A stretch of DNA of 64,000 nt from the NCBI GenBank assembly GCA_050942615.1, contig JBMNNQ010000002.1, positions 19,722-83,721 of the forward strand, written 5' to 3'. How positions within the stretch are numbered: position 1 is the stretch's first letter; every line of letters begins with the position of its first letter. The stretch comes from Dethiobacteria bacterium (GTDB lineage: Bacteria > Bacillota > Dethiobacteria > DTU022 > UBA8154). This document shows positions 1 to 64,000 of this stretch, piece by piece. The notes beneath the pieces are model-generated. The model saw only the letters and a program-made list of their open reading frames with translations, was not told the origin of the DNA and made no database searches. The position numbers and the translations under genes are program-made.

Positions 1-2
1 TA

Positions 3-1295
3 CAGCTGGAGATCGTTGCTGCACAGGATCGGCTTGCGGGGGTCACTATGGCATCTGAACTGGAAGAACTAATTACAAGGATTTGCACCGGGGCATTGGT
101 GGCAGGCCACCGGGCCGATCTGGTAATGACGGCTTGTGCCCGTACATTGGCGGCCTTTTATGGCCGACTGAAGGTTAATGAAAGTGATATTCATGAGGCT
201 GCTGCTTACGTTCTTCCCCACCGCAGGCGCGAAGCATCCCCCCCACAACAAGAACAGGAGCCGCCGGAACCTGAAAGGCCCGATAAACCTGAAGAATCTG
301 ATAAGCTGGAAAGTGAACAGGAACGGGAGCGGGCCCGGGAACAGCAGGCTGTGCAGTCCCACGAACAGCCGGAGGATCGGAAAAACGAACAGGAAAAAAA
401 AGAAGAACAGGACCAGCACCCCCAGGAAGCTGCTCCCTCCGGTACGCCTGAAATTGTTTTTGCAGTGGGTGAGCCTTTTCCCGTACGGCGGCTTAGTTAT
501 AAGGTGAAAGGTGTGTTACGCAGAGGTTCCGGCAGGCGGTCACGCGGCCGGACTGCTACAAAGTCAGGACGTTATGTGCGCAGCACCATGCGTTGGGAAA
601 GGCAGGATTTAGCGTTTGACGCTACCCTGCGCGCCGCTGCTCCCTACCAACAGAGCCGTGAACGTGATGGGGTTACCGTTGTTATAGAGCGGGGTGATCT
701 GCGCGAAAAAGTGCGGGAAAAAAGGGTGGGCAACTTCCTTCTATTTGTTGTCGATGCCAGCGGTTCCATGGGGGCCCGGCAGCGGATGGTGGAGGCAAAA
801 GGGGCCATCCTTTCCCTGCTTCTAGATGCCTACCAAAAGCGTGACAGGGTGGGCATGGTGGCCTTTCGTGGCGAACAGGCAGAAGTTATTCTGCCTCCCA
901 CCAACAGTGTGGAACGAGCGCAAAGACTGCTGGAGGATCTTCCCACCGGGGGCCGGACACCTCTTTCCGCCGGGCTGCTTAAATCACATGAAGTGGCCAA
1001 AACACATCTTTTTAAAGACCCGGATATCAGGCCGCTGTTGATTGTTATTTCCGACGGCAAGGCCAATGTCAGTATGGGAAAAGAGAGGCCGCTGGCAGAA
1101 GTTGCCCATGCTGCCGGGATTATCAGGGAGGAAGAACAGGTTAAAAGCCTGGTGGTTGATGTGGAAAACAGCGGCCTCCTTTCATTTGGGTTGGCCCAAC
1201 AGCTTGCTGCAATGTTGGATGCAGAGTACTTCAAATTAGATGATCTGAAGGCGGATCGTCTTGTGGAGGCTGTTCACAGTGTTCTTGATGTGTAA
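3..1295 (+). CDS. chlD: Mg-chelatase subunit D-like protein (AAA lid - acidic Pro/Glu-rich linker - vWA/MIDAS domain); 5' end lies upstream of window
   Basis: Reading frame is open back to nt 3 (no stop), so the ORF is 5'-truncated by the window edge. N-term segment ...[42 protein letters not shown] matches the C-terminal lid of the ChlD/BchD AAA+ module. A poly-acidic/Pro linker ([22 protein letters not shown]...) follows. The vWA domain has an intact MIDAS motif (VVDASGSM). Confidence 0.8.
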
Positions 1296-1297
1296 AA

Positions 1298-2431
1298 GTG
1301 TTCTGGCAGTGGGGATTTTTGGGGCAGGTGCGCCAAAAGGGTTATTCTAGATTAATAGTGGAGAAAGGGTTGGTAACAGTGGAACAAACAATAGGGCAGG
1401 CTGTAAGGTATATTTACCCCTTTACCGCGCTGGTGGGACAGGATGACATGAAACTGGCTCTCATTCTTAACGCCATCAACCCCAAGCTGGCCGGGGTTTT
1501 GATTCGCGGGGAAAAAGGGACTGCCAAATCGACTGCGGTGCGTGCCTTGGCGGTGCTATTGCCGGACAACCAGGTTGTGAGCGGGTGTCCCTTTGGGTGT
1601 GACCCGGAAGATATTACTACCATGTGCAGTTCTTGCAGGGAACAGCTGCAAAAAGGCAAAAAACCGGATAAGGCGATCTGCAAGATGCGGGTTGTTGAAC
1701 TGCCTGTTTCCGCCACCGAGGATCGTGTGGTAGGCACCCTTGACCTGGAAGAAGCCATTAAAAAAGGGGAAAAACGCTTTGAACCCGGGGTGTTGGCAGA
1801 GGCCAACCGGGGCATTCTTTACATGGATGAGGTCAACCTTTTGGATGATCATATCGTTGATGTTTTGTTGGACTCAGCGGCAATGGGTGTCAATACGGTG
1901 GAGCGCGAAGGTGTGTCCTTTACCCATCCGGCAAATTTCATGCTTGTGGGAACTATGAACCCTGAAGAAGGAGAGCTGCGGCCACAACTTTTAGATCGGT
2001 TTGGTTTGTGTGTACAAATTGAAGGGATCCTTGATCCTGTGCAACGGGTAGAGGTCATCCGCAGGCGGGTTGCTTTTGAAGAAGACCCTGCCGCTTTTTG
2101 TTCTGCATGGGAACCGGAACAAGAAAAACTGCGCCAACAGATATTGGCAGCAAAACAAACACTGCCTAAAGTACAGGTGCCCGAAGAAATGCTCTACCTG
2201 ATTGCTGAAATAGCGGTGGAGATGGGTGTGGACGGCCACCGTGCCGATTTGATTATGATGAAGGCCGCAAAAACCAGGGCTGCATTACAGGGGCGTGAAA
2301 AAGTAAGTAAAGAAGATATTAATGATACTGCAGATTTGGCTCTTATGCACAGAATGAGGCGTAAACCCTTCCAGGATCTGACCCTGGATCAACAGAAACT
2401 AAAGGAAATTGTGGGGGGTCCCCTTGATTGA
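1298..2431 (+). CDS. chlI: Mg-chelatase subunit I-like AAA+ ATPase (ChlI/BchI family)
   Basis: Walker A (GEKGTAKST), Walker B ([20 protein letters not shown]) and sensor/arginine-finger regions ([16 protein letters not shown]) run almost colinear with cyanobacterial ChlI. A cysteine-rich insert ([17 protein letters not shown]) sits in the loop after Walker A. The start codon is uncertain: ATG 1298 or a nearby GTG. Confidence 0.85.
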
Positions 2432-3263
2432 ACTGGAAGGCCTTTGTAAAGACTACAATGGAGTTAAAGCCATTGACAGCCTGGATTTAAAAGTGGAGGC
2501 AGGGGAAATATTTGGTTTGTTGGGGCCCAACGGTGCAGGAAAAACAACTGCAATACGAATTTTGACAACATTGGCACGCCCAACAGCGGGAAAAGTATTT
2601 ATTAACGGTAAAGAGGTGTCCCGCAACAAAGCAGGCATTAAAAGTGAAATCGGTGTTGTTTCACAAACAGAAAATTTGGACAGGCAGATGACGGCACGGG
2701 AAAACTTAGAGCTGCATGGCCGCCTCTTTAAGGTTCCCGCTTTAAAACGCCGTGCCCGGATTGAAAAACTGCTTGCTTTTGTAGATTTAACGGCACGCGC
2801 TCATACAGCTGTAGAATATTTTTCCGGGGGCATGAAAAGACGTCTGATGATTGCCCGTGCCCTGGTGCATGAACCCCGTCTCCTTTTCCTGGATGAACCA
2901 ACGGTGGGCCTGGATCCCCAGGTGCGCCGCAAGATATGGGATCTGATCAGGAATTTAAACGGCCAGGGGATTACAGTTTTACTGACTACCCACTATATTG
3001 AGGAAGCAGAATTGCTTTGCCATCGTGTGGGGATTATGAACAAAGGCCAATTAATTGCCCTGGGGACACCCGCGGATTTGAAAGCCCGGGTAGGTGATAC
3101 AGTTGTAGAGGTGCCTTATAACAGCGAAACAAAGTACCTAGTATTTGAAAACAGGGAAAAAGGATTGCAACACGCGGCAACATTAAAGGAAAATTTAGTA
3201 ATTAGGGAAAGCAGTTTAGAGGATGTATTTGTGGAACTGACCGGTCATAAAGTGGGTGTTTAA
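2424..3263 (+). CDS. ABC-2-type transporter ATP-binding protein
   Basis: Walker [10 protein letters not shown], signature FSGGMKRRL, Walker [13 protein letters not shown]. The start overlaps the stop of the ChlI-like gene; ATG 2409 and TTG 2424 are both candidates. Confidence 0.8.
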
Positions 3264-4002
3264 AATGCTCCATGATACATATACGGTTTTTTGGCGGGAA
3301 ATGGTCTTATTGCGCAAAAAGTTTAAGAGTTTTTTCGCGGGCAGCATGGTCAGCCCCCTGCTCTACCTGCTGTCTTTCGGATGGGGTTTGGGGAGAAACA
3401 TCCAGCTTGACAGTACAAGCTATCTGGATTTTGTGGTGCCCGGTATTGTTGCCCTCAGCGCAATGAATGCCAGTTATAGCGGCACAGGCACTTCCCTGAA
3501 CGTCAGCCGCCTTTATTATAAAACCCTGGAGGAATTTTTGGTGGCACCGATCAGTGTTGTTTCCTTGGTTTTAGGGAACGTTTTCAGCGGGTGCTTCCGG
3601 GGTCTTTTTTCAGCGGGGCTTATCATTATTTTTTCCTATTTTTTTGGGGCGAACCTCTGTCTTAGCGGGTGGTTTTTTGTGTCCTTGCTATTAACCTGTT
3701 TCTTGTTCGCCACCTTGGGCCTGGTGGCGGCAATGATTGTCAGCAGCCATGAAGGTATGTCCCGTTTTGGAACCTTTGTAATCCTGCCCATGACTTTTTT
3801 ATGTGGGACTTTTTTCAAGGTGGAAAATTATCCGGGTATCATAGCGTGGTTCGTAAAAATGTTGCCGCTTACGCATTCTTCTATTTCCTTACGGGCTCTA
3901 GCCATGAATACAGAGTTTCCTTTAGTTTCCCTGCTGGTAATGACAGCCTATGCCCTGATTTTGTTTATCCTGGGTGTATGGGTAACTTACCGGGTGGAAT
4001 AA
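3256..4002 (+). CDS. ABC-2-type transporter permease
   Basis: A 248-aa polytopic membrane protein with six predicted TM stretches. It is translationally coupled to the upstream ATPase by an ATGA-type overlap at 3256. Confidence 0.7.
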   Translation: MFKMLHDTYTVFWREMVLLRKKFKSFFAGSMVSPLLYLLSFGWGLGRNIQLDSTSYLDFVVPGIVALSAMNASYSGTGTSLNVSRLYYKTLEEFLVAPISVVSLVLGNVFSGCFRGLFSAGLIIIFSYFFGANLCLSGWFFVSLLLTCFLFATLGLVAAMIVSSHEGMSRFGTFVILPMTFLCGTFFKVENYPGIIAWFVKMLPLTHSSISLRALAMNTEFPLVSLLVMTAYALILFILGVWVTYRVE

Positions 4003-4042
4003 GGCCGGTATTGCCCGGGCAACTAAATAACTATGCCGGGAG

Positions 4043-5161
4043 TTGATCGTGTTGAACGTTCCTACAACTGTAGAAAAGGCTGTCAGCAGCACAAAATTTG
4101 AAGAAATATACCAACATTCTGTAGCACGAAAATTAACTATAATCTTTGTGTTGTCGGTTTCGCTTGTTTTGACAGCACTGGTGGCTACAGCGATCGGTGT
4201 AGCCGGGATTACCGTGCATGATGTCGCCAGCGTAATTTTAGGAAAAATAATACCGGGCCTGCAACTGCCAACGGCCAGCGATCTGGCAGAAATAATAGTG
4301 ATCGAATTCAGGCTTCCCCGGATTTTTTTGGCAATGCTGGCCGGGTTCAGTTTGGCAGGTGCCGGGGCTGTTAAACAAGGCGTTCTGCGCAACCCGTTGG
4401 TATCACCCTTTACCCTGGGAATCTCTGCCGGCGCATCTTTAGGGGCAGCCATAGCAATTGTATTGGGTAAAAGCGTTCTGGGAAGTTCCTACCTTGCAGC
4501 GGGAAAGTACCTGATTGTTTTCAATGCTTTTCTTTTTGGCATGATTACCATGTTATTGATTTATGGCATAGCAAAGGTAAAAGGTGCAGTCCCCGAAACC
4601 CTGATCCTGGCAGGGGTAGCGTTGGGCTATCTTTTTCAGGCAGGCGTTTCTGCGCTAAAATATTTTTCTGACAACGATGCCTTAAAAGATCTCGTCGTCT
4701 GGTTGATGGGCGGTTTCTGGGGGGCCAATTGGGATGCTGTTGTTATTCTTTTACCCATTGTTTCGCTCTGTTTAATCCTTTTGGGCCGCTTTACCTGGGA
4801 TCTCAACGCCCTGGGAGCAGGTGAAGAAGTGGCTGTGAGCTTAGGTATCAATGTAGACAGGTTAAGGTTGATGACCCTGATCCTGGCAACCTTTATGGCT
4901 TCAAGCACTATTGCCTTTACGGGGATCATAGGTTTTATCGGGTTGGTTTCCCCGCATGTCTGCCGCTTCATTATCGGATCTGACAACAGGTTTTTGTTGC
5001 CTGCTTCTGCCCTGACAGGGGCCATTTTGCTTTTGCTTGCTGATACCCTGGCAAGGATTGTACTTGCACCTGTAGAACTGCCTGTAGGGATCCTGACGTC
5101 TTTAATCGGTGCTCCTTTCTTTCTTTACCTTTTGCTTAAAAAGAAGCGCCAGTATTGGTAA
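4043..5161 (+). CDS. FecCD/BtuC-family ABC importer permease (iron-chelate/corrinoid/heme type)
   Basis: FecCD hallmark motifs: RLPRIFLAMLAGFSLAGAGAVKQGVLRNPLVSPFTLGISAGASLG and C-terminal GAPFFLYLL. Confidence 0.85.
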   Translation: MIVLNVPTTVEKAVSSTKFEEIYQHSVARKLTIIFVLSVSLVLTALVATAIGVAGITVHDVASVILGKIIPGLQLPTASDLAEIIVIEFRLPRIFLAMLAGFSLAGAGAVKQGVLRNPLVSPFTLGISAGASLGAAIAIVLGKSVLGSSYLAAGKYLIVFNAFLFGMITMLLIYGIAKVKGAVPETLILAGVALGYLFQAGVSALKYFSDNDALKDLVVWLMGGFWGANWDAVVILLPIVSLCLILLGRFTWDLNALGAGEEVAVSLGINVDRLRLMTLILATFMASSTIAFTGIIGFIGLVSPHVCRFIIGSDNRFLLPASALTGAILLLLADTLARIVLAPVELPVGILTSLIGAPFFLYLLLKKKRQYW

Positions 5162-5264
5162 AAATATTCCCCAGTCTATTTTGGAAAATATGATTAATAT
5201 GTACTGTAATAAAAAGTGCAGGGAATTCAGGCAAAATGAATTGAAATAAAGGGAGCGATTGCAA

Positions 5265-6083
5265 GTGATGCTGAAGGTGCGGGGGGTTTGTTTCCGTTAT
5301 GGGAATATGGAGGCCTTAAGGGACGTTGAACTAGAGGCGAAATCGGGCGAGGTGTTGGCTGTAATCGGTGCAAACGGCTCGGGTAAAAGCACTTTGATTC
5401 GCTGCATCAACAAGATCCTGAAACCGTATACAGGAACGATTTATCTGAATGGGAGGAAAATTTGCAGTTTTAGTCCGAAAGAACGTGCTTGCATGATGGG
5501 TTATGTTCCCCAAGCAGTGAGGGATGTTTTTTCATATAACGTTATGGAAATGGTGATGATGGGGCGCAAACCGTATATAAACTACGGTGTCGGGAAAAAA
5601 GACCTTAAAATAGTAAGCTCGGTGTTGTCGCGTTTGGGGCTGATGCAATTCATGGAACGTTATTTGTACGAATTAAGCGGCGGTGAAAGGCAGAAAGTGT
5701 TAATTGCCCGGGCCCTGGCCCAGGAACCGGAGGTGTTGTGCCTGGATGAACCGACAAGTAACTTGGATGTCAGGCATCAATTAGAAGTCATGGAACTGGT
5801 CCGGGATATTGCAAAACAGCAGAAAAAATGTGTTTTAATAGTTATTCATGATCTGAACCTGGCGGCCCGTTTTGCAGATAAGATTTTAATGCTTAAAGAG
5901 GGCCGGGTCTATGCAGCAGGATTGCCGGGGGACGTTTTGATCCCCGAAAACATCAAGGCCGTTTACGGGGTTGATTCTATGATTGTTCATACCGAACTGG
6001 GTCCATATGTCCTCACTATAAAATCAAGCAAACCAGAGGAAATACCGGTGGTTGGTGAACTTCAGGGGGTGGCAGGATCATAA
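5265..6083 (+). CDS. ABC importer ATP-binding protein (FecE/BtuD type)
   Basis: Walker A GANGSGKST, signature LSGGERQKV, Walker B VLCLDEPTSNLD and H-loop IHDLN. RBS AAAGGGAG lies 9-12 nt upstream of GTG 5265 / ATG 5268. Confidence 0.85.
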   Translation: MMLKVRGVCFRYGNMEALRDVELEAKSGEVLAVIGANGSGKSTLIRCINKILKPYTGTIYLNGRKICSFSPKERACMMGYVPQAVRDVFSYNVMEMVMMGRKPYINYGVGKKDLKIVSSVLSRLGLMQFMERYLYELSGGERQKVLIARALAQEPEVLCLDEPTSNLDVRHQLEVMELVRDIAKQQKKCVLIVIHDLNLAARFADKILMLKEGRVYAAGLPGDVLIPENIKAVYGVDSMIVHTELGPYVLTIKSSKPEEIPVVGELQGVAGS

Positions 6084-6194
6084 AAGGGAATGATTTTTTC
6101 AAGGCAGGAAACACCGATCAAATGGTCAGTTGCGGTTATTATAAACGGGATAAACGTATCAATCATTTAAAAAAAACTAGCAGGGGGCTTTAGA

Positions 6195-7301
6195 ATGAGG
6201 TTGGCCAAATTTTTAATTCCGCCGTTAATTTTTATTCTGATAGGATGTATGTTGGCGGTTACAGGCTGTGGGAATCGTGGTACAGTAGTAGAACCTGAAG
6301 GTAAGCCGGAAAGTAAATATATTACTATTACAGATTGTACCGGCAGAAATATAGAGGTGCCACAACCCTTGGAAAGGGTTGTTGTTTTTAATAGTTGGGT
6401 AGCTGAAGCCTTTAGAATTTTAGACGTTCAAGATAAAGTAATTGGGGTTGACGAAGGCGTTCAAAAACATCCCTACCTTAATATGCAGGATAAAGACATC
6501 GCTGGGGGCACATCCCAGCCCAATCATGAAAGGATCGTTGAATTAAAACCACAGGTTGTTTTTTGTATTAGTGGTACAGGCAGTGCTAGGACCGGAAAGG
6601 AACTGGCCGATAAACTAGAACCTTTAGGGATTAAAACTGTGATCCTAGATTTTCATAAGCCCGACGAATACAATGATGATTTAAAAATACTTGCAACCAT
6701 GTTTGGTGAAGAAAAAAAGGCCGGGGATTTTATTACGTGGAAAACTGCACAGGAAAAAAAGTTAGCGGATCGGTTAAAAGGTTTTAAACAGGAAGAGCGG
6801 AAAAAGGTCTTTCAAATTTGGGAAAGTGGAATACCCAAAAATGAATGGGGAACTTCCTCAAAAGGGGATAAAATCGGAGGTACAGGACCGGACCAGGAAA
6901 TAAACCTGGCCGGGGGCATCAATATTGCAAAGGACCTGGCAGAAGCCTATCCCGTAGTAATCGGGGAATGGGTGCTCCAACAAAACCCGGATACTGTATT
7001 AATTTCAACAAGCAAGGTCCTTGGTTATACTACTGCAGACTATAATGACGCTTCTGAATTAAGGGATTTGGTATTGAAAAACAAGGTTTTTGCTAATCTA
7101 GATTTTGTAGAAAATGAGCAGGTATTTGTAATTCGTGGATATGGCAATAATCCTTATATTAATGCACAGTTTCTTGCAAAATGGTTGTATCCCGAACGTT
7201 TTGAAGATGTCGACCCCGCAGAGGCATTGCAAGAATACTTTGAAAGATGGTTGGGTGTACCATTTCAGGGCAAATGGGCCTATCCGCTTGTGTCTAATTA
7301 A
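6195..7301 (+). CDS. Periplasmic-binding-protein lipoprotein (FecB/BtuF fold, PBP paralog 1)
   Basis: Signal peptide with lipobox (LAVTGC). Motifs VPQPLERVVV, ELKPQVV and LAKWLYPERFEDVDP..ALQEYFERWLGVPFQGKWAYP are shared with the two downstream paralogs. Confidence 0.8.
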   Translation: MRLAKFLIPPLIFILIGCMLAVTGCGNRGTVVEPEGKPESKYITITDCTGRNIEVPQPLERVVVFNSWVAEAFRILDVQDKVIGVDEGVQKHPYLNMQDKDIAGGTSQPNHERIVELKPQVVFCISGTGSARTGKELADKLEPLGIKTVILDFHKPDEYNDDLKILATMFGEEKKAGDFITWKTAQEKKLADRLKGFKQEERKKVFQIWESGIPKNEWGTSSKGDKIGGTGPDQEINLAGGINIAKDLAEAYPVVIGEWVLQQNPDTVLISTSKVLGYTTADYNDASELRDLVLKNKVFANLDFVENEQVFVIRGYGNNPYINAQFLAKWLYPERFEDVDPAEALQEYFERWLGVPFQGKWAYPLVSN

Positions 7302-7344
7302 GGAGCGCAGGCCCGGGAAGATCAGAAATAGGAGGACTTTTTTT

Positions 7345-10300
7345 ATGACTAAAATCACCGCTATTTTATGGCAGAACCATGTTACAACGATGCGTGAGGC
7401 AGGGAAGCTGCTTAAAAACCGGTATGCTCTACAGGTCTATTCGGCCCGTTATTTGGACGAGGGCAAAGAGGATCTGGTTTCTGCAAGGGATGATCTGGCT
7501 GATTCAGATCTGATCCTTTTATACAGATCAGCGGGCGAAGCCGTTTGGGATGAACTGGAAATGGAAGTTAAACGGCTTGGCAAACCGGTGGTTTGTTTGG
7601 GGCACGATCCGATGCTTTGGTTGCTGTCCAGTGTGCCCCTGGAGATCGTTGATAAATGCAACACCTACGTGGTTTACGGTGGTGCCGATAATTTTGCTCA
7701 GATGTTAAACTGCCTGGTGGCAGAGGTACTGGGCTTACAGGTTGACTATGAGGAACCCTTCGCCCACCCTTGGGAGGGGATCTATCATCCCCGGGCACCC
7801 CATTATTTTGATAACCTGGAGGACTACTTAAATTGGTACAAACCCCGCAAGGCGCCGACTATTGGCCTTCTGCTGGCACGGGGTTATTGGGTAAACGACA
7901 ATATAGCTGTGGAGAAACTTTTGATCGAACTTTTTGAGGCACAGGGCTATAATGTTATCCCTGCTTTTTGTTATTCTGTAAAAGATGCAGAGTTAGGTAC
8001 CAGGGGTTCTGCCGGTGTAGTTCAGGATTTCTTTTTTGATCGCGAGGGCCGGCCTGTTATCAAGGCCATGGTTAAGCTAATTTCTTTCTTTCTAGAATCC
8101 AGTAGGGTCACAGGTGTTCATGAGGAAAATGTGGCTGCAGCGGGGGTCGATTTGCTGAAAAAGTTGGATGTTCCTGTTTTCCAGCCTGTTGTTTCCTATC
8201 ATCGCACTATAGAGGAATGGACGGCAGATCCCCAGGGGTTAAGTAACGAAATTTCTTGGTCGATCTCTATGCCGGAGTTTGAAGGGGTTATTGAACCCCT
8301 TTATATCGGGGGTATAGGCGGGGAGAACGACCTGGAGTACAGGGATCCCCAGCCAGAACGCTGCCGGCACCTGGTAGACAGGGTGCACAGCTGGCTCCGT
8401 TTGGCTGAAAAACCGACTGCGGAACGCAGGGTAGCTTTTATTTTACACAACAACCCCTGTGCTTCAGTGGAAGCTACTGTAGGGGGTGGTGCCAACCTGG
8501 ACACCCTGGAAAGTGTGGCCCGGGTTTTGCAGCAGATGCAACAAAAAGGCTACGCTGTGAATATTCCCGCAGACGGTAGGGAATTAATTGACAACATAAT
8601 GGATCATAAGGCTGTTTCTGAATTCCGCTGGACCACCACAGACGAAATTGTCAGCAAAGGCGGGGCGTTGAAGTTGGTCCCGGTGGAAGAATATTGCGCC
8701 TGGTTTGATACCCTTTCTTCGCATGTCAGAAAACGGGTTACAGATGCCTGGGGTAAGCCTCCGGGGGAAGAACTGAACGGGGTGCCGGCTGCCATGGTCT
8801 ACGCAGGAAAGATTCTGGTTACCGGCGTGCAATACGGCCAGGCGGTGATCTGTGTCCAGCCTAAACGCGGTTGTGCAGGCCCTAAGTGTGATGGCCGGGT
8901 CTGTAAAATATTGCATGACCCCGACATTCCCCCGCCACACCAGTATATGGCTACTTACCGCTATATCGAACATGACTTTAAAGCAGATGTGATCATACAC
9001 GTGGGCACCCACGGCAACCTGGAATTTCTGCCGGGCAAGGGCGCCGGGCTTTCCCAAGATTGTTATCCTGATTTGGGGATAGGTGAAATACCGCACCTTT
9101 ACATCTATAATGCTGACAACCCGCCGGAGGGAGTGATTGCCAAGAGAAGAAGCTATGCTGCGCTGGTAGACCATATGCAGACGGTGATGACTGAAAGCGG
9201 CCTTTATGCTGAACTGGCAGAATTGGACCGTTACCTGGAGGAGTACGAAAAAGCCAAAGTGGCAGATCCCACCCGGGCACACCTGCTGGAACACATGATA
9301 ATTGAGGAAATCAAAAAGACAAATTTAGACAAACAGATCCCCGTAGCAGGAGGGCATGAAAATATAACTGAAATTATTGAAGAAGCCCACGGCATCCTTT
9401 CTTCTGTCCGCAACACCCGGATTCAAGACGGTATGCATGTTTTCGGCCAGCTGCCGGAGGGAGAACAAAGGGTATCTTTCATAAATTCCATACTGCGTTT
9501 TGACGCCGGCCAGGATGTTTCCCTACGCCGCAGCATTGCCGCCCTAATGGGCCTTGATCTGTCAGCCTTAATCACCAATCAGAACAGCATTTCCCTTCAA
9601 TATGGAAAATCCCATGGTGCTCTTCTGGAAGAAATAGATTTGGCCGGTAAAGAATTTATTAAATACTTTCTCCAAGGGGAAAAAGTAAGCCCTGCCTTAG
9701 CCCATGAAGTTTTGGGTGATAGATTTTACCGTCCCCAGGCTCTGCCTTTACTCCATGAGGTTTTGCCCAGGGTGCTGGATCTGAATGAAAGGATAGAGGC
9801 TTCCCGGGAAATCGAAGCCCTTCTGAGTGGGTTCCAGGGCAGCTATATCCCGGCCGGTCCCTCCGGCCTGATTACCCGCGGCAGAGATGACGTTTTGCCC
9901 ACGGGCCGTAATTTTTATTCTTTAGACCCCCACCGGGTACCCACCAAAGCTGCCTGGGAGGTAGGTAAACGCCTGGCAGATAAGGTACTGGCCAAGCACC
10001 TGACAGAAGAAAACAGGTATCCTGAAAATATCGCCCTTTACTGGATGTGCACGGATATTATGTGGGCGGACGGGGAGGGTTTAGGCCAAATGCTTTACCT
10101 GTTGGGTGTCAAGCCCAAATGGCTGCCCAATGGCAGGGTGGCAGGGGTTGAAGTCATTCCCCCGGAGGAATTGGGGCGGCCGCGCATTGACCTCACTATC
10201 AGGGTTTCCGGGATTACCAGGGATATGTTTTGTAACTGTGTGGAACTGTTGGATGAAGCGATCAGCACAGTAGCCGCACTGGACGAACCCGTGGAACAAA

Positions 10301-11199
10301 ATTATGTGCGTAAACATACCCTTGCCCAGCTTGACGGCAAGCAAGACCAAGAGTCCTGGCGGGAGGCCACTTTGCGTATTTTTGCTGCCAAACCCGGCAC
10401 CTATTCTTCAGGGGTAAAATTAGCGGTTTATGCTGCGGCCTGGAAAGAAGAAAAAGATTTAGCAGATGTTTTCCTCTTTTGGAACGGCTACGCTTACGGC
10501 AAAGATGTTTATGGCCGGGAAGCCTTTAAACAGCTGCAATCAAGTTTAAGCACTGTGGATGTCACCTACAACAAAGTAGTTACTGATGAAAGTGATCTTT
10601 TTAGCTGCTGTTGCTACTTCGGTACCCATGGAGGCCTGACTGCTGCAGCCAGGGCCGCCTCCGGCAAAGACGTCAGGGTTTACTACGGGGATACCAGGGA
10701 ACCGGAACATGTAGAAGTAAGAACTTTGGCTGATGAAGTACGGCGTATAGTAAGAACAAAATTGCTCAACCCCAAGTGGATTGAAGGCCAGAAAAGGCAC
10801 GGCTATAAAGGAGCGGGTGATATTTCTAAAAGGATAGGGCGCGTTTATGGTTGGGAGGCTACCACCCGGGAGGTGGATGACTGGATCTTTGATGATATCA
10901 CCAGAACCTTTGTTTTAGACGAAGAAAACCGCAAATTTTTTGAGGAACATAACCCCTGGGCGATGGAGGAAATAGCCCGCCGTCTGTTAGAGGCCTACCA
11001 GCGCGGACTCTGGGATGCAGATCTGGAGGTGATCGATGGCCTAAAAGAATATTATCTGGATATTGAGGGTTGGATCGAAGAAAAAATGGGCGAAGTGCAG
11101 GGCGATTTCCAGGGAGGTGCTGTAGACATATTCACTCATGAAGAAGTGGCTGACTGGGGTGCCAAGATGCAGGAAATAAAAGAAAAATTAAAAAGTTAA
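7345..11199 (+). CDS. cobN: CobN/ChlH-family chelatase large subunit
   Basis: A 1285-aa protein (MTKITAILWQNHVTT...) with RBS AGGAGG 8 nt upstream of ATG 7345. The frame also includes an upstream ATG at 7135, so the ORF as drawn is longer. Conserved CobN/ChlH blocks are present (HVGTHGNLEFLPGK; RPRIDLTIRVSGITRDMF; YGDTREPEHVEVRTLADE). Confidence 0.85.
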   Translation: MTKITAILWQNHVTTMREAGKLLKNRYALQVYSARYLDEGKEDLVSARDDLADSDLILLYRSAGEAVWDELEMEVKRLGKPVVCLGHDPMLWLLSSVPLEIVDKCNTYVVYGGADNFAQMLNCLVAEVLGLQVDYEEPFAHPWEGIYHPRAPHYFDNLEDYLNWYKPRKAPTIGLLLARGYWVNDNIAVEKLLIELFEAQGYNVIPAFCYSVKDAELGTRGSAGVVQDFFFDREGRPVIKAMVKLISFFLESSRVTGVHEENVAAAGVDLLKKLDVPVFQPVVSYHRTIEEWTADPQGLSNEISWSISMPEFEGVIEPLYIGGIGGENDLEYRDPQPERCRHLVDRVHSWLRLAEKPTAERRVAFILHNNPCASVEATVGGGANLDTLESVARVLQQMQQKGYAVNIPADGRELIDNIMDHKAVSEFRWTTTDEIVSKGGALKLVPVEEYCAWFDTLSSHVRKRVTDAWGKPPGEELNGVPAAMVYAGKILVTGVQYGQAVICVQPKRGCAGPKCDGRVCKILHDPDIPPPHQYMATYRYIEHDFKADVIIHVGTHGNLEFLPGKGAGLSQDCYPDLGIGEIPHLYIYNADNPPEGVIAKRRSYAALVDHMQTVMTESGLYAELAELDRYLEEYEKAKVADPTRAHLLEHMIIEEIKKTNLDKQIPVAGGHENITEIIEEAHGILSSVRNTRIQDGMHVFGQLPEGEQRVSFINSILRFDAGQDVSLRRSIAALMGLDLSALITNQNSISLQYGKSHGALLEEIDLAGKEFIKYFLQGEKVSPALAHEVLGDRFYRPQALPLLHEVLPRVLDLNERIEASREIEALLSGFQGSYIPAGPSGLITRGRDDVLPTGRNFYSLDPHRVPTKAAWEVGKRLADKVLAKHLTEENRYPENIALYWMCTDIMWADGEGLGQMLYLLGVKPKWLPNGRVAGVEVIPPEELGRPRIDLTIRVSGITRDMFCNCVELLDEAISTVAALDEPVEQNYVRKHTLAQLDGKQDQESWREATLRIFAAKPGTYSSGVKLAVYAAAWKEEKDLADVFLFWNGYAYGKDVYGREAFKQLQSSLSTVDVTYNKVVTDESDLFSCCCYFGTHGGLTAAARAASGKDVRVYYGDTREPEHVEVRTLADEVRRIVRTKLLNPKWIEGQKRHGYKGAGDISKRIGRVYGWEATTREVDDWIFDDITRTFVLDEENRKFFEEHNPWAMEEIARRLLEAYQRGLWDADLEVIDGLKEYYLDIEGWIEEKMGEVQGDFQGGAVDIFTHEEVADWGAKMQEIKEKLKS

Positions 11200-11273
11200 G
11201 TGATGCTGCCCTGAGGGGTTCAAGCTATGATGTGTATAGGGAAAACGGGGGACTGAAAGGGGTGGATAATAAA

Positions 11274-12368
11274 TTGAGATTTAAAAAACATATAGCTTTC
11301 ACTCTACTATGTCTTTGGGGATGCTTTTTGCTGGCGGCCGGCTGTGGGGAGGGCGGTTCTCATCTAGAATCCGGAGGCAAACCTGGTAATGAATCTGTTA
11401 CTATTACTGATTCTGCCGGCAGAAGTGTGGTTGTGCCCCAGCCTTTGGAAAGGGCGGTTGTTTTATATACCGGTATGGCGGAAGCGGTGAATATAATAAA
11501 GGCGCAGGATAAGGTTGTCGGTGTAGATATGAGTGTACAAACGCACCCCTACTTAGGTATGCAAAATAAAGTATCGGTGGGGGAAAGTACGCAGCCCAAC
11601 TATGAAAGAATTGCTGAGCTCAGGCCGCAAGCAGTTGTTGTGCCGGCTAGTATCGGCCCCATCCCTGTTCAGGAAATAACCGAAAAACTGGAACCGGCAG
11701 GGATCAGGGTTGTGCTTTTGGATATTCACAAACCGGAAACAAGCGAAGATGCCCTAAAAATATTGGCCAAAATCTTTGCAAAAGAAAAAGAAGCGGCAGA
11801 ATTTTTAAAATGGAAGGCTGCACAAATAGCAATATTAGACAAGGTAAACAGCTTGCAGGCAGAACAAAAAACAAGTGTTTTTACCACAACTACAACGAAT
11901 TTTGAACTTGAAAAATGGAATACTTCAGGCACCGGTCTGGCTGCACACCAGACAATTGAATTGGCCGGCGGAATTAACGCGGCCCGGGAACTGCAAGGTT
12001 CGGTTTCCGTGAGTCCGGAATGGATTTTGGAACAAAACCCCGGCGCCCTGGTTTTTAATGACCGTGCAGACAACATTGTGGGTTTTACAGTGAAGGATTT
12101 TGAAAAGGCAGAACAATTTAAAGCAAAGGTAGAGGCTCATTCAATATTTAGCAATACAGCTGCTGCACAAGAAAGCCGGATCTGCATTATTGATAACAGT
12201 ATTTTTAGCGGTGACAAATCCTTCCTGGGGGCGCTCTACTTGGCCAAGTGGCTGTACCCCGATCAGTTCCGGGACGTGGATCCCAACGCAGCTTTGCAAG
12301 AGTACTTTGAAAGATGGGTGGGCATAACTTTTCAGGGGCTATGGATCTATCCATCTACATCAGAATAG
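11274..12368 (+). CDS. Periplasmic-binding-protein lipoprotein (PBP paralog 2)
   Basis: Lipobox LLAAGCG. Motifs VPQPLERAVV, ELRPQAVV and LAKWLYPDQFRDVDPNAALQEYFERWVGITFQGLWIYP. The start is uncertain: ATG 11232 or TTG 11274 with GGGGTGG upstream. Confidence 0.75.
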   Translation: MRFKKHIAFTLLCLWGCFLLAAGCGEGGSHLESGGKPGNESVTITDSAGRSVVVPQPLERAVVLYTGMAEAVNIIKAQDKVVGVDMSVQTHPYLGMQNKVSVGESTQPNYERIAELRPQAVVVPASIGPIPVQEITEKLEPAGIRVVLLDIHKPETSEDALKILAKIFAKEKEAAEFLKWKAAQIAILDKVNSLQAEQKTSVFTTTTTNFELEKWNTSGTGLAAHQTIELAGGINAARELQGSVSVSPEWILEQNPGALVFNDRADNIVGFTVKDFEKAEQFKAKVEAHSIFSNTAAAQESRICIIDNSIFSGDKSFLGALYLAKWLYPDQFRDVDPNAALQEYFERWVGITFQGLWIYPSTSE

Positions 12369-12430
12369 AAAAAGCTGAAACTGCCTTGGTTTCTGAAAAC
12401 TGTTTAAGTATTTTTAGGAAAGGATAATTA

Positions 12431-13507
12431 ATGATGTCAAGAAAAAATTTATTTTTCGTCTTGTTCTGCATGCTGTGTTGTTTAACAGCGTTAACGCCCG
12501 GTTGTGGCCAAAGTGAATCTCAAATAGGGCCGGGGGTTAAGCCCGTTGTGATTGTTGATTCGGCGGGCAGGAGCGTGGAACTGCCCCAGCCTTTGGAAAA
12601 GGTAGTTATTCTTAACACCGATGTGGCTGAAGCTATGCGTATTTTAAAGGTTCATCACAACGTTTTAGGTGTTAGCGATACCATTCAAAAGGATCCTTAT
12701 CTTGGTTTGCAGGACAGGGATTTTATAGGGAAATGGAACACCCCCAACTATGAAAAAATCGTTGAATTAAAGCCACAGGTTGTTGTCTCTTATAGTGGAA
12801 CACCCGGTCTGGAATTAGCAGAAAAATTAGAGCCAGCCGGGATAAAGGTGGTTTTTTTAGATTTATTTAAACCTGAAACATATAATGATGATCTTAAAAC
12901 TTTGGGTAAAATGTTTGGGAAAGAAGAAGAAGCAAATTCATTTATCAAGTGGAAAGATGAAAAAATAGTGATGTTGGAACGGTTAAATGATTTAAAAACA
13001 GAACAAAAACCAAAGGTTTTTGGGATGTGGGCCAGTAACTTTCAAAAAGAACAGTGGAAGACCTTTGCTACAGGCACTTCCGTACACCAGGGTATCGAAA
13101 TGGCGGGTGGAATTAATATAGCACGTAAAATGGAAAATTACCCTGAAGTTAGCCCGGAATGGATCTTGCAGCAAGACCCGCATGTAGTTATTATGGCCCT
13201 GGCCGAAAAAAACGACTTAGGCTATAAGGCGACAAATCTATCCAGCGCTGAAGGACTACAAGAAGACATTGTTAACCATAAGGTTTTTAACAAAACAACG
13301 GCTGCCAGAGAAAAACGGGTATATTTTGTTAGCACCAGCATGCTGGGCGGTGATAAAACATATCTGGGGGCGCTGTACCTGGCCAAATGGTTCTACCCGG
13401 ACCGGTTTATGGATGTGGAGCCCGATCAGGTTTTGCAAGAATACTTTGAAACGTGGTTGGACGTACCTTTTCAGGGTAAATGGGCCTTTCCCCCGGTATT
13501 AGATTAG
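12431..13507 (+). CDS. Periplasmic-binding-protein lipoprotein (PBP paralog 3)
   Basis: RBS AGGAAAGGA precedes ATG 12431. Lipobox LTPGCGQ. Motifs LPQPLEKVVI, ELKPQVVV and LAKWFYPDRFMDVEPDQVLQEYFETWLDVPFQGKWAFP. Confidence 0.8.
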   Translation: MMSRKNLFFVLFCMLCCLTALTPGCGQSESQIGPGVKPVVIVDSAGRSVELPQPLEKVVILNTDVAEAMRILKVHHNVLGVSDTIQKDPYLGLQDRDFIGKWNTPNYEKIVELKPQVVVSYSGTPGLELAEKLEPAGIKVVFLDLFKPETYNDDLKTLGKMFGKEEEANSFIKWKDEKIVMLERLNDLKTEQKPKVFGMWASNFQKEQWKTFATGTSVHQGIEMAGGINIARKMENYPEVSPEWILQQDPHVVIMALAEKNDLGYKATNLSSAEGLQEDIVNHKVFNKTTAAREKRVYFVSTSMLGGDKTYLGALYLAKWFYPDRFMDVEPDQVLQEYFETWLDVPFQGKWAFPPVLD

Positions 13508-13649
13508 GATGGCATCCCTTTTGGGCACACTGGATCAAAATCAGGAAATATTTAAAAAAATATAATTTTAAAAACCCCCTTGCGCATTCTTGTGATATGT
13601 TGTAAAATAGGCCATAACAAATGAATATAAAAAAGCTTTGAAGGAGAAA

Positions 13650-13948
13650 AGTAGATTGGGGTACTTCCTGCAGAAAGGCGGGGGCCAAAGGCTGTGAGCC
13701 CCCCCGGAAGGAGCCAGTTGAAGTTCACTCCGGAGCTTCCGTTTGAAATCCCTGCAGGGAGAGTAGGGCGCTGACGGGTTCTCACCCGTTATCCCAGAGG
13801 AGGAATAAGACCTCCATGTCTGCTGTAATTAACGGCAGGTCAGGAATTTGTTCCTTAATGCCAAGAGGGCCGTGTGCCGATAGGCACCGGTCAAATAGGG
13901 TGGTACCGCGGAAGATAATTCGCCCCTTAAGGGGGCGATTTTTATTTT
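13650..13948 (+). promoter_or_regulatory. T-box leader (tRNA-sensing riboswitch) with antiterminator/terminator
   Basis: Canonical T-box sequence AATAGGGTGGTACCGCGG at 13894-13911. It builds the antiterminator GGG-[UGGUACC bulge]-GCG..CGC-CCC. The competing terminator is CGCCCC-UUAA-GGGGGCG plus a U-run (13921-13948). Upstream: an F-box CCGUUA (13786-13791), a GNUGA box GCUGA (13770-13774), GAGAGUA (13759-13765) and a stem III hairpin GUGCC/GGCAC (13873-13888). The 5' boundary and the specifier codon cannot be fixed by eye. Confidence 0.75.
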
Positions 13949-14117
13949 CAGGATTTAAGGCCTGGTGTTTGCTGCTTTCGTCCCTAATGAAAAATGCAGT
14001 AAACACTTTTTTATTTTTTAAAACAGCAACAGACATACGCCCGGAAAAGATATTAAAAAAACCTGTCCGGCGCTTACAGGAACAAAGTTTCAAATTAATA
14101 GGGAGGGGCATCTAAAA

Positions 14118-15701
14118 ATGAATTTTGGCCGTTACGGTATTCTCAATGCCAAGAGGTACCCGCATAAAGAATTTCTTGTAGAGCAGAAGCCGTCTGAAAG
14201 GGAAAGAAGGTCGCTGACCTGGAAGGAATTCAACACCGCAACAAATAAAGTTGCCAATTACCTGCGGGATCACTTAGGGGTGCAAAAGGGTGACTTTGTA
14301 CTTCACCTGCAGATGAACAGCTTGGAATGGGTGATCACCTTTCATGCTATTTTAAGAATCGGGGCGGTGGCGGTCCCCCTTAACTTCCGTTTTGCTGCCA
14401 ATGATATTCAACATGCTGCTGCAGCATGCAATCCCAAGGCTTTTATTTTAGGCGAGGGCTTTTTACCCAAGGTGGAACCCATCAAAAACACACTGGAAAG
14501 TATCAGCGCATACATTTGTATCGGCGAGTGTGTTCCCGCCGGGATGGTTTCTTACCATGATATTATCAAAACCGGTAACCCTAAGGATGTGCTGGTTGAT
14601 GTGCAAAAAGATGATCCGGCGGAACTGATGTTTACCTCTGGGACGACAGGCCCCCCCAAGCCGGTTTGCCATTCGCATGACACCCTTTACCAAATAGGTG
14701 TCGGGAATGCCCTGACTTATAGCGAAGGGCAGGACACAGTTTATTTAGCGCCCCACCCTTTTTACCACAGCGGCAGTTTCTTTTTGTCCTTTCCTTCTTA
14801 TCTTGCGGGCGGCAAGATTGTTATGTTGCTGGAATTGAATGATCCGAGCTACTTATTGGCAACAATTTGCGATGAAAAGGTTAATAACGGCTGGGTGGCT
14901 GTTCCTATCATGTCTGATTCCATAAACGCCGTTAAAAAAGGCTTGATTGATCTCTCCCGGTACGACTTTTCACATGTTACCGGCAGCATTGTAATCGGTG
15001 CGCAGCCGGTTCCCTTTTCACTCTTTCAGGATATGAAAAGGCTTTTACCCTTTAAAACAGGTAATATTTATGGTATTACAGAAGGCGGCGGCGGCGGGCT
15101 GATCAACCTTTGTGATGAGGATATTTTAACAAAACCCGGCTCCATCGGTAAGCCCACCTTTAATACCGAGGCGCGGATTGTTGATGAAAACGGAAAGGAT
15201 GTACCTGTCGGGGAGGTTGGGGAGTTAATTTTGTACGGTTCAAGAAATATGAAGGAATATTTTAGAAACCCCGCTATGACTGCGTCTGCCTTACAGGACG
15301 GTTGGCTTTATACCGGGGATCTGGCCAGGAAAGATGAAGATGGTTATTTCTATATTGTGGATCGGAAAAAGGATCTGATTATTCGCGGCGGTGAAAACAT
15401 CTTTCCCGTGGAAATCGAAGACTGCCTGCGGCATCATGCCAAAATTAGGGATGTGGCGGTGATCGGTTATCCCCATCCCCGGCTGGTAGAAATAGCGATG
15501 GCCATCGTGCAGCTGCATCCGGGGGAAACAATGGAGGAAAAAGAGGTAGTTGAATTTTGTGCCCGGCATGGCTTGGCTAAATTTAAATGGCCCGAACGCG
15601 TTGTGTTTGATATTGTGTTGCGCAATGATACCGGTAAAATTAATAAACCCAAACTGCGGGAAAAATACCTAAGCCATGAAAAAGTTGCTGCCGTTAAATA
15701 A
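14118..15701 (+). CDS. AMP-dependent synthetase/ligase (acyl-CoA ligase, FadD/MenE-like)
   Basis: ANL-superfamily motifs FTSGTTGPPKPV, GITEGGGGG, YTGDLARKDEDGYFYIVDRKKDLIIRGGENIFPVEIE. RBS AGGGAGGGG lies upstream of ATG 14118. Confidence 0.8.
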   Translation: MNFGRYGILNAKRYPHKEFLVEQKPSERERRSLTWKEFNTATNKVANYLRDHLGVQKGDFVLHLQMNSLEWVITFHAILRIGAVAVPLNFRFAANDIQHAAAACNPKAFILGEGFLPKVEPIKNTLESISAYICIGECVPAGMVSYHDIIKTGNPKDVLVDVQKDDPAELMFTSGTTGPPKPVCHSHDTLYQIGVGNALTYSEGQDTVYLAPHPFYHSGSFFLSFPSYLAGGKIVMLLELNDPSYLLATICDEKVNNGWVAVPIMSDSINAVKKGLIDLSRYDFSHVTGSIVIGAQPVPFSLFQDMKRLLPFKTGNIYGITEGGGGGLINLCDEDILTKPGSIGKPTFNTEARIVDENGKDVPVGEVGELILYGSRNMKEYFRNPAMTASALQDGWLYTGDLARKDEDGYFYIVDRKKDLIIRGGENIFPVEIEDCLRHHAKIRDVAVIGYPHPRLVEIAMAIVQLHPGETMEEKEVVEFCARHGLAKFKWPERVVFDIVLRNDTGKINKPKLREKYLSHEKVAAVK

Positions 15702-15740
15702 TCCCCGGACAGGGCTGTTCTTTTTGCTTACAGCCTGTGT

Positions 15741-16454
15741 TTGTTCTATAATGTAATTATGGTTCAGGGGGGGGTGGAGAAAGCAGTTTTCAAACGCTGC
15801 ATGGCTGTTATGGACGAATTATTTCTTAAAAAGCAAACGTGTTTGTTGTGTGCTGCAAAATTTAAAAGCAGCAGGGTTAAAAGAAGTAAACAGCACCTGT
15901 TAAAAAGGGATTCCGACTTTTGTGTACACTATAAGGGTAAAAACCCCGATTTTTATAACGTTTTTGTCTGCCCGCAGTGCGGTTACGGTTTTTCTGAAAA
16001 CTTTAAAATTCCTGCAGTGGAGAAAATAAAGATAATTAAAACAGAGATTAAACCCCCGGCAGATGATTTATGCGGTTTGCGTACGGTGGAGCAGGCTATT
16101 CAGGCCTACCAGACTGCATTAAAGTGTGCTCTGCTGGGGGAAGAAAGGGAAACCATTATCGCAGGCATATATCTTCACCTGGCCTGGTTTAACAGGTTTA
16201 TAAAAAATGAAGACGCCGAAGTTGAAAATTTAGAAAAAGCAATGCACTATTATGAAAAAGCAATCACCACAGACCGGAAATTGGAAAACCCGGCCACTGT
16301 TTTTTATTTAATTGGTGAAATAAGCAGTAGAACCGGTGATGATAAAAGGGCAGTGAAATTTTTTGCCCGTATCGTTAATGATAAAAAAATAAAAAACCCC
16401 AATATTATCAGAATGGCCCGGGAAAGGTGGCAGGAAATTCGTGCTGCCCGGTGA
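15741..16454 (+). CDS. Zinc-ribbon/TPR-like protein of unknown function (DUF2225-like)
   Basis: Contains CxxC...CPQCGYGFSENF zinc-ribbon spacing followed by a helical repeat region. No strong RBS; alternative ATG at 15759. Confidence 0.5.
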   Translation: MFYNVIMVQGGVEKAVFKRCMAVMDELFLKKQTCLLCAAKFKSSRVKRSKQHLLKRDSDFCVHYKGKNPDFYNVFVCPQCGYGFSENFKIPAVEKIKIIKTEIKPPADDLCGLRTVEQAIQAYQTALKCALLGEERETIIAGIYLHLAWFNRFIKNEDAEVENLEKAMHYYEKAITTDRKLENPATVFYLIGEISSRTGDDKRAVKFFARIVNDKKIKNPNIIRMARERWQEIRAAR

Positions 16455-16645
16455 AAGGATAATTTTAGTTTTCTTTGAGTGGCATTTTAATATGGGGAGG
16501 GTGATTGAAAACCTGTTATTAAAGGGTTGTCCCCTGCAATTTCCATGAACCTTAGTAGGGGGGCATCTTAAAAACTGTTTCCGCAGGAAGTGAATATGCT
16601 ATTAACTGGTGTCCAAGGCCTTCCCTTTGCTTGTGGGGAAGGCCT

Positions 16646-18433
16646 TTATTTATCAATTTCCAACTTATAATTTCTAACTTTTTTAATGACGGCTGTATGT
16701 GAAATGCCCAGGTGTCTGGAGGCTTTCCGAAATGAACCGTATTTTCTGATTGCGTTTTCCAAAATGATTTTTTCCAGTTCTTCGCGGGCTTTCTTGAGAT
16801 TCATGTTTGCATAATTGAAATTAAACGCAGTGTTTACCCCGGTGTCATGGCTTTCGGACGGTTCAACCTCACCCGTAACTGCATTGCTTTTAGCTGCTTC
16901 AACCTCAGCAATTATATTGCCGGGCAGGTCTGATTTTTGCAGCGTATCCCCGTCACAAACGATCACCATTCTTTCCACCACATTTTTTAATTCCCTGACG
17001 TTTCCCGGCCAACTGTACCTTGTTAGCAGGTTGACTGTTACCGGGGAAAAGGTTTTTTGCAGCCGGTATTTTTTGTTATATTTACCCAAATAGAACGACA
17101 GTAATAGCGGGATGTCCCCCGTTCTTGCCCTTAATGGGGGGACTACAACCGGCAAAACATGCAGGCGGTAAAACAAATCTGCCCGGAATTCCCCCTTTTT
17201 GGTTTTATTTTTCAGATCATGGTTGGTGGCGGCAATGATGCGTGTATCGATACCGACAGGATTTACACCGCCTAACCGCAACACTTTTGTGTCCTCCAGA
17301 ATACGCAACAGCTTTGCCTGCATAGCAAGGGGTAGATCCCCAATTTCATCTAGAAACAGCGTGCCCTGGTCAGCTATTTCAAATGCTCCCGGTTTGCCCT
17401 GTTTATTTGCCCCTGTAAACGCCCCGGCTTCATAGCCGAAAAGTTCAGATTCCAACAATTGTTCCGGGATGGCACTGCAGTTAATTTTTATTAATTTTCC
17501 CTGTCTTAAACTCCATTTATGAATTTTTTCTACAATTATTTCTTTTCCTACCCCGGATTCGCCTAAAATAAGAATATTGGATTGGGTGGCGGCCACCTTT
17601 TTAACAAGCTCTAAAAGCTCCAGCATTGCGGTGTCACCGGTTAGAAACAGTTTTTCTTTTTTTAACTTTTTGCCCCCTGAACTGCCTCCGGTAACATTGG
17701 TTTTAAAGAGGTTGGGCAACCAAAAGGCGTCTTTCAGTTCCAGCTGCACTTTAATGAAAGCGGTAATATCCTTGACAGTGCTGGCCACCGTCAAGACCTC
17801 GCCATTTTTATTGATTACCGGCACGGCGTTGATGGCCAGCTCTTTCCCTGTACAAATTTTTTGAAAGTCGGTCACAATTTGTTTTTTATTTAGGGAAGTA
17901 AGGGCAATGGAGTTGCATTTGATGAGACCCTGTTTAAAAAGGGTGTCCATGTCTTTTTTTAAAAAGTCCCCGGCGGTCAGTCCCGTATCGCGCAGCAGTG
18001 AGCTGTTAACCTTGCAGACTGTTCCCTCCTTGTCCAGGAATAATATCCCGTGGTTGATAGCATCTACAACAGCATCAACCCCCACCTCTTTTTTGATGGT
18101 TTTGGCAATTTCAGTAGTTATTCTTTCAATAGCTGTGATTTCTTTAAATATGGAAAGGGCCCCCAATACCTTCCCGTCTTCACAAACGGGTATTCTATTT
18201 ACAAGAAATATTTTGTTGTTGAAAATAAACTTTTCCAGCAGTTGAGGCTGTCCTGTCTGTAAAACCCTTGTTAAGCCGTTATCGTTAAAAACATTTTTCC
18301 ATGACTTACCGCTTAAATTTTGTTTTATTTCCAACAAAGTCAAGAAGGTTTTATTGCAGAAAACAATTTTTTGCCGTTTATCAACGGCAAGAATACCGTA
18401 CTTAAATAAATCTAATAACTGTCTAAATGGCAA
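16646..18433 (-). CDS. Sigma-54-dependent transcriptional activator with tandem PAS sensor domains (no receiver domain)
   Basis: Central AAA+ sigma-54 interaction domain (GESGVGKE, ESELFGYEAGAFTGA, GNVRELKN) and a C-terminal Fis-type HTH (RHLGISHTAVIKKVR). The N-terminal ~250 aa contain two PAS-like modules. Confidence 0.85.
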   Translation of the reverse strand: MPFRQLLDLFKYGILAVDKRQKIVFCNKTFLTLLEIKQNLSGKSWKNVFNDNGLTRVLQTGQPQLLEKFIFNNKIFLVNRIPVCEDGKVLGALSIFKEITAIERITTEIAKTIKKEVGVDAVVDAINHGILFLDKEGTVCKVNSSLLRDTGLTAGDFLKKDMDTLFKQGLIKCNSIALTSLNKKQIVTDFQKICTGKELAINAVPVINKNGEVLTVASTVKDITAFIKVQLELKDAFWLPNLFKTNVTGGSSGGKKLKKEKLFLTGDTAMLELLELVKKVAATQSNILILGESGVGKEIIVEKIHKWSLRQGKLIKINCSAIPEQLLESELFGYEAGAFTGANKQGKPGAFEIADQGTLFLDEIGDLPLAMQAKLLRILEDTKVLRLGGVNPVGIDTRIIAATNHDLKNKTKKGEFRADLFYRLHVLPVVVPPLRARTGDIPLLLSFYLGKYNKKYRLQKTFSPVTVNLLTRYSWPGNVRELKNVVERMVIVCDGDTLQKSDLPGNIIAEVEAAKSNAVTGEVEPSESHDTGVNTAFNFNYANMNLKKAREELEKIILENAIRKYGSFRKASRHLGISHTAVIKKVRNYKLEIDK

Positions 18434-18840
18434 GTGTGTCTCGCCCCCCTTTTTTAAGGGTGGAAACTTTAGTAACCGTTGTAAGTTTCCAAAGTTTATA
18501 CTTCTTTAATTTTAACATAATTTATTATTATTGTAAATATTCTCAAAAGAGCAGTCTAACCTTTACTTAAGTAACCTTTTTCTCTTTGGGTGCCAACGTT
18601 TTGGAAACCAATAGTTCCAGGTAAATTCTATTTGGAAACAATTGGTGCCAATAAACCGATCCCGGCCACTGTTTTGTTTCAGAATCCCCGCTAAGATCCA
18701 GGAAACCTTGAAGGTTTAAATAATAAAGACTTTTACTGACAAATGTAAATATTTATTTGCAGGGTTTTTAGCGGTTAACAGCCTATTTTTAAGCTTTTGT
18801 ATGCTTTAAGGTTGTTTGTAACAACAAAGCTAATGGTTGG

Positions 18841-18856
18841 TGGCATAAAAGTTGCA
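18841..18856 (+). promoter_or_regulatory. Sigma-54 (-24/-12) promoter for the downstream ligase gene
   Basis: TGGCATaaaagTTGCA matches TGGCAC-N5-TTGCW at 15 of 16 positions with exact GG..GC spacing. It lies about 50 nt upstream of ATG 18908 and divergent from the sigma-54 activator gene. Confidence 0.6.
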
Positions 18857-18907
18857 TTAAGAATAATTAGAACATAAAAAATATTGGAAATAAGGGGAGG
18901 TTTAAAA

Positions 18908-20530
18908 ATGTTAAAGTTGAAAACAGTCACAAGTTATGAGGATGTGCAGGACTGTACAGTGGGGGAAGTGCTGGAACGGGGAGCCCTGTTATGTCCGGAT
19001 AAAGAAGCACTCGTGTTTGGCGCGAAAAGAATAAATTATTACGACCTGAACGTTCTGGTAGACAGCTTTGCGGCAGCGATTTCTGAACTGGGTTTTAAAA
19101 AAGGTGACAGGATTGCGATTGACCTTCCCAATTCACCGGAACTGGTTATTTCTTTTTTTGCCGCTGCAAAGTTGGGATTAATCGCAACTTGGCTAAATCC
19201 TTTGTATAGGGAAGCAGAGCTAAAGTTTATATTGGGAAATTCCAAGTCAAAAGGGATTATTTTGAAGTCGGGATTTCAGGAACATGATTATGCAGGTTCG
19301 GTTTTAAAAATGAAAAATGATCTTCCTGCATTACAATTTATTATTGATGTATCTGCAAGGCAGGATACCATAATGTTTGATGATTTGTTGAAAAAAGGTG
19401 CTCCCAAAAAGTATGTTAAGCCGGAAATTGATCCCCGGGAGGATTATGTGATGCTTATTTATACCTCCGGTTCCACGGGTATACCCAAGGGGGCTCCGCA
19501 TACACATTGGCAGGTAATTCGCCAGGGTTTTAACTACCAGCAATCCTTGGCTACAACTGCCGATGATATTTTTATTTCTTTTTTACCTCTATACCACCTT
19601 TTCGGCTTTGGCGCTTTGTTCATGAGTGTTTTATCCACGCAGGGAACGCTGGTCTTAATGGAAACGTATGACCGGGAGGAGGCTTTCCGTTTAATTGAAA
19701 GAGAAAAATGCACTGTTCACCACGCCGCGCCAACCCATTATATATTAAAGCTAAAGGATGACCTTTATAAAAATTATGATCTTTCTTCGCTACGGATCGG
19801 CTACACTTCCGGTTATGTGCCCCCGATGGAGCTGATGGTGGAAATAGAAGAAAAATTAGGCGTTGAGGTTTCTAACTTCTGGGGTTCTTCGGAGGCAGGG
19901 GGGGCACTGATTTTTGATCATAGTGACCCCTCCCGGGAAAAACGTTTTAAAACAGTAGGCAAACCAATTGAAATCATGGATATTAAAATAGTGGACCCTG
20001 AAACCCGGGCAGAAAAAGCGGTGGGCGAAGAAGGGGAACTAATGTGCCGTGGTCCGAACGTAATCAAGGGTTATTGGGAAAATCAGGCCGAAACAGAGGC
20101 GCATTTTGATGCCGACGGTTGGTTTGCTACCGGTGACCTAGCGTTTATTGATGAGGGCGGTTATGTAACCATTACCGGCAGAACTAAAGATCAAATAAAC
20201 CGGGGTGGGCTGAAGGTAACACCTTTTGAGCTGGAAAAAGAAATCAGCAAACACCCCAACGTGCATGAAGTTGCGATTGTGGCTACCCCCAACCCGGTAT
20301 TGGGAGAAAATATATGTGCCTGCGTTGTCCCGGCGCCAGGAAAGTCAGTTACCCTGGCGGAGATCCGTGACTTTTTAGATGGTAAGATAGCCAAAAATAA
20401 ATTGCCCGACGAGTTAAGCGTTTTTGACAGTTTCCCCCGGCTTGTCGGTGGGGTAAAGCTGAATAAGTTTGGCGCAGGAGGTATTAAAGAACTGGCCATT
20501 AATGATCAAAACAAGCAAAGTGTAAGGTAA
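18908..20530 (+). CDS. AMP-dependent synthetase/ligase (acyl-CoA ligase)
   Basis: Motifs YTSGSTGIPKGA, GSSEAGG, GDLAFIDEGGYVTITGRTKDQINRGGLKV. RBS AAGGGGAGG precedes ATG 18908; the longer ORF from 18884 lacks an RBS. Confidence 0.8.
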   Translation: MLKLKTVTSYEDVQDCTVGEVLERGALLCPDKEALVFGAKRINYYDLNVLVDSFAAAISELGFKKGDRIAIDLPNSPELVISFFAAAKLGLIATWLNPLYREAELKFILGNSKSKGIILKSGFQEHDYAGSVLKMKNDLPALQFIIDVSARQDTIMFDDLLKKGAPKKYVKPEIDPREDYVMLIYTSGSTGIPKGAPHTHWQVIRQGFNYQQSLATTADDIFISFLPLYHLFGFGALFMSVLSTQGTLVLMETYDREEAFRLIEREKCTVHHAAPTHYILKLKDDLYKNYDLSSLRIGYTSGYVPPMELMVEIEEKLGVEVSNFWGSSEAGGALIFDHSDPSREKRFKTVGKPIEIMDIKIVDPETRAEKAVGEEGELMCRGPNVIKGYWENQAETEAHFDADGWFATGDLAFIDEGGYVTITGRTKDQINRGGLKVTPFELEKEISKHPNVHEVAIVATPNPVLGENICACVVPAPGKSVTLAEIRDFLDGKIAKNKLPDELSVFDSFPRLVGGVKLNKFGAGGIKELAINDQNKQSVR

Positions 20531-20747
20531 AAATAACAAGCCTGCCCAAAGGTCAACGCCGGCAGTATGCTGCAAGGAAGGAAGGTCTCTAGGCATGCCG
20601 GGCAACCCTCCCTATTTAAGGAAAAGGGGCTCCGGGGTTGTTAACAGGGCAACCGTTATCGGCGGCGATCCAGCTTTCCGGTGAGGAATTATTTCCCCCG
20701 GGGAATTATGCCGGTGAAAGATCTGATTCAGGCAGGGTTTGAAGGAA

Positions 20748-20780
20748 GGCGGGGGGAAAGAATCATGCCCCCGCCTTTTA
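20748..20780 (+). terminator. Rho-independent terminator candidate
   Basis: Stem GGCGGGGGG/CCCCCGCC, 10-nt loop, then TTTTAGTTGTTTATTT. Confidence 0.5.
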
Positions 20781-21083
20781 GTTGTTTATTTCCGCAATAA
20801 TGTTTTAACAGGATCGTAACCTTATAAGGGTCTATTAAGGCTTCTGTGCCAGTTTTATCTTCAGGATTTTACCAATGGCACTTTTAAGGCAGCTCTTCGT
20901 ATTTTTACCAACAATTGCACCTGAAAACATTTCTGCCCGATCGGCAGTACAGCTTTGGTGTGCATTTATGGATCTGTGGTCAAAAACAGTGGGGCATGTT
21001 TGCTGCTGCGGTGGAAATAATAAAAAAACGGCCCATCCGGATAGCCACTGGCAGCCAAACATGAAAAGAGGAAAACTTTGACT

Positions 21084-21635
21084 ATGAACGTTGAAAAAAT
21101 AATTGATTTCCTGGAAACAGATAAAATGAGCATGTCTTTTTCCCCCAGGGGGTTGAAATTTTTATCCCTAAAGGCTAATCAGGGTGACATGTGTATGGAC
21201 TTGGGATCTTTTAACAAGGAACAGGCAGCAGGACGGCCTGTGGATCCCCTGGTAAAAAAGGTTCTGGAAGAAACCCTGCACTTTATTGAAACCGGCAAAC
21301 AGGAGATGCCCTTGGACTTTACGGCTTTTACGAATTTTCAGCAAAACGTTTTTGCGGCAGTCAGCAAGGTGGAGCCTGGAACAGTTGTCACCTATAAAGG
21401 TATTGCTGAAGTCCTCGGCAAACCGGGGGCCGCCCAGGCAGTGGGCAGCGCAGTTGCCAAAAACCCCGTTTCTTATTTTTTACCCACACACCGGGTTATT
21501 CCCCAAAGGGGCATCGGCATCTGCAGGACCGGGGCCGGTCATTTAAGGGAAAAGTTTTTAGCCCATGAAGGACATGATCTTGCCAAGTTGAAAGGGAATT
21601 ATGTCTGCACCAGAAAAAAATGCTGCATGGAATGA
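21084..21635 (+). CDS. Methylated-DNA-protein-cysteine methyltransferase (Ogt/MGMT)-like protein with Thr at the catalytic Cys position
   Basis: C-terminal DNA-binding/active-site domain: FQQNVFAAVSKVEPGTVVTYKGIAEVLG..AAQAVGSAVAKNPVSYFLPTHRVI. The conserved PCHRV is PTHRV here (codon ACA). Confidence 0.65.
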   Translation: MNVEKIIDFLETDKMSMSFSPRGLKFLSLKANQGDMCMDLGSFNKEQAAGRPVDPLVKKVLEETLHFIETGKQEMPLDFTAFTNFQQNVFAAVSKVEPGTVVTYKGIAEVLGKPGAAQAVGSAVAKNPVSYFLPTHRVIPQRGIGICRTGAGHLREKFLAHEGHDLAKLKGNYVCTRKKCCME

Positions 21636-21891
21636 TTTTACAGGGGATGCCAACAACCCCCCCCATATTATTTCTCCCTATTCCTCCACAACTGTGCAGG
21701 GAATAAGGTACAGGCTTTTTTTTACAGGGGAAATATAGCTGTCGACGGCAAACCTTATATATACAGGGCCGGGGGTTCCCGGTTAAAAAGGCAAGGGTAT
21801 TAAAATACCCGGCCTGGGGGCCCGCTGTAAAAGTAACAGCATTGGTTACAGTACTGTATTTAGATTGGGCCTGGCAATAATGTTTTTGTGA

Positions 21892-22218
21892 TTATTCCAC
21901 AGCTTTGATGTTGCTTATTTTTATCTTCTTTTCGCCGGTTGTTGCCGCCAGCAGCAGTGCTTTTTCACCTGCTATAAACCCCTTAACCACGCCGCTGATT
22001 TGATGGGTTTTATTGCCGCAAAATATTTTGATTATAATTTGTTTCCCATTTTGGCGGGATTGCTGTACCAAACGTTCCCACAGTTCAAACTGTTGGTCAT
22101 CAATACAGGGCGGGTTATGTTTTTCTTCAGCCTCTTTTTTGTGTTTAGCCAACGCTTTCCTATGTTCGGGCAACATCAGGGAACTGCAGAAAAACTGGTT
22201 GTAAAGTTTAAAACTCAT
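21892..22218 (-). CDS. YolD-like protein (often paired with Y-family polymerase genes)
   Basis: MLPEHRKAL...IDDQQFELWERL...KQIIIKIF...ISGVVKGFIAGEKALLL...IKISNIKAVE follows the YolD-like pattern. Start set at the internal Met (MSFKLY). Confidence 0.55.
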   Translation of the reverse strand: MSFKLYNQFFCSSLMLPEHRKALAKHKKEAEEKHNPPCIDDQQFELWERLVQQSRQNGKQIIIKIFCGNKTHQISGVVKGFIAGEKALLLAATTGEKKIKISNIKAVE

Positions 22219-22621
22219 CTTGTGGCCTCCCCGGTACAGGAACCTTTGTTTGGTACTATAGCATAATTTAAAGGATCTTACAAGAACACCGGTTTGCCAT
22301 GAAATATATCCCAAAAATTAAAACCCAGGCCGGGGCTGCGCCCCGGCTATTTGGATTAAGGTCCCGAAAAAGGCCCTGCTGGGCGGGAGCAATAGCTGTT
22401 TCAGTCTTTTGACCAGGAAAATTTCTGAAGTCCCCATAGCGAAATGGGGCTTGTTTTTTGTTGGCCTGTTCATAATTGAGTATAATTTCTAATGGATTTC
22501 TGGGTGTATCAAGAATTATGCCTCAATTTTTAACTTATATCTAGAGTGTCAGATGTATATGATAGGAGGCCGTTCCAGGGCGCCCCTCGGGTGCCGGTGC
22601 AGGTCCGGGCAGAAGACTAGA

Positions 22622-23200
22622 CTAGGGCAGACCCCAGATAACGATGCCGGCCAGACCGGCCAGGGCTATAAGCAGCAGGGGATGCAATTTGAATTTTAGC
22701 AGCGCAATAAAAACGGCCAACATGATCAGGCCTTCTGTAATGTTTAAAAAAGCAGCGGGCTTGAATTGTAAGGCCTGCAGGGTAACGGGTTTTTCCCTGA
22801 CCAGGGCTATTTCTGCTATAAAAACTGCTGCAGCAATAATCAAGCCGGTTACTGCCGGCCGGACACCATAAAAAACCATGGTAATTACCGGCTGGTCCCT
22901 AAACTTGAAAAAATAGCCTGCAATGATTAGTACCAGTACTATGGGGGGCAGGGACACCCCTGCCGTTGCGACGATGCTGCCTGCGAAGCCGGCTGTTCGA
23001 TAACCGATGTAAGTTGCAGCGTTTACTGCAATCGGCCCCGGGGTCATTTCGGCAATAGCAATAATATCGACAAGTTCGGTAGCGTGCAGCCAACCCCGGG
23101 CTGCTACCTCGCTCTGGATTAACGGGAGCATGGCGTAGCCGCCGCCAAAGCTGAAAAGACCCACCTTCACAAAGGATAAAAACAATTTAAGGTAAACCAT
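22622..23200 (-). CDS. chrA: Chromate transporter ChrA, half-size paralog 2
   Basis: FSFGGGYAMLPLIQSE motif. It overlaps the 3' end of paralog 1; start placed at MVYLKLF. Confidence 0.8.
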   Translation of the reverse strand: MVYLKLFLSFVKVGLFSFGGGYAMLPLIQSEVAARGWLHATELVDIIAIAEMTPGPIAVNAATYIGYRTAGFAGSIVATAGVSLPPIVLVLIIAGYFFKFRDQPVITMVFYGVRPAVTGLIIAAAVFIAEIALVREKPVTLQALQFKPAAFLNITEGLIMLAVFIALLKFKLHPLLLIALAGLAGIVIWGLP

Positions 23201-23825
23201 TGTTTTTATCCTTTGTTTTTGTAATTTCATTAACTTTCTGCGGCCAAAATTTATATACTGCCAAGCCATAAAGGGCACCGCTGAGGATAACCAGGATGGC
23301 ATGGATTTGAAGGACAACAATAAGCAGCACGGCTGCAGCAGTAGCTACCCAACTTACCAGATCCTTGAGGGAGGCTTTGCCTACCCTGATGGCTGCAACT
23401 GCAATTAAAGCGGCCACTGCCGGCCTGATGCCTCTGAATGCCGCTTCGATGATTTGATGCCCGCCATATTTGCCGAAAAAAGCAGCAATGATCACAATAA
23501 TAATGAAGGAGGGCAGGATTATCCCCAGGGAAGCGGCCCAAGCCCCTTTTCTTCCTTCCGTTTTAATGCCGATGAAGGTAGCAGTATTGATGGCGATGGC
23601 GCCGGGAACAGATTGCACCACGGCAAGCATATCCACAAATTCTTCTTTATTGATCCACTTTTTATGATCTGTAATTTCCCTTTCAATTAGCGGGAGCATG
23701 GCATAGCCGCCACCGAAGGTAAAAAGGCCGATCTTGAAAAAAAAGAAAAACAGCTCTGCAAGACGGTTGAATGCAAGCTGATTGAAATTTTTGGTATTCA
23801 TTCCTGAACACCCCGTTAAATTCAT
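23187..23825 (-). CDS. chrA: Chromate transporter ChrA, half-size paralog 1 (CHR family)
   Basis: FTFGGGYAMLPLIERE hallmark and a 6-TM profile. Confidence 0.8.
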   Translation of the reverse strand: MNLTGCSGMNTKNFNQLAFNRLAELFFFFFKIGLFTFGGGYAMLPLIEREITDHKKWINKEEFVDMLAVVQSVPGAIAINTATFIGIKTEGRKGAWAASLGIILPSFIIIVIIAAFFGKYGGHQIIEAAFRGIRPAVAALIAVAAIRVGKASLKDLVSWVATAAAVLLIVVLQIHAILVILSGALYGLAVYKFWPQKVNEITKTKDKNNGLP

Positions 23826-23898
23826 TTATTGCCTGCCTGGATGAATTTATTTTGTAGAATTGCTTTAAATAATACAATTCCTTTGGGTAACAGGTGTT

Positions 23899-24207
23899 TC
23901 AGCGTTGTTTTTTGAATTTCTCAAGCTCCTCCTGCAGAGTCTGAATTTGATCAAGCAGCTGCAAAATAACCCCTGTTCCTGCCAGGTTTATGCCCAGCAT
24001 GCGCTGTAACCGGAGTGCTTTAAAAATGCGCCGTACCTGGTCGACACGAATCATGTTTTCGCGTATTTCGATGACGCCCAGTTCATCCATTTCTGCCAGG
24101 ATTTTAGGGGATAAACCAACCGCTTCAATTTCTATCCAGGCATATTCCTCGCATAATTCGGGTTCAAAGCAATAAAGCTGTAGGTGTACTTTTTTCATAA
24201 AAATCAA
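23899..24207 (-). CDS. MerR-like chaperone-modulator protein (CbpM-like)
   Basis: About 100 aa with a helix-turn-helix MerR-like fold and a C-terminal coiled coil ([19 protein letters not shown]). Coupled to the J-protein gene by an ATGA overlap. Confidence 0.55.
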
Positions 24208-25253
24208 CCCTTGGCATGTAGTTTGGCGAGCTGCCGGTAAAGCTCCTTCTCTTCTGCACCTATCTGTGCAGGCAAGTCGATGGCTGCCCTATAAATAATG
24301 TCACCGCGTCCCCCGCCTTTTTGGGCGAGGCCTTTCCGGGCCAGCCGCAGCTTTTTGCCCCTGCGGGTTTGGGGGGGAACAATCAGGCGGACCGTGCCAT
24401 CCAGGGTAGGGACTTCTATTTTATCCCCCAGCGCGGCTTGCCAGGGGGAGAGGATCAGATCTGCCTCCAGGTTGTCGCCCTGCAGGGTAAAGACAGGGTG
24501 GGGGATCAACTTGATTTTCAGGTAAAGATCGCCCGGGGTTCCGGCTGCAGAGGAGCCTCCCTGTCCCTTCAGGCGAATTCTACTACCCGGGCGGACGTCG
24601 GGTGGCACTTTTATTTTTAAATTTTTGATTTCCGGAATCTGCCCGCTGCCGGCACATTGGGGGCAAAAGCTGTTACCTGCAATTCCGGTCCCCCCGCAGT
24701 TGGGACAAAAATCCTGGGCGGTGAGCTGGATGGTTTTTTCACTGTGCCGGTAGATCTCCTCCAGGGAAACCTCCAGTTCTGCTTCGGCGTCCATTCCCCG
24801 GCGGGGTTCCCATTGCGGCTGCCACCTTGTGCCGGCACCATGAAAAGCATCCCGGGGCCGGGAAGGTCCTTCCTGTCCCAAGCCTTCGAAAATAGCTGAG
24901 AAAAAATCGCTGAAGCCGGCATCGCCCGCACCACCGGTGGAACTGTAAAATCGGAAACCGCCGCGATCGGCGCCCTGTTGCCGTGCAAAATCCTGGTAGT
25001 TAAATGCATCACCTTGTTGCCAGTTGGCACCCAAACGATCGTACTTGGATTTTTTTTCAGAATCCCCTAAAACCTCGTACGCCTCATTTATTTTTTTAAT
25101 TTTCTTTTCTGCCTTTTCCTTATCTTTTTTGTCTGCATGCAGATCCGGATGGTGTTTTCTGGCCAACCTGCGGTATGCTTTTTTTATATCCTGTTGTGAA
25201 GCGTCCCGGGGAACACCCAAGGTTTCATAGTAATCCTGAAATTCGATCGCCAT
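24204..25253 (-). CDS. DnaJ-class chaperone (CbpA/DnaJ-like J-domain protein with reduced zinc finger)
   Basis: J domain DYYETLGV...HHPDLH. Only two CxxCxGxG repeats ([16 protein letters not shown]), followed by DnaJ C-terminal beta domains. Confidence 0.8.
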
Positions 25254-25346
25254 TTTCCATGTTCACCACTTTCAGAAACAGTTGCCTGTCTTCCTTGTTC
25301 CCTATTTCATATTCTATCGGAATTCTAGCCGGAATGGCAAGTCCTT

Positions 25347-26168
25347 TTAGGATCCCCCCGCGGCAGCCTGTTTTGATTTTTCCAGGGAATAGTTGACTGT
25401 TACTTCCTCATCGGGGAAAGGAACTATGACCGGGATGCCCATAATTTCTACAATGTGCACATGCATTTCGTAGACTGCCTCTATGTTTTCAGGGGTCATG
25501 ACCTCCAACCCGCCATAGGAATAGACGAAAGAGTCCTTGAGGAATAAGAAACGGTCACAGTAGCGGATGGCTAGGTTGAGGTCGTGAATAACGATCGCCA
25601 CAGAGATATTGTGTTCCCGGGCAATTAACTTTACGGTGCGCAGCACTTCATGCTGGTTGCGTGGGTCAAGGTTGCTGGTGGGTTCGTCAAGCAGTAACAG
25701 CTTTGGTTCCTGGGCCAGCGCCCGGGCAAGCATCACCTTTTGTATTTCCCCGCCGGAAAGCTTGGCTACATTGCGCAGGGCAAAGTCTTCCAGCTGCATT
25801 TTTTGGATGATCTCGCGCACAATTTGCCGGTCTTCTGCCGTGGCATCCCATTTAATATACGGTTTGCGGCCTAAAAGGATGGCATCAAAAACGGTCATGT
25901 GCAATGACTTATTATCTTGTGCGACATAAGAAATGTTTTGGGCCATCACGTTTCTGGACATATTATACACGTTTTGCCCGTCAACCAGGACGACACCTTT
26001 CTGGGCGGGGCAGATGCGGTTGATACATTTAATCAACGTGCTTTTGCCCGCCCCATTGTTGCCCAGGATGGCAATGCATTGGCTTTTTTGGATATCAAAG
26101 CTGACATCCTCCAGTACATTGCTTGTACCCTGGTTATAGGTGAAAGTAAGTTCATCAATTTTAACCAT
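25347..26168 (-). CDS. ABC importer ATP-binding protein (FecE-like)
   Basis: GNNGAGKST, LSGGEIQKV, LLLLDEPTSNLD, IHDLN. Start taken at MVKIDELTF (ATG 26168), overlapping the permease stop. Confidence 0.85.
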   Translation of the reverse strand: MVKIDELTFTYNQGTSNVLEDVSFDIQKSQCIAILGNNGAGKSTLIKCINRICPAQKGVVLVDGQNVYNMSRNVMAQNISYVAQDNKSLHMTVFDAILLGRKPYIKWDATAEDRQIVREIIQKMQLEDFALRNVAKLSGGEIQKVMLARALAQEPKLLLLDEPTSNLDPRNQHEVLRTVKLIAREHNISVAIVIHDLNLAIRYCDRFLFLKDSFVYSYGGLEVMTPENIEAVYEMHVHIVEIMGIPVIVPFPDEEVTVNYSLEKSKQAAAGGS

Positions 26169-27240
26169 TACCCTGCAACCCCCTGAATAGTAGGTAAAGA
26201 AACATTGGTGCACCCAAAAAAGAAGTGATGGCCCCGATGGGCAGTATAACCGGTGCAATAGCCAACCGGGCGAAGGTATCGGCCAGGATGAGCAGCAGCG
26301 CCCCGGCTGATGCCGAACACGGAATTAGATAGCGGTAATCGTTGCCGATAAAACGGCGCATGATGTGAGGGGCTATCAACCCCACAAAACTGATAATGCC
26401 CACAAAGGATACGGCTACTGCTGCAGTCAGGGAACAGATGCCCATACTGATGATCATCACCGTTCTGGTGTTTACGCCCAGGCTTTTTGCTGTGTCCGCG
26501 CCGCTCTGCATGGCATTATAGTTCCAGCGGTTCAGTAGGAAATAGAGCAATGACAGCAAAAAGATCAAAGCTAAAATCAAAAGTTCTTTCCAACCCGCCG
26601 ATCCCAAGTTGCCAAAAGTCCAGAACACGACAGAGCTGATTTTTGTTTCGTCTGCAAAGTATTGCAGCAGAGCGCTGCTGCCGGCGAATAAAGAACTTAA
26701 GGCCACGCCGGCCAGGATAAGGCCGGCAGGCCCCAAATCCTTTTTGAACTGGGAGAGCACAATCACCACAACTGTGGAAAGGGAACCGCAGATAAAGGCA
26801 CACAAAGTTACAATATAAGGGTTGTTAATGGCCACTGCAGTGGCGGCAGAGGAAGATTGGACAACTCCGCCGCCAAAGACAATAATGCCCAGCGCCGCCC
26901 CGAAGGCAGCGCCCTGGGAGACGCCGAGCGTTGAAGCCGATGCCAGCGGGTTTTGCAATACGCACTGCATAACAGCACCCGAAACGGCTAAGGCGGCGCC
27001 CACCAGGATGGCTGCTGTCACCCGTGGCAGCCTGATGTTCATGATCACCGTCTGTGACTGTAGTTCTCCCCGGCCCATAATCGTTTTGGCTATTTCAGCA
27101 AGGGGGATCTTCAGGGAACCGGAACTGACTGCAAAAAGTGCAATGACAATAGTGACCAGCACAGAGATCATAAAGATCTGTTTCTTACGTTTAATAAAGT
27201 CCTGGTATAGTTCCAGTTGTGGGACATGGTTGTTTGCCAT
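26161..27240 (-). CDS. FecCD-family ABC importer permease
   Basis: RLPRVTAAILVGAALAVSGAVMQ...NPLASASTLGVSQGAAFGAALG motifs. Confidence 0.85.
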   Translation of the reverse strand: MANNHVPQLELYQDFIKRKKQIFMISVLVTIVIALFAVSSGSLKIPLAEIAKTIMGRGELQSQTVIMNIRLPRVTAAILVGAALAVSGAVMQCVLQNPLASASTLGVSQGAAFGAALGIIVFGGGVVQSSSAATAVAINNPYIVTLCAFICGSLSTVVVIVLSQFKKDLGPAGLILAGVALSSLFAGSSALLQYFADETKISSVVFWTFGNLGSAGWKELLILALIFLLSLLYFLLNRWNYNAMQSGADTAKSLGVNTRTVMIISMGICSLTAAVAVSFVGIISFVGLIAPHIMRRFIGNDYRYLIPCSASAGALLLILADTFARLAIAPVILPIGAITSFLGAPMFLYLLFRGLQGNG

Positions 27241-28370
27241 TAATTTTCACCGATGGTTACAGCACTGTAGCTTGCGCCAAAATTTTCAAGTTTGCTAAGA
27301 TAATCATCATCGCCAAGGAAAAATGCAAAGATTCCATTGGCCTTGTCTGCAAAAACTATATCCTTGAACTGCTCCGGGAAAATTATGCTTCCAATATAAT
27401 AACTGTTTACCAGGGGAATTTCAACGTTTGAATAGTAGGATGTGGCATTGGGATACTGATAGAGTTTTCCGTTTTGAAACGCCTGCAGGTGAGCGTAAAA
27501 ATCCGGGTTTTTCTTAAGATCTTCCTCAACAAGTGCCAAACCTGTATAGTCGAAAAAAATATATTCGGGGTTCCAGCCGATGATCTGCTCCTTGTCAACC
27601 AGCACACCATCAATTAAATCAGTAGAATCTTTGGTAACATCATTGGCATGCAGTATTTTGAAGATCTCATAGTTGGCATAAACGCCCTCGATGCCGTGGG
27701 AGCCTTTGAAGGTTGCCGCCGCCCCCAATACAGTGGGTTTATCCTCGTCGGGCACGTCTGCCGTTCTTGTTCTAAGATCCTGCAGGCAGTCGTTGATGAA
27801 GGTAATGACCTCTTCAGCCTTTTCTGGAACACCACAAACATCAGCCAGCAGGCGCAGGGCCTGTTCGTAATCCTCCCCAAACAGGGTTCCCAAGGGTACG
27901 GAAACCACCGGGATGCCGGTTTTGGTTTGAATTTCATCCGCCAAGTCCGGGGCATAGGAGCATAAAATCACATCGGGGTTAACTCTAATGATTTCTTCAG
28001 GGTAATAATCGGTTGCTCCGGCTGCATCAGTGCCAACAACGGGCAGATCTGCCCACAGGTCTTTGTTGGCATAGGCATAGGCTGTTACGGGGGTGATATT
28101 TTCAGCATCCATCCCGCCGATGCCCACAGCTTTGCCAGCCAGTCCTAAATACGTAATCATACGCGGTGTATTGGCCAGAGGAACAAAACTTTCCACTTTT
28201 GCGGGTATTTCCACCTCACGCCCAACCAAATCGGTTATTGTGCGGGTGGTTGCTTCCGCAGCCCCCCCGGGGTCGGTACCTGAAGGTTCACCAGAGGGGC
28301 TATCCCCACAGCCGGCAACCAGGCTAGAAGTGAGAACAACGACTAAAATGAACAAAGCAATTTTTTTCAT
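27240..28370 (-). CDS. Periplasmic-binding-protein lipoprotein (iron-chelate/heme/corrinoid-binding type)
   Basis: Lipobox LVAGCG. A class III PBP-like sequence at the head of a three-gene importer operon on the minus strand. Confidence 0.75.
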   Translation of the reverse strand: MKKIALFILVVVLTSSLVAGCGDSPSGEPSGTDPGGAAEATTRTITDLVGREVEIPAKVESFVPLANTPRMITYLGLAGKAVGIGGMDAENITPVTAYAYANKDLWADLPVVGTDAAGATDYYPEEIIRVNPDVILCSYAPDLADEIQTKTGIPVVSVPLGTLFGEDYEQALRLLADVCGVPEKAEEVITFINDCLQDLRTRTADVPDEDKPTVLGAAATFKGSHGIEGVYANYEIFKILHANDVTKDSTDLIDGVLVDKEQIIGWNPEYIFFDYTGLALVEEDLKKNPDFYAHLQAFQNGKLYQYPNATSYYSNVEIPLVNSYYIGSIIFPEQFKDIVFADKANGIFAFFLGDDDYLSKLENFGASYSAVTIGEN

Positions 28371-28902
28371 CAGTTTAAGTCCTTTCTGTATGTTATTCGC
28401 CAGGTATTAATCAACAGGTATTAATAAACAAGTTTTTTTAACTATTTTTTTGTTTGTTTTTGTCGAAACTATATTAACTGGTTTGTCGGACTGCCCCTAG
28501 GTTTTGTTGGCAACCCTGTTTCAGCACATAGGCGTTCACCAGCCTTCATTATAACGGCACTGGGCACCAGTGCTGTGTTATTAATTCGGTATAAGTGTTA
28601 CCTGACAAGCAAAAAAAATGTAGCAAACACACGCCTTACTGTATTTTCTGCCGATCCGTTATTATGTTGTTGGTATACAGCTAAACTTTTTCATCCAGCA
28701 TTTTTACATATTATTCTACAAAACCTTTAACCAGCCTTGTTAACTTGTTATTCTATATGTACTATTATTTATCCTGCTGTGTTACAGGTGTTTTTAAAAA
28801 TACTTTGATCGGCAAGCGGGGGATTTTTAAGGTAGAGAAAAACAACTGTAATATGGTAAGATTTAATGGAAAGAAACGGGTGTTTATAAGGAGGGTTATA
28901 AA

Positions 28903-29562
28903 ATGTGTGGCCGTTTTTCTTTTTCAGATCTACGGGGTCTGGTTATGTACTTTAAAATAAACCTACCCCCTGGGATCAAGCCCCGCTATAACATTGCCCC
29001 CACTCAGGATATTTTGGCCCTTGTTTACAATAAAGAGTTGCAGGCTGTATATTTCAGGTGGGGGCTGCTCCCCTCTTGGTCCAAAAATATTGGCCCGGGC
29101 CTGATTAACGCCCGGGCAGAAACGGTTGCGCAAAAACCCAGCTTTCGGCAGAGCCTGCGCAACAGAAGATGTCTCGTTCCTGCAGATGGTTTTTATGAAT
29201 GGAAAAAAGAAGGAAAGAAGAAAAAGCCCTATCGAATTACACTGCAAGGCGGGGGTGTGTTTTTCTTCGCGGGGCTCTGGGATGCCTGGAAATCACCCCA
29301 GGAAGGAACTATTAATTCCTGTACGATCATCACTACCGCAGCAAATGGTCTGTTAAAGCCTGTTCACAACCGTATGCCGGTAATTTTGTCAAAAGAAGCG
29401 GCAACAACCTGGCTTCACCGGGACACAGATCTTTTCACACTGAAAAGCCTGTTAACCCCCTGCCCCTCAGAACTACTGACTGCCTTTGAAATTTCAACCC
29501 TGATCAACAACCCCCGGGACGATAACCCTGATGTATTGCAGCCCCTGGAAAAGGATGACTAA
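28903..29562 (+). CDS. SOS-response-associated peptidase (SRAP/YedK/HMCES family, abasic-site processing)
   Basis: N-terminal MCGRF with catalytic Cys2, and the family-typical ...YNIAPTQ...NARAET...HNRMPVIL motifs. Confidence 0.8.
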   Translation: MCGRFSFSDLRGLVMYFKINLPPGIKPRYNIAPTQDILALVYNKELQAVYFRWGLLPSWSKNIGPGLINARAETVAQKPSFRQSLRNRRCLVPADGFYEWKKEGKKKKPYRITLQGGGVFFFAGLWDAWKSPQEGTINSCTIITTAANGLLKPVHNRMPVILSKEAATTWLHRDTDLFTLKSLLTPCPSELLTAFEISTLINNPRDDNPDVLQPLEKDD

Positions 29563-29747
29563 AAACAGGGCAGCGGCCTGTGTCCATGATCTTAAACGCA
29601 GGTTGGGGCCGCAAAAAAAGGAGAAATATTCTTGCTGAAACAATTGATTAAATGTTATGAAAAAGGAAATGGGTAGTTAGTAAGGGACAATAGGTGTTGA
29701 AGTGATGCTGAAGTGATTATTTTTCTGGTGAAAAAGGGGGACAGGTC

Positions 29748-30866
29748 GTGGCTTTAAAGGTTTTTCATACAGGTGATTTGCACTTGGGGATGCTTTACAT
29801 GAGCAGGGGGTATCCTGAGGAAATCAGGCGGGAATTGGTAGAGGCACGCTTTCGGACACTGGAAAAAATGGTGGAAAAGGCCAACGCGGAAGAATGTCAG
29901 TTGTTTGTGGTGACAGGTGATCTTTTCGAGCGATTGAATATAAAGGAAGAACAAATTTTGCGGGCTGCCCGGGCACTTTCCAGTTTTAGCGGGGTTTGTG
30001 GTGTGTTGCCGGGGAACCATGACTATTATATCCCCGGTGGTTTGCTTTGGGAAAAGTTCTGTGAATATGCAGGGGATAATATAGTTACGCTGTTTGAGTG
30101 CAGGCCTTATAATCTAAAGGACTTTGGCCTGGATGCAACCCTTTACCCTGCTCCCTGCTGGGCCAAACATTCATCGGTAAACGGTATTAAATGGATTTTT
30201 GAATTGGCTGAAAAACCGGAAACCCGCTGGCATCTGGGCCTGGCCCACGGTACAGTCGAGGGTTATTCCCCGGATTTTGATCAGCATTATTATCCTATGC
30301 AAGAGGAAGAAATTGTTGCTACGGGGCTGGACTTTTGGTTTTTGGGCCATACCCATGTGCGTCTGCCGGCCAGGGATGAATTTTTAAACGGTTATTTTGC
30401 TTACTGCGGGACTCCAGAACCGGACGGGTTTGATTGCTGGCACGAGGGTTCTGCCTGGATAATCCGGCTAGGGGAAGAGGTGGGCGTGGAAGGGAAAGCT
30501 GTGATTACCGGCCACTACACTTTCAAGGATCTGGAAAAAACGGTCAACAAGGCGACGGAAATCGAAGCGCTTGCCCGGGAATTGTCCGGGAGGGGTGACC
30601 ATACCTTGGCAAGGTTAAAGTTGCAGGGTATTCTGCCGCGCGCAGACTTTGAAAATCGTCACTACTGGCGGGATAAAATGAAAGAGAGGCTTTTTTACCT
30701 GGAGTGGAATGATACCCTGTTGCAAATGGAGATAAACCGGGATACCATAGGAGAACTTTTTACTGAAGGTTCTTTTCCCTTCCTGCTGTTGGAACGCCTG
30801 GCTAAGGGGGAAGACCGGAAAGCCTTGCAGTTAGCCTATGCGCTGATAAATGAGGTGAAAAAATAA
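29748..30866 (+). CDS. Calcineurin-like metallophosphoesterase DNA-repair exonuclease (SbcD/YhaO-like)
   Basis: GTG start with RBS AAAAAGGGGGACAG. Motifs HTGDLHLG, VTGDLFE, LPGNHD, GHTHV. Confidence 0.75.
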   Translation: MALKVFHTGDLHLGMLYMSRGYPEEIRRELVEARFRTLEKMVEKANAEECQLFVVTGDLFERLNIKEEQILRAARALSSFSGVCGVLPGNHDYYIPGGLLWEKFCEYAGDNIVTLFECRPYNLKDFGLDATLYPAPCWAKHSSVNGIKWIFELAEKPETRWHLGLAHGTVEGYSPDFDQHYYPMQEEEIVATGLDFWFLGHTHVRLPARDEFLNGYFAYCGTPEPDGFDCWHEGSAWIIRLGEEVGVEGKAVITGHYTFKDLEKTVNKATEIEALARELSGRGDHTLARLKLQGILPRADFENRHYWRDKMKERLFYLEWNDTLLQMEINRDTIGELFTEGSFPFLLLERLAKGEDRKALQLAYALINEVKK

Positions 30867-30867
30867 A

Positions 30868-33297
30868 GTGATTATTCGTAGGGTCAGGTTGGAGCCTTTT
30901 GGCAGGTTTTCCCGCTGGGGATGTGATTTTGAACCGGGTTTGAATGTTGTTTTGGGGCCCAATGAAGCGGGTAAAACCACACTGGTAAACGCCATACACG
31001 CAGTTTTATTTATCCCTGCGGGTGTAAGAAAAAATTCCCTGGATTGGAAAAACATCATTTCCCGTTATCTGCCCCACCCTCACGGGGACACTGCCCGGGT
31101 GACACTGGAATTTACCGATTCTGAGGGAAAAAGCTTGTTCAGGCTCCGTTATGCCTGGGGTACGGAAAAAGAGGCCCGTCTGGTTTTGGACAAAGGGACA
31201 GAAATAACTGATGAGGCAAATATAAACCAAAAGCTTATAAAATTGCTACGCTATGGCCGGGGGACTTATGAGGAAGTTTTTTTGGCCCGCCAGGCTGAAT
31301 TGGTTGGTACTTTGGATCGCATCAAAGAAGATCAGGAAGCCTTGAATACCCTTGCTGAAATGCTGCGCACTGTTGTATTTCAGTCCGGAGGCATATCTGT
31401 TGATGAACTGGAAAACAAACTGTTACAAAATATGAAAAAGCTGGAAGATAATTGGGAATTTGAAAGTGATACCCCGCGGGGCGGGCGCGACATTGACAAC
31501 CCCTACCGGCGCAACGTTGGCCAGATTCTGGAACAGTTTTACTTGGTGAGGGAATTGCAACAAAAGTTAAAGGGAGCGCAACAGGCGGAAGAGGCTTTGG
31601 AAAGCGCCGTACAGCAGCTTCAGAAAGTAGAAACTGCCTACCGCCATGTTGAAAACAAAGGGCAGGAAATGAAAAGGATCGAGGGAGACGTTAATCGCAG
31701 AAATGCACTCGAACCCCAGTTAGAGGCCTGCGAATTAAGGCAAAAACAGCTGAAAAAAATAACGCTGGATTGGCCTAAAAAAGAAGAAAGAAAAAAACTC
31801 CTGGTAAAAAGAAAGGAAAACCTTATCAAAGAAAAAGAAAAGCTGGAAAAGGAGCTTGCGGAATCCCAAAAAGAGTTGGAGATAAAGAAAAAGCGGGCTC
31901 TTTACCATAAAGCCAAAGAGCTCAGGGAAGAGCTTAACGATAAAAAAGAAGAGCTTGGCAAACTGCCTTCTATTACCCCGGAAAAAATGCAGGCATTAGC
32001 AGATAAAGAAAAAAAGCTTTCTGGTTTGCAGGCAGAAATCGGGGGCATGAAATTAAAGATCAGATTGACAACAGAAAAAACAATGGAGGTAAAAGCGGAA
32101 TCAGGGCTTAAGCAAAAAGAAGTCTTTCAGTTTGAAGGCGAGAAAGTGTTTGAAGCGCAGGGACGTTTTCGCCTTGAAGCCCCGGGGTGGGGTGTTGACA
32201 TCCAGTCAGGGGTAAAGGATGTGGAGGCGCTTCTGCAAAAAATAGAAAAATTAGAAGGTGAAATAAAAGCGATATTACAAGGGTTGACGCTTTCTTCAGT
32301 AGCTGAAGCCCGGAAGACGCACCAAAAGGCAGTAGAAATAGGGGCGAAAGTGCATACCCTTGCAGAACGGTTCAAAGATGCCCTGGCAGGGCATTCTTTT
32401 GACGACCTCAAAGGGGAGCTTGCTGCGGCAGGGGCGGAAAAGGCCGTACGTGATCCGGTGCAGATAAACAAAGACGTTTTGGAAAAGGAATTTGAATTTA
32501 AAGATATTACCGGGGAAATAGATGCATTAAAAGAACAACTGGCAGGCTGGCAGGCTGAATACAGCGATCATGGCAGCCTGTTAGAGGATATGGTTGAATT
32601 GATGGGTAAAAGCAAGGAAATAAAAGGGGACCTGGAAAAATTGGCCCCCCTGCCGGAAGGGTTCAGCAGTGCTGAAGCTTTTTTAAGTAACTTTCGGGAA
32701 CTGGAGATCAAGAAAGAAATTCTGTTGGAAGAGCTGCAGTCCTGCAGGGAAAATAAAATTAAAGCGGAAGGCAATATGCCTGAAGAATCACCGGAAGAAA
32801 TTACAGGAGCTTTACGCAGTGCTGAAAAGAAGCTGCAGGATCTTAAAAGCGAAGCTGCAGCCCTGCGGACTGTTAAAAGGGAATTCTACAAGTTAAAAGA
32901 AGCGCTAGATGTAGAAACCTTTCAACCCTTCCAGGAGCTTTTTTTAGAGTATCTTTCCCCCCTGACCGGATACCGTTACAGCCATGCCCGGATGGAGGAG
33001 GCTTTGCCCAAAAGCATTGCTGCTGCAGGCGACACAGCACCTCTGCCGCTGGAACTGCTTTCCTGCGGCACAATCAGCGGGGTGGCGTTGGCTTTGCGCT
33101 TGGCGATGGCCCGTTATCTGCTTGGGGAAAATGAAGGTTTCATCGTGATGGATGATCCCTTGGTTGACCTGGATCCCGAAAGGAAGAAACAGGCTGCGGT
33201 GGTTCTGCAGAAGGCTGCTGAAAACAAACAGATTATTATCACAACTTTTGATCCGGATACTGCTGCACTGTTAGGAGGCCATCTTGTGGAGTTTTAA
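30868..33297 (+). CDS. AAA/ABC-type ATPase with long coiled coil (SbcC/YhaN-like)
   Basis: Walker A GPNEAGKTT, about 500 aa of heptad-rich coiled coil, and a C-terminal Walker B/D-loop FIVMDDPLVDLD. Immediately follows and is coupled to the SbcD-like gene. Confidence 0.75.
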   Translation: MIIRRVRLEPFGRFSRWGCDFEPGLNVVLGPNEAGKTTLVNAIHAVLFIPAGVRKNSLDWKNIISRYLPHPHGDTARVTLEFTDSEGKSLFRLRYAWGTEKEARLVLDKGTEITDEANINQKLIKLLRYGRGTYEEVFLARQAELVGTLDRIKEDQEALNTLAEMLRTVVFQSGGISVDELENKLLQNMKKLEDNWEFESDTPRGGRDIDNPYRRNVGQILEQFYLVRELQQKLKGAQQAEEALESAVQQLQKVETAYRHVENKGQEMKRIEGDVNRRNALEPQLEACELRQKQLKKITLDWPKKEERKKLLVKRKENLIKEKEKLEKELAESQKELEIKKKRALYHKAKELREELNDKKEELGKLPSITPEKMQALADKEKKLSGLQAEIGGMKLKIRLTTEKTMEVKAESGLKQKEVFQFEGEKVFEAQGRFRLEAPGWGVDIQSGVKDVEALLQKIEKLEGEIKAILQGLTLSSVAEARKTHQKAVEIGAKVHTLAERFKDALAGHSFDDLKGELAAAGAEKAVRDPVQINKDVLEKEFEFKDITGEIDALKEQLAGWQAEYSDHGSLLEDMVELMGKSKEIKGDLEKLAPLPEGFSSAEAFLSNFRELEIKKEILLEELQSCRENKIKAEGNMPEESPEEITGALRSAEKKLQDLKSEAAALRTVKREFYKLKEALDVETFQPFQELFLEYLSPLTGYRYSHARMEEALPKSIAAAGDTAPLPLELLSCGTISGVALALRLAMARYLLGENEGFIVMDDPLVDLDPERKKQAAVVLQKAAENKQIIITTFDPDTAALLGGHLVEF

Positions 33298-33371
33298 ACC
33301 TTCCTTTGTTTTGCCTGGGCTGTTTTTCGGGAAAAGTGGGGAAAGCTACATATGGAGGTACGCTAAAATAG

Positions 33372-34262
33372 ATGAAGCCTTGGGAAAGAGTGGATAACAC
33401 TATTAAAGGGTTGGCAGCAGATCGGGTTCCTTTTGGGGAGGTGTTGATCGATCCGCTTTTTTGCCAAAAGGCGTTGCAGAATAAAAAACTTACGTTTTCC
33501 CTGGCCAAAGAATTTTGGGAACAGTCGGGGCTGGATTTAGTTGTCTTTAATCCATGTTGCGGGGAAGTTGTTTTGCAGGGTACCTCTGAAAATGTCTTCA
33601 GGTGGCGGGAAAAAACTGATTACTACCTTTTTGCAATTATTAGTGGGGGCTTTTCAAGGGGGTTGGATACCTTTGGATTTGCAGAATTTATGGACTTTGC
33701 CTTCAAGGATCCGGCAGGCATGCAAAAAATTGCCAGGGCCATGTCCCTGCAAGAACTGGAAACAGGTAAAAAATGCATTGAAGCCGGTGTTCATGCCGTT
33801 ATGATCGGGGACGACATTGCCTACCAAAGGGGCACATATTTTTCCCCAAAACAGATGCGGCAACTTTTTTTCCCTATTCTACGCGAACAGGTGGAAAAAC
33901 TTAAGGAACTAAATGTTCCTGTTTTTTTCCACAGCGACGGCAACCTGAATGCTGTTATGGATGATCTGCTGGGCATGGGCTTTGATGGCCTGCAGTGCCT
34001 GGAACCCGGGGCGGGGATGGATATTGCAGTAGTGAAAAAAAACTATGGTGACCAGGTATGTCTGATGGGAAATATAGATCTTTCCTTGCTGCATCAGGAG
34101 GTAGAGGATGAAAAGATCCGGGAGACTGTGACCAGGACGGTTATAACTGCTAAAAAAGGGGGGCGTTATATTTTTGGGACATCAGGCGGTTTACATCAGG
34201 GCTTGCCGGTAGAAAAAGTTAAAACAATGTATCAGGCTGCACGGCAGGTGTCCTTCTACTGA
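33372..34262 (+). CDS. Uroporphyrinogen-decarboxylase (URO-D) family protein, MtaA/CmuA-like methyltransferase type
   Basis: URO-D-fold motifs in the C-terminal half (VMIGDDIAYQRGTYFSP...FFHSDGNLNAVMDDLLGMGFDGLQCLEP...LMGNID). At 296 aa it is shorter than canonical HemE. Confidence 0.65.
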   Translation: MKPWERVDNTIKGLAADRVPFGEVLIDPLFCQKALQNKKLTFSLAKEFWEQSGLDLVVFNPCCGEVVLQGTSENVFRWREKTDYYLFAIISGGFSRGLDTFGFAEFMDFAFKDPAGMQKIARAMSLQELETGKKCIEAGVHAVMIGDDIAYQRGTYFSPKQMRQLFFPILREQVEKLKELNVPVFFHSDGNLNAVMDDLLGMGFDGLQCLEPGAGMDIAVVKKNYGDQVCLMGNIDLSLLHQEVEDEKIRETVTRTVITAKKGGRYIFGTSGGLHQGLPVEKVKTMYQAARQVSFY

Positions 34263-34482
34263 AATTCTTAATTTCCCTTAAAAACCTCCCCCCTAGACGC
34301 GGCGCCTCTGCAGTGTTCCTGGCCCTTCCATTGTTTGTATAAAAGATGGCCTATACTTAAAAAGCCTGCACAGGCTGGGTAAACCCTGGCTTGGCTATGG
34401 ATATGGAAACCCTTATAGCTTGGCTATGGATATGGAAGCCCATATAAATGGTATAATAAAATGGACAAAGGGGGTGTTTTCT

Positions 34483-35409
34483 ATGCCGGAACAAGAAAGG
34501 CTGGGGTATATCCTCAAAGGAAGGATCCTGGGAAGGCATAATCCCCAACAATATTGCCGGCAGGTTGCCCGGTGGTTTGCATACATTGTATTAACCTGGC
34601 AAAAAAAAGTGGGCAGTTGCCATCTCGTTTCGCCACGAAAACAGGCCGGGAATATTATTTACTTAAAAAAGAACTTTAATCCTGCCGATTACAGCACCCT
34701 TTGGGAATTTATCCAGAACGGGCCTGTAAAAAGTAGGGTGACAACTGCCAGGCAAGGCGCCGGTTTGTCGGGTGCCGGCTACCAGTCAGAGCTGGAAAAA
34801 CTGACAGGCAATTATCTTCATAACCTGCTCACTCTGGTTATTGCAGAGCTAATTGAAGAACATAACCCTTTCTTGCGGGAATGGGTGCAAGGGTCTAATT
34901 TTCGGCATGATTTTGGGGAAACAGTTCCCTACAGGGTGGAAAACGCCGGCAGGATTGCAGCCGAAGTTCTCTCTTCTGACTTAATTGGTGATTTTCTTAT
35001 GCAGACCTTTACTGCCGAGTTAAAGGCCGGGGTTCTCAAGATACCCTGCCAAACGTTATTTCAACATGGGAACAAGGCAGCCCAAAAAATGCTAAGGGAA
35101 GAACGTCAAAGGCGTATGGAATTTGCAGCAAGACAGCGGCTGGGTGAGGCGGCAGACCGTAAAAAGGCTGCAGTGCTCTGGCAAAGGGTATGGGGGAAAG
35201 TGGAAAGGCGGGAGGGGGAAGTTGGCCGGAAAAGATTGCAAAAACAAGTAATCGATCAGCATATTTATGAAGAAAAATTAAAGCATATTTTTGAAGAGCT
35301 CTGCAGCGAGGGGACAAAAAGAACAGAAATAAAATTTTTGGCCCTGTTCCCGCAGTGTAACTTTTCAAATTCTGTTACAAAAGTACTCACAAATTTTCCC
35401 GGTGACTAG
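34483..35409 (+). CDS. Hypothetical protein
   Basis: ORF with RBS AAAGGGGGTG upstream of ATG 34483. No family recognised; the C-terminal region is Arg/Glu-rich and helical. Confidence 0.5.
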   Translation: MPEQERLGYILKGRILGRHNPQQYCRQVARWFAYIVLTWQKKVGSCHLVSPRKQAGNIIYLKKNFNPADYSTLWEFIQNGPVKSRVTTARQGAGLSGAGYQSELEKLTGNYLHNLLTLVIAELIEEHNPFLREWVQGSNFRHDFGETVPYRVENAGRIAAEVLSSDLIGDFLMQTFTAELKAGVLKIPCQTLFQHGNKAAQKMLREERQRRMEFAARQRLGEAADRKKAAVLWQRVWGKVERREGEVGRKRLQKQVIDQHIYEEKLKHIFEELCSEGTKRTEIKFLALFPQCNFSNSVTKVLTNFPGD

Positions 35410-35543
35410 TGCCAGCGGGTACTGGTTTATAATATAATATTATAACTATAAGATTGCGTTTCTTAATAACAATGTGACCGCTTTTAGCACGAAAATAGAC
35501 AGCGCTGAACATGACTATGACTATTGTAGAAAGGGGGATTTAT

Positions 35544-36116
35544 ATGGGCGAAATACCGATTATTAAAGATTTGCGGTTAACTGCCTATTTTCAAAAACTT
35601 TCTGCAGATTCCCCTTACCCCAGCGCCGGGTCATCCGCAGCCTTGACTGTTGCCCATGCTGCAGCCCTTTTTGCCATGGCCTGCCGGGTAAACCTAAGAA
35701 AAATTAAAGAGGGCTTATCTGCAGAGAAGGGAAACAACGGCCGGCAGGTTTTTTGGCAGGAAACCTTGGGGAAAGCAGAACTTCTTTTTGAACAAACGCT
35801 TGCATTGGCCCAGGAAGACGGTTTTGCGGTAAAAGATTTTATTGAAGGGGTTCCCCGGGGTGCGGAAAGGGCCACCGCCATCCCTTTGAAAATTGCCCGT
35901 TGTGCCGGGGAAATAATCATTTTGACCAAGGGCGCCCTTCCAAAATCTTATGTTCCTGTGCAGGCAGATGTGGAATGTGCCCGCTGTTTGGCAGCAGGGG
36001 GCAAACAGGCTGCCCTTACAGTAGCCCGCTATAATCTTCCCCTGCTTGATCAGGATAAAAGGGAAAGTTATGCTGACCAAATTTCCAAAGTTGATCAGGA
36101 TGGGGCAAGGCCTTGA
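35544..36116 (+). CDS. Formiminotransferase-cyclodeaminase C-terminal-like (FTCD_C / methenyl-THF cyclohydrolase-like) protein
   Basis: ADSPYPSAGSSAALTVAHAAALFAMACRVNL matches the folate-binding helical FTCD_C signature. RBS AAAGGGGGA precedes ATG 35544. Confidence 0.6.
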   Translation: MGEIPIIKDLRLTAYFQKLSADSPYPSAGSSAALTVAHAAALFAMACRVNLRKIKEGLSAEKGNNGRQVFWQETLGKAELLFEQTLALAQEDGFAVKDFIEGVPRGAERATAIPLKIARCAGEIIILTKGALPKSYVPVQADVECARCLAAGGKQAALTVARYNLPLLDQDKRESYADQISKVDQDGARP

Positions 36117-36257
36117 TACGTAAATTTCTACAATAATAGCCGTAATAGCCGGGCCTGTAAAGGCCGCAATCATAAATATTTTTTGCCGGCAGGGAAAATC
36201 ATATTTAAAAAGTTTTCGGTTTGGGAAAAATATAACAAAACCGGGTTGGGTAATTGC

Positions 36258-36461
36258 ATGCAAAAAAAAATCAGCCGGAAACATGGGCTGGGAAAGGCGG
36301 CTTGTGCTATGCACAGGATTAAAAAAACAGTATTTGTTACCTTAGCTGTTTTATTCTTAATTATCGGTGCTGCGGGTGTTATACTGCCAATTTTACCAGC
36401 GATACCGTTTTTACTGGTGGCCTCTTATTTTTTAACAAAGGGGACTGCACAGTTTAGCTAA
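36258..36461 (+). pseudogene. Truncated DUF454/YbaN-family inner-membrane protein
   Basis: GVILPILPAIPFLLVASYFLTKG matches the YbaN core, but the ORF stops after the first TM hairpin (about 67 aa versus about 125 aa). Confidence 0.35.
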
Positions 36462-36524
36462 GGGTACCCCGTTTTTTGCAGGTGTTAATCAAACATTTTT
36501 GCAAAGGAAACCAGAGCCCGGTGG

Positions 36525-36575
36525 GAAAGTTTTCTTACCTGATACCCAGGTAGTTTGTTTTGCAGGGAACTAACC
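36525..36575 (+). terminator. Rho-independent terminator candidate
   Basis: GC-rich hairpin (CAGGG..CCGGCCGG..CCCUG) followed by TTTTTTGTATTTT. Confidence 0.4.
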
Positions 36576-36639
36576 GGCCGGCGCCCTGGTTTTTTGTATT
36601 TTAACTGTTTTACAGGGAGGTTAGGGGAATGCCGTCAAA

Positions 36640-38325
36640 CTATTTTATGACCCTTAAGGGCCTCATCATATCATTGTCTTCATGTTCCAAGATATGGCAG
36701 TGCCAGACATAATCACCGGTATGTTCCTTAAAATGCATTACAATAGTTGTGACCTCCCCGGGTGTCGCCCTGGCTACGTCTTTAAGCCCTTTTTCGTAAT
36801 CTGCGGGCGGGGTTAAACTTTCCGGAACAAACAAATAGTTTCCGTCAGCATCAAAATCATCAGCGGCAAACGGTTTCCTACCTAATATTTCAAAGTTAAC
36901 CAAATGAACATGAATGGGGTGGGGAAAGGCAAAATGGTTTACCAGATGCCATATCTCTATAGTGTCCAGTTTGGCAATTTCTGTAGCCGGTTCATGCCAC
37001 ATGCGGTCGTTTAAAAGATGCAACACCCTGCCAAAGTGATCGGTAGTTTCATCCAGGTGCAAAGTTCTCTCCCTGTAAGCCAAAGCGGGGTTGATGCTGT
37101 GGTAGGGGAACAGATCTTCGGGCATAGCACTTGTATCCGGGTGTTTTAAGGGCAGTACAACCCTAAATTGCATAATCAGGCCGGTATCTTCATCAGCCGG
37201 CGGGGTGCTTCCCGGCCCCCCGTTTACCAGGTTTATGCTTTGCCCTTGAAATTGGGAAAAATCAATAACGACGTCGATTCTTTCTGCGGGTTCCAGAATG
37301 AAAGAATTAATGGCAATAGATTGCCGCAGCAGCCCTTGTTCTGTGCCTATTTGATAAAAAGAAGCCCCATTATCCAGGCTGAAATCATATGCCCTTAAAT
37401 TGGAGGCATTTAAAATTCGAAACCTGTATTTACGGGGTTCAACATCCAAATAGGGCCACAGTTTTCCGTTTACAGCTATCGTGTTGCCCAGAAAAAATGA
37501 GGGGGTTGACGGCACGGGTTTTGTTACCGGCGGGGTAGCGTTGTCCGGGTAGAATAAAGAACCGTTTTCATTAAAAGTTTTATCCTGGACTAGAAGGGGG
37601 ACCTCATAGGGCCTTTCAGGCAGATTTAACCTTTTTTCCAACCGATCCCTGATCAGGTAAAATCCAGCCAAGCCGGCGTACACATTTAACCTTGTGATGC
37701 CGACAGCATGATCATGGTACCATAAAGTGGCTCCGGGTTGATGATTAGTATATTCATAGACCTTTCTGGTAAAGTTTTGGCCTACTGTAGCAAAATTTTG
37801 GGTAAACCAGGCGTCTGGGTGGCCGTCGCTATGATCTGCAACATTGGCGCCGTGTAAGTGAACTACCGTTCTCACATCCGGGGTATCCATGGTGCCATGC
37901 AAGGTATGATCCACCGGTAACAGGTGTTTAAGGGGCAGGTTGTTGATCCATTCGACCTCAATAGCAGTATCCTTATGTACTTCAATAGTGGGGCCGGGGA
38001 CAGTGCCATTGTACCCCCAAACTGTAGTTGGGGGAAACAATTTATGAAACCTGTGTTTTGCCTCCTGCATGGTTATACAATAGGTTTTACGAAGGCCCTG
38101 CATCTCTATTTTCTGTTTACTGCCCGGGGGGTAGGCTGGGTAATGCTGCCGGGAAGCCCGGGTGCCCAAAGGGATTCTGCCGGGAAAACGGGGGGGGCTA
38201 ACAACTGCTGCATGTACATTACACGGTCTTGCCACTTTGGGAATGGGTAGCGGATCGACAAATTTTGGAAAGGTAGAGGGAGCGGCCGGGTTTACCTGGA
38301 ATTTTTTTTCAACATGTTTTTCCAT
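36640..38325 (-). CDS. Multicopper oxidase (CotA/laccase/bilirubin-oxidase type)
   Basis: Copper-binding motifs HLHGANV, WYHDHA and HCHILEHEDNDMM. No obvious signal peptide. Confidence 0.85.
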   Translation of the reverse strand: MEKHVEKKFQVNPAAPSTFPKFVDPLPIPKVARPCNVHAAVVSPPRFPGRIPLGTRASRQHYPAYPPGSKQKIEMQGLRKTYCITMQEAKHRFHKLFPPTTVWGYNGTVPGPTIEVHKDTAIEVEWINNLPLKHLLPVDHTLHGTMDTPDVRTVVHLHGANVADHSDGHPDAWFTQNFATVGQNFTRKVYEYTNHQPGATLWYHDHAVGITRLNVYAGLAGFYLIRDRLEKRLNLPERPYEVPLLVQDKTFNENGSLFYPDNATPPVTKPVPSTPSFFLGNTIAVNGKLWPYLDVEPRKYRFRILNASNLRAYDFSLDNGASFYQIGTEQGLLRQSIAINSFILEPAERIDVVIDFSQFQGQSINLVNGGPGSTPPADEDTGLIMQFRVVLPLKHPDTSAMPEDLFPYHSINPALAYRERTLHLDETTDHFGRVLHLLNDRMWHEPATEIAKLDTIEIWHLVNHFAFPHPIHVHLVNFEILGRKPFAADDFDADGNYLFVPESLTPPADYEKGLKDVARATPGEVTTIVMHFKEHTGDYVWHCHILEHEDNDMMRPLRVIK

Positions 38326-38490
38326 TAGATATTTCCTTTCTTTAGGTATTTGTATATTCTATGTTTTGTTTTCTGTTTTTGCCCGTTTTAAAAGGGGGTC
38401 CCAGGAAGAATTCAGGATAGGGGGCTACTGTGGCGGGGGGGCCAGGCGGTATTGGCTGCGAAACCTTTAACCGGCTCCTCCCGGCCCTGG

Positions 38491-38530
38491 GGAATAAAAA
38501 TAACAGCGCCGTAAACAGTGGCACGGCGCT
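38491..38530 (-). terminator. Rho-independent terminator for the MFS transporter gene (minus strand)
   Basis: ACAGCGCCGU/ACGGCGCUGU stem followed on the minus strand by a U-run (plus-strand AATAAAAATA). Confidence 0.55.
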
Positions 38531-38561
38531 GTCCTGGTGAACCGCTGTAAACAGATAAAAC

Positions 38562-39926
38562 TTAGATCAGGTGTTCAGAGGTAATTTTACCTTGTCTGGC
38601 CATTCTATAGACAGCATAGGCGGCTCCGGTGGCAACGATAATATAAATTAGTTGAAATTTAAAACAAGCAGCAAAGGCCGGGACAGTATATGCGCCGCCC
38701 TTAGTAATTACATCCAAAATAAAGCCCCACAGTTGCTGACACAAACCCGCCCCAAAAACCCAGATAAAGGTATTGGTGAAACCTAAGGCGGTGCCCAGCC
38801 TGCTTTTGGGAAAAAGTTCACGAATCAGCATAAAGTTGGTTGTAACAGTGAGCATTTGGGCAAAACCCAGGAAGAAATTAGTGATCATTAAGGATGTGAC
38901 AGTCATATTGCCGGCATTAAAGGCCATAAAAGCCCAAAAAACCAAAAACAGCACATTGCTGCCGATCAGGGTGCGGGTCAGGGTATATCTGTTTGTAAAA
39001 AAACCGGATGAGATGCTGCCCAGCATCAATCCGATAGACGCACATAAGAGAACATTACTGATCGTGATTGCAGGTACAGCCGGCATCAGGGTATGCATGT
39101 AGATGCCGATCCACAGGGATTGCAGGGTTTGCCCGCTGGCGCTGCTCCCCAGTGCTATGCAGGCACAAACCCATACGATCGGCGATCTAAGTATTTCTCC
39201 GGCGGAAATATTTTCAACAACAGCAGCTTTGTTTTCAACCTTGAAGGATTTGGTGATACCTGTTTCTAAAATTTTCTCCGGCGACTGCAACCCCATCTTG
39301 TCCGGGGCGTCGCGCAGAAAGAGGGCTACCACAACAGCCATCAAAAGACTGACACCCCCGACAAAATAAATAACCGCGTGGCGCCAACCGCAAAAGTTCA
39401 TCAACAGCTGCATAGGGGTGGTGGCCAACAAACTGCCTAAGTTGCCCAGGCCCATAAAAATGGCATAGACAACAACATATTCCTTTGTAGTAAACCAGTT
39501 CGCACAAGTTTTGGCACCGGCAACCATGAAACCCGATATAGCCAAGGCAACCAGTACACGTCCTAAAATAATACCCATTGAACTGTGGGCCGCGCCAAAA
39601 ACCAGGCAGCCGATCGCAGATAAAATTAATATTACAGACAACCCCATGCGCTGGCCATATTTATCAAGAAAAGTGCCCACCGGCCCCTGCGCAAAGGCAT
39701 AGGTCCAGGTAAAGGCTAAACCAACCGTGCCCCAAAGGGTGGCGCTGATGTTGATATCTGCTTGGATTGCGTTACCCATAACTGACGGCACAATGCGCTG
39801 GAAAGTGGCAAACATATAAACTATACTTACAATAACAAAAAAAACCCAGCGGGCGGTTTTAAACTTTTTAACCATTATTCCTTTTTCACTGTTGCCAATT
39901 GCTAAATTGCGTGCTATTTGATTCAT
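38562..39926 (-). CDS. MFS transporter
   Basis: A 12-TM profile. Start taken at MNQIARN with RBS GGAAGG 11 nt upstream; an ATG 12 nt further upstream is also possible. Confidence 0.8.
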   Translation of the reverse strand: MNQIARNLAIGNSEKGIMVKKFKTARWVFFVIVSIVYMFATFQRIVPSVMGNAIQADINISATLWGTVGLAFTWTYAFAQGPVGTFLDKYGQRMGLSVILILSAIGCLVFGAAHSSMGIILGRVLVALAISGFMVAGAKTCANWFTTKEYVVVYAIFMGLGNLGSLLATTPMQLLMNFCGWRHAVIYFVGGVSLLMAVVVALFLRDAPDKMGLQSPEKILETGITKSFKVENKAAVVENISAGEILRSPIVWVCACIALGSSASGQTLQSLWIGIYMHTLMPAVPAITISNVLLCASIGLMLGSISSGFFTNRYTLTRTLIGSNVLFLVFWAFMAFNAGNMTVTSLMITNFFLGFAQMLTVTTNFMLIRELFPKSRLGTALGFTNTFIWVFGAGLCQQLWGFILDVITKGGAYTVPAFAACFKFQLIYIIVATGAAYAVYRMARQGKITSEHLI

Positions 39927-40161
39927 GTTTAACACCAACCTTCCGGAGATATGTTTTTATGGGTTGCAAACATATTGTAGGTTTCAGGAAAAGTTTAAAA
40001 AACAAAAGAAGTGTCTTTCCCTTAAGGCGCCCGTTCCTAAGTGCCTGTCTTTCCTAGTGCCTGTCCTTATAGTATACGTTACAATGATGGACAATGAAAT
40101 AACAATTTCACCGTTCTGCATGCTATAATATAACAGCAGCAATGGAAACCGGGTGTAGTCA

Positions 40162-41019
40162 ATGAAAATTAGAAAATTAGCGGTTGTTCTGACTCCCATA
40201 GTTTTATTACTGATAGCAGCCGGGCTTCTTATTGGCAGGGTTTTGTTGTCCGGCCCGCGTGTTGAGGTGCTGCTTTATCATGAGCTTGAACCGGGTGGAT
40301 CACAGGAGTGGCCTATTATTGATCCGGAAAATTTTTACTGCCAACTTGAAGCCCTTTTGGCACACGGCTGGGAGCCTATAACCTTAGAGGATTTTGCCTC
40401 CTGGCAGCAAAACCAGTTAAGGCTGCCCAATAAATCGTTCCTACTGACCTTTGATGATGGGGGGGAAAGCATCTATCATTATGCTTATCCTTATTTATTA
40501 GCAAAGCAGATACCGGCTACCATATTTTTGATCGCAAAATACCATGATCCCAGCCATGTGTTAACAGAAGAGGTCTTGCCTCCTAAATTAACGGCGGCAC
40601 AAATTCAGGAAATGTCCCGCGCGGGGATAATTAGCTTTCAAAGCCATGCCTATGATCTACACCGGGAAATTGACGGGGAGCCGGCTATTTTGGCCCTGCC
40701 TCCCGCGGCGGTGCTGGCAGATCTGCAAAAATCCAGACAGGTAATCAGCAGACTGACCGGGGAAGAAGTGCATAGCGTTGCCTACCCCTCTGGTACGGTG
40801 GATCAGAAAGTGATCAAGATGGCCTGGGAAGCAGGTTTTAACACAGGTTTTGCAGGGAACATTCAAGGTGCAGCACATAAAAAAGAAACAATGTCTGTCA
40901 AACGTTTTCCCTTGGACAACATATCTTTGGATGTTTTTAATAATTATTATGAAACCTTTGATCGATACCATAAACCACCTTTTTTATTTTTACGCAAATT
41001 ATATAGGAAGGTAAAATGA
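40162..41019 (+). CDS. Polysaccharide deacetylase (NodB-homology domain) with N-terminal membrane anchor
   Basis: LLTFDDGGESIYHYAYPYL, IPATIFLIAKY, and conserved His motifs. Confidence 0.75.
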   Translation: MKIRKLAVVLTPIVLLLIAAGLLIGRVLLSGPRVEVLLYHELEPGGSQEWPIIDPENFYCQLEALLAHGWEPITLEDFASWQQNQLRLPNKSFLLTFDDGGESIYHYAYPYLLAKQIPATIFLIAKYHDPSHVLTEEVLPPKLTAAQIQEMSRAGIISFQSHAYDLHREIDGEPAILALPPAAVLADLQKSRQVISRLTGEEVHSVAYPSGTVDQKVIKMAWEAGFNTGFAGNIQGAAHKKETMSVKRFPLDNISLDVFNNYYETFDRYHKPPFLFLRKLYRKVK

Positions 41020-41020
41020 A

Positions 41021-41431
41021 TTGACAAGGAAAAATATTGTTACGTTCATAGTATTTATGGCAGTATTACTGGGCGGGTATTATGTTTACAATAATATGTT
41101 TCCTGTTGCAAGGCCCATACAATGTCCTTCAATTGAAGCTATAACAGCTATTAACATTTCAAATGACGACAATAAGGAAAGTAAAATACTTGGTACGGAC
41201 TTTGCAAAAACGGCCATATACATTAGTAATTCAAAGCCCACCAGAACTAGAAGTGTTAACGACACCCCAACAGTAAGGCCTCATTATAAAATTGAAATCT
41301 TGGCCGCAGAAAAAATGTTCAATTATTATGTTTACGAAAAAAATAATAACGTATACATTGAACGCCCGTATGAAGGAATATATATCATAGATAGACAAGT
41401 TGTTAATATTATATCCAGGCGATTCCAATGA
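41021..41431 (+). CDS. Hypothetical membrane-anchored protein
   Basis: TTG start 2 nt after the previous stop. N-terminal TM helix. No family recognised. Confidence 0.4.
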   Translation: MTRKNIVTFIVFMAVLLGGYYVYNNMFPVARPIQCPSIEAITAINISNDDNKESKILGTDFAKTAIYISNSKPTRTRSVNDTPTVRPHYKIEILAAEKMFNYYVYEKNNNVYIERPYEGIYIIDRQVVNIISRRFQ

Positions 41432-41472
41432 TGCAGGAATTTTGCAATAAAAACTTATTAGGGGATGAAGGT

Positions 41473-41946
41473 ATGTCTTTAGAACTAAAAATTCCGGGCA
41501 GGGGTGAGATTAGGCTTAAAAAAATAATTTTTGATTTAAATGGTACCCTGACGGTAGACGGGGAGCTGCACCAAAAAACCCTTTTCCTATTAAAAAAGGT
41601 GGCGGGGGTTTTGGATGTTCACATCCTGACGGCCGACACTTTGGGGGTGGCTGCGCAGATCGGCCGGCAAAACCATATAAATGTACAAGTTGTAGCCGGT
41701 GAAAACACCTCTGCGGCCAAGGTTAATTTTATAGAGCTCGCAGGGCCTGCTGAAACCATGGCAGTAGGTAACGGGACAAACGACGCCGGGATGTTGGCAA
41801 AGGCAGCTATTGGTATTGCGGTTTTAGGCCCGGAAGGTTGCGCAGTAGAAGCCCTTCGCGCTGCAGAACTGGTGGTTAACAATATTAACGATGCCCTCTG
41901 TATGATTTTAAAGCCCCAGCGCCTGATTGCCTCCCTTCGCCGCTAA
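41473..41946 (+). CDS. HAD-superfamily phosphatase resembling the soluble P-type-ATPase catalytic domain
   Basis: DLNGTL (motif I), GNGTNDAGMLAKAAIGIAV (motif III, P-type-ATPase-like). Confidence 0.6.
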   Translation: MSLELKIPGRGEIRLKKIIFDLNGTLTVDGELHQKTLFLLKKVAGVLDVHILTADTLGVAAQIGRQNHINVQVVAGENTSAAKVNFIELAGPAETMAVGNGTNDAGMLAKAAIGIAVLGPEGCAVEALRAAELVVNNINDALCMILKPQRLIASLRR

Positions 41947-42074
41947 AAGTGTATTTCACTATTTGCTGGATAATTCGTTGATTATGTTCCCAAAGTGCTA
42001 TTGTTGGCTTTGTCAGCAATGGGTTATAATTATGTAAAAAGGGGTGATTAGTTTGAAAAATTACCCTGTTATTA

Positions 42075-42287
42075 TTGAACAAGATGGGAAGGGGTATGTT
42101 GTCTCTTGTTTCTGGTTTGAATTGCATCGGGGCTCTTGAAAAGGTTGGGTATGTGGTAGTCAGGCAAAAATTACAAAAATTACCTCCTATAACTGTACCA
42201 AATCATAAGGAACTTCGTCCGAGGTTGCTGCAAAAAATACCCAATGATGTGGATCTTACTGTCGAAAATTTTATTTTATTATTGTAA
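42075..42287 (+). CDS. Degenerate HicA-like toxin ORF (possible pseudogene)
   Basis: ALEKVGYVVVRQK....ITVPNHKELRPRLLQKIPNDVDLTVENF resembles HicA (LLEKDGWxLVRxKGSHHxFKH...TVPHH..DLxxGTLRSILKQAGL) but the His cluster is lost. A HicB-like fragment (YPVIIEQDGKGYVVSC) sits just upstream in another frame. Confidence 0.3.
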   Translation: MNKMGRGMLSLVSGLNCIGALEKVGYVVVRQKLQKLPPITVPNHKELRPRLLQKIPNDVDLTVENFILLL

Positions 42288-42675
42288 AAACACAGTAAAT
42301 TTTGCTGCTTCGATCAAAATAGTTTGGGGACAGGTTCTACTTCAGACTCTATGGAAGAAAATAAAAAAATGGTCAAGAGGAAGACCGTTTTAACCGGTGC
42401 TTCCTTTTTTTGTTTTTATTTACAAAAGGTTAATGAACACAAAAAAGATGTACTTGTATGTTAACCTTTCTGATCACCAGTTAAAGCCCCTCCCTTTTTT
42501 TCTGGTTCTTCGCAGCCTGCTGGGTTTCTTTATCCAAGGAGGAATTACTTTCCATAAAACTGTGTTTTGCAAAGTTTATACTTTGTTTAGATTTTGTTTA
42601 CAGAAAAGTAATAGCTACCCGCGCTATGCAGATAAAAACCAGTACATCGTAAAGTCCAGCGAAGAGGATAATTAT

Positions 42676-43572
42676 ATGGTTACTACCTATACAGAGCAAA
42701 AAAATGAGCCTTTATTCAATAAAGAGAACAACCCTTTTCATGAGGAAAGGGTTAAAGACATAGAGCGGATTTTAGATGCCCTGGCAGGCAATTTAAGAGA
42801 ACAGGTCATCGTGACGGAAAATCCCGATAGCGGCAAGACACTTTCCGGCAAACTATCCGAAGGCCAGATCCCCGCTCTAATTAACGCCCTAGCCTCTTTT
42901 ATGATAAAACAGGAATTTAGCAGCGGCAGGGGCGGGTTGGTTAATTTAGCCAACGACATTTACATTCAAGAGGTGCAGGGAACGGCAAAGGTCAATGCAG
43001 ATGGAAGCCTGGAAAATATTCTCGGGGCAGCTACTGTTTCCGGCCTGGATGAAGCGGGCCGGGCCCAGGAAATAAGCTTAGAGGTTTTCTTTCAACTAAG
43101 TGATGTTAACTCTACCAGGGTAACCAAACCGGATCTTACGGGGGAAAAGGTCATCAACCGGGAAGAAAGGGATTTTAACAAGCTCTATCAGCCTACAGCG
43201 GAAAAATTTGTAGGCAAATTCAAAAATGATATCCTGATGGAAAAGGACGGCAGGTTTGTAAAAATTGGCGAAAGGCGGCTGGAAATTACCCTGCTGGATG
43301 AAAAGGAAGCTAAGGGTCATTACCGCGAAGAGCTTTGGGAGGGGTATGAAAAATACGCCAATTCTTTTCAGTCCTATATTTTTGAGGCCAAATTCAGCGA
43401 TGAGGGGGACGTCAACAACGCCACCCTGGAGGGAACAACGGAAGAGGGCGCTGAGGTCAAGGGAACTATCTACTTCAATGGTTATGATGCCTTCATTTAT
43501 TTAAATTTAAGCCAAAACCAACGAAACAGCAGTGTAATACATGACTCCACCTTCCGTCCAGACTTTGACTGA
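42676..43572 (+). CDS. Hypothetical protein (298 aa)
   Basis: RBS GAAGAGGA precedes ATG 42676. The upstream ATG 42397 extension is AT-rich and unlikely to be coding. Confidence 0.5.
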   Translation: MVTTYTEQKNEPLFNKENNPFHEERVKDIERILDALAGNLREQVIVTENPDSGKTLSGKLSEGQIPALINALASFMIKQEFSSGRGGLVNLANDIYIQEVQGTAKVNADGSLENILGAATVSGLDEAGRAQEISLEVFFQLSDVNSTRVTKPDLTGEKVINREERDFNKLYQPTAEKFVGKFKNDILMEKDGRFVKIGERRLEITLLDEKEAKGHYREELWEGYEKYANSFQSYIFEAKFSDEGDVNNATLEGTTEEGAEVKGTIYFNGYDAFIYLNLSQNQRNSSVIHDSTFRPDFD

Positions 43573-43619
43573 GGTAAACTTGGCAAACCCTTTAGCTCAC
43601 GACTTGGAGGCATAAATAC

Positions 43620-44108
43620 GTGGAAAAAATTATTGAAACCGAAGAACTGACCAAAATATATCCTAACGGGCGGGGCATAGAAGACGTTAGTCTGGAAGTC
43701 TGCCAGGGCGAAATTTTTGGGTTTTTGGGCCCTAACGGGGCGGGGAAAACTACGGCCATGAAAATAATGACCGGGCTGATCAAGCCTGACCGCGGTGCAG
43801 TCAGGCTGTTTGGCTATGATATAATTGAGGAGTATGAGGCGGCGATGACCGGTGTGGGCGCCTTAATCGAGGTAGCCGAGTCCTATCCCTACCTTAGCGC
43901 TTATGACAACTTGAAACAGTTTGCCAGATATTATCCCCGGGTGGATAAACACAGAATTGAGGAGGTTCTGGAGATTACCGGCATGGCCCGGTATAAGCAT
44001 GAAAAACCCAAAAAATTTTCCCTGGGGATGAAACAAAGGCTGGGTTTGGCCGCAGCAATTCGGCATGCAGTGGGGACGGTTCCCGTTGCATTGTCCGATC
44101 AAAAATGA
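43620..44108 (+). pseudogene. 3'-truncated ABC transporter ATP-binding gene
   Basis: Walker [10 protein letters not shown] and signature FSLGMKQRLGLAAAI are present. Immediately afterwards the sequence runs into a hairpin repeat (44068-44093) and stops. Walker B, D-loop and H-loop are missing. Confidence 0.65.
44068..44093. repeat. Hairpin repeat copy 1 (CAGUGGGG-ACGGUU-CCCGUUGCAUUG)
   Basis: One of three copies of a roughly 26-nt hairpin motif. This copy sits exactly at the truncation point of the ABC ATPase gene. Confidence 0.5.
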
Positions 44109-44476
44109 CATACTGGTTCTAAAAGCCTTTTGCATGGAATTACTAAATAAATGATTACATGGATGTAGAATAAAGGTAAAACTATGCTTTTATAGGAATG
44201 TTCCATTGCACAGATATTCACCATAGCCTGTATCTTCCCTGGAACAAGCGAAGCATTATGCAAAGAATTACGAAGGATAAATAGAAGTTATTTGTGACAG
44301 TGGTATGCCAGATACGGAAAGAAACGGTGGGAACCATATATGGTTCCCACCGTCCTATATATCGAGCCTTTGATGCTAATAATAAAGTTTCAATAAAAAA
44401 TGATTCATCCATTGGCATCATAGGCGGCGCTGACGGTCCGACAGCGATATATGTTTCAGGTAATCCATTAAAAACT

Positions 44477-44566
44477 ATGATGGTTCCGGCAATTCTACTG
44501 GCCGTTATACTTTTTGCTGTTGGTTTTGCAGTGGGCTATATTGTTAAAGGCAAACGGCAGAAATAG
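44477..44566 (+). CDS. Candidate 29-aa hydrophobic micropeptide ORF upstream of mgtA
   Basis: MMVPAILLAVILFAVGFAVGYIVKGKRQK is a single TM helix plus a basic tail. There is no convincing RBS. It is also the 3' end of a longer 90-aa ORF (44294-44566). Confidence 0.25.
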   Translation: MMVPAILLAVILFAVGFAVGYIVKGKRQK

Positions 44567-44706
44567 ATGCTGGGAAATTTAAGAAAACGTGTTTAAAGGC
44601 ATCAAACAAGCAGGGGTGATGCCCTCATTGCCCCGCATACTGGTACGCACTAGCAGATTAAGGTGACATAACAGTCTAAAGATTTGAAGAAAGGGGATTT
44701 AATAAA

Positions 44707-45099
44707 ATGGGGAAAGTGGGGAAAATTATTGCTATATGTTTAGCCTTAATTATTGTGTTAGGTATTGCGTCATTTATTTCATATAGTAAATTTAATGTGT
44801 GGAACCCTTTTTCAACAATTAATGGGTTAATTCAGGTACCAAGCAGCACAAGAAAAACTATGTATTCTAAAAAATACGGGGCTATCCTGTATTTTGGCTG
44901 TCTAGGGAGTGGGGTACAGCATATTTGTCCCACTTTTTGGTGTACACAATGCCTGGTATCATTTTGTTATTCCAAGAATTACATATCTAAAGATATGGTA
45001 TGGTATAATACCCCAAATAGGGCACACAATCTGAATAATGGTGGATTGTTTTTGTTGCCCATTTCGGCCAAACCACGATACTGTAACCTGCTGTATTGA
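44707..45099 (+). CDS. Hypothetical Cys-rich signal-anchored protein
   Basis: RBS AAAGGGGA upstream. N-terminal TM helix. Cys-rich C-terminal half. Its stop overlaps the mgtA region. Confidence 0.4.
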
Positions 45100-45113
45100 A
45101 GGGGGTTATCTTG

Positions 45114-47837
45114 ATGGGTAAAAATGGGGACAGGTTAACCACCCCCCGGGTTGCGCAAGCCAAAGGTGTTGAATTAACGGGAAGTGGATTTTACGAAGCA
45201 TCCATGAAAGAAACTAGTGCAGTGTTGCAAGAATTAAACACTTCCCTTAAAGGACTTACCAAGAATACCGTGGATGAAATGCGTGGCCTCTATGGTGACA
45301 ACATGGTTACATATGGCAAAAAGAAGTCCTTGTTGCAAGAAATTTACGAGGCCTTTGTCAATCCATTTACAGCAATTCTTTTTGGTCTCGCAATTGTATC
45401 CTTTATAACAGATGTGCTTTTGGCTGAACCCGGTGACAAGGACCTGACAACCGTGATCATTATTACAACGATGATAATGATTGCTGGGGCCCTCCGTTTT
45501 ATACAGGAAACCCGCGGCGGAAATGCGGCAGAACGTTTGAGCCAAATGATTAAAACCACCACTGCTGTAGAGCGGCAGGGAATTGGTAGAAAAGAAATCC
45601 TTCTTGAGGATGTTGTGGTCGGTGACATTGTTTATTTGGCGGCCGGAGATATTGTGCCCGCCGATGTGCGCATCCTAAAGTCTAAAGATCTGTTTGTAAA
45701 CCAGTCCCCCCTAACAGGTGAAAGTGAACCGGTTGAAAAGTCTCCCAGCATAGTAAAACAAGGGGAATATGACACCGCAACTGAATATCACAACCTTGCC
45801 TTTATGGGGAGTACTGTGGTTATCGGTTCGGCAACCTGTGTGGTCATTGCCACAGGCGATAACACATTCTTTGGGACTATCGCAAAAGGATTGACAGCCA
45901 AGCCGGTTCAAACAAGCTTTGAAAAAGGCGTGAACTCCGTTTCCTGGGTCCTAATCAGCTTTATGTTGGTGATGGTCCCGGTGGTGCTGTTTATCAATGG
46001 CTTCACAAAGGGCAATTGGCTGGAAGCCCTTCTGTTTGCCGTTTCCGTGGCGGTAGGCTTAACGCCGGAAATGCTCCCCACGATTGTTACCACCGCCTTG
46101 GCTAAAGGTGCTGTGGCAATGTCGCGGAAAAAGACAATTATTAAAAGTCTTAATGCAATACAAAACCTTGGTTCCATGAATGTGCTGTGCACCGATAAAA
46201 CAGGAACTCTAACGCTGGACAAGGTTGTACTATTGTATCATTTGGATGTACATGGCAATGAGGATGTACGGGTGCTCCGCCACGCTTTTCTAAACAGCTA
46301 TTATCAGACTGGATTGAAAAATTTGATGGACGTATCGATCATTGAACACACCACAAGAGAAAGTGCTAATGAAAACACTTTGCAGGGTTTGTCAACCAAT
46401 TATGACAAAGTAGATGAAGTCCCCTTTGATTTCCAGCGCCGGCGTATGAGCGTAGTGGTTGAGGATAAAAAGGGCAAGACCCAGATGGTTACCAAAGGTG
46501 CTGTGGAGGAAATGCTCTCCATCAGTAATTATGTGGAATACAAAGGCAAGGTTGAACCAATGACCGATGCAATCAAGCAGGATATTTTGGTGACGGTTGA
46601 CAACCTAAATGACCAGGGGATGCGCGTCATTGCCGTGGCACAAAAAACCAATCCCTCACCTGTGGGGGTATTCTCAGTTAAGGACGAGGCGGATATGGTG
46701 TTGATGGGATACCTTGCTTTCCTTGACCCGCCAAAGGAAACAACTGCCCCGGCGATTGCGGCGTTGCAGGACCACGGCGTGGCCGTAAAAATACTAACTG
46801 GAGATAATGACCGTGTCACGCGTAGCATCTGCAAACAGGTTGGTCTGAAAGTCGACAATCTGCTGCTTGGGCCAGATATTGAACGCATGTCAAAGGATGA
46901 GCTAAGGTCAGCTATTGAGATCACCAACGTTTTCGCAAAACTTTCACCGCAGCAGAAAGCAACAATAGTATCGATGTTGAGGGAAAACGGCCATGTGGTT
47001 GGGTATTTGGGGGATGGCATCAATGACGCTGCCGCTATGGAGGCGTCCGACGTGGGCGTTTCTGTAGACACCGCTGTTGACATTGCCAAAGAATCCGCGC
47101 AGGTTATCCTACTGGAAAAGGATCTCATGGTTTTGGAAAACGGTGTCATTGAAGGCAGGAAAACCTACGCCAACATGATCAAGTATATTAAAATGACAGC
47201 CAGTTCAAACTTTGGTAATGTGTTTTCTGTGCTTGTCGCCAGTGCATTCTTACCTTTCCTACCTATGGCGGCAATTCATCTGGTTCTCCTTAATCTCATT
47301 TATGACATTTCTAGCACGGCAATTCCATGGGATAATGTTGACAAGGAATTTCTGAAGGAACCGCAAAAATGGGATCCTTCATCAATAAGCAAATTTATGA
47401 TTTGGATTGGCCCCACAAGCTCGGTATTTGACATTACTACTTATGGACTCATGTATTTTATCATTTGCCCGTTAATGACGGGGGGACTGCTTTTCCATGA
47501 AATAAACAACCCCTTGATGCAGACCTACTATATTGCATTGTTTCAGGCCGGGTGGTTTGTGGAGTCAATGTGGAGTCAGACCTTGGTTATTCATATGCTC
47601 CGCACCCCAAAAATTCCGTTCATACAAAGCAGGGCCTCCATTTCGGTTGTCGTTCTGACGTTCACTGGTATTGCTGTTTTGACTGCAATCCCCTATACAT
47701 CCTTGGGTGCCTCAATTGGTCTTGCGGCTTTGCCGGCGGTTTACTTTGCCTGGCTGGCTTTGACCATTATCGGTTACATGGCCCTTGTAACTGTCTTCAA
47801 AAGCATCTATATCAACAGGTATGGTAAGCTGTTGTAA
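45114..47837 (+). CDS. mgtA: Mg2+-importing P-type ATPase
   Basis: P-type motifs [25 protein letters not shown]. Overall length and TM architecture fit MgtA/MgtB. RBS GAAGGGGG lies 8 nt upstream of ATG 45114. Confidence 0.85.
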
Positions 47838-47972
47838 ATGGAAAGCATAGTGCACGATTTCCAAATAATGTGTTATAATTCAATTTAGGGTTTCCCATTA
47901 AAAAGAGCGCAGTCAGGGCTATAAATTTACGTTTAAAACGATCACTGCCTGTGATCTGGGGGAGGGAAAAAT

Positions 47973-48533
47973 GTGCAAAACAATACTGGTTTGCTGGATA
48001 AAAAAAGGCTGTTGCAGATATTTGGTTATCTCAACGAAAGATTGAAGGAAAATCAGCTGCAGTTGGAAATAACGATCTATGGCGGCACTATTATGACCTT
48101 GGTCTATGATCACAGGCCCGCAACCAAAGATATAGACTGTGTTTTTTCTGAAATAAATTACAAATTATTAAACAATATATTAGATCTTACTAAGTATGCC
48201 TTTAATCTTCCTGATGGGTGGATAAATGAAGAAATTAAAGAACCGTTGAAATCTATTATAAAAGAAGATAAAGAAACCTATAAAACATATTCTAATTTAA
48301 AACTATTAAAACCCAGAGGTGAACAGCTACTGGCCATGAAAATATTATCTGCCAGGTCAGAACCAGCCAAAGATTTTGTCGACGCCTATATATTGTGCAA
48401 AGATTTGAATATCACAACCAAGGAGGAGTTGCTTGCGGTATGTTCAAAATATATACCGTTAACCCTGGTTGGGGAGAGGCAGGTTGTTTTTATTAAGTAT
48501 TTAGGAGAGGATTTAGGTTATGATTGGCAATAA
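47973..48533 (+). CDS. Minimal nucleotidyltransferase-fold protein (AbiEii-like GGT...DID motif)
   Basis: LEITIYGGTIMTLVYDHRPATKDIDCVF fits the hG[GS]x9-13Dh[DE]h NTase signature. Confidence 0.4.
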   Translation: MQNNTGLLDKKRLLQIFGYLNERLKENQLQLEITIYGGTIMTLVYDHRPATKDIDCVFSEINYKLLNNILDLTKYAFNLPDGWINEEIKEPLKSIIKEDKETYKTYSNLKLLKPRGEQLLAMKILSARSEPAKDFVDAYILCKDLNITTKEELLAVCSKYIPLTLVGERQVVFIKYLGEDLGYDWQ

Positions 48534-48897
48534 GTACCTACAGGAATTATTCGAATGCCCCGATGAAGATAGCGCCTTAAACCAATTGTTGGAAATATTA
48601 AAATCAAAGGATGCCAAATTAATGGACAGTCTTGACAGGCCTGTGGATCTAAACTTATGCAACAATGAAGAAATAATATTTCTGACTAAGGTGGCAGCTT
48701 TAGTAGATTATTACCTGCAACTGCATGGTATCAAGGTCCCAGCATGGATTAGGGATGAAAAACTGGAATTTGATCGGCCGTATTACCATTCTCAAAGACT
48801 GAGTGATTTTGAGAAATTTAGGTTACAATATACCAACCCTTCCCCATTTAAGACACGAAATGTTTATTTTGATCTGAAAAGTATTGAAAGGATATAA
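48520..48897 (+). CDS. Hypothetical protein, overlapping partner of the NTase-like gene
   Basis: A 125-aa ORF that overlaps the preceding gene by 14 nt. No family recognised. Confidence 0.4.
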   Translation: MIGNKYLQELFECPDEDSALNQLLEILKSKDAKLMDSLDRPVDLNLCNNEEIIFLTKVAALVDYYLQLHGIKVPAWIRDEKLEFDRPYYHSQRLSDFEKFRLQYTNPSPFKTRNVYFDLKSIERI

Positions 48898-49430
48898 ACC
48901 AGGCAAACCTTCTTTAAGGGAGTTACAGTTTAATTGACAATTTTAGGTATAATGGCAACGCTTCTAGCTGGAATATTAATACTTATTGCCGGAGCAAAAA
49001 CAAAAAGGAAATGGCTAATGGTTTTATCTGCCATCCCGCTAATAGCTGCTTTAAGCCAAATCGGAATATTGTTTATAATGTTTTTAGAAATGGTCTTGTA
49101 ATTTGAGGTCAGAGGGGCTGCCCTCAATAAGGAAAATGCGTTAAAGATTTCAAAAAGCTATAACTTTTGTGGTGGTGCTAAAGAAGCAAGCATATTTCTG
49201 GAATTAATTGTTGGTTAAAAAAGGGGAAATATTTTTCTGAAACGATTGGAAGGTCCTGTATTTCCTGCTATGAAGGGGTATTTTAATGTTAAATTACTGT
49301 AAAATTCAGTTTATTAAGGGGATAACTTAGAAAAAACAAGGCGATGGTTATTATTTGGCCGAAATGTCCAAACCCCCTGTAAAATTATACGTCTATAAAG
49401 GTGAAGGTAAAAACAAGGGGGAGCTGTATT

Positions 49431-49946
49431 ATGAAAAAATTATTTTTAGTCGTAACGTTGATTGCTGTCGTAATAGCAGGCGCCTGCTTGCTTACAAACC
49501 CTGCCCGCAAGGAAATTGATCAGGACATTCCGGTGTTGACGATTACAACACCCCGGGATTTGTTCAGCCCGTTTATGAGCTCAATGTTCGGCTTTGAATT
49601 AGTGGTAAATGCGCCCGGTGAGCCTGCAATTTATACCTATGCCTGCGATAAAGGCACCTTTTGTACCTATAAGGACGCTAAAGTAACCCACCAAGGCAAT
49701 AATCTAACAACTGCTGAGAAAGTATACTGGACACCGGTTGAGGACGGCGAATATGTATATTCAGGCGAAATGGATAAAATCCTGATAACTATCACGGCAT
49801 TGGATCAGGAGAAGAAAGCAATTGCCCGCGGCACAGCGGCTATCGAACATGATCCCGAAGGTGGGTGGTTTAAGTTTACCGGGGAGGCTGCAGCAAGCCA
49901 ATCCCTGGATGAAACACCCGACCCTGTTCAGGGCATAAAAAAATAG
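49431..49946 (+). CDS. Hypothetical secreted/membrane-anchored protein
   Basis: RBS AAGGGGGAG. N-terminal signal/anchor MKKLFLVVTLIAVVIAGACLL. No family recognised. Confidence 0.45.
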   Translation: MKKLFLVVTLIAVVIAGACLLTNPARKEIDQDIPVLTITTPRDLFSPFMSSMFGFELVVNAPGEPAIYTYACDKGTFCTYKDAKVTHQGNNLTTAEKVYWTPVEDGEYVYSGEMDKILITITALDQEKKAIARGTAAIEHDPEGGWFKFTGEAAASQSLDETPDPVQGIKK

Positions 49947-49956
49947 AATTTTTAGT

Positions 49957-49985
49957 GCTGCAACGGGGACGGTTCCTGTTGCATT
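49957..49985. repeat. Hairpin repeat copy 2 (same orientation)
   Basis: GCUGCAACGGGGACGGUUCCUGUUGCAUU. Stem CAACGGG/CCYGUUG, loop GACGGUU. Confidence 0.5.
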
Positions 49986-50280
49986 CCTGTTCAATAGTTT
50001 ACGAGGTAGGCTCTGACCAAAACGATCTCCTTTTCATTTATCCAATAACTGGTTCACATAAGCATTATTTCTTGCTATATTGTGGACTATACCCCTGCTG
50101 ACTACCCATTGCTGTCATAAAAGTTCCGGAAAGTATCTTTTTTCCAAGCTTTTATTATAAATTGCCTCGCAGTTATTTCCTTTCATTATTGCATGGCAAT
50201 AACCTGTTGAGCTTTCCATTTGAGTACCCCTAGGCATAAAATAGTCCCAAGGGAATTTTAATATGTAATTTGTTATGGTG

Positions 50281-50323
50281 CAATGGGAACCGTCCCCGTT
50301 GCATCCCCGTCCCGTTGCATTTC
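50281..50323. repeat. Hairpin repeat copy 3 (inverted orientation, with partial tandem duplication)
   Basis: Reverse complement reads GCAACGGGGACGGUUCCCAUUG. Together with copy 2 it brackets about 300 bp of AT-rich non-coding DNA, a MITE-like architecture. Confidence 0.5.
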
Positions 50324-50565
50324 ATAGAAACAAATCCTCAGAAATGGCAGGAAGACAAGTATTACAGGTAGCGGCGCATCATTTCCAGGTAGCGGCGCAT
50401 CATTTCTATTATGCGCACTAAAACAGGGGTAGAAAGAAAGGATACCATGCTTGGAAAATGGCCTCTATAGACTCATCTATTTCCCAGGATTTTTATTTAT
50501 TGTGTTGATATTAGTTGACATAGGCTGGTATTTGTTTTAAACTAATGTCAAGTGGAGGTGGTTTT

Positions 50566-51324
50566 ATGAACATCGGCGATGAACTTATTACTGCCCAGGA
50601 GTTAGCCGATTCCTTAAGTCTTTCTGTGGATACAGTCTGGAGGTACACCCGGGAAAAGAAAATACCCTGTGTAGAAATCAGCGGCAGGCAGTACCGGTAT
50701 AACAGGCAAAAGGTGCTCAAGGCGTTATCCGGGGAAACTGATCCAACCCTGGTAAGGGAAGAACCCGCCCCCTACCAGGGTGAAAAAAAACTGACCTACA
50801 GTGATTATGCAAAAATTCCCGAAGAGCCCGGCTTTCAGCATGAGGTTATTGATGGGATACTAGTGCGGGATCCCTCCCCTTCTTTCCAGCATCAAAGAGT
50901 TTCTCGGAGATTGCAGCGAATACTTGAGGATTATTTCCACAAAACAGATCCAAGAGGTGAAGTCTTTGATGCCCCGCTGGATTTGAATTTGGATGTGCAT
51001 ACCGTGGTACAGCCGGACCTGATGTACCTGCCCGGCAGCCGTCCAGCGCGCAATGATCCGGTAGACAGTGTCCCGGAGTTAATCGTGGAGGTTTTATCAC
51101 CTTCCAGCAGCCGAAAAGATCGGGTGTTGAAACTAAACCATTACCAGTCATCGGGAGTTACGCACTACTGGATTCTAGATCCGGAGGGCGCCTTTATTGA
51201 AGCCTATGAGCTACAGGATGGGCTTTATGTATCCATAGTCAGGGCATGTGAAGGTATTTTTTCCCACCCCAGTTTTCCGGATCTTTCCTTCAACATTGAC
51301 GAACTGTTTAGCAAGCCGGACTAG
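50566..51324 (+). CDS. Fusion protein: excisionase-family HTH domain + Uma2/DUF820 (PD-(D/E)xK restriction-endonuclease-like) domain
   Basis: N-terminus ITAQELADSLSLSVDTVWRYTREKKIPCVEISGRQYRY is a Xis/MerR-type HTH. The C-terminus carries the Uma2 pattern (EVIDGIL...PDLMYL...PELIVEVLSPSS...YWILDP). RBS GGAGGTGG. Confidence 0.65.
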   Translation: MNIGDELITAQELADSLSLSVDTVWRYTREKKIPCVEISGRQYRYNRQKVLKALSGETDPTLVREEPAPYQGEKKLTYSDYAKIPEEPGFQHEVIDGILVRDPSPSFQHQRVSRRLQRILEDYFHKTDPRGEVFDAPLDLNLDVHTVVQPDLMYLPGSRPARNDPVDSVPELIVEVLSPSSSRKDRVLKLNHYQSSGVTHYWILDPEGAFIEAYELQDGLYVSIVRACEGIFSHPSFPDLSFNIDELFSKPD

Positions 51325-51597
51325 CTACCGGGGATTGCAAGGGACCTCGCCCCGGGTTGCTGACATGAAAGGGTTCTAAACATCCTTTAGTGTAAATGGC
51401 AGCCAAATTATGGTTACCATGGATTTTATTGACAAAAGCATAAAGCTCCGGAAGGAAAATATTCTTCTCCAACTTCATGGTTTTAATAGCCCCATCCGTA
51501 ACAACAAAAATCGGTGCAATTTATAAATTTTAAAATATGAAAATTGATTCCGTGGCATAATCATGGTATAATTATGTCACGAAGGGAGCGAAGGATT

Positions 51598-51858
51598 ATG
51601 CCAAAAATTATTCCAATTAGAGATTTGAAAAATACAAGTGAAATATCCCAAATGTGTAAAGAGTCCAATGAACCTATTTATATTACGAAAAATGGGTATG
51701 GGGATATGGTTATTATGAGCATGGAATTATATGAAGAAAAAATGTTTATGCTGGATGTATATAATAAACTTATTGCGGCAGTGGAACAAATAAAACAGGG
51801 AAAGGTACTTGACGGGGATGCTTCAATAAAAGCAATAAGGGAAAAATACAATGTATAG
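51598..51858 (+). CDS. Type II antitoxin, Phd/YefM family
   Basis: IPIRDLKNTSEISQMCKESNEPIYITKNGYGDMVIMSMELYE is the Phd/YefM signature. RBS AGGGAG. Confidence 0.65.
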   Translation: MPKIIPIRDLKNTSEISQMCKESNEPIYITKNGYGDMVIMSMELYEEKMFMLDVYNKLIAAVEQIKQGKVLDGDASIKAIREKYNV

Positions 51859-52159
51859 ATTGAATGTTTCTAAACTAGCACATCAGGATTTGGATAAAAT
51901 TGTTTCATACGTTGCCATAAACCTTGCCAGTCCAAGTGCAGCCACCGATCTCCTTAATAAGGTGGCGGAATGTTATGCTTATTTAAAGGACAATCCTTTT
52001 ATGTACGCGAAATGCCAGGATAAGCAGTTGGAAGAAAAAGGTTGTCGTAAGGTATCAACCAAAAGTTATGTGCTTGTTTATAAAATTAATGAAAACGCTA
52101 GAACTGTTAACATTTTGCGTTTCTTTTACGGGGCACAAGATTACGTGAAATTAATATAA
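51851..52159 (+). CDS. Type II toxin, RelE/ParE family
   Basis: A 102-aa protein overlapping the antitoxin stop by 8 nt. C-terminus ...ARTVNILRFFYGAQDY is typical of ParE/RelE toxins. Confidence 0.6.
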   Translation: MYRLNVSKLAHQDLDKIVSYVAINLASPSAATDLLNKVAECYAYLKDNPFMYAKCQDKQLEEKGCRKVSTKSYVLVYKINENARTVNILRFFYGAQDYVKLI

Positions 52160-52410
52160 GATTTGCTGGTGAGAAAAGGTTCCATAATTTGAAAAAACTG
52201 TAACAGGTCTATTGTGCTTGCAGCTGCTCAGGCGGTTGTGAGCGTGAATAAAACCTGCCCCTGTTAAAACTTTATATAAAATTACACGTCTATAAAGGTA
52301 AAAAGGGGGATCTATGGTATGAAGAAACTTGGCGGATGTATATCATATTATTTTTAAGGAAGGGAAAACAGGGCAGGCTGGAGAAATTCCCCATGTAACC
52401 GGTATTATGG

Positions 52411-55020
52411 TTGAGGGGTATGCTGATGGCCCGTTCCCTGGTTTTCCTGACATTTTTCTATGTCCTGGGGATTGTCCTGGGGCGTTATTGTTTTTCCTAC
52501 CAGGCATCACTTTATTTGTTATGCGGTGCAGCAGCCTGGGTTTTGTTTAACTTCATTTTTAAAAGTAAAGGCCTGCAGGCGTTTGTTTCCCTGTTGGTTC
52601 TTTTTTTAGCTGTTGGCAGTTTGGCTTTAAATTTTTCCTTACAGAAAACGGTGGGTAATATCCGTGCTTTCCACGGGGAAAAATGTGGGCTGACGGGTAT
52701 GATCGAGGATGAACCTTTGTGGCGGGAGGATGATGTAGTTTTCCCCCTGCGCCCGGAAAAGCTGGTCCTAAAAGGCAAAGAACATTCTGTCAGCGGCACG
52801 GTGCGGGTTGTGCTGCGGCTGCGGGATTTTCAATGGGACGGGGGCAGCGTTCCTGCAGGCAGTGAAAAGGCCGGGGAGGAAAAAAACCTTGGGACAGACG
52901 AAGGGGGCAGGGCCAGAACTTGGTATGCAGGAAATGATAAAAGCGATCCTGAAAGCTTAGGGAATAAGGCCTGTGATGCAGACCTTTATTTTTTATCCTA
53001 CGGTCGACAAGTATCCTTGCAAGGTGTGCTTTATGAACCGCAGGAACAGCGCAACCCAGGCGGTTTTGCTTACCGTGACTATTTGGAAACGCAGGGGATG
53101 ACGGCTACTTTTTACGGTGCGGCTAAAGACACCGTTGATTTGGGACTTGCCCCAGGGCTTTCCAGCCTGCGGCGGGCAGCCCTGCAGGTTAAGGAAAAAA
53201 TGTCTGCAGTTTTAAGGGCCTACCTGCCGGTCAGGGAAGGTAACCTGCTGGTGGGGATGCTCTTTGGCGAACGTCGGGCGCTGGATCCGGAGGTGGAAAA
53301 TTTCTTTGCCCGCAGTGGCGTGGCGCATTTGCTGGCCGTTTCCGGGCTTCATGTTGGGTTGGTAGCAGGGTTTTTTTTGCTTTTCTGGCGCAGGATTGCC
53401 GGGCAGGGCTGGTGTTCTTTTTTGTTGAGTGTGCTGTTTCTTTTTTTGTACGTTTTTTTATGCGGCCTCAAACCTGCTGCACTGCGGTCTTTGTTGATGT
53501 TTATTTTAGCAGGGGCCGCCCTTTTTTTGGGGCGGCGCAACGATCTGCCTACAGCCCTGGCCGCTGCAGCCTTGGTTACACTTTTTTACCGCCCCCTTTA
53601 TCTGTTTTCTGTTGGCTTTCAGCTTTCTTATACGGCCACAGCAGGGCTTATTTTCTTTGCCCCTTATTTGCAGGAAAAAATAGGCGCTTTGTTGACGGGT
53701 TGGGGCCGCCCGGCTTTTATTGCAGAAAAAATAACCCCCTTGTTGGCGGTGACTATAGCGGCCCAAATCGGTGTTTTGCCCCTGACCGCTTATTATTTCC
53801 GGGAAATTTCCCTCATTGCACTTCTTACGAATGTGCTAATTCTGCCAGTGATGGCTTTAATTTTGGGTATCGGCCTTGTTGCTGCGCTGTTGGGGCTGTT
53901 CCTGCCTGTGGTTGGTGCATTCTTTAATCTGGCAAACTACCCGCTGCTGGCTTATGTTCTTTTTGTTACCTCCCAGGCAGGCGCCCTGCCCTTTTCCTAT
54001 TGCCAGGTTTACCCCCCGCGTCTGTTGGAGCTGGGCCTGTATTATGCTTTATTTGTGGCGTTGGCTGCTGGGGGTAAAAAATATTTCCTTTATTTTTACC
54101 AGTGCCTGCGGGGGCGGGTGCGCCTGTTTCATTTTTTAATAGTGTTTCTGGTTGCTGCTTTAATTTTTACCTGGTGGGGGGCACTGGGTGCCGGCCGGCG
54201 GCCCTTGGAGGTGGTTTTTCTTGATGTAGGGCAGGGGGATGCCATTTTTATGCAAACCCCCCGGGGGAAAAACATTCTCCTGGATGCCGGCGGCAAACCG
54301 GTTTATAAGGGAAATATTGCTGAAACAGGCCACTTGGTGGTGGTGCCTTTTTTGGAACACCGCCGTATCAAAAAACTGGATCTGGTGATCATCAGCCACC
54401 CCCATGAAGATCATTACGGGGGGCTTTTTGCAGTTCTGGAAAAAATACCGGTGAAAATGCTGGCGATTAATGACGAAATTCCAGAGGAGGGCCCTTACCC
54501 TGAGCTTTTGGCTTTGGCCCGGGATAAGGGTATTTCCCGGGAAATTTTGGGTGCGGGTGACTATTTAACGGTGGAACCGGCTTTGGAGATCCGTGTTTTG
54601 AACCCCCCGCGGGAGCTATGGCAGGGAACGGGCAGCAACACGAACAACAATTCGCTGGTTGTGCATCTGCGCTACAAGGATGCGGGGCTGCTTTTGACGG
54701 GGGATGTCGAAACGACGGCTGTCGAATTTCTTCTAAAACAAGGGGATTTGCCGTTATACCAGGTGTTAAAAATACCCCACCACGGCAGCGCCCTGGCCAG
54801 CTTGCCTTCTTTCCTGGATAAGTTTCCCCCCTGGGCAGCGGTGATCAGTGTCGGGCCTAATTCTTTCGGCCACCCGCATGCAGATACCCTGGCTGCCCTG
54901 GAAGAAAGGGGCCTGCAAGTTTTTCGCACAGACTGGCACGGTGCAATAACATTCAAAACCAAAGGCTATGTCTGGGAGGCCAAAACCATGCTACCGCTGC
55001 AAAAGGCCGCTGAAAGGTAA
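52411..55020 (+). CDS. comEC: DNA internalization competence protein ComEC/Rec2 (DUF4131 + competence domain + metallo-beta-lactamase domain)
   Basis: Polytopic N-terminal region and the competence motif (GVAHLLAVSGLHVG). The C-terminal MBL fold has VVFLDVGQGDA, ILLDAG, ISHPHEDHYGG. Confidence 0.85.
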   Translation: MRGMLMARSLVFLTFFYVLGIVLGRYCFSYQASLYLLCGAAAWVLFNFIFKSKGLQAFVSLLVLFLAVGSLALNFSLQKTVGNIRAFHGEKCGLTGMIEDEPLWREDDVVFPLRPEKLVLKGKEHSVSGTVRVVLRLRDFQWDGGSVPAGSEKAGEEKNLGTDEGGRARTWYAGNDKSDPESLGNKACDADLYFLSYGRQVSLQGVLYEPQEQRNPGGFAYRDYLETQGMTATFYGAAKDTVDLGLAPGLSSLRRAALQVKEKMSAVLRAYLPVREGNLLVGMLFGERRALDPEVENFFARSGVAHLLAVSGLHVGLVAGFFLLFWRRIAGQGWCSFLLSVLFLFLYVFLCGLKPAALRSLLMFILAGAALFLGRRNDLPTALAAAALVTLFYRPLYLFSVGFQLSYTATAGLIFFAPYLQEKIGALLTGWGRPAFIAEKITPLLAVTIAAQIGVLPLTAYYFREISLIALLTNVLILPVMALILGIGLVAALLGLFLPVVGAFFNLANYPLLAYVLFVTSQAGALPFSYCQVYPPRLLELGLYYALFVALAAGGKKYFLYFYQCLRGRVRLFHFLIVFLVAALIFTWWGALGAGRRPLEVVFLDVGQGDAIFMQTPRGKNILLDAGGKPVYKGNIAETGHLVVVPFLEHRRIKKLDLVIISHPHEDHYGGLFAVLEKIPVKMLAINDEIPEEGPYPELLALARDKGISREILGAGDYLTVEPALEIRVLNPPRELWQGTGSNTNNNSLVVHLRYKDAGLLLTGDVETTAVEFLLKQGDLPLYQVLKIPHHGSALASLPSFLDKFPPWAAVISVGPNSFGHPHADTLAALEERGLQVFRTDWHGAITFKTKGYVWEAKTMLPLQKAAER

Positions 55021-55419
55021 CCCCTTGCTTTGTGGTGCTTACTTTGGAACGGTTATTGGTTGCCGGGTAAAAACAATGTGTGCTACACTTATGCAATTTT
55101 CACCAAAAAAAGGGCAGGCGCTGTTCTGCGGATTGGTTTGTGGATTGTTTTAAACAAACAGGGAAGATGACTGCAGAAAGCGAAGTTTTTATAGCTGGGC
55201 AAACATGTATACAGAAACTGCCCCAGAATCAGAAGCCTGCCAGCCCCTAAAAAAGCGTCCTAAAATTAGGGGGATTAGTTTTTTGTTTGTGCTTTACTAT
55301 CATGCTCTGACAAACAAAAAAACTTAACGTCCCCGCGTTTGTCCCGCTTTTGTCTAAAAAAATTTGGGGTTAATAGGTTGTGCCGCTACATATTTGTGAT
55401 AAAATTAATAGGCCGCAAC

Positions 55420-55468
55420 CCCTAATAGTAACAGGGGTTAGCGGCCATTTTTTTGTAAGCTTGCTATA
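55420..55468. terminator. Bidirectional rho-independent terminator between convergent genes
   Basis: 13-bp stem GGCCGCAACCCCT/AGGGGTTAGCGGCC followed by TTTTTTTG on the plus strand. A T-rich tract also lies on the minus side. Confidence 0.6.
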
Positions 55469-55499
55469 AAAGCATGATTACAGCTGTTTGTAGTTGTCC

Positions 55500-57389
55500 T
55501 TAAAGTTCTTTGGTACCGTTATCCCTATAAAATACCAAGGCGTTGGGGACCGGCCGGCCGGGTTTGGTGATCGTCAGGCCGTGCAAAAGAAGGCCGGCTG
55601 AACCGCCCCCGTCTAAGTTTATAGCCTGGGCAACGCCCAAGTCTTCTTGCAGGATAGTGCCCAGCTGGCCCAGTGTGGCCGGTGTGGTGCTGATCAAGAT
55701 TATACGTCCCTCGGGGCTCAGGGCCAACGCCGAACGGATAGCAGGGACTTTGGAAGCCGGCGCGACAATTTGACCGTCTTTGATAATTAAGGGCCAGCAG
55801 GTAAAGGCCTCTTGAACGTCCGACCAGTCGACGCGCTCTCCTTTTTTGTCTTTAAATATAATTTCATAGGTTACCTGTCTTCCTTTTATAAAATGCTGCA
55901 GTGCTTCTTTTTGCAGGTACTCTGTAAAGGTGATGACGCAGCCCCCGGGGGGGATGAAAGCGTCGGTGTTGGTAACGCAATCCAGGATGTTTCCTTCTTT
56001 ATCCACAATGACGGCTGTGCCGTAATCAAAGCCGATGTTACTTCCCCGCACTGTTGTAAAAATATAAAGGGAGGGCTCCTCCGGTGAAGGGGTATGGTTG
56101 AGGCCAAAGGCGCTCCAGCTGTGGACAATGCGATCGTTTTCCAAAACAATACCCTTGACTTCTACATCCAGGTCAGCAACCCGGACTTCCTTTTCGGCTG
56201 TAAAACCTACTGTAGTGCCTAAATTGTTTGTTTGCACTGTTTCCCCCCCTGTAATAATGGTGCCGTAGGGATCCGGGTATTTACCGGTGGGGTTAAAATA
56301 AGTGCCGTTGATGATTGCTACCGGGCTTTGGAAATAGGAGGCGTAGTTGTGCAGGGCGGTAGCCTTTCCCATCTGCCCCTGGGCTAAGGCAACTTTAGGC
56401 TGCAAGGAGGGGGAAAGCTCTACTGTATGCACGCCGACCACGCAGGAGTCCTTTGGCGTGCTTTCTTTATTGTCAGTTTCCGAGGGGGTATCCAGCTGAT
56501 CATTTTCTGAAACACCACCCTCGAAATTACCGGCCTGCTTGCTTTCAGAAATATTATCCGGGGGGCTATCTATACCTAACCCTGTTTCTTCTTTTTTTCC
56601 AGTTTCCTTTTCCTGGTCAGTAAATTTTCTTTCTATGTAGCGATACCGCACCAGTCCTGTTTCCAGGTAAACCTTTTTTTCAACATCATCCCAATTTACC
56701 TGCAGTTCTCCAAAAAATTCACCGATAAAACGCAGGGGCACCAAGACCCGGTTGCCGAACAACAGGGGGGGCACTTCCAAGTTATGTGTTTCACCATTAA
56801 GCAGCGCCTCCTGCCGGTTAACAGTTAGTTTCAGGGTACGGTCCCCCTTGCGAACGCTTACTGTTTTGGCGGCGTCGTCCCAGTTGACCCGGGCCTGCAG
56901 GGCTTCAAAAAGCGCCCGGAAGGGAACAAGTACCCGCCCCTTTTCCAGGGCCGGCTGCACATCGAAAACTATTTGCAATCCATCCAGGAAAACCGGTATT
57001 TCCCTTTCCTGCTTATCATTTAGTGTTGTTGTGTCCCCTGCGGCTTTTCCCCCGGTGTTATTTTCATCTTTGTTTTCATCTGCTGCAGTTTTTTCAGTAG
57101 TCTTCGTTGTAGGGTCTTTTTCTGTTTGCGAAGTATTTTCATTTTCCTCTTCCTTGGCAGCAGCTACTTCCCCGGCTTTTTCCGGTACAGTAGAATCATT
57201 TTTTAGCAGGCCGGCTGTGTCGGCCGTGAAAACCGCGCCTGGTAAACCGAGCCCATCCTGGTTCCTCGTTTGCGCCCGGGCCGGGGCAGCAGCAAGGTTT
57301 ATACCGCAAAAAACAACGACCCCCCAAAGACAAATATTGGCCAGCAATATTTTCAGCGGCCTTGTTTTTTTTGTTAAGCTGAATTCCAT
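55500..57389 (-). CDS. Secreted protein with copper-amine-oxidase N-terminal-like stalk repeats and a phosphodiester-glycosidase (NAGPA-like/DUF2233) domain
   Basis: Signal peptide present. Two repeats of the ...VP(F/L)R...NWDD... CuAO_N type. The C-terminal domain has INLDGGGSAGLL. Confidence 0.65.
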   Translation of the reverse strand: MEFSLTKKTRPLKILLANICLWGVVVFCGINLAAAPARAQTRNQDGLGLPGAVFTADTAGLLKNDSTVPEKAGEVAAAKEEENENTSQTEKDPTTKTTEKTAADENKDENNTGGKAAGDTTTLNDKQEREIPVFLDGLQIVFDVQPALEKGRVLVPFRALFEALQARVNWDDAAKTVSVRKGDRTLKLTVNRQEALLNGETHNLEVPPLLFGNRVLVPLRFIGEFFGELQVNWDDVEKKVYLETGLVRYRYIERKFTDQEKETGKKEETGLGIDSPPDNISESKQAGNFEGGVSENDQLDTPSETDNKESTPKDSCVVGVHTVELSPSLQPKVALAQGQMGKATALHNYASYFQSPVAIINGTYFNPTGKYPDPYGTIITGGETVQTNNLGTTVGFTAEKEVRVADLDVEVKGIVLENDRIVHSWSAFGLNHTPSPEEPSLYIFTTVRGSNIGFDYGTAVIVDKEGNILDCVTNTDAFIPPGGCVITFTEYLQKEALQHFIKGRQVTYEIIFKDKKGERVDWSDVQEAFTCWPLIIKDGQIVAPASKVPAIRSALALSPEGRIILISTTPATLGQLGTILQEDLGVAQAINLDGGGSAGLLLHGLTITKPGRPVPNALVFYRDNGTKEL

Positions 57390-57960
57390 AATGTTCTCCT
57401 TTCCGAACTATATCTACCTTTTTTGTTTATTGTTAACAGCTATATTACTGCTCTGTTCCTAAAATCTTGGTTGGTGCTGCAAATCTAGATTGATACTGCA
57501 GGCCGAGGCAGGCCGCCGGTACTAACCCGGCGACAAGGACGAAATTTTTTATCCCGTTTCAAAAAGTTGGCAGGCTGATCGAATGGGCGAATTGCTGAAT
57601 TTATCAAGTACAACTGCCATAAAGCCTTCTGCTCCAATTTCCATCAAAGGTGAAAAGGTTGTTTCGCCCTGTCTATAATATAGCTGAAAATAAATTGGCA
57701 GGGTAGCCAAGTATTGTCATCCCCTAATTATGTAGAACGGTAAACATCGCAAAAGGTTGCTCCTGCTGGAAATTTTCTGGTGAAACAGCCCTGGGGTATA
57801 TATCCAGATCCTGGCGGGGTTCCTGGCGGGCTGCAATTATTCTTTATAAATGGCAAGGGTTTTATACTTTTTTCAAGAATGATCTTGTATTAACCAAAAA
57901 TATGCAAGTAAAATTGATAGTAATATTTTAATAATTTATATTTTTAGGGGTGGAGTTCAG

Positions 57961-60036
57961 TTGCCGGAAAAAATCATCAAAAGAGATGGGCGTGTAGTTG
58001 CTTTTGATCAGGAAAGAATTATTAATGCCATTTTTAAGGCGGCCAAGGCGGTAGGCGGGGCTGACAGAAAGATTGCAGCCAGCCTTTCCCAGGAAGTTTT
58101 AAATATTCTTCAGGAAAGATTCCCAGACAGCTACCCCAGTGTCGAAGAAGTGCAGGACATTGTCGAAAAGGTGCTCATTGAATATGGCCATGCCAAAACG
58201 GCCAAGGCGTACATTCTTTATCGCAAACAGCATGAAGAACTGCGCAATTTTCAGCACCTGCTCTTGAATACCGAGAAAATGTTTCAGGATTACTTGGGCG
58301 GGGAAGATTGGCGTATCCATGAAAACAGTAACATGAACTATTCCCTGCAGGGTTTAAACAACCATATTATCTCTGTTGTCACCTCCAAGTATTGGCTGGA
58401 AAAAATCTATCCGCAGGAGATCAGCACAGCGCATCGCGACGGTGACTTTCATATCCATGATTTAAGCCTGCTGGCGCCGTATTGTTGCGGCTGGGATTTA
58501 GCTGATTTATTGGAAAACGGATTTGCAGGGGTGGCCCAAAAAGTGGAAAGCGCCCCGCCCAGGCATTTACGCACGGCTTTAGGGCAGATTGTAAACTTTT
58601 GCTATACCCTGCAGGGTGAATGTGCCGGGGCGCAGGCCCTGGCCAATTTTGATACCTTTTTAGCTCCTTTTGTCCGCTATGATCAGTTGAACTATGTAGA
58701 AGTTAAACAGGCCATGCAGGAATTTATCTTTAACCTCAACGTTCCTACCCGGGTGGGTTTTCAGACGCCCTTTGTGAATATTACCTTAGATGTGACCGTA
58801 TCTTCTGTTTTGGCCCATGAACCGGTGATTATTGGCGGGGAAAGGAAAACAGAAACCTTCGGTGAATTTCAGCGGGAAGTGGACATGCTCAATTTGGCCT
58901 TTTGTGAAGTGATGATGGAAGGAGATGCCCGCAGCCGGATCTTTACCTTTCCCATTCCGACCTACAATCTTACGGAGGATTTTGATTGGGAAAGCCCGGT
59001 GGCCGAAAAGATCCTGGAAATGACGGCTCGCTATGGGATTCCCTATTTTGCTAATTTCATCAACTCTGACCTTTCTCCGGAAGATGTGCGGAGTATGTGT
59101 TGCCGGTTGCGGTTGGATAACCGCGAACTGCGACGCCGGGGCGGAGGGCTTTTCGGGGCCAACCCCCTTACCGGATCGATTGGTGTTGTAACAATTAACA
59201 TGGCCCGGCTCGGTTATCTTTCTACCGGCAAGGAAATATTTTTTAAACGGTTAAAGAGGCTGATGGAGCTGGCCCGCGATAGCTTGCTTATCAAACGTAA
59301 TGTATTGGAAAAACTGACCAAACAGGGGCTTTACCCCTATTCGCGCCATTACCTGCGCCTGGTAGAGGAGCGCTTTGGTAAATACTGGTACAACCATTTC
59401 AACACAATCGGCCTGGTAGGGATGAATGAAGCCCTGCAGAACTTTTTGGGTCAAGATATTTCTACAGCGGAAGGACAGGAATTTGCCCTGCAGGTGCTCG
59501 ACTTTATGCGTGAGGTGCTGCTTAAATTTCAAGAGGAAACCGGGCAGCTTTTCAATTTGGAAGCCACCCCTGCCGAAGGGACAGCATACCGGCTGGCCCG
59601 GCTGGATCAGGAAAATATGCAGGGAATTTATGCTTCCGGGCAGGAGGCCCCTTATTATACAAACTCGACACAGCTTCCAGCAGGGTATACCGATGATGTT
59701 TTTACAGCGCTGGATTTGCAGGAGGAACTGCAGGTACGTTATACCGGGGGCACAGTTTTCCATGTTTACCTTGGAGAAAGGATCGAAGATCTAAATGCCT
59801 GTAAGAAGCTGCTGCAGCGCATCGTGGGGAACTACCGCCTGCCCTATGTGACGATTACCCCCACCTTTAGTATCTGCCCCGATCACGGCTACCTCAACGG
59901 AGAACAATATACCTGTGCTACCTGCGGCAAAGAAACCGAGGTTTGGAGCAGGGTAGTAGGTTTTTATAGGCCGGTGCAGAACTGGAATAAAGGTAAACAA
60001 AGTGAGTTTGAGGAACGGAAGGTCTTTACGGCCTAG
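57961..60036 (+). CDS. nrdD: Anaerobic ribonucleoside-triphosphate reductase (class III)
   Basis: TTG start with RBS GGGGTGGAG. N-terminal ATP-cone (IIKRDGRVVAFDQERI). Catalytic region including CCRL. C-terminal Zn-ribbon CPDHGY...CATCG and the glycyl-radical region SRVVGFYRPV. Confidence 0.85.
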   Translation: MPEKIIKRDGRVVAFDQERIINAIFKAAKAVGGADRKIAASLSQEVLNILQERFPDSYPSVEEVQDIVEKVLIEYGHAKTAKAYILYRKQHEELRNFQHLLLNTEKMFQDYLGGEDWRIHENSNMNYSLQGLNNHIISVVTSKYWLEKIYPQEISTAHRDGDFHIHDLSLLAPYCCGWDLADLLENGFAGVAQKVESAPPRHLRTALGQIVNFCYTLQGECAGAQALANFDTFLAPFVRYDQLNYVEVKQAMQEFIFNLNVPTRVGFQTPFVNITLDVTVSSVLAHEPVIIGGERKTETFGEFQREVDMLNLAFCEVMMEGDARSRIFTFPIPTYNLTEDFDWESPVAEKILEMTARYGIPYFANFINSDLSPEDVRSMCCRLRLDNRELRRRGGGLFGANPLTGSIGVVTINMARLGYLSTGKEIFFKRLKRLMELARDSLLIKRNVLEKLTKQGLYPYSRHYLRLVEERFGKYWYNHFNTIGLVGMNEALQNFLGQDISTAEGQEFALQVLDFMREVLLKFQEETGQLFNLEATPAEGTAYRLARLDQENMQGIYASGQEAPYYTNSTQLPAGYTDDVFTALDLQEELQVRYTGGTVFHVYLGERIEDLNACKKLLQRIVGNYRLPYVTITPTFSICPDHGYLNGEQYTCATCGKETEVWSRVVGFYRPVQNWNKGKQSEFEERKVFTA

Positions 60037-60173
60037 AGGTAATATCAGTAGTCGGCAATGGTAAAAATGTTATTTGCACTGGTTCAGCACAGATATACTG
60101 CATAGCACAGCAGGCCCTTCCCGAATTTGATATTATGATTAACAATGAAGTGCAGACTAGAATTCAAGGAGCG

Positions 60174-61025
60174 ATTATGATGCGCATTGATGCCCATGTC
60201 CATCTTTTCCCACCTGAAATTGTGCCTGAAATCCAGAAATATACAGATAGAGATCCTTTTATGAAACTGATCTGTTCCAGCCCCAAACAAAAATATGCTT
60301 CGGTGGAAGATCTTTTGGCAGTTATGGAAAAGGACGATATTGACAAGGCGGCAATCTGCGGCTTTGCCTCGCGCGACGCCGGGCTTTGCCGGTTGATGAA
60401 CGATTATGTTTTGGCAGCAGCCCGTCAACACCCCGGGCGGCTGCTGGCCATGGCTTCTGTTAACCCGCTTGACCCCGGGATGGAAAATGAGATCCAACGT
60501 TGTCATGAACAGGGTGCGGCCGGTGTAGGTGAGCTTTTTCCCTGGGGCCAGATGTTCAGCCTGGAAGGCCCCGCGGCCGGAAAACTGGCTTCCCTTTGTC
60601 AGGAAAGAGGGCTGCCCCTTTTACTGCATATTAATGAAAATGTGGGCCACTATTATGCCGGCAAAGGGGATGTTTCAGTTAAAGAAGCGGCAGAATTCGC
60701 CGGCAAATTTCCCGCCCTGAAAATTATCTATGCCCATTGGGGTGGTGGGCTGTTTTTCTATGAACTTATGCCTGAATTAAAAGAACAGCTGCAGAATGTG
60801 TATTATGACACCGCGGCCAGCCCCTTCCTGTATGATAAAAATATATATAATGTAGTCAGGGAAATAGGTATTCTGCACAAAGTTTTATTGGGCACAGACT
60901 ATCCCTTAATTGCACCGCGCCGCTACCTGCGGGAACTGCATGCCGCCGGGCTTACCCCGGAAGAAAATGCCCTGATTGAAGGTGAAAATGCACACCGGTT
61001 GTTTTGGGGCCCGCAAAAACAGTAG
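60174..61025 (+). CDS. Amidohydrolase-2 family (TIM-barrel metal-dependent hydrolase)
   Basis: MRIDAHVHLFPPE N-terminal metal-binding HxH. HINEN and D...H motifs downstream. RBS AAGGAG. Confidence 0.7.
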   Translation: MMMRIDAHVHLFPPEIVPEIQKYTDRDPFMKLICSSPKQKYASVEDLLAVMEKDDIDKAAICGFASRDAGLCRLMNDYVLAAARQHPGRLLAMASVNPLDPGMENEIQRCHEQGAAGVGELFPWGQMFSLEGPAAGKLASLCQERGLPLLLHINENVGHYYAGKGDVSVKEAAEFAGKFPALKIIYAHWGGGLFFYELMPELKEQLQNVYYDTAASPFLYDKNIYNVVREIGILHKVLLGTDYPLIAPRRYLRELHAAGLTPEENALIEGENAHRLFWGPQKQ

Positions 61026-61244
61026 TTGCAGTAGACTTCTACTGCACTTTCTTGTTTCCCGGGTTGAGAATGTCATTCTTTTATCAAGGGGCAGCAGTAA
61101 GGGACAACAAGGGGTGGTTGTGGGGGGTAACAGTGAGACCGGTAAACAGCCAAATTATATTTTAAATTCCTCTTTTCGGTAAATAAAAGTGGCGCTGGGG
61201 GAAATAATAAGGACAAACACCCAACGGAAAGGATGATTTTCCCC

Positions 61245-62537
61245 ATGCGTATTCTGATGTTAAGCTGGGAGTTTCCCCCTTTAAATGTGGGCGGTCTGGC
61301 CCAGCATGTTTTTGAACTGTCCCGGTCCCTGGTAAAAACAGATTGCCAGGTGACAGTCCTCACCTCCCAAGGTGACGATCTGCCCCCCTATGAAAATATG
61401 GAGGGGATAGATGTGTGGCGGGTTAATCCCTACCACGGGGGTCAGGAAAGGGATTTTATCGACTGGACACAACGCCTGAATTTTGCTTTGCTGGCAAAGG
61501 GGGCGGCGCTTTCCAACCAACAGGGAAAATTTGATTTAGTGCACGCCCATGACTGGTTGGTTGCCTATGCCGGCAGCGGGTTGAAACAAATCTATACCAC
61601 GCCCTTGCTGGCTACCATCCATGCAACCGAATTTGGCCGCAATAACGGCCTGCATAACCCGGAACAGCGCAGTATCGGCGCTCTGGAATGGTGGCTGACT
61701 TATGAAGCCTGGAAGGTAATCTGCTGCAGCAGGCACATGGAAGAAGAACTGCAGCATGTTTTTCAGCTTCCCGCCGACAAAATTGAAATGATACCCAACG
61801 GGATTAGGCCGGAAGCCTATACAGTTACAACCGGGGGCCCAACCTTGGAAAGCATGGGCCTGCAGCACGAAGATCAGATCATCTTTTACGTCGGACGTCT
61901 TGTCAGGGAAAAGGGCGTCCAGGTTGTCCTGGAAGCTTTACCTGAGATCCTGGGCCGTTTTCCCCGGGCAAAATTTGTAGTTGCGGGCACAGGCCCCCAC
62001 GCAGAACAACTAAAAAGCCGCACACGTGAACTGGGGCTGGAGGGAAAGGTGCATTTCCCGGGTTATATCAGCGATGCCATGCGCAATGAACTTTACAATG
62101 CGGCTGCTGTGGCAGTGTTCCCCAGTCTTTATGAACCCTTTGGCATAGTGGCTCTGGAGGCCATGGTTACCAACACGCCTGTTTTGGTTTCAGCGGTGGG
62201 CGGGTTAGATGAAATTGTTGAACATGAAATAGATGGTTTAAAGGCTTACCCCGGCGATTCGCACTCCGTGGCGGAACAAATTTGCCGTTTACTGGCAGAC
62301 CGGGAATGGGCCGAAGACTTGGCCGTCCGGGCTTATGCCAAAGCGCAGCGCACTTACTCGTGGGATAAAATTGCCCGGCGGACCGCTGAAATATATAAGG
62401 AGATCATCCTTTCGCCGGAAAACAAGCGCTGGCGGGAACAAACAGCCGAAGGCTCCCCGGAGGGGTTGGCGATGGGAACCAGAACTGCGACGGGGACTGG
62501 CACCGCAAAAAAGCAGGAAACGCCCTCCCGGAGATGA
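61245..62537 (+). CDS. Glycosyltransferase family 4 (GT-B fold) with Thr/Gly-rich C-terminal tail
   Basis: MRILMLSWEFPPLNVGGLAQHV N-terminal GT4 motif. EPFGIVALEAM in the C-terminal domain. Confidence 0.7.
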   Translation: MRILMLSWEFPPLNVGGLAQHVFELSRSLVKTDCQVTVLTSQGDDLPPYENMEGIDVWRVNPYHGGQERDFIDWTQRLNFALLAKGAALSNQQGKFDLVHAHDWLVAYAGSGLKQIYTTPLLATIHATEFGRNNGLHNPEQRSIGALEWWLTYEAWKVICCSRHMEEELQHVFQLPADKIEMIPNGIRPEAYTVTTGGPTLESMGLQHEDQIIFYVGRLVREKGVQVVLEALPEILGRFPRAKFVVAGTGPHAEQLKSRTRELGLEGKVHFPGYISDAMRNELYNAAAVAVFPSLYEPFGIVALEAMVTNTPVLVSAVGGLDEIVEHEIDGLKAYPGDSHSVAEQICRLLADREWAEDLAVRAYAKAQRTYSWDKIARRTAEIYKEIILSPENKRWREQTAEGSPEGLAMGTRTATGTGTAKKQETPSRR

Positions 62538-62615
62538 TGCGGCAGGGGGCAAGATCTTAAAGCAGCGCCCTGTAAGAACTTTTAATACGCACGGAGGGCG
62601 GTGTTGGTTGACTTT

Positions 62616-62643
62616 GCCGGGGGGGCCGCCCCCGGCTTTTTTT
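62616..62643 (+). terminator. Rho-independent terminator
   Basis: GCCGGGGGGG/CCGCCCCCGGC stem followed by TTTTTTT. Confidence 0.6.
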
Positions 62644-62949
62644 AACAGCATAGGAACAGCCTTCAGGACGTCAGGCTGTATAGTAACTACCTTTGAAAAT
62701 TGTATGATATCCTTGCTGAAGGATACTAATGTTAACGTCTTCCGGAAGAGAAATCTGGGCCCGCACCGGGGTTCTATTACTATTTCAGGAAGTATATACT
62801 GACCAAACGATTTTTCCGGTTGCCGGCAGGTATTGTCACCCTGTTTTTTAAAAAAGGGTGGCAAAATTTTTAGGCTTATGGTAGTATAATATTGCACTCT
62901 AAAGACAGGGTTGCTGGTTCTTTGCAGCATGTTAAAAAGTGAATATGGT

Positions 62950-63195
62950 AACAGGTGCCTTGCAGGGCTTAAAGGGGAAACCGGTGTAAATCCGGTGCGG
63001 TCCCGCCACTGTAAACGGGTAGCCTTTCTTAACAAGCCACTGGTACTGATGTTCAAACCGGGAAGGCGAAGGAAGGCGATGATCTGTCAGCCAGGAGACC
63101 TGCCTGTAACCAAACACACAATCCCCTTCGAGGTTAAAGGGGGAGGTGTCGTGTGCTTACCACGCGGATCTTCCCCGTGGTATTTTTATTTGTAC
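62950..63195 (+). promoter_or_regulatory. Cobalamin (AdoCbl) riboswitch with terminator-type expression platform
   Basis: AGGTGCC..TAAAGGGGAAACCGGTGTAAATCCGGTGCGGTCCCGCCACTGTAA (62957-63014). B12 box GCCACTG (63046-63052). GGAAGGCG. CAGCCAGGAGACCTGCC (63088-63104). Then hairpin CCACGCGG/CCCCGUGG plus a U-run (about 63160-63195). A TATAAT sits at 62885. Confidence 0.85.
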
Positions 63196-63261
63196 AAATA
63201 TTATTTCAGCAGGTGGGTAAAGAAATATGCATAACTTGTGGGGAAAAAAATGGGGGGAAGG

Positions 63262-64000
63262 TAGATGAAGAAAACTATTGTTTGGGGTCTGTTTTTATTG
63301 TTTTTTGTTTTGGCCGTCAGCGGCTGCACTGCGTCGCCTGCAGAAGAAGTCGGTGTTGACGGGCAACATCCCGGAAAACAACATCCTGGAGAACAACAAC
63401 CCGGGGCAGATTTTCCCCTGACGGTGGAAGATCATTTCGGGCGTAGGGTCGAAATTTTGCAAAAGCCGGAAAGAATCATTTCCTTGGCGCCGAGCAATAC
63501 GGAATTGTTGTTTGCCTTAGGTCTTGATGAACGCATTGTAGGTGTGACAGAATATTGTAATTTTCCGCCGGCAGCCTTGGCAAAACCCAAGGCAGGCAGT
63601 TTTTCCGAGCCCTATCTGGAACAGATCGTTACCCTGGAGCCTGAACTGATCATTGCCTCTGAATTGGCAATCACTGCTGAAAAGCTGCAGCAACTTGAAG
63701 AGTTACAGCTGCCGATCCTTGTTCTGCATCCGGCCGGTTTTGAAGAGGTATGCCAAACGCTGGAACTGCTGGGTTCTGTCACGGGTGAGAAGAGGGCCGC
63801 CCGGCAACTGATAACTGAAATGCAGGCCCGGGTGGAGGCTGTACAGGAAAAGCTGCAGCAGCTCCCCGATACAAGAGAAAGAATCAGGGTTTATTACCAG
63901 GTATACCATGATCCGCTGATGACCGCCGGCGGCACCTCAATCATTCATGAAATTATCGAAATGGCCGGTGGGAAAAACGTTTTTGCAGAGGTGGAGGCTG
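63262..64000 (+). CDS. btuF: BtuF-like cobalamin-binding periplasmic lipoprotein (3' end beyond window)
   Basis: RBS GGGGGGAAGG. Signal peptide with lipobox LAVSGC. Class III PBP motifs (ERIISLAPSNTELLFALGL..RIVGVTEYC; PELIIAS). Open to the window end. Confidence 0.75.

Follow-up and report, generated by a model that had tools for sequence, protein, structure and literature searches.

A complete set of class I chelatase subunits (ChlI, ChlD and a CobN-family large subunit) is physically embedded among transport genes in an anaerobic Firmicute, a Dethiobacteria bacterium, as an earlier, sequence-only reading of this DNA had proposed. The ten genes occupy positions 1-13507 of the 64,000-nt stretch analyzed here (the window), where genes for binding proteins (PBPs), a FecCD permease and an ABC-2 pair are interleaved with those of the chelatase. 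Active-site substitutions set the large subunit apart, the gene association is conserved across phyla, and a B12 riboswitch is missing upstream. Our explanation is tentative, and we give it somewhat less than an even chance: the cluster may couple chelate import to ATP-driven transfer of a thiophilic metal (likely nickel) and to ligand export, under NikR-type control, in order to scavenge metal.

Organization of the gene array

Gene families were assigned using Pfam and NCBIfam profiles. The ten co-directional genes that had been described from the sequence alone were all recovered on the + strand, with boundaries shifted by a few bases at most:

up to 1295 (5' end upstream of the window), + strand: chlD, 3' two-thirds; AAA_lid_2 and VWA (Pfam)
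1298-2431, + strand: chlI, AAA+ motor subunit; Mg_chelatase/AAA_5, TIGR02030 444 bits
2409-3263, + strand: ABC-2 ATPase, DrrA/NodI-like subfamily; TIGR01188 317.6 bits, cutoff 312.45
3256-4002, + strand: ABC-2 permease; PF01061 (L001 gene call starts at window 3265)
4043-5161, + strand: FecCD/BtuC-family permease of a type II ABC importer; PF01032, E 3.9e-90
5259-6083, + strand: FecE/BtuD/HmuV-type importer ATPase (L001 gene call starts at window 5268)
6195-7301, + strand: PBP1, Peripla_BP_2 lipoprotein; PF01497, lipobox LAVTGC
7345-11199, + strand: CobN-family large subunit, "CCC type", 1284 aa; PF02514 1296 bits, full length
11232-12368, + strand: PBP2, Peripla_BP_2 lipoprotein; PF01497, lipobox LLAAGC
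12431-13507, + strand: PBP3, Peripla_BP_2 lipoprotein; PF01497, lipobox LTPGC

An identical-protein contig (L001) provided the missing 5' end of chlD (full gene at L001 7941/8025-9998). Full-length ChlD has 657-685 aa and comprises an AAA+ N-domain, an AAA lid, a Pro/Glu-rich acidic linker and a VWA domain with the MIDAS motif DASGS. ChlI has the Walker A motif GEKGTAKS and a 4-Cys insert (GCPFGCDP...CSSC). The host assignment is supported by a 100% identical protein whose name gives its source as a "Dethiobacteria bacterium" MAG.

The gaps between the ten genes range from -23 to +111 nt, and no terminator was found within the array (1-13507) that would split off the transporter genes as a separate transcription unit. 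The only convincing + strand terminator (13920-13938) is part of a T-box leader 3' of PBP3. We infer that the ten genes work together as a unit, probably a single operon. A meaningless adjacency, in which the chelatase and both transporters would be unrelated units that merely happen to be neighbors, is extremely unlikely: weak promoter-like matches do occur inside the array, but the genes are tightly spaced or overlapping, and many phyla show the same association in a rearranged gene order.

Conservation of the chelatase-transporter association

Close relatives of the CobN-family subunit (55-86% identity) were present in at least 558 species-level genomes, the carriers being Bacillota, Desulfobacterota, Nitrospirota, Fibrobacter, methanogens and ANME. 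Thermoanaerobacter kivui, Desulfofundulus kuznetsovii, Syntrophaceticus schinkii and Clostridium ragsdalei are among the carriers available in culture. At 64 CobN-orthologue loci, each flanked by 8 kb or more, a transporter gene adjoined CobN in 55 (86%), with PBPs found at 63%, FecCD permeases at 59%, ChlI/ChlD at 63% and the ABC-2 pair at 53%. Given that the same gene kinds recur across phyla in shuffled order, selection appears to act on the association itself rather than synteny having been inherited, and the co-location of chelatase and transporter is not due to chance. A horizontally mobile cluster, widespread in strict anaerobes, is the best explanation.

The commonest extra neighbor was a TonB-dependent-receptor-like family (17 loci, mostly Gram-negative MAGs), three members of which were confirmed by Pfam (L031, L042, L067). 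Pfam scans of the commonest neighbor families at 85 related loci gave transport-related or unknown families, and no corrin-ring (cbi/cob) biosynthesis family was seen near CobN.

The large subunit and its predicted metal site

Alignment of the CobN-family subunit located the following features:

8851-8916, + strand: insertion CVQPKRGCAGPKCDGRVCKILH, with C503, C510, C515 and C520
9010-9012, + strand: H556 in the HVGTHG motif, equivalent of CobN H554 and HmuS H538
9127-9129, + strand: E595 in the NPPEG motif, equivalent of ChlH E660 and CobN E593
10606-10614, + strand: C1088-C1089-C1090, the CCC motif (sequence alignment)

The subunit shares with aerobic CobN-CobS-CobT (PDB 7c6o, 9uk9) a full-length PF02514 domain, a cytoplasmic location, AAA+ and VWA subunits as partners, and equivalents of H554 and E593. 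However, C1089 of its CCC motif aligns with D1100 of CobN, which a CobSTN cryo-EM preprint lists among the putative Co2+-site residues, and a three-Cys insertion is present in addition. Furthermore, its partners are of the ChlI/ChlD rather than the CobS/CobT type, the locus has no nearby cob genes, cobW or B12 riboswitch, and the host is a strict anaerobe. With Mg-chelatase (ChlH/BchH-ChlI-ChlD; PDB 4zhj) the window shares the ChlI/ChlD type (TIGR02030 444 bits, below the cutoff of 467) and the E660 equivalent, whereas ChlH H1174 aligns with a Cys (C1090) and D1177 with a Gly, and the window has no chlorophyll pathway genes. C1090 was matched to HmuS H1209 by hand alignment only.

The CCC motif was near-invariant, being kept in nearly all of ~80 bacterial and archaeal orthologues. 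Beside it, the three-Cys insertion is a feature of the clade. It serves as the marker of a wider "Cys-insert" group; neither canonical CobN nor HmuS-like sequences have it. The subunit scored far higher with NF004646 (NCBIfam CobN; 1940 bits, cutoff 1468) than with TIGR02025 (BchH; 839 bits, cutoff 829), and its best sequence match in the PDB was CobN (E 9e-185). HmuS showed the weakest PDB similarity of the three full-length classes (CobN, ChlH, HmuS), with a best-scoring stretch limited to the C-terminal third. Judged by these alignments, the large subunit represents a distinct clade that appears to be neither a bona fide cobaltochelatase nor HmuS; it does not cluster with bona fide aerobic CobN, from which the Cys at D1100 and the Cys insert separate it. 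In agreement with the earlier reading, no biochemical function has been reported for the clade, which the literature from 2011 to 2025 calls surprising or unclear.

The profile scores bear on one alternative, namely a high-affinity anaerobic cobaltochelatase. Co2+ would then be placed by CobN/ChlI/ChlD into a corrin precursor, either made by the cell itself or salvaged. The enzyme would supplement or replace class II CbiK/CbiX when cobalt is scarce, and the cargo of the importer would be cobalt chelates or incomplete corrinoids. In addition to the NF004646 score, ChlI and ChlD both matched TIGR02442 ("putative cobaltochelatase") best, albeit below its cutoff. Carriers include many acetogens, syntrophic acetate oxidizers, sulfate reducers and methanogens, groups that rely on corrinoid-dependent acetyl-CoA-pathway metabolism. 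Moreover, the Thermacetogenium phaeum genome paper reported no CbiK/CbiX and proposed CobN and Mg-chelatase genes as a substitute, five M. acetivorans CobN homologues fall together with methylotrophic corrinoid proteins, and one array (L016) begins with a cobalamin riboswitch. Some loci, however, encode a second CobN paralogue upstream of chlD, with Asp at the D1100-equivalent position and without the Cys insert, and in L016 it is this Asp-type paralogue that lies directly behind the riboswitch. No cobalamin riboswitch was found at the window locus or at 15 other scanned loci with a visible cluster start, although the same window uses one before a BtuF-like gene 50 kb away. Together with the Asp-to-Cys replacement, the lack of cbi/cob neighbors at the 85 loci and the presence of CbiX in methanogens that carry the clade, these findings make a cobaltochelatase unlikely, albeit an alternative to be taken seriously.

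The importer and the comparison with heme systems

The importer resembles BtuCDF, FecBCDE, HmuTUV and NiuBDE in its FecCD permease, cognate ATPase and class III PBPs with paired docking glutamates, but differs from these in having three paralogous PBPs within one predicted operon. Across 104 CobN-linked PBPs, the permease-docking Glu pair was invariant and no conserved ligand-type His, Cys, Tyr or Met was found; the paralogues number 1 to 11. This combination fits the transport of related chelates. PBP1-3 share only 22-26% identity with the two other binding proteins of the window (a BtuF-like one and that of a minus-strand importer), and no ligand assignment was obtained from the nearest solved PBP relatives (4mo9, 9hrj, YiuA).

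The importer ATPase has a profile score near that required of heme ABC ATPases (NF010068 244.5 bits, cutoff 261), as might be expected if the system extracted iron from imported heme in the manner of HmuS/BtuS and the ABC-2 pair exported protoporphyrin. HmuS of Bacteroides/Porphyromonas (PDB 9d26) and BtuS1/BtuS2 are likewise CobN homologues from anaerobes, and release heme iron anaerobically. HmuS is also encoded beside uptake genes for a metal-tetrapyrrole, and its HxGTHG His is conserved in the window protein. MotA/ExbB, DUF2149 and TonB receptor genes occur in some clusters related to that of the window and, as far as these families go, recall hmu operons. In M. barkeri, CobN-like proteins differ between Fe/S sources. 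Nevertheless, HmuS is anchored in the membrane by terminal helices and works without ATP, whereas the window CobN, in which no signal peptide or hydrophobic segment was found, is soluble and accompanied by ChlI and ChlD. It also has CCC instead of the HmuS family motif LSLDHxxEFMGG and the Met79/His254 heme site. Considering in addition the weak similarity to HmuS, the lack of a significant Fur box upstream and the behavior of M. marburgensis CobN1 under Fe limitation (see below), we regard heme iron extraction as very improbable. The hmu locus, previously put forward as the nearest analogy, is only a loose one, since the window CobN lacks the anchor and the HmuS motif and has an AAA+ motor. 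The analogy is also out of date, HmuS now being characterized as a membrane-anchored, ATP-independent heme de-chelatase.

Upstream region and possible links to nickel

Regulation had been expected upstream of the window, in the form of a B12 element or a Fur-type box. In the ~0.7 kb of non-coding DNA upstream of chlD, neither a riboswitch (B12 or any other Rfam class) nor a significant Fur box was found; what this DNA does contain is a NikR-type inverted repeat, GTGTTAC-N13-aTAACAC, ~450 nt upstream of chlD. This was the only match with at most one mismatch in 1.5 Mb of loci to what we take to be the NikR-box consensus. The sole support for that consensus is a paper that reportedly mentions both "GTGTTAC" and "NikR". 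The box lies far from the chlD start codon. No enrichment of NikR-type boxes was found across all loci, and no nikR gene in the window. At L067, where the cluster starts with a TonB receptor gene, a perfect palindrome (GTGCTAC-N13-GTAGCAC; chance expectation 0.2 per 1.5 Mb) is located 33 nt ahead of that gene. At L031, nikR is found in the same orientation ~3.9 kb before the cluster begins, separated from it by an epimerase gene and a TonB receptor gene. In Methanosarcina loci, CobN is followed by genes for CbiQ and for a double CbiO-like ATPase. These hints are indirect, and each is weak when taken singly; the cluster may concern nickel rather than vitamin B12. Running counter to a nickel reading are the L016 riboswitch link and the name CobN that NCBIfam gives the clade (NF004646).

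Methanothermobacter marburgensis, also a strict anaerobe, offers two points of comparison, the MTBMA_c10530-c10580 locus and a CobN homologue of the same size (CobN1, 143 kDa; D9PVN3) that likewise lacks a cob context. CobN1 was up ~300-fold only under Ni limitation, without a rise under Fe limitation, and was co-induced with a ChlD-like protein (~5-8-fold) and a transporter locus enclosing "cobaltochelatase subunit-like" genes (~40- to 300-fold) (PMC12350162). As no Methanobacteriales sequence was among the best 120 matches of three sequence searches, CobN1 is probably a more distant paralogue within the Cys-insert group.

This proteome would also suit an ATP-driven Ni-inserting chelatase. 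Where class II CfbA is outcompeted for nickel, such an enzyme would, under Ni limitation, produce a Ni-tetrapyrrole (e.g., the Ni-sirohydrochlorin needed for F430) from nickel supplied by the transporters. Methanogen CobN/ChlID homologues were proposed in earlier work to be nickel chelatases, some loci carry CbiQ/CbiO-like modules and NikR elements, and a thiolate-rich site is suited to Ni2+, all of which point in the same direction. The clade is, however, equally common in bacteria without known Ni-tetrapyrrole synthesis, including this Firmicute, and F430 metalation is already accounted for by CfbA. Moreover, the presence of TonB receptors and of several chelate-type PBPs is more in keeping with import of a large ligand than of a free ion. 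We consider nickel insertion of this kind improbable.

Proposed function of the cluster

In the chelate-import and metal-transfer scheme that we tentatively prefer, the three surface lipoprotein PBPs would bind a set of related metal-macrocycle or metal-chelate complexes and pass them to the type II ABC importer (FecCD permease and ATPase). In the cytoplasm, the CCC-type CobN, driven by the ChlI/ChlD AAA+ motor, would work on the imported complexes, ATP being spent on moving a thiophilic metal between the macrocycle and a putative thiolate-lined site (H556, E595, C1088-1090). The ABC-2 pair would expel spent or unwanted ligand. The metal would most likely be nickel, under nickel-limitation (NikR-type) control, and the most likely purpose trace-metal scavenging in sulfidic habitats. 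What we infer here is which metal and substrate are involved, whether the metal is removed or inserted, and what the exporter carries. The sequence-only reading had named heme, a corrinoid or a precursor; the evidence leans weakly to nickel, with cobalt second. Its proposal, in which the chelatase would metallate or de-metallate a macrocycle after import and the ABC-2 pair would export a product, is consistent with our data. Within the CobN superfamily, HmuS provides a precedent for de-chelation. Against the scheme stand the facts that this one known de-chelatase needs no ATP, that to our knowledge all AAA+-motor class I enzymes characterized insert metal, and that we know of no Ni-tetrapyrrole in bacteria.

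Organization of the chelatase cluster

ORF listing, translation and Pfam/NCBIfam scans placed ten genes on the + strand between positions 1 and 13507 of the window, and thereby confirmed the gene content claimed by the sequence-only reading:

1.. (+): chlD, 3' part, encoding the AAA lid, acidic linker and VWA domain (Pfam/NCBIfam)
1298-2431 (+): chlI
2409-3263 (+): ABC-2 ATPase, DrrA-type
..4002 (+): ABC-2 permease
4043-5161 (+): FecCD permease
..6083 (+): FecE/BtuD-type ATPase
6195-7301 (+): Peripla_BP_2 binding protein
7345-11199 (+): CobN-family protein, 1284 aa
11232-12368 (+): Peripla_BP_2 binding protein
12431-13507 (+): Peripla_BP_2 binding protein

Spacing within the cluster ranges from a 23-nt overlap to a 111-nt gap, and no intergenic terminators were found inside the ten-gene array. 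The next unit begins at a T-box leader (13629-13930, +; 105 bits; terminator at 13920-13938), which precedes an AMP-binding/acyl-CoA-synthetase-like gene (14118-15701); such a gene is not a usual T-box target.

The 5' end of chlD was supplied by L001, a public contig that encodes an identical ChlI protein and extends 10 kb further upstream. The full-length chlD on this contig encodes 657-685 aa, including an intact AAA+ N-domain, and is preceded by approximately 0.7 kb of non-coding DNA. The next gene, kamA-like and divergently oriented, resembles radical-SAM lysine-2,3-aminomutase genes (L001 5608-6849, -) and has a c-di-AMP (ydaO-type) riboswitch as its leader (L001 7105-7250, -; ~1.4 kb before window position 1). 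A CobN protein 100% identical to that of the window has been deposited as a 'Dethiobacteria bacterium' MAG, and the closest cultured relative is that of Syntrophaceticus schinkii (86%).

As regards subunit composition, the proposal of a complete class I chelatase was borne out by the presence of a PF02514 large subunit, an AAA+ ChlI and a ChlD comprising an AAA+ N-domain, an acidic linker and a VWA domain with a DASGS MIDAS motif. The Walker A sequence GEKGTAKS is found in both ChlI and ChlD. Each of these proteins also carries a 4-Cys insert, GCPFGCDP...CSSC in ChlI (window 1298-2431) and GCVYRCDP...CVDC in the AAA+ N-domain of ChlD (L001 7941-8400), which could be a zinc-ribbon-like or redox element.

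Family placement of the large subunit

The window CobN matched PF02514 with 1296 bits over profile positions 2-1088 of 1090, and retains the class I active-site His (HxGTHG) and Glu as H556 and E595. In sub-region alignments, H556 corresponds to CobN H554 and HmuS H538, and E595 to ChlH E660 and CobN E593. These features assign the protein to the class I (ATP-dependent) tetrapyrrole chelatase superfamily. Amongst the family models, the curated CobN HMM TIGR02257 scored 808.2 bits, under its cutoff of 822.05, NF004646, which is also named CobN, scored 1939.8 (cutoff 1468), and the BchH model TIGR02025 was marginally over its cutoff of 829 with 839 bits. The order of similarity to PDB entries was M. 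tuberculosis CobN (E = 9e-185), ChlH (7e-162), a second CobN (3e-150) and HmuS (3e-110), the best-scoring aligned stretch of HmuS being C-terminal, with the N-terminal region outside it.

The residues of the metal site are where the window protein departs from each of these families. When compared with CobNST, it keeps the equivalents of H554 and E593 but has C1089 at the position of D1100, one of the putative Co2+-site residues listed in a CobSTN cryo-EM preprint; its partners are moreover of the ChlI/ChlD rather than the CobS/CobT type. When compared with ChlH/BchH, the E660 equivalent is retained, but H1174 is replaced by C1090 and D1177 by G1093. HmuS/BtuS proteins carry the family motif LSLDHxxEFMGG with His-1209 and Glu-1212, in place of which the window CobN has FSCCCYFGTHGG in a hand-set register anchored on GG; H1209 aligns with C1090 in this hand alignment. 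The N- and C-terminal membrane anchors of HmuS/BtuS are likewise missing from the window CobN, which has no signal peptide and whose top 20-mer contains 13/20 hydrophobic residues. The suggested analogy with the hmu locus is only loose: the HxGTHG His is shared with HmuS, but the HmuS motif and the membrane anchors are not.

When 92 CobN ORFs of the related loci were aligned, the triplet CCC (C1088-C1090) was conserved in nearly all bacterial and archaeal orthologues. CCC orthologues also carry an insertion, KRGCAGxxCDGxVCKILH, with three invariant Cys and a frequent fourth, at a position that is gapped in M. tuberculosis CobN. In the window protein, the cysteines of this insertion are C503, C510, C515 and C520. 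When 1.84 billion cluster representatives were searched, the Cys insertion proved to mark a large, diverse group, of which the window's clade is the subgroup that combines CCC with the retained active-site His and Glu. Among the canonical CobN representatives, DSDD(Y/F) and HxGKHG are found instead, and among HmuS-like ones DLDHYYEF. Given the differences at the D1100, H1174 and HmuS-motif sites, together with CCC and the Cys insertion, the window protein belongs to the class I superfamily but lies outside the CobN, ChlH and HmuS families as defined by metal-site residues. The possibility that the large subunit is a bona fide CobN, raised at the outset as a challenge to the proposal, is countered by the D1100 to C1089 replacement and the ChlI/ChlD-type partners.

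Some loci encode a second CobN paralogue, 36-40% identical, which lacks the Cys insertion and has Asp at the D1100-equivalent position (D-S/C/G-D-D). This Asp-type paralogue lies upstream of the shared chlD/chlI in most of six loci (L015, L016, L017, L019, L074 and L077). In L016, it (1159-4923) directly follows a cobalamin riboswitch (658-857), an arrangement that suggests that two large subunits share one motor.

Further variants were observed. The clusters of Thermoanaerobacter kivui (L003 15335-17404) and Ammonifex (L006 19854-22154) are among a few that also encode MotA/ExbB, DUF2149 and a short protein of the CobN type (385-446 aa in these two), a trio that resembles hmu-type operons. 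Two database proteins are either real fusions or gene-call artefacts, i.e., P0428 (1890 aa), in which a ChlD-like VWA/AAA region is joined to CobN, and P0486 (1926 aa), in which a TonB-receptor Plug and barrel are joined to a CobN domain.

Transport genes

The FecCD permease, ATPase and class III binding protein with two docking Glu together identify the importer as type II (BtuCD-F class). The three binding proteins (PBP1-3) have lipoprotein signal sequences with lipoboxes and are 42-47% identical to each other, as against only 22-26% identity to the two other class III binding proteins of the window. Amongst 104 CobN-linked binding proteins, the docking residues E108 and E243 were invariant and no conserved metal- or heme-ligating residue was found; Methanothrix loci encode up to eleven PBP paralogues. 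This conservation pattern fits binding proteins that recognize a set of related chelates. The nearest PDB relatives (4mo9, 9hrj and YiuA 6b2x) gave no ligand assignment, and no publication on 9hrj was found in the literature searched.

The ABC-2 pair consists of a PF01061 permease and an ATPase that scored 317.6 bits against TIGR01188 (cutoff 312.45), with no binding protein of its own. It belongs to a DrrAB/NodIJ-like exporter family and, judged by that family, presumably works in the outward direction. No signal peptide or membrane segment was found in CobN, ChlI or ChlD, and the chemistry would therefore be cytoplasmic.

Two other transport systems were noted in the window. A second FecCD-type importer is encoded on the - strand (ATPase, 25347-26258; permease, 26161-27240; binding protein, 27240-28370). 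Furthermore, a BtuF-like lipoprotein gene (~63262 to the window end) lies behind a cobalamin riboswitch (62936-63121, +; 134 bits), which points to a conventional B12-regulated corrinoid importer apart from the CobN locus.

Distribution and gene neighborhood

Relatives of the window CobN with 55-86% identity were found in at least 558 species-representative genomes, including Bacillota, Desulfobacterota, Nitrospirota, Thermodesulfobacteria, a Fibrobacter MAG, Methanothrix, Methanosarcina, ANME, Methanoperedens and Methanococcales. Conservation of window-type CobN across phyla is unusually high. Every ORF in 85 related loci was classified against the window proteins, with percentages calculated from the 64 loci whose flanks reached 8 kb or more. 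Binding proteins were present in 63% of these, FecCD permeases in 59%, ChlI or ChlD in 63%, the ABC-2 pair in 53% and any transporter gene in 86%. The same kinds of genes recur around CobN in an order that differs between lineages, which argues for functional association. No cob/cbi families were detected among neighbors in the 85 loci, nor were corrin-ring, heme or chlorophyll biosynthesis families among the neighbors examined.

Additional recurrent neighbors included a TonB-dependent-receptor-like family in 17 mostly Gram-negative loci (three members Pfam-confirmed), a CbiQ gene with a double CbiO-like ATPase, PQQ_2 beta-propeller proteins and a Cu_amine_oxidN1 protein of 784 aa. In Clostridium sp. 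KNHs214 (L025), the CobN cluster is flanked by two TwoAYGGAY RNA motifs (2480-2634 and 17452-17606).

Regulation and candidate metals

A B12 riboswitch or Fur box had been suggested as a possible upstream control element. Neither was recovered: Rfam searches (gathering threshold; E up to 5) of the region before chlD yielded only the c-di-AMP riboswitch of the divergent gene, and the single Fur-box match, with three mismatches, was at chance level (0.65 expected). The strongest upstream inverted repeat was GTGTTAC-N13-aTAACAC (L001 7467-7493), a candidate NikR-type box with one mismatch, GTGTTACAATGTTTAAAATAATAACAC. We take the NikR operator to be of the type GTGTTAC-N13/14-GTAACAC, as in Rodionov's comparative studies. 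The heptamer and NikR occur together in PMC545781. With this assumed consensus, no other sequence in the 1.5 Mb of loci matched with at most one mismatch, which makes it unlikely that the box fell by chance inside one given 0.7-kb region. There was no enrichment across all loci (1 match vs. ~1 in shuffles), and it is the position of individual matches alone that is suggestive. No nikR gene is present within the window. In the Fibrobacter cluster, the TonB receptor gene at its head is preceded, at a distance of 33 nt, by a perfect palindromic variant; in a Nitrospirota cluster, a nikR gene is found ~3.9 kb upstream on the same strand; and Methanosarcina loci have in common a related motif before an ECF-type ATPase gene. 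A match in L025 was discarded, as a topoisomerase gene follows it.

Published proteomics give an independent hint of nickel. In Methanothermobacter marburgensis, the CobN homologue CobN1 (UniProt D9PVN3; 143 kDa) was up-regulated ~300-fold under Ni limitation only, and a ChlD-like protein 5-8-fold under Ni limitation (PMC12350162). Increases of ~40-fold and ~300-fold were recorded for MTBMA_c10530 and c10580, respectively (PMC12350162), between which lie three 'cobaltochelatase subunit-like' genes (PMC3087415). CobN1 probably belongs to the Cys-insert group as one of its more distant members; no Methanobacteriales were among the matches listed in the cluster-representative and homologue searches, for which queries included the Methanocaldococcus proteins P0130 and P0142. 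Nickel chelatase roles were once proposed for methanogen CobN homologues (Kaster et al.), and the T. kivui study noted nickel-transporter annotations adjoining such clusters.

Cobalt is indicated by the NCBIfam name of the clade, the L016 cobalamin riboswitch and the T. phaeum genome analysis, and also by the CobN homologues of M. acetivorans, which co-vary with corrinoid proteins. The text of a cobalt-starvation proteomics study of D. kuznetsovii makes no mention of the cluster. Overall, nickel is tentatively the leading candidate metal, at somewhat less than even chances, cobalt is a possible but less probable second, and heme iron is a distant third.

Proposed function

We propose that the cluster may serve to take up and process a thiophilic trace metal in the form of a macrocyclic chelate. 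The binding proteins and type II importer would take the complex into the cell, where the CCC-type CobN, driven by the ATP-using ChlI/ChlD motor, would pass the metal from the macrocycle to a His/Glu/Cys3 site or the other way round; the ligand would then be expelled by the ABC-2 pump. To our knowledge, every characterized enzyme with an AAA+ motor inserts metal. HmuS was demonstrated to be a heme de-chelatase in 2025, which shows that members of the CobN superfamily can remove metal, though HmuS has no need of ATP.

A more specific version, nickel piracy, is unlikely as a whole. Under Ni limitation, the cell would import Ni-tetrapyrroles from its surroundings, such as Ni-porphyrins or the F430, intact or degraded, of neighboring methanogens; a cytoplasmic ATP-driven de-chelatase with a Cys-lined metal site would strip the nickel, and the empty macrocycle would leave via the ABC-2 exporter. 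If true, the system would provide the first example both of an ATP-dependent de-chelatase and of a nickel-specific class I enzyme.

Neither the gene family nor its oddity is new. CobN in strict anaerobes has long been a puzzle, recorded for Desulfotomaculum, Desulforudis, T. kivui and methanogens, as well as in the 2025 HmuS paper, according to which many archaeal and other CobN-annotated homologues without cob genes have unclear functions. The T. kivui study also called the functions of such clusters unclear, and noted their apparent transfer from Desulfotomaculum/Desulforudis relatives. In the literature searched, we found no prior description of the metal-site Cys substitution, of a group marked by the Cys insertion, of a quantified tie to chelate transport or of regulatory hints for the cluster. 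The present analysis adds that Cys replaces the Asp of the CobN cobalt site in the window clade, that this clade is consistently linked to chelate transport and not to corrin synthesis, and the first hints of a nickel response. The question of how acetogens, syntrophs, sulfate reducers and methanogens acquire scarce thiophilic metals in sulfidic habitats thereby becomes testable. Databases call anaerobe CobN genes cobaltochelatase without experimental support, and if that name is wrong, genome-based calls of B12 makers are affected; one cited study reported that cobalt-chelatase annotations do not tell aerobic and anaerobic B12 pathways apart.

Finally, a multicopper-oxidase-like ORF (Cu-oxidase_2/3 domains) was observed at window 36640-38325 (-) in this presumed strict anaerobe.

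Follow-up and report, generated by a model that had tools for sequence, protein, structure and literature searches.

Positions 13580-14117 of the 64-kb window (the whole stretch of 64,000 nucleotides that was analysed) appear to form a working, transcription-attenuating T-box leader for tRNA-Phe, placed in front of a gene for an acyl/aryl-CoA ligase of the ANL superfamily. We lean, with moderate confidence, towards the joint reading that this leader is functional and that starvation for phenylalanine induces the salvage of phenylalanine from phenylacetate by means of the ligase and an indolepyruvate:ferredoxin oxidoreductase (IOR). Which acid the ligase uses, which way the flux runs and what a second terminator-like hairpin (hairpin 2) does are all inferred. 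The features of the locus are as follows:

13580-13608, + strand: probable sigma-70 promoter, read from the sequence (-35 box TTGCGC at 13580-13585, 17-nt spacer, -10 box TAAAAT at 13603-13608)
13629-13930, + strand: full-length T-box leader (Rfam RF00230), covariance-model score above the gathering score
13635-13736, + strand: Stem I with GA/K-turn base, specifier loop (AGUA opposite GAAGUUCA), AG bulge and distal loop, from the covariance-model alignment
13724-13726, + strand: predicted specifier codon UUC (Phe) in the 8-nt specifier bulge GAAGUUCA, at a distance of 2-4 nt from the bulge 3' end; the next base, A at 13727, is a conserved purine
13897-13927, + strand: T-box sequence and antiterminator 1, AGGG[UGGUACC]GCGGA, loop AGAUAA, then UUCGC-CCCU, from the covariance-model alignment
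13920-13948, + strand: terminator 1, UCGCCCC UUAA GGGGGCGA and U-run, from the terminator scan
13948-13965, + strand: small hairpin 1b (CAGG...CCUG), from the terminator scan
13965-14019, + strand: hairpin 2, second terminator-like element, stem GUGUUUGCUGC (13965-13975) with GCAGUAAACAC (13996-14006), from covariation
14100-14108, + strand: AGGGAGGGG, ribosome-binding site for the ligase, 9 nt 5' of the ATG at 14118 (sequence reading)
14118-15701, + strand: ANL-superfamily acyl/aryl-CoA ligase of 527 aa ('family A', the iorB partner), PF00501 and PF13193

The covariance-model search led to the identification of an RF00230 match at 13629-13930 (+) with 105.4 bits (gathering score 93, E = 3e-22), which covers model positions 1-219, i.e. 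the full length without truncation, and the same T-box was recovered again by a permissive local Rfam search. The sequence-only reading had proposed a T-box antiterminator with a UGGU bulge, and this is borne out by the score and by AATAGGGTGGTACCGCGG at 13895-13912, in which the bulge occupies 13901-13904. The antiterminator AGGG[UGGUACC]GCGGA...UUCGCCCCU contains the 7-nt bulge with UGGN, and its 5' strand shows no variation among 16 distinct leaders. The competing terminator, also claimed before, was found by the terminator scan as the hairpin TCGCCCCTTAAGGGGGCGA at 13920-13938 followed by the U-run TTTTTATTTT; its 5' strand is shared with the 3' strand of the antiterminator, the computed energies being -7.6 kcal/mol for the antiterminator and -14.8 kcal/mol for terminator 1. 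The basal pair of terminator 1 covaries (UA in 8 leaders, CG in 6).

Window-type leaders were found at a further 25 loci, in genomes as well as metagenomes, a recurrence which places the T-box far beyond chance, and the comparison of related loci that the sequence-only reading had called for therefore comprises 26 leaders including that of the window. Fourteen of the related leaders, one per locus, score 94.8-121.2 bits with RF00230. According to RNAalifold on 14 leaders, 8 of the 30 pairs of Stem I, including those of the helix directly beneath the specifier loop, show changes on both sides, and these compensatory changes indicate that the leader is not a relic. The possibility raised earlier, namely a degenerate leader with a subthreshold score or a disrupted Stem I, was likewise not realised, as the score lies above threshold with both Stem I and the specifier loop intact. 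The promoter pattern TTGC(A/G)N - 17 nt - TA(A/T)AAT is kept in 11/11 aligned loci; it was left unflagged by a simple promoter scan because its -35 box matches the consensus in only 3/6 positions.

In T-boxes, 2-4 nt separate the specifier codon from the 3' end of its bulge (PMC7778990). In the window the 3' bulge reads GAAG-UUC-A (13720-13727), a codon followed by a purine. UUC is present in 26/26 leaders; a purine follows it in 24/26 (14 with G, 10 with A), and the other 2 have C. Judged by this placement, the T-box is a reader of the phenylalanine codon UUC. The UGGU at 13901-13904 is predicted to pair with a tRNA 3' end NCCA, discriminator A. Bacterial tRNA-Phe has discriminator A and matches the UGGU bulge. 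The 64-kb window contains no tRNA genes, so the discriminator base has no local tRNA for comparison.

The only gene downstream of the leader had been described as an ANL ligase, and not as an aminoacyl-tRNA synthetase, a gene of amino-acid biosynthesis or a transporter. This is supported by the domains of its product, PF00501 at 1.2e-71 and PF13193 at 2.8e-09; the translation contains VDRKKDLIIRGGENI, and the core motifs TSGTTGPPK and DRKKDLIIRGGENI are readable. All of the 25 listed NCBIfam equivalog models (MenE, FadD types, cyclohexanecarboxylate-CoA ligase etc.) score below cutoff, and the best NCBIfam match, PRK06187, reaches 382.8 vs a cutoff of 476. The nearest solved structures are FadD13 (3r44), feruloyl-CoA synthetase (8wev) and anthranilate-CoA ligase (4wv3), with 4-coumarate-CoA ligases also among the best-aligned relatives. 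No homology to aminoacyl-tRNA synthetases or other amino-acid-activating enzymes was detected, families and solved structures showing only acyl/aryl-CoA ligases, luciferase and aryl-AMP ligases; the alternative that the gene encodes an amino-acid-activating enzyme of a known T-box regulon is hence not upheld. By its sequence, the protein is a generic ANL acyl/aryl-CoA ligase, the substrate of which is a prediction, as sequence alone does not fix one. Of the amino-acid-derived acids suggested earlier, the aromatic ones agree with the Phe specifier and with the linkage to iorAB described below, whereas the branched-chain ones are disfavoured because the specifier is UUC.

IorA and IorB have no match anywhere within the 64-kb window, and the link to IOR comes from sister loci. 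Leaders of the window type precede iorA-iorB-ligase in five of them (L006, L007, L008, L018, L024), in which bona fide IorA and IorB are encoded (IorA scores of 680-686 vs the TIGR03336 cutoff of 650.9). Orthologues of the ligase with 70-85 % identity directly follow iorA-iorB in L006-L008, L018, L011, L016, L106, L109 and L110, the last five of these having the iorB-then-ligase order without a T-box, and in L013 and L014 the ligase family is found two genes upstream of iorAB. One sister leader (L082) precedes a sodium:solute symporter (SSF), for which all NCBIfam matches are far below cutoff and no PDB relative was found. The T-box-bearing ligases form one clade in the tree, with the ligase-only leaders nested next to the iorAB type, and no T-boxes were detected before more distant orthologues or paralogue clusters, even at E <= 0.01. 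The ancestral unit was probably leader-iorA-iorB-ligase, and in the lineage of the window the leader now stands directly before the ligase. On a single contig a solitary T-box-ligase coexists with an iorAB-ligase cluster that lacks a T-box; iorAB is assumed to be supplied by paralogous clusters elsewhere in the genome of the window.

The gene content of the T-box module is limited to iorAB and the family-A ligase. The paralogous clusters have, in addition, genes for a 2-hydroxyacid dehydrogenase and for HGD-D dehydratase subunits, as well as a second ligase family, ~32 % identical, which adjoins the dehydrogenase/dehydratase genes and in the loci compared is never under a T-box. With their dehydratase and beta-oxidation-type genes these clusters look catabolic or fermentative, which is a counterpoint to salvage, and the ancestral role of the ligase family may, from this gene content, have been the breakdown of aromatic acids.

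Downstream of terminator 1 two further hairpins are formed. Hairpin 1b covaries by eye (CAGGAU/AUCCUG vs AGGCUU/AAGCC), its column-wise pairing being poor (67.9 %) because indels disturb the alignment. Hairpin 2, which was not mentioned in the sequence-only reading, has 11 pairs with 97.4 % of the cells paired, vs 36-49 % in slid controls, and 4 of these pairs show changes on both sides. Its stem energy is -19.3 kcal/mol, its loop begins with the invariant CUUUCGUCCC (13975-13984) and its U-run lies at 14007-14019. It is present in 26/26 leaders and was never seen without a T-box; a metagenome scan with the hairpin-2 core returned 80 stretches, of which only 13 are real and the others chance 16-mers. 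In the iorA-first loci only ~20 nt separate the U-run of hairpin 2 from the ribosome-binding site, which places the hairpin inside the transcript, and in the ligase-first loci a poorly conserved spacer of 96-157 nt extends from hairpin 2 to the start codon.

Several other explanations of this region were considered. A permissive Rfam search of 13500-14200 gave the T-box only, with no other riboswitch between terminator 1 and the ligase, and a match to STnc490 (20 bits vs a threshold of 56) is meaningless. A Phe-rich leader peptide starting from the GTG at 13965 (MFAAFVPNEKCSKHFFIF) was rejected: its frame is broken by a 4-nt indel that sets the window and L001 apart from the other loci, and a ribosome-binding site is absent. 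A DNA operator is less likely, given that the half-sites change in a base-pair-compensating manner and the U-run is always retained.

As to the role of hairpin 2, it would damp induction if it were constitutive. In its loop the canonical 3' antiterminator strand (CUUUCGUCCCU) recurs as an invariant copy. This copy might pair with the T-box strand (4+7 bp around the bulge that binds the tRNA) or, alternatively, with the 3' half of terminator 1 once that half is freed. A two-checkpoint T-box could be envisaged on this basis, in which the second terminator relays or retakes the tRNA-charging decision and the phenylacetate-to-Phe regulon (iorAB, ligase, symporter) is tightly controlled; we consider this speculative and rather improbable. 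The modelled pairing energies of the loop are -13.1 kcal/mol when the partner is the T-box strand and -14.2 kcal/mol when it is the terminator-1 3' half. Compared with shuffled loops, the T-box strand gives z ~ -1 to -2.5, and the values for terminator 1 are inconsistent, being at chance level in L082. Covariation cannot decide the matter because both partners are invariant, and either pairing is best taken as a weak lead.

The weak sigma-54-like string AGGCCTggtgtTTGCT reported at 13958-13973 is indeed present. The proposal that it serves as a second promoter, co-controlled by the nearby PAS activator, does not hold. When tested against TGGCAC-N5-TTGCW, the string has 3 mismatches in the -24 box and is thereby weaker than chance-level matches, sites with <=2 mismatches occurring at the chance rate (40 observed vs 41.5 expected). 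Its -12 GC reads TTTAC in most relatives, and it spans the two conserved RNA hairpins, lying mostly within hairpin 2. A near-consensus sigma-54 site, TGGCATAAAAGTTGCA at 18841-18856, lies in the intergenic stretch that separates the activator gene from a second ligase gene, and stands in front of the latter.

The proposed course of events is predicted from the membership of the leader in the T-box family. Transcription would start at the conserved promoter, and Stem I would, by analogy with that family, present UUC to the anticodon of tRNA-Phe. If the tRNA-Phe is uncharged, its free NCCA end would pair with the UGGU bulge and stabilise the antiterminator, whereupon terminator 1 would be blocked and RNA polymerase would enter the ligase gene; with charged tRNA-Phe, transcription would end at 13939-13948. 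The ligase, of the AMP-forming acid:CoA type, would make the CoA thioester of an aryl-acetic acid, phenylacetate being the most likely one, and IOR would reductively carboxylate phenylacetyl-CoA to phenylpyruvate, which transamination would turn into phenylalanine. Since a T-box turns genes on when an amino acid is scarce, such control fits synthesis and not breakdown. A passage of PMC4162585 that cites Porat et al. describes an IOR route from aryl acids to aromatic amino acids in Methanococcus maripaludis, and the conversion of phenylacetate to phenylalanine is documented in rumen cultures (PMC7356843).

The reading depends on the amino acid that the leader senses and on the connection of the leader to the gene. 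GAAGUUCR also contains GUU and UCR, and a specifier in the -1 frame (GUU, Val) would accord with the branched-chain acids suggested earlier as substrates, while one in the +1 frame (UCN) would tolerate the variation of the base 3' of UUC, as UCA, UCG and UCC each encode Ser. We nevertheless regard a specifier other than Phe as very unlikely. The placement rule (PMC7778990), together with the following purine, gives UUC then A/G in 24/26 leaders. The partner enzyme in the sister operons is of the IOR type, above the TIGR03336 cutoff, with the VOR type far below its own, which speaks against Val. A Ser codon would leave zero bases between codon and helix and would need different isoacceptors in close relatives; moreover, bacterial tRNA-Ser has discriminator G, a poorer fit to UGGU. 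Very unlikely, too, is an insulated leader, with hairpin 2 as a constitutive terminator, the T-box as a relic or a source of short RNA, and a ligase promoter, possibly of the sigma-54 type, within 14020-14117. The stability of hairpin 2 (-19.3 kcal/mol, then a U-run) and the long, poorly conserved spacer of the ligase-first loci would agree with insulation, but the iorA-first loci keep hairpin 2 and leave no promoter room in their ~20 nt before the ribosome-binding site. Promoter, Stem I, specifier and antiterminator are, furthermore, under purifying selection with compensatory changes. The simple promoter scan found no sigma-70-like sites in 13400-16000, the sigma-54-like string, mismatched in its -24 box and unconserved in its -12 GC, lies 5' of the 3' strand of hairpin 2, and the activator has a near-consensus target of its own at 18841-18856.

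Possible, though on the unlikely side, is the joint alternative that the T-box works and the ligase acts on another acid (phenyllactate, phenylpropionate, cinnamate, another aryl acid or a fatty acid) for a purpose other than the rebuilding of phenylalanine, e.g. the recycling of CoA esters or a catabolism of aromatic acids tied to Phe status in some other way. It gains from the generic nature of the ANL matches, the nearest structures acting on fatty, feruloyl, anthraniloyl and coumaroyl substrates, and from the 2-hydroxyacid dehydrogenase, 2-hydroxyacyl-CoA dehydratase subunits, thiolase, ECH and 3HCDH of the paralogous clusters. In L008 a PaaK-type ligase with PF14535 is encoded just downstream; this neighbour could be the phenylacetate enzyme, leaving another aryl acid to the family-A ligase. 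However, the unit under T-box control consists of iorAB and the family-A ligase only, and it is the separate second ligase family, never T-box-controlled, that stands beside the dehydrogenase/dehydratase genes. Aryl-lactyl-CoA and arylpropionyl-CoA are not IOR substrates, so the operon would be incoherent, and induction via uncharged tRNA speaks against a catabolic role.

T-box specifiers are an accepted means of assigning function to unknown genes, and in this case the Phe-specific T-box leads to a function, open to test, for a ligase family that is widespread and uncharacterised. To our knowledge, the formation of phenylalanine from phenylacetate in anaerobes is an old biochemical idea with little genetic support in bacteria; the loci described here offer regulatory evidence that a bacterial IOR can run biosynthetically. 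If phenylalanine salvage is indeed the function, the T-box regulon would be extended from aminoacyl-tRNA synthetases, de novo synthesis and transport to the salvage of aromatic acids, and a catabolic-type module would have undergone duplication and rewiring towards anabolism. As regards T-box architecture, the second terminator hairpin, obligatory in these leaders, poses a question of its own. Entries for IOR, ferredoxin or CoA ligases were not found in the text and supplements of the T-box survey of Wels 2008, nor did the part of the literature that was searched yield T-box control of IOR or CoA ligases or tandem terminators; the earlier statement that an acid:CoA ligase is not a described member of the T-box regulon agrees with both.

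Compared with the transcriptional T-boxes of Bacillota (RF00230; Bacillus subtilis tyrS and glyQS, the pheS leaders for Phe), the leader of the window is alike in its Stem I with K-turn base, the S-turn specifier loop, the codon with its purine, the distal tRNA-elbow motifs, the 7-nt UGGN bulge and the mutually exclusive antiterminator/terminator followed by a U-run. It differs in its cargo, which is neither an aminoacyl-tRNA synthetase nor a biosynthetic operon of the classical kind nor a known transporter of amino acids, but an acid:CoA ligase and, among the sister loci, iorAB or an SSF transporter. After terminator 1, moreover, the present leaders always have two additional elements, the small hairpin and the terminator-like hairpin 2 with its invariant loop. 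Two successive terminator-like hairpins, and maybe two decision points, recall tandem riboswitches and tandem T-boxes. The second element, however, is only ~55 nt long, lacks Stem I, specifier and T-box sequence and matches no Rfam family even at E <= 1, and is therefore not a second T-box.

With the PaaK-type phenylacetate-CoA ligases the enzyme of the window shares the ANL superfamily and the proposed reaction (phenylacetate + ATP + CoA). Those proteins have ~430 aa with AMP-binding_C_2 (PF14535), whereas the length of 527 aa, PF13193 and the best alignment to FadD13 and feruloyl-, anthranilate- and 4-coumarate-CoA ligases place the window ligase outside the PaaK family. Unlike the route of Methanococcus maripaludis (MMP0713/0714), the one proposed here rests on regulatory and genomic evidence, belongs to Dethiobacteria-type Bacillota and not to archaea, and employs a FadD13/4CL-like ANL enzyme for activation, the window holding the ligase only. 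The logic that it would share with that route, as outlined in the passage cited above, and with the rumen route is the conversion of an aryl-acetic acid to its CoA ester, of the ester to an arylpyruvate by reductive IOR, and of the arylpyruvate to the amino acid.

The leader upstream of the ligase gene is matched over the complete RF00230 T-box model (model positions 1-219) at 13629-13930 on the forward strand, with 105.4 bits against a gathering score of 93 (E = 3e-22). The only other match in the Rfam search of the 64 kb was a cobalamin riboswitch (RF00174, 62936-63121, forward strand, 133.6 bits); two mechanically called ORFs overlap it (62289-63056, reverse, and 62335-62802, forward), and its target gene lies off, or close to, the window end. 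The leader and the gene behind it comprise the following features.

13580-13608, forward strand: probable leader promoter, -35 TTGCGC (13580-13585), 17 nt spacer, -10 TAAAAT (13603-13608)
13895-13912, forward strand: T-box sequence AATAGGGTGGTACCGCGG, with UGGU at 13901-13904, read from the sequence
13920-13948, forward strand: terminator 1, the T-box's own terminator, TCGCCCCTTAAGGGGGCGA then TTTTTATTTT, from the terminator scan
13948-13965, forward strand: small hairpin between terminator 1 and hairpin 2
13965-14019, forward strand: terminator-like hairpin 2, stem 13965-13975 with 13996-14006, U-run 14007-14019
14118-15701, forward strand: ligase ORF, 527 aa, PF00501 (1.2e-71), PF13193 and the DRKKDLIIRGGENI motif

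The canonical T-box recognised in the sequence-only reading, with its UGGU-bulged antiterminator and competing terminator (folding energies of -7.6 versus -14.8 kcal/mol), is thus present and, with its score above threshold and Stem I undisrupted, intact rather than a relic. The promoter is kept in all 11 aligned loci. Since 8 of the 30 predicted Stem I pairs change on both sides among related leaders, including the helix right below the specifier loop (GGAG/CUCC, AGAG/CUCU, AAAG/CUUU, UGAG/CUCG), Stem I is under structural selection.

The first ORF after the T-box terminator carries both AMP-binding domains, N- and C-terminal, and reaches none of the curated NCBIfam cutoffs (best PRK06187, 382.8 versus 476); the nearest solved structures are FadD13, FadD5, feruloyl-CoA synthetase, anthranilate-CoA ligase and 4-coumarate-CoA ligases. 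On these grounds its product is predicted to be an acid:CoA ligase of generic ANL type and not an amino-acid-activating enzyme, in agreement with the earlier assignment. The region 7135-13507 (forward) encodes CobN cobaltochelatase, scoring over the cutoff of NF004646, and then, just 5' of the T-box, two Peripla_BP_2 proteins; at 25347-28370 (reverse) there is also a FecCD/ABC/Peripla_BP_2 transporter. Taken together, these genes make up a neighbourhood for corrinoid or metal uptake that has no relation to the ligase. A DUF2225/TPR protein gene (15741-16454, forward) begins 40 nt past the ligase stop, and a perfect TATAAT at 15747-15752 suggests a promoter of its own; it is kept downstream only in the closest related loci, L001 and L052, and not in L104 or L105.

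As aligned to the model, the specifier loop has GAAGUUCA (13720-13727) on its 3' side, and the helix CUCC comes next. The placement rule, by which the codon lies 2-4 nt from the 3' end of the bulge and is followed by a purine (PMC7778990), yields the specifier that the sequence-only reading had left to be extracted, namely the phenylalanine codon UUC (13724-13726). UUC is invariant in 26/26 related leaders, with G (14 leaders), A (10) or C (2) as the next base. The discriminator of bacterial tRNA-Phe is A, which pairs with the UGGU bulge. A frame shifted by -1 (GUU, Val) or +1 (UCN, Ser) is unlikely, as both the position within the bulge and the partner enzyme in sister operons, the aromatic-specific indolepyruvate:ferredoxin oxidoreductase (IOR), count against it. 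The T-box is very probably functional and Phe-specific.

The genome scan with the ligase as query gave 23 loci, mostly from Dethiobacteria or other Bacillota MAGs. An above-threshold T-box lies immediately 5' of the ligase in six (L001-L004, L010, L017) and about 2.5 kb 5' of it in four (L006, L007, L008, L018). In the latter the intervening genes are iorA and iorB; IorA scores 680.5 and 685.6 against the TIGR03336 equivalog cutoff of 650.9, and IorB is at or above the cutoffs of indolepyruvate oxidoreductase beta models. The ancestral unit is therefore leader-iorA-iorB-ligase. When metagenomes were scanned for the invariant hairpin 2 core, 13 more true leaders emerged: nine precede the ligase, one precedes iorA, and two are truncated by the end of their contig. 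The remaining one, in L082 (9364-11544, reverse), is likewise a Phe T-box with hairpin 2 and stands before a small membrane ORF (37 aa), behind which comes a sodium:solute symporter (PF00474), a candidate phenylacetate or phenylalanine transporter. Two related loci, L003 (10089-10165, reverse) and L104 (8904-8980, reverse), have a match to a group II intron domain (RF00029, 45.2 bits) some kb past the T-box-ligase.

Following terminator 1, the small hairpin and hairpin 2 occur in 26/26 leaders (16 distinct sequences), and hairpin 2 was never found without a T-box in the metagenome scan and related leaders. Its 11-pair stem is paired in 97.4 % of cells versus 36-49 % with slid partners, and four pairs change on both sides. 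The loop begins with the invariant CUUUCGUCCC, the remainder varying in sequence and length (6-13 nt); a TATGAA tandem duplication in L046 extends this variable part to 13 nt with CUUUCGUCCC intact, a natural variant useful for steric models. In iorA-first loci the U-run and the RBS are only ~20 nt apart, so that hairpin 2 is part of the mRNA leader and has to be crossed by every transcript. A leader peptide (comparison of related leaders) and a second known riboswitch (Rfam search) were excluded in this region. The loop repeats the antiterminator's 3' strand in its consensus form, CGUCCCU agreeing base for base with Rfam. Computed pairing of the loop with AGGG[UGGUACC]GCGGAAG (4+7 bp) reaches -13.1 kcal/mol, where the genuine 3' strand gives -9.1; an alternative partner is terminator 1, through its 3' half (-14.2 kcal/mol). 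Against shuffled loops these values are only modestly beyond chance (z ~ -1 to -2.5), those for terminator 1 being inconsistent, and covariation is no test since both partners are invariant. A role for hairpin 2 as a relay or second checkpoint of the T-box decision is therefore a lead of low probability; alternatively, it may attenuate transcription constitutively, affect RNA stability or bind a protein.

In the same region, a weak sigma-54-like element had been suggested as a possible second promoter co-controlled by a nearby activator; this is not supported. The -24 box of the string AGGCCTggtgtTTGCT (13958-13973) is mismatched at three positions, most relatives read TTTAC in place of its -12 GC, and the string belongs to the two conserved RNA hairpins; window-wide, even sites with at most two mismatches are no commoner than chance, 40 being found versus 41.5 expected. 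A near-consensus site is located elsewhere.

16646-18433, reverse strand: PAS/sigma-54 activator gene, divergent from the second ligase
18841-18856, forward strand: near-consensus sigma-54 promoter TGGCATAAAAGTTGCA, just 5' of the second ligase
18884-20530, forward strand: second ANL ligase gene, 29 % identical to the T-box ligase

Because this site adjoins the second ligase and the earlier string is weak, the activator, whose best NCBIfam match is PrdR-like and below cutoff, most likely serves the second ligase gene and not the T-box ligase. The intergenic region between the activator gene and the second ligase gene contains repeated TTTGGAAAC-like motifs, and the repeated and inverted GGAAAC/GTTTCC motifs at 18460-18650 could be activator sites.

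Ligases of the window type (family A) were also traced by tblastn and gene-context look-ups to paralogous clusters, none of which has a T-box. There they directly follow iorB (L011, L016/L109, L106, L110) or lie two genes upstream of iorAB (L013, L014), accompanied by genes for a GntR/FCD regulator and a 2-hydroxyacid dehydrogenase, for two subunits of HGD-D type (2-hydroxyacyl-CoA dehydratase) and for beta-oxidation-type enzymes; between dehydrogenase and iorA sits a ligase of another family (B, ~32 % identical to A). Clusters of GntR/FCD, dehydrogenase, ligase B, iorA, iorB, (ligase A), HGD-D x2 and beta-oxidation genes recur in L106-L110, with several such clusters per genome, and they look like an uncharacterised anaerobic aryl-pyruvate/aryl-lactate/aryl-acetate pathway with two different CoA ligases. 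The Dethiobacter alkaliphilus MAG with a T-box operon (L008) has two paralogous clusters besides, and in one case a solitary T-box-ligase (L104) shares a 230-kb contig with an iorAB-ligase cluster that lacks a T-box (L106). In the distance tree the T-box-bearing family A ligases form one clade, in which the ligase-only group (window, L003, L010) adjoins the iorAB group; this is consistent with the leader having been acquired once and iorAB later lost or relocated in the lineage of the window, in whose 64 kb no iorAB was found.

By membership of the T-box family, tRNA-Phe-controlled antitermination would follow: uncharged tRNA-Phe would bind via UUC and UGGU and stabilise the antiterminator against terminator 1, allowing transcription into the ligase gene. 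As a T-box switches genes on at amino-acid scarcity, its cargo is expected to serve supply, and the T-box-controlled unit consists of IOR and family A ligase only. The ligase would convert aryl-acetate to aryl-acetyl-CoA, IOR would form arylpyruvate by reductive carboxylation, and transamination would give the amino acid; given the Phe specifier, this route is read as phenylacetate to phenylalanine. An IOR route from aryl acids to aromatic amino acids has precedent in Methanococcus maripaludis (PMC4162585, citing Porat et al.), and rumen cultures convert phenylacetate to phenylalanine (PMC7356843). The main rival, a ligase acting on a different aryl or acyl substrate, draws on the catabolic appearance of the paralogous clusters and on a PaaK-type ligase adjoining the L008 operon, and is considered rather unlikely; induction of phenylalanine salvage from phenylacetate by Phe starvation, via ligase and IOR, is held with slightly better than even confidence.

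IOR, ferredoxin or CoA-ligase terms are absent from the Wels 2008 survey (text and supplements) and the text of the Sun 2013 regulon survey, and full-text searches for T-boxes with these enzymes or tandem terminators returned nothing, although an earlier database listing is possible; within the literature searched, T-box control of an acid:CoA ligase was indeed previously undescribed. The core of the riboswitch is unexceptional within its well-known family; what appears to be new is the cargo of the leader (IOR-linked acid:CoA ligase, iorAB, symporter) and the presence of an obligatory second hairpin in a T-box leader.

Follow-up and report, generated by a model that had tools for sequence, protein, structure and literature searches.

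The locus lies within a 64-kb stretch of DNA that was analysed as a whole (hereafter, the window), and its left part consists of two damaged genes. The first, at 42397-43572 (+), is truncated at its 5′ end. Only residues 76-391 of its product are homologous to proteins of 417-424 amino acids in relatives (67% identity in BLASTP to the 417-aa protein of L088, query 76-391 against subject 103-417), about 390 nt present at this region in L088 are absent from the window, and some 100 codons have been lost. The second, at 43620-44061 (+), is the remnant of an ABC-2-type ATPase gene, comprising codons 1-147 and ending just after the signature motif. Its reading frame continues to 44108 (162 aa), with the last 15 codons read from the junction and a hairpin repeat. 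The product has Walker A and signature motifs and matches Pfam ABC_tran (4.8e-21) over profile positions 2-123 of 137. It was originally predicted from the sequence that this gene is truncated at a hairpin, and this is indeed the case: the 90% identity to 241-aa homologues extends over residues 1-147 only and stops beside the first repeat copy.

DNA homology to the related contigs L088-L092 ends at 44060/44061, which places the break at 44061/44062, and repeat copy 1 starts 3-4 nt to the right of it. In the closest syntenic contig, L088, blastn homology to the window stops at 44060 and resumes at 49523, and the contig has an intact operon at this place, with the ABC ATPase gene followed by those of an ABC-2 permease, a histidine kinase and a response regulator. 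Among the relatives, an intact 241-aa ATPase gene with permease, histidine kinase and response regulator genes behind it occurs in four genomic contexts, none of which has a copy of the repeat at that point. The ancestral cassette comprised five genes, of which the damaged one at 42397-43572, for an unknown protein, is the first and those of the ABC ATPase, permease, histidine kinase and response regulator are the others; everything past ATPase codon 147 has been lost. All 8 contigs found with an identical MgtA, from several samples (4 shown), have the same arrangement as the window, repeat included. In annotation, both 43620-44108 and 42397-43572 should be marked as pseudogenes left over from a transporter/two-component cassette that has been lost.

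The block without counterpart in L088 spans 44062 to ~49400, as delimited by blastn, the L088 gene list, and GC and tetranucleotide deviation, with its right limit between 48.9 and 50.3 kb. The DNA to the right of the truncation had been taken as accessory, in agreement with its absence from the closest syntenic relative, which keeps the intact ABC/permease/histidine kinase/response regulator operon there. Relative to L088, the block has replaced the 3′ part of the ABC ATPase gene and the permease, histidine kinase and response regulator genes, and carries small ORFs, mgtA and a nucleotidyltransferase (NTase) pair instead. A search for relatives that share the ABC truncation and lack the block gave none. 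Neither a repeat nor a half-repeat was found at the right boundary, and among the contexts of mgtA relatives examined we found no donor locus with the block and a repeat at its end.

The genes in and beyond the block are those anticipated from the open reading frames, as borne out by Pfam, NCBIfam and PADLOC. A small membrane protein with an OadB-like segment is encoded at 44294-44566 (+) (Pfam OAD_beta 8.5e-08, 32 bits; NCBIfam matches far below cut-off). The perfect palindrome annotated upstream of a small membrane ORF had been described as 28 bp at 44325-44352; it is present, and its true length is 30 nt (44324-44353). It folds as DNA at -16 kcal/mol (z = -8.2) and was seen only in the source contigs among 92 loci examined. 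The Mg2+-importing P-type ATPase gene mgtA occupies 45114-47837 (+); its product matches Pfam E1-E2_ATPase with associated domains and is 907 aa long in the calls of public contigs. Its nearest relatives are 88% and 83% identical and share nothing but the CDS with the window; their surroundings are either unrelated or those of a serine-recombinase/relaxase element, so far as sequence context can tell the mark of a horizontally mobile gene. A DUF6036/AbiEii-like nucleotidyltransferase gene at 47973-48533 (+) (Pfam DUF6036 3e-05, AbiEii 1.3e-04; PADLOC AbiEii 2.4e-04) is overlapped by a 125-aa partner gene at 48520-48897 (+), a 3′ fragment of which is present with 94% nucleotide identity at another place in the relative L089. 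The 171-aa secreted/lipoprotein gene at 49431-49946 (+) has a positional homologue in the relative, after the response regulator gene. Its product is 81% identical over the mature part to the 142-aa protein of L088 and 79% identical over the full length to a protein of L004, and the gene termini are closer to the L004 allele than to the syntenic L088 allele. Farther right lie a fusion of an excisionase-type HTH to a Uma2 endonuclease at 50545-51324 (+) (Pfam HTH_17 1.5e-08, Uma2 6.4e-32; TIGR01764; PADLOC PDC-S03 3.9e-39), a Phd/YefM antitoxin gene at 51544-51858 (+) (PhdYeFM_antitox 5.5e-07) and a ParE toxin gene at 51851-52159 (+) (ParE_toxin 5.1e-15).

The hairpin repeat was said to occur three times, once inverted. 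With a tolerance of 3 mismatches, the consensus TGCAACGGGGACGGTTCCCGTTGCA gave exactly three matches in 64 kb, at 44066-44090 (+), 49959-49983 (+) and 50279-50303 (-), with 0 expected in shuffled sequence. There is no fourth copy in the 64 kb, the next-best match having 10/27 mismatches, which is background level. A position table of 95 copies shows that conservation is confined to 27 nt, A-TGCA-MY-GGGGACGGTTCC-TK-TTGCA-T, a near-perfect 12-1-12 palindrome. Thus, the first copy, described as 26 nt at 44068-44093, is a repeat with corrected limits of 44065-44091. This copy 1 (+) is solo. Copy 2 (49958-49984, +) and copy 3 (50278-50304, -) are the downstream and upstream terminal repeats, respectively, of a dead transposase unit, and copy 3 lies 40 nt before the ATG of the relic and is adjoined by a partial extra half-copy (50305-50323, -). 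Copy 1 has the orientation of the unit's downstream repeat, and all three copies lie within 6.3 kb of the 64 kb of the source genome examined. Folded as DNA, the hairpins reach only moderate stability (-5.6 to -7.7 kcal/mol).

The repeat belongs to a family that is dispersed in other genomes. We identified 98 exact copies of the core on 85 stretches from at least 23 Clostridia-type assemblies; for 21 specified bases, arithmetic gives a chance expectation of ~0.3 matches in 596 Gb. The hosts include Syntrophaceticus schinkii, Thermacetogenium and many Clostridia MAGs, and many Clostridia of anaerobic digesters (Syntrophaceticus, Thermacetogenium and Dehalobacterium-like MAGs) carry the repeat. 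Exact-core copies number up to 18 or more per assembly. The copies occur solo, in tandem or as inverted doublets (true short ones in L048, L051, L067 and L085), mainly between genes: 35% of repeat centres fall inside long ORFs, whereas 82% of all positions in these loci do (P = 8e-25). The original prediction was to fall if the motif proved a ubiquitous REP-type repeat found hundreds of times and if related strains had the ABC truncation without the block. The first half applies, in that the motif is a REP-type family dispersed in many genomes, at tens rather than hundreds of copies in each; the second does not, no such relative having been found.

Transposase genes accompany the repeat in some of these genomes. 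A RAYT gene is found near it in 4 of the 85 stretches (L068, L027, L077 and L044), and inverted repeat copies flank the gene in the first three. In these three intact units the ATG is preceded by one repeat at ~40 nt, and an inverted copy follows just downstream of the gene, the same geometry as that of the unit in the window. The repeat-adjacent gene of L068 matches Pfam Y1_Tnp at 2e-15, and those of L027, L077 and L044 also match. In profile comparisons made with the proteins of these intact relatives rather than with the window relic, the four score 79.5, 80.9, 80.1 and 83.0 bits against NCBIfam NF047646 (REP-associated tyrosine transposase; cut-off 80), and three of them score 20-27 bits against the IS200 model NF033573 (cut-off 55), which L044 does not match. 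The family profile is similar to the TnpAREP structure PDB 4ER8 at a weak 4.5e-05 and matches ISDra2-type TnpA only at 0.4. The H-x-H (HVH) and RY-H-NP (RYIHNNP) motifs of the intact relatives are invariant in a 20-sequence alignment, and C-terminal residues 220-260 match HTH_24, HTH_23, HTH_28 and Sigma70_r4, all below Pfam cut-offs. The consensus GGGGACGG agrees with the TIRYT motif GGGGWSAS at 7/8 positions, and some variant copies (GGGGACAG) agree at 8/8. The dispersal of the repeat, its geometry around these genes and the profile scores identify the hairpin as a REP-like repeat that forms the ends of units of a Y1 (HUH) tyrosine transposase of the RAYT type. A MAG labelled with the taxon of the source has an 81%-identical RAYT. 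Units with RAYTs at 58-59% identity to the L068 protein, three in all, have an unchanged repeat core, and this core is nearly identical across assemblies labelled as different families and classes; a 34%-identical RAYT also has a copy ~200 nt away, in non-canonical orientation. Such constancy fits either a tight protein-DNA constraint or horizontal spread.

The ~300 bp between copies 2 and 3, previously read as non-coding, are in fact the two ends of a minus-strand transposase gene. By blastn, window 50109-50304 corresponds to L068 231-36 (78%) and window 49959-50109 to L068 1014-844 (70%), and by tblastn window 50237-50088 corresponds to RAYT residues 1-49 (58% identity, 4.6e-11). The relic (49985-50277, -), identified by blastn and tblastn to RAYT gene ends, still has the 5′ leader followed by codons 1 to ~42, among them an in-frame TGA, and at its other end the final ~12 codons and the 3′ tail. 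Because ~615 bp including both the HUH and the catalytic Tyr motifs have been deleted and an in-frame stop is present, the unit at 49958-50304 is dead, a relic of a RAYT/TIRYT member rather than a functional one. Any later movement would depend on a RAYT from another place in the genome. The statement that no integrase or transposase is encoded in the region therefore holds for the integrase and overlooked the transposase relic. Similarly, the inverted repeats of the supposed MITE-like pair (49957/50323) are real, and they are the terminal inverted repeats of an internally deleted RAYT/TIRYT gene. A MITE was rejected: the interior is single-copy, matching only RAYT gene ends in the window and in over 100 loci, and no flanking direct repeat or target duplication was found around the pair at 49958-50304, a feature for which 49957-50323 had been singled out. 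A REPIN was also rejected, as 293 nt of gene relic separate the two copies instead of a short spacer.

We then considered whether the region from 44.1 to 52.2 kb could be a single AT-rich island bounded by hairpins, with a MITE at 49957-50323 mobilised in trans, as first proposed. It is evident that 44062-52160 is the lowest span of 8.1 kb in the window, at 41.7% GC compared with 46.1%, and that tetranucleotide deviation is highest in the lowest-GC 8-kb span. The region also carries accessory-type genes (TA modules, the NTase pair and Uma2), 44062-49400 is missing from the relative, and MITEs do arise by internal deletion of a transposon flanked by terminal inverted repeats. However, the AT-richness is real but modest (4.4 points): mgtA has an average 46.0% GC, and the upstream 41021-43572 is at 41.1%. 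The interior of the pair is a relic of RAYT gene ends, and the lipoprotein gene, which would be part of the island, is matched by a homologue at the corresponding position in the relative. No integrase domain was found by Pfam in the region, nor any tRNA, bounding direct repeat or att-type repeat besides the REP copies. Synteny comparison extends to ~50.3 kb, where the contigs of the relatives end, and beyond the secreted-protein gene the window, L088 and L089 each have a different sequence, as if this variable spot had seen several events. An integrase-type genomic island was rejected on the lack of integrase, tRNA and att repeats, with absence from the relative covering 44062-~49400 only. 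We therefore consider a single island from 44.1 to 52.2 kb unsupported and, together with its MITE, unlikely; the region looks like a mosaic rather than one integrated island reaching 52.2 kb. Alternatively, the hairpins could be host regulatory elements, terminators or operator sites, unrelated to a transposon. Copy 2 lies 12 nt past a stop codon and scores as terminator-like, and a near-perfect 12-1-12 palindrome would suit a dimeric binding site. Yet the T-run is absent after most copies, terminator-like sites are not enriched over shuffles, no Rfam match was found, and the 27-mer recurs across many unrelated genomes, also as tandem and inverted doublets, and has a fixed geometry around RAYT genes, all of which makes this explanation highly improbable.

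The combined account of what the repeat is, of the relic of its transposase, of where the break lies and of which genes were replaced is very probably correct. Regarding the repeat at the junction, we lean tentatively, with slightly less than even confidence, towards its having come with the incoming DNA or taken part in the break rather than inserting later. TnpAREP of Escherichia coli recognises the folded REP on single-stranded DNA, which it cleaves and rejoins alongside; by analogy, the RAYT of this family presumably does likewise with its own repeat. Copy 1, which is solo, marks precisely the left edge of a replacement that measures 5.3 kb or more, in which the cassette lost all past ATPase codon 147 and gained the small ORFs, the mobile mgtA and the NTase pair. 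If the repeat did take part, the break could have been RAYT-mediated or due to REP-REP recombination. The link of copy 1 to the truncation is one of adjacency only, over 3-4 nt. It is also quite conceivable, though well short of even, that copy 1 is a bystander, an unrelated illegitimate deletion or horizontal replacement having made the junction, onto which a solo copy later hopped from the neighbouring unit. REP-type repeats favour extragenic or dispensable DNA, an active unit was once 6 kb away, the other boundary has no repeat, and the cassette is decaying anyway, its first gene being short by ~100 codons. Nevertheless, so precise a later landing would be unlikely unless the junction were a preferred target, and the repeat is already in place in every one of the contigs with identical MgtA. 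Lastly, the RAYT/TIRYT could have used copy 1 together with its own terminal repeat to create the breakpoint, making the 6.2 kb from copy 1 to copy 3 a REP-bounded composite with cargo that the enzyme moved or recombined. The cargo of such a composite would comprise mgtA, the NTase pair, the lipoprotein gene and the transposase unit. This is allowed by the orientation of copy 1 as a downstream repeat, by a right boundary that synteny does not fix and by the L004-like termini of the lipoprotein gene; we regard it as rather unlikely. If true, it would mean kilobase-scale gene capture and operon replacement by REP/RAYT in Clostridia, via a "domesticated" Y1 transposase.

What appeared to be a MITE-bounded island is thus a decayed RAYT/TIRYT unit and REP-like repeats in a mosaic accessory region, and the element is of a known kind. 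It corresponds to the type named TIRYT/TIRtron (Di Nocera 2013, PMC3733652), RAYT Group 1 (Bertels 2017, PMC5581495) or TnpAREP subclass 2.1 (Quentin 2018, PMC6006769), already reported in Clostridia; our placement of the family in subclass 2.1/Group 1 is by features, not by a tree, and is to be taken as probable. In earlier surveys this RAYT group was reported to be without obvious REPs beside the gene, and REP-like structures adjacent to subclass 2.1 genes were not reported by Quentin et al. (PMC6006769). The present analysis documents a 27-nt REP-like family tied to probable Group-1/subclass-2.1 RAYTs in many anaerobic-digester Clostridia. With a repeat within 4 nt of a gene-truncating rearrangement, the locus also offers a clean example in which to ask whether RAYTs drive rearrangements.

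Like TIRtrons, the units described here consist of a single Y1 HUH gene of ~260 aa with a putative C-terminal HTH-like tail, flanked by inverted repeats with a GGGG-A-C-x-G motif, and in other genomes the repeat is moderately abundant as dispersed singles, dimers and clusters. Unlike in TIRtrons, the flanking repeat is itself a 27-nt REP-like palindrome, the consensus agrees with GGGGWSAS at 7/8, and the copy in the window is a deletion relic. The IS200/IS605 elements and their PATEs/MITEs share the Y1 HUH enzyme, subterminal hairpins, the lack of target-site duplication and deletion derivatives keeping only the ends; here, however, scores against the IS200 model are far below its cut-off, tnpB is absent, the ends are inverted copies of one palindrome instead of distinct left and right ends, and the relic is single-copy. 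With the classical REP/RAYT systems and REPINs of Escherichia and Pseudomonas (Nunvar 2010, PMC2817692; Bertels & Rainey 2011, PMC3116915; Ton-Hoang 2012, PMC3333891), the family shares extragenic palindromes tied to a domesticated-type Y1 transposase with inverted flanking copies, as in REPtrons, and inverted doublets in other genomes (e.g., L048, L067 and L085), as in REPINs. It differs from them in its weak profile similarity to 4ER8, in lacking the GTAG tag and in having tens rather than hundreds of copies per genome, and whereas classical REPs are species-specific, the core here is nearly identical across labelled families and classes.

Three copies of the hairpin repeat had been noticed in the region, and this is borne out: at up to 3 mismatches, the consensus has exactly three matches in the 64-kb window (44066-44090 and 49959-49983 on the plus strand and 50279-50303 on the minus strand, hereafter copies 1, 2 and 3), with 0 expected by chance. 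The next-best match elsewhere in the window has 10 mismatches over 27 nucleotides, which is background. The original prediction also proposed counting the motif elsewhere. Using the exact pattern TGCANNGGGGACGGTTCCNNTTGCA as a query against 596 Gb of sequence with one genome per species, we identified 98 copies in 85 stretches from at least 23 assemblies, where by arithmetic about 0.3 chance matches are expected in the entire collection. The carriers include Syntrophaceticus schinkii Sp3, a Syntrophaceticus MAG, Thermacetogenium UBA5472 and many Clostridia-type MAGs, and the densest single assembly has at least 18 copies. Real numbers are higher, because an exact pattern misses the degenerate copies seen in the flanks. 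A scan of viral contigs gave 0 matches. In a position table of 95 copies, conservation is limited to 27 nucleotides, A-TGCA-MY-GGGGACGGTTCC-TK-TTGCA-T. The repeats occur as singles, tandem pairs and inverted doublets with short spacers, resembling REPINs, and 35% of their centers lie within stop-to-stop ORFs of 120 aa or more, whereas 82% of all positions in the same loci do so (P = 8e-25). Promoter-like and terminator-like sites are not enriched over shuffled sequences. Together with the gene described below, these results identify the hairpin as a REP-type repeat family that is scattered across genomes and linked to a tyrosine transposase.

Two other views of the repeat were rejected. The tandem copies are not CRISPR arrays, with only two copies and a start-to-start spacing of only 33-56 nucleotides, and a strand-asymmetric hairpin, hinted at by G·T pairs on one strand, is not seen in the folding energies, which are similar for both strands. 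We further noticed that a partial extra half-copy, TGCAnnGGG(G)A, precedes many full units, including copy 3 (at 50305-50323) and units in comparison loci L006, L019, L027, L032, L040, L043, L059, L083 and others; this recurrent stutter could have been left by cleavage and rejoining, or have arisen through slippage. In L004, a locus of MAG JAAZMI, two tandem copies on each side, mutually inverted, surround a gene that is uracil-DNA-glycosylase-like and not a RAYT-type transposase gene (arrangement at 201-1497).

It is evident that copies 2 and 3 do not form the MITE-like pair that had been proposed, and that the DNA between them is not simply non-coding. In blastn searches against the fetched loci, window positions 50109-50304 match positions 231-36 of L068 (78% identity) and 49959-50109 match its positions 1014-844 (70%), so that the interior corresponds to both ends of a gene. 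This L068 gene (103-891) encodes a 262-aa protein and has two repeat copies upstream and two inverted copies downstream. The protein matches Pfam Y1_Tnp at 2e-15, and it and its relatives in L027, L077 and L044 score 79.5-83 bits against the NCBIfam model NF047646, “REP-associated tyrosine transposase” (RAYT; cut-off 80). The IS200 model gives 20-27 bits for the proteins of L068, L027 and L077 and no match for that of L044 (cut-off 55). In a 20-member alignment the H-x-H and RY-H-NP motifs are invariant. The family profile matches PDB entry 4ER8 (E. coli TnpAREP) at 4.5e-05, as against 0.4 for IS200-type TnpA; a PDB search with a single family sequence found nothing. Judged by these profile matches, the L068-type protein is a RAYT and not an IS200-type transposase.

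The first 49 residues of this RAYT map by tblastn to 50237-50088 on the minus strand of the window (58% identity, 4.6e-11), and the L068 protein detects no second RAYT-like sequence in the window. The DNA alignment shows that the relic retains the repeat, a leader of 40 nucleotides, the ATG start and some 42 codons, TGA standing at a CAA of its relatives, and then skips to the last ~12 codons and the 3′ tail. About 615 bp of the gene, including the HUH and Tyr motifs, are lost. L068, L027, L077 and the window share the same geometry, with a repeat about 40 nucleotides before the ATG and an inverted repeat past the stop. The pair at copies 2 and 3 is therefore a gutted transposase unit, its own enzyme gene being dead. 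A RAYT of 81% identity (P0242) occurs in a MAG that shares the source's taxon label. The original prediction that no integrase or transposase is encoded holds for the integrase and needs amending for the transposase, of which this gene relic remains.

The ABC ATPase ORF (43620-44108) is indeed cut at the hairpin: Walker A and the signature motif are present, Walker B is absent, and the Pfam ABC_tran match spans positions 2-123 of the 137-position profile. Full-length homologs, of 241 aa, align with the ORF only across residues 1-147, at 90%. In L088, the closest syntenic contig, upstream gene order is the same and 34466-42109 is 92% identical, but homology ends at 44060/61. The two sequences are near-identical through ...GCAGCAATT and then diverge, and copy 1 begins 3-4 nucleotides further on. 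The 3.4 kb of L088 past this break encode the remainder of the ATPase, an ABC-2 permease, a histidine kinase and a response regulator, and are followed by a gene for a 142-aa protein homologous to window 49523-49878 (82% at the nucleotide level), part of a lipoprotein gene whose product is 81% identical over the mature part. The five-gene cassette (a protein of about 420 aa, the ATPase, the permease, the kinase and the regulator) is found complete in three other genomic contexts, among them that of Dehalobacterium formicoaceticum, and these loci carry no copy of the repeat. The source MAG (“Dethiobacteria bacterium”) is related to Dehalobacterium. The ORF upstream of the ABC remnant (42397-43572) is 5′-truncated, with residues 76-391 matching homologs of 417-424 aa, and its first 75 codons resemble non-coding DNA that is read through. 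Since this first cassette gene has also lost about 100 N-terminal codons, the whole cassette is decaying.

L088 has nothing corresponding to the segment from 44062 to about 49400, in keeping with the proposed block at 44.1-52.2 kb, although the lipoprotein core at 49523-49878, also assigned to that block, is homologous in L088. The predicted gene content (mgtA, an NTase pair, a secreted protein, an Xis-HTH::Uma2 fusion and a Phd/ParE module) agrees with Pfam, NCBIfam and PADLOC; the NTase is DUF6036/AbiEii-like and has a partner gene, the secreted protein is a lipoprotein, and the HTH is of the HTH_17 family. Only the coding sequence of mgtA is shared with its two nearest relatives, one (88% protein and 86% nucleotide identity) among unrelated genes and the other (83% and 79%) within an element that also carries serine recombinases and a relaxase. 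All 8 contigs found with identical MgtA (4 shown) and all 5 with identical Xis::Uma2 have the window arrangement. The sampled population is therefore fixed for it, and searching for exact matches to the truncated ABC ATPase, MgtA and Xis::Uma2 proteins yielded no strain variant. The palindrome described as 28 bp (44325-44352) is perfect and extends to 30 nucleotides (44324-44353; -16 kcal/mol, z = -8.2), inside the 5′ part of a called 90-aa ORF. It has no T-run after it and has GGGAACC/GGTTCCC in common with the repeat arms. A second repeat family was rejected here, as the palindrome is absent from all 90 loci from outside the source population (92 fetched at that point).

Several further features were observed. 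In the Xis-HTH::Uma2 gene (50545-51324), the Uma2 domain matches the PADLOC candidate defence family PDC-S03 (3.9e-39) and the HTH matches mad1 (2e-06). Between copy 3 and the promoter region of this gene lies a perfect tandem duplication of 2 x 21 bp, CAGGTAGCGGCGCATCATTTC (50365-50406). The 25-nucleotide motif AAAATTAYACGTCTATAAAGGTRAA occurs twice in the window with 0 expected, just upstream of the lipoprotein gene (49381-49405) and upstream of comEC (52278-52302), and may be a shared promoter or operator. L044, from an Alkaliphilus-labelled MAG, carries its distant RAYT gene (34% identity) beside a Phd-type antitoxin gene, of which 6549-6680 is 75% identical to window 51613-51744. At gathering thresholds, Rfam identified in the window only a T-box leader (13629-13930, 105 bits) and a cobalamin riboswitch (62936-63121, 134 bits), and at E <= 1 nothing within 43.5-52.5 kb; in these searches the hairpins match no known RNA and no M-box precedes mgtA.

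The right boundary is less sharp. No repeat remnant is present at 48.9-49.45 kb, where the best match has 12 mismatches in 27 nucleotides, as in background. The lipoprotein core is about equally close to L088 (81%) and L004 (79%), and its signal peptide and C-terminal tail resemble L004; the right edge could therefore fall at any point between about 49.4 kb and copy 2 or 3. Past this gene L088, L089 and the window all differ, L088 and L089 being 99% identical up to their divergence. L089 (5834-6038) carries there the last ~47 codons of the 125-aa NTase-partner gene (94% nucleotide identity to window 48752-48895), which in the window lies upstream of the lipoprotein gene. These comparisons suggest a strain-variable spot built by several events. 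The relatives' contigs reach only to this spot, and the synteny comparison stops short of 50.3-52.2 kb; a metagenome scan with ComEC for right-hand synteny found only relatives at 31-35% identity. The region contains no integrase, att-type repeat, or tRNA or tmRNA gene as an integration site. At 41.7% GC (window, 46.1%), 44062-52160 is the lowest 8.1-kb span in the window, but “markedly AT-richer” overstates the difference because mgtA has 46.0% and the upstream genes at 41021-43572 have 41.1%.

How copy 1 came to lie at the junction can be considered against TnpAREP and IS200/IS605, in which a Y1 enzyme recognizes a folded repeat in single-stranded DNA and cuts and religates the DNA a few nucleotides away from the foot of the hairpin, with no target duplication (PMC3333891, PMC3479197, PMC8266576). 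By analogy, a RAYT would recognize the folded repeat in single-stranded DNA and cleave and rejoin a few nucleotides from its foot. Target-site duplications, which the original prediction named as a check, were looked for around the transposase relic and copy 1 and none was found; this, and the junction 3-4 nucleotides from the repeat, fit such cleavage. We tentatively favor, at slightly less than even chances, the reading that the junction repeat arrived on one end of the foreign block or was involved in the break. That it is a bystander inserted afterwards is somewhat doubtful but a serious alternative, and a RAYT-bounded composite spanning everything from copy 1 to copy 3 seems improbable. 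Overall, the observation is confirmed, and the original interpretation partly supported.

The RAYT family fits known systems in several respects. In TIRtrons, inverted repeats with a common GGGGWSAS motif flank a RAYT-like gene (TIRYT), and some of these repeats make up moderately abundant families in which singles, dimers and clusters occur (Di Nocera et al. 2013, PMC3733652). Most TIRYTs are equated with TnpAREP subclass 2.1, a taxonomically widespread group of long proteins that carry an HTH at the C terminus (Quentin et al. 2018, PMC6006769). This subclass corresponds to RAYT Group 1, reported from Clostridia with about 12 copies of its flanking 16-mers (Bertels et al., PMC5581495). Similarly, the present proteins have about 260 aa and the repeats number in the tens per genome. 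The repeat core GGGGACGG matches GGGGWSAS at 7 of 8 positions, and HTH-type matches at residues 220-260 are weak. A difference is that here a compact, REP-like palindrome in its own right serves as the flanking repeat. By these features, and not by phylogeny, the family is placed in subclass 2.1/Group 1.
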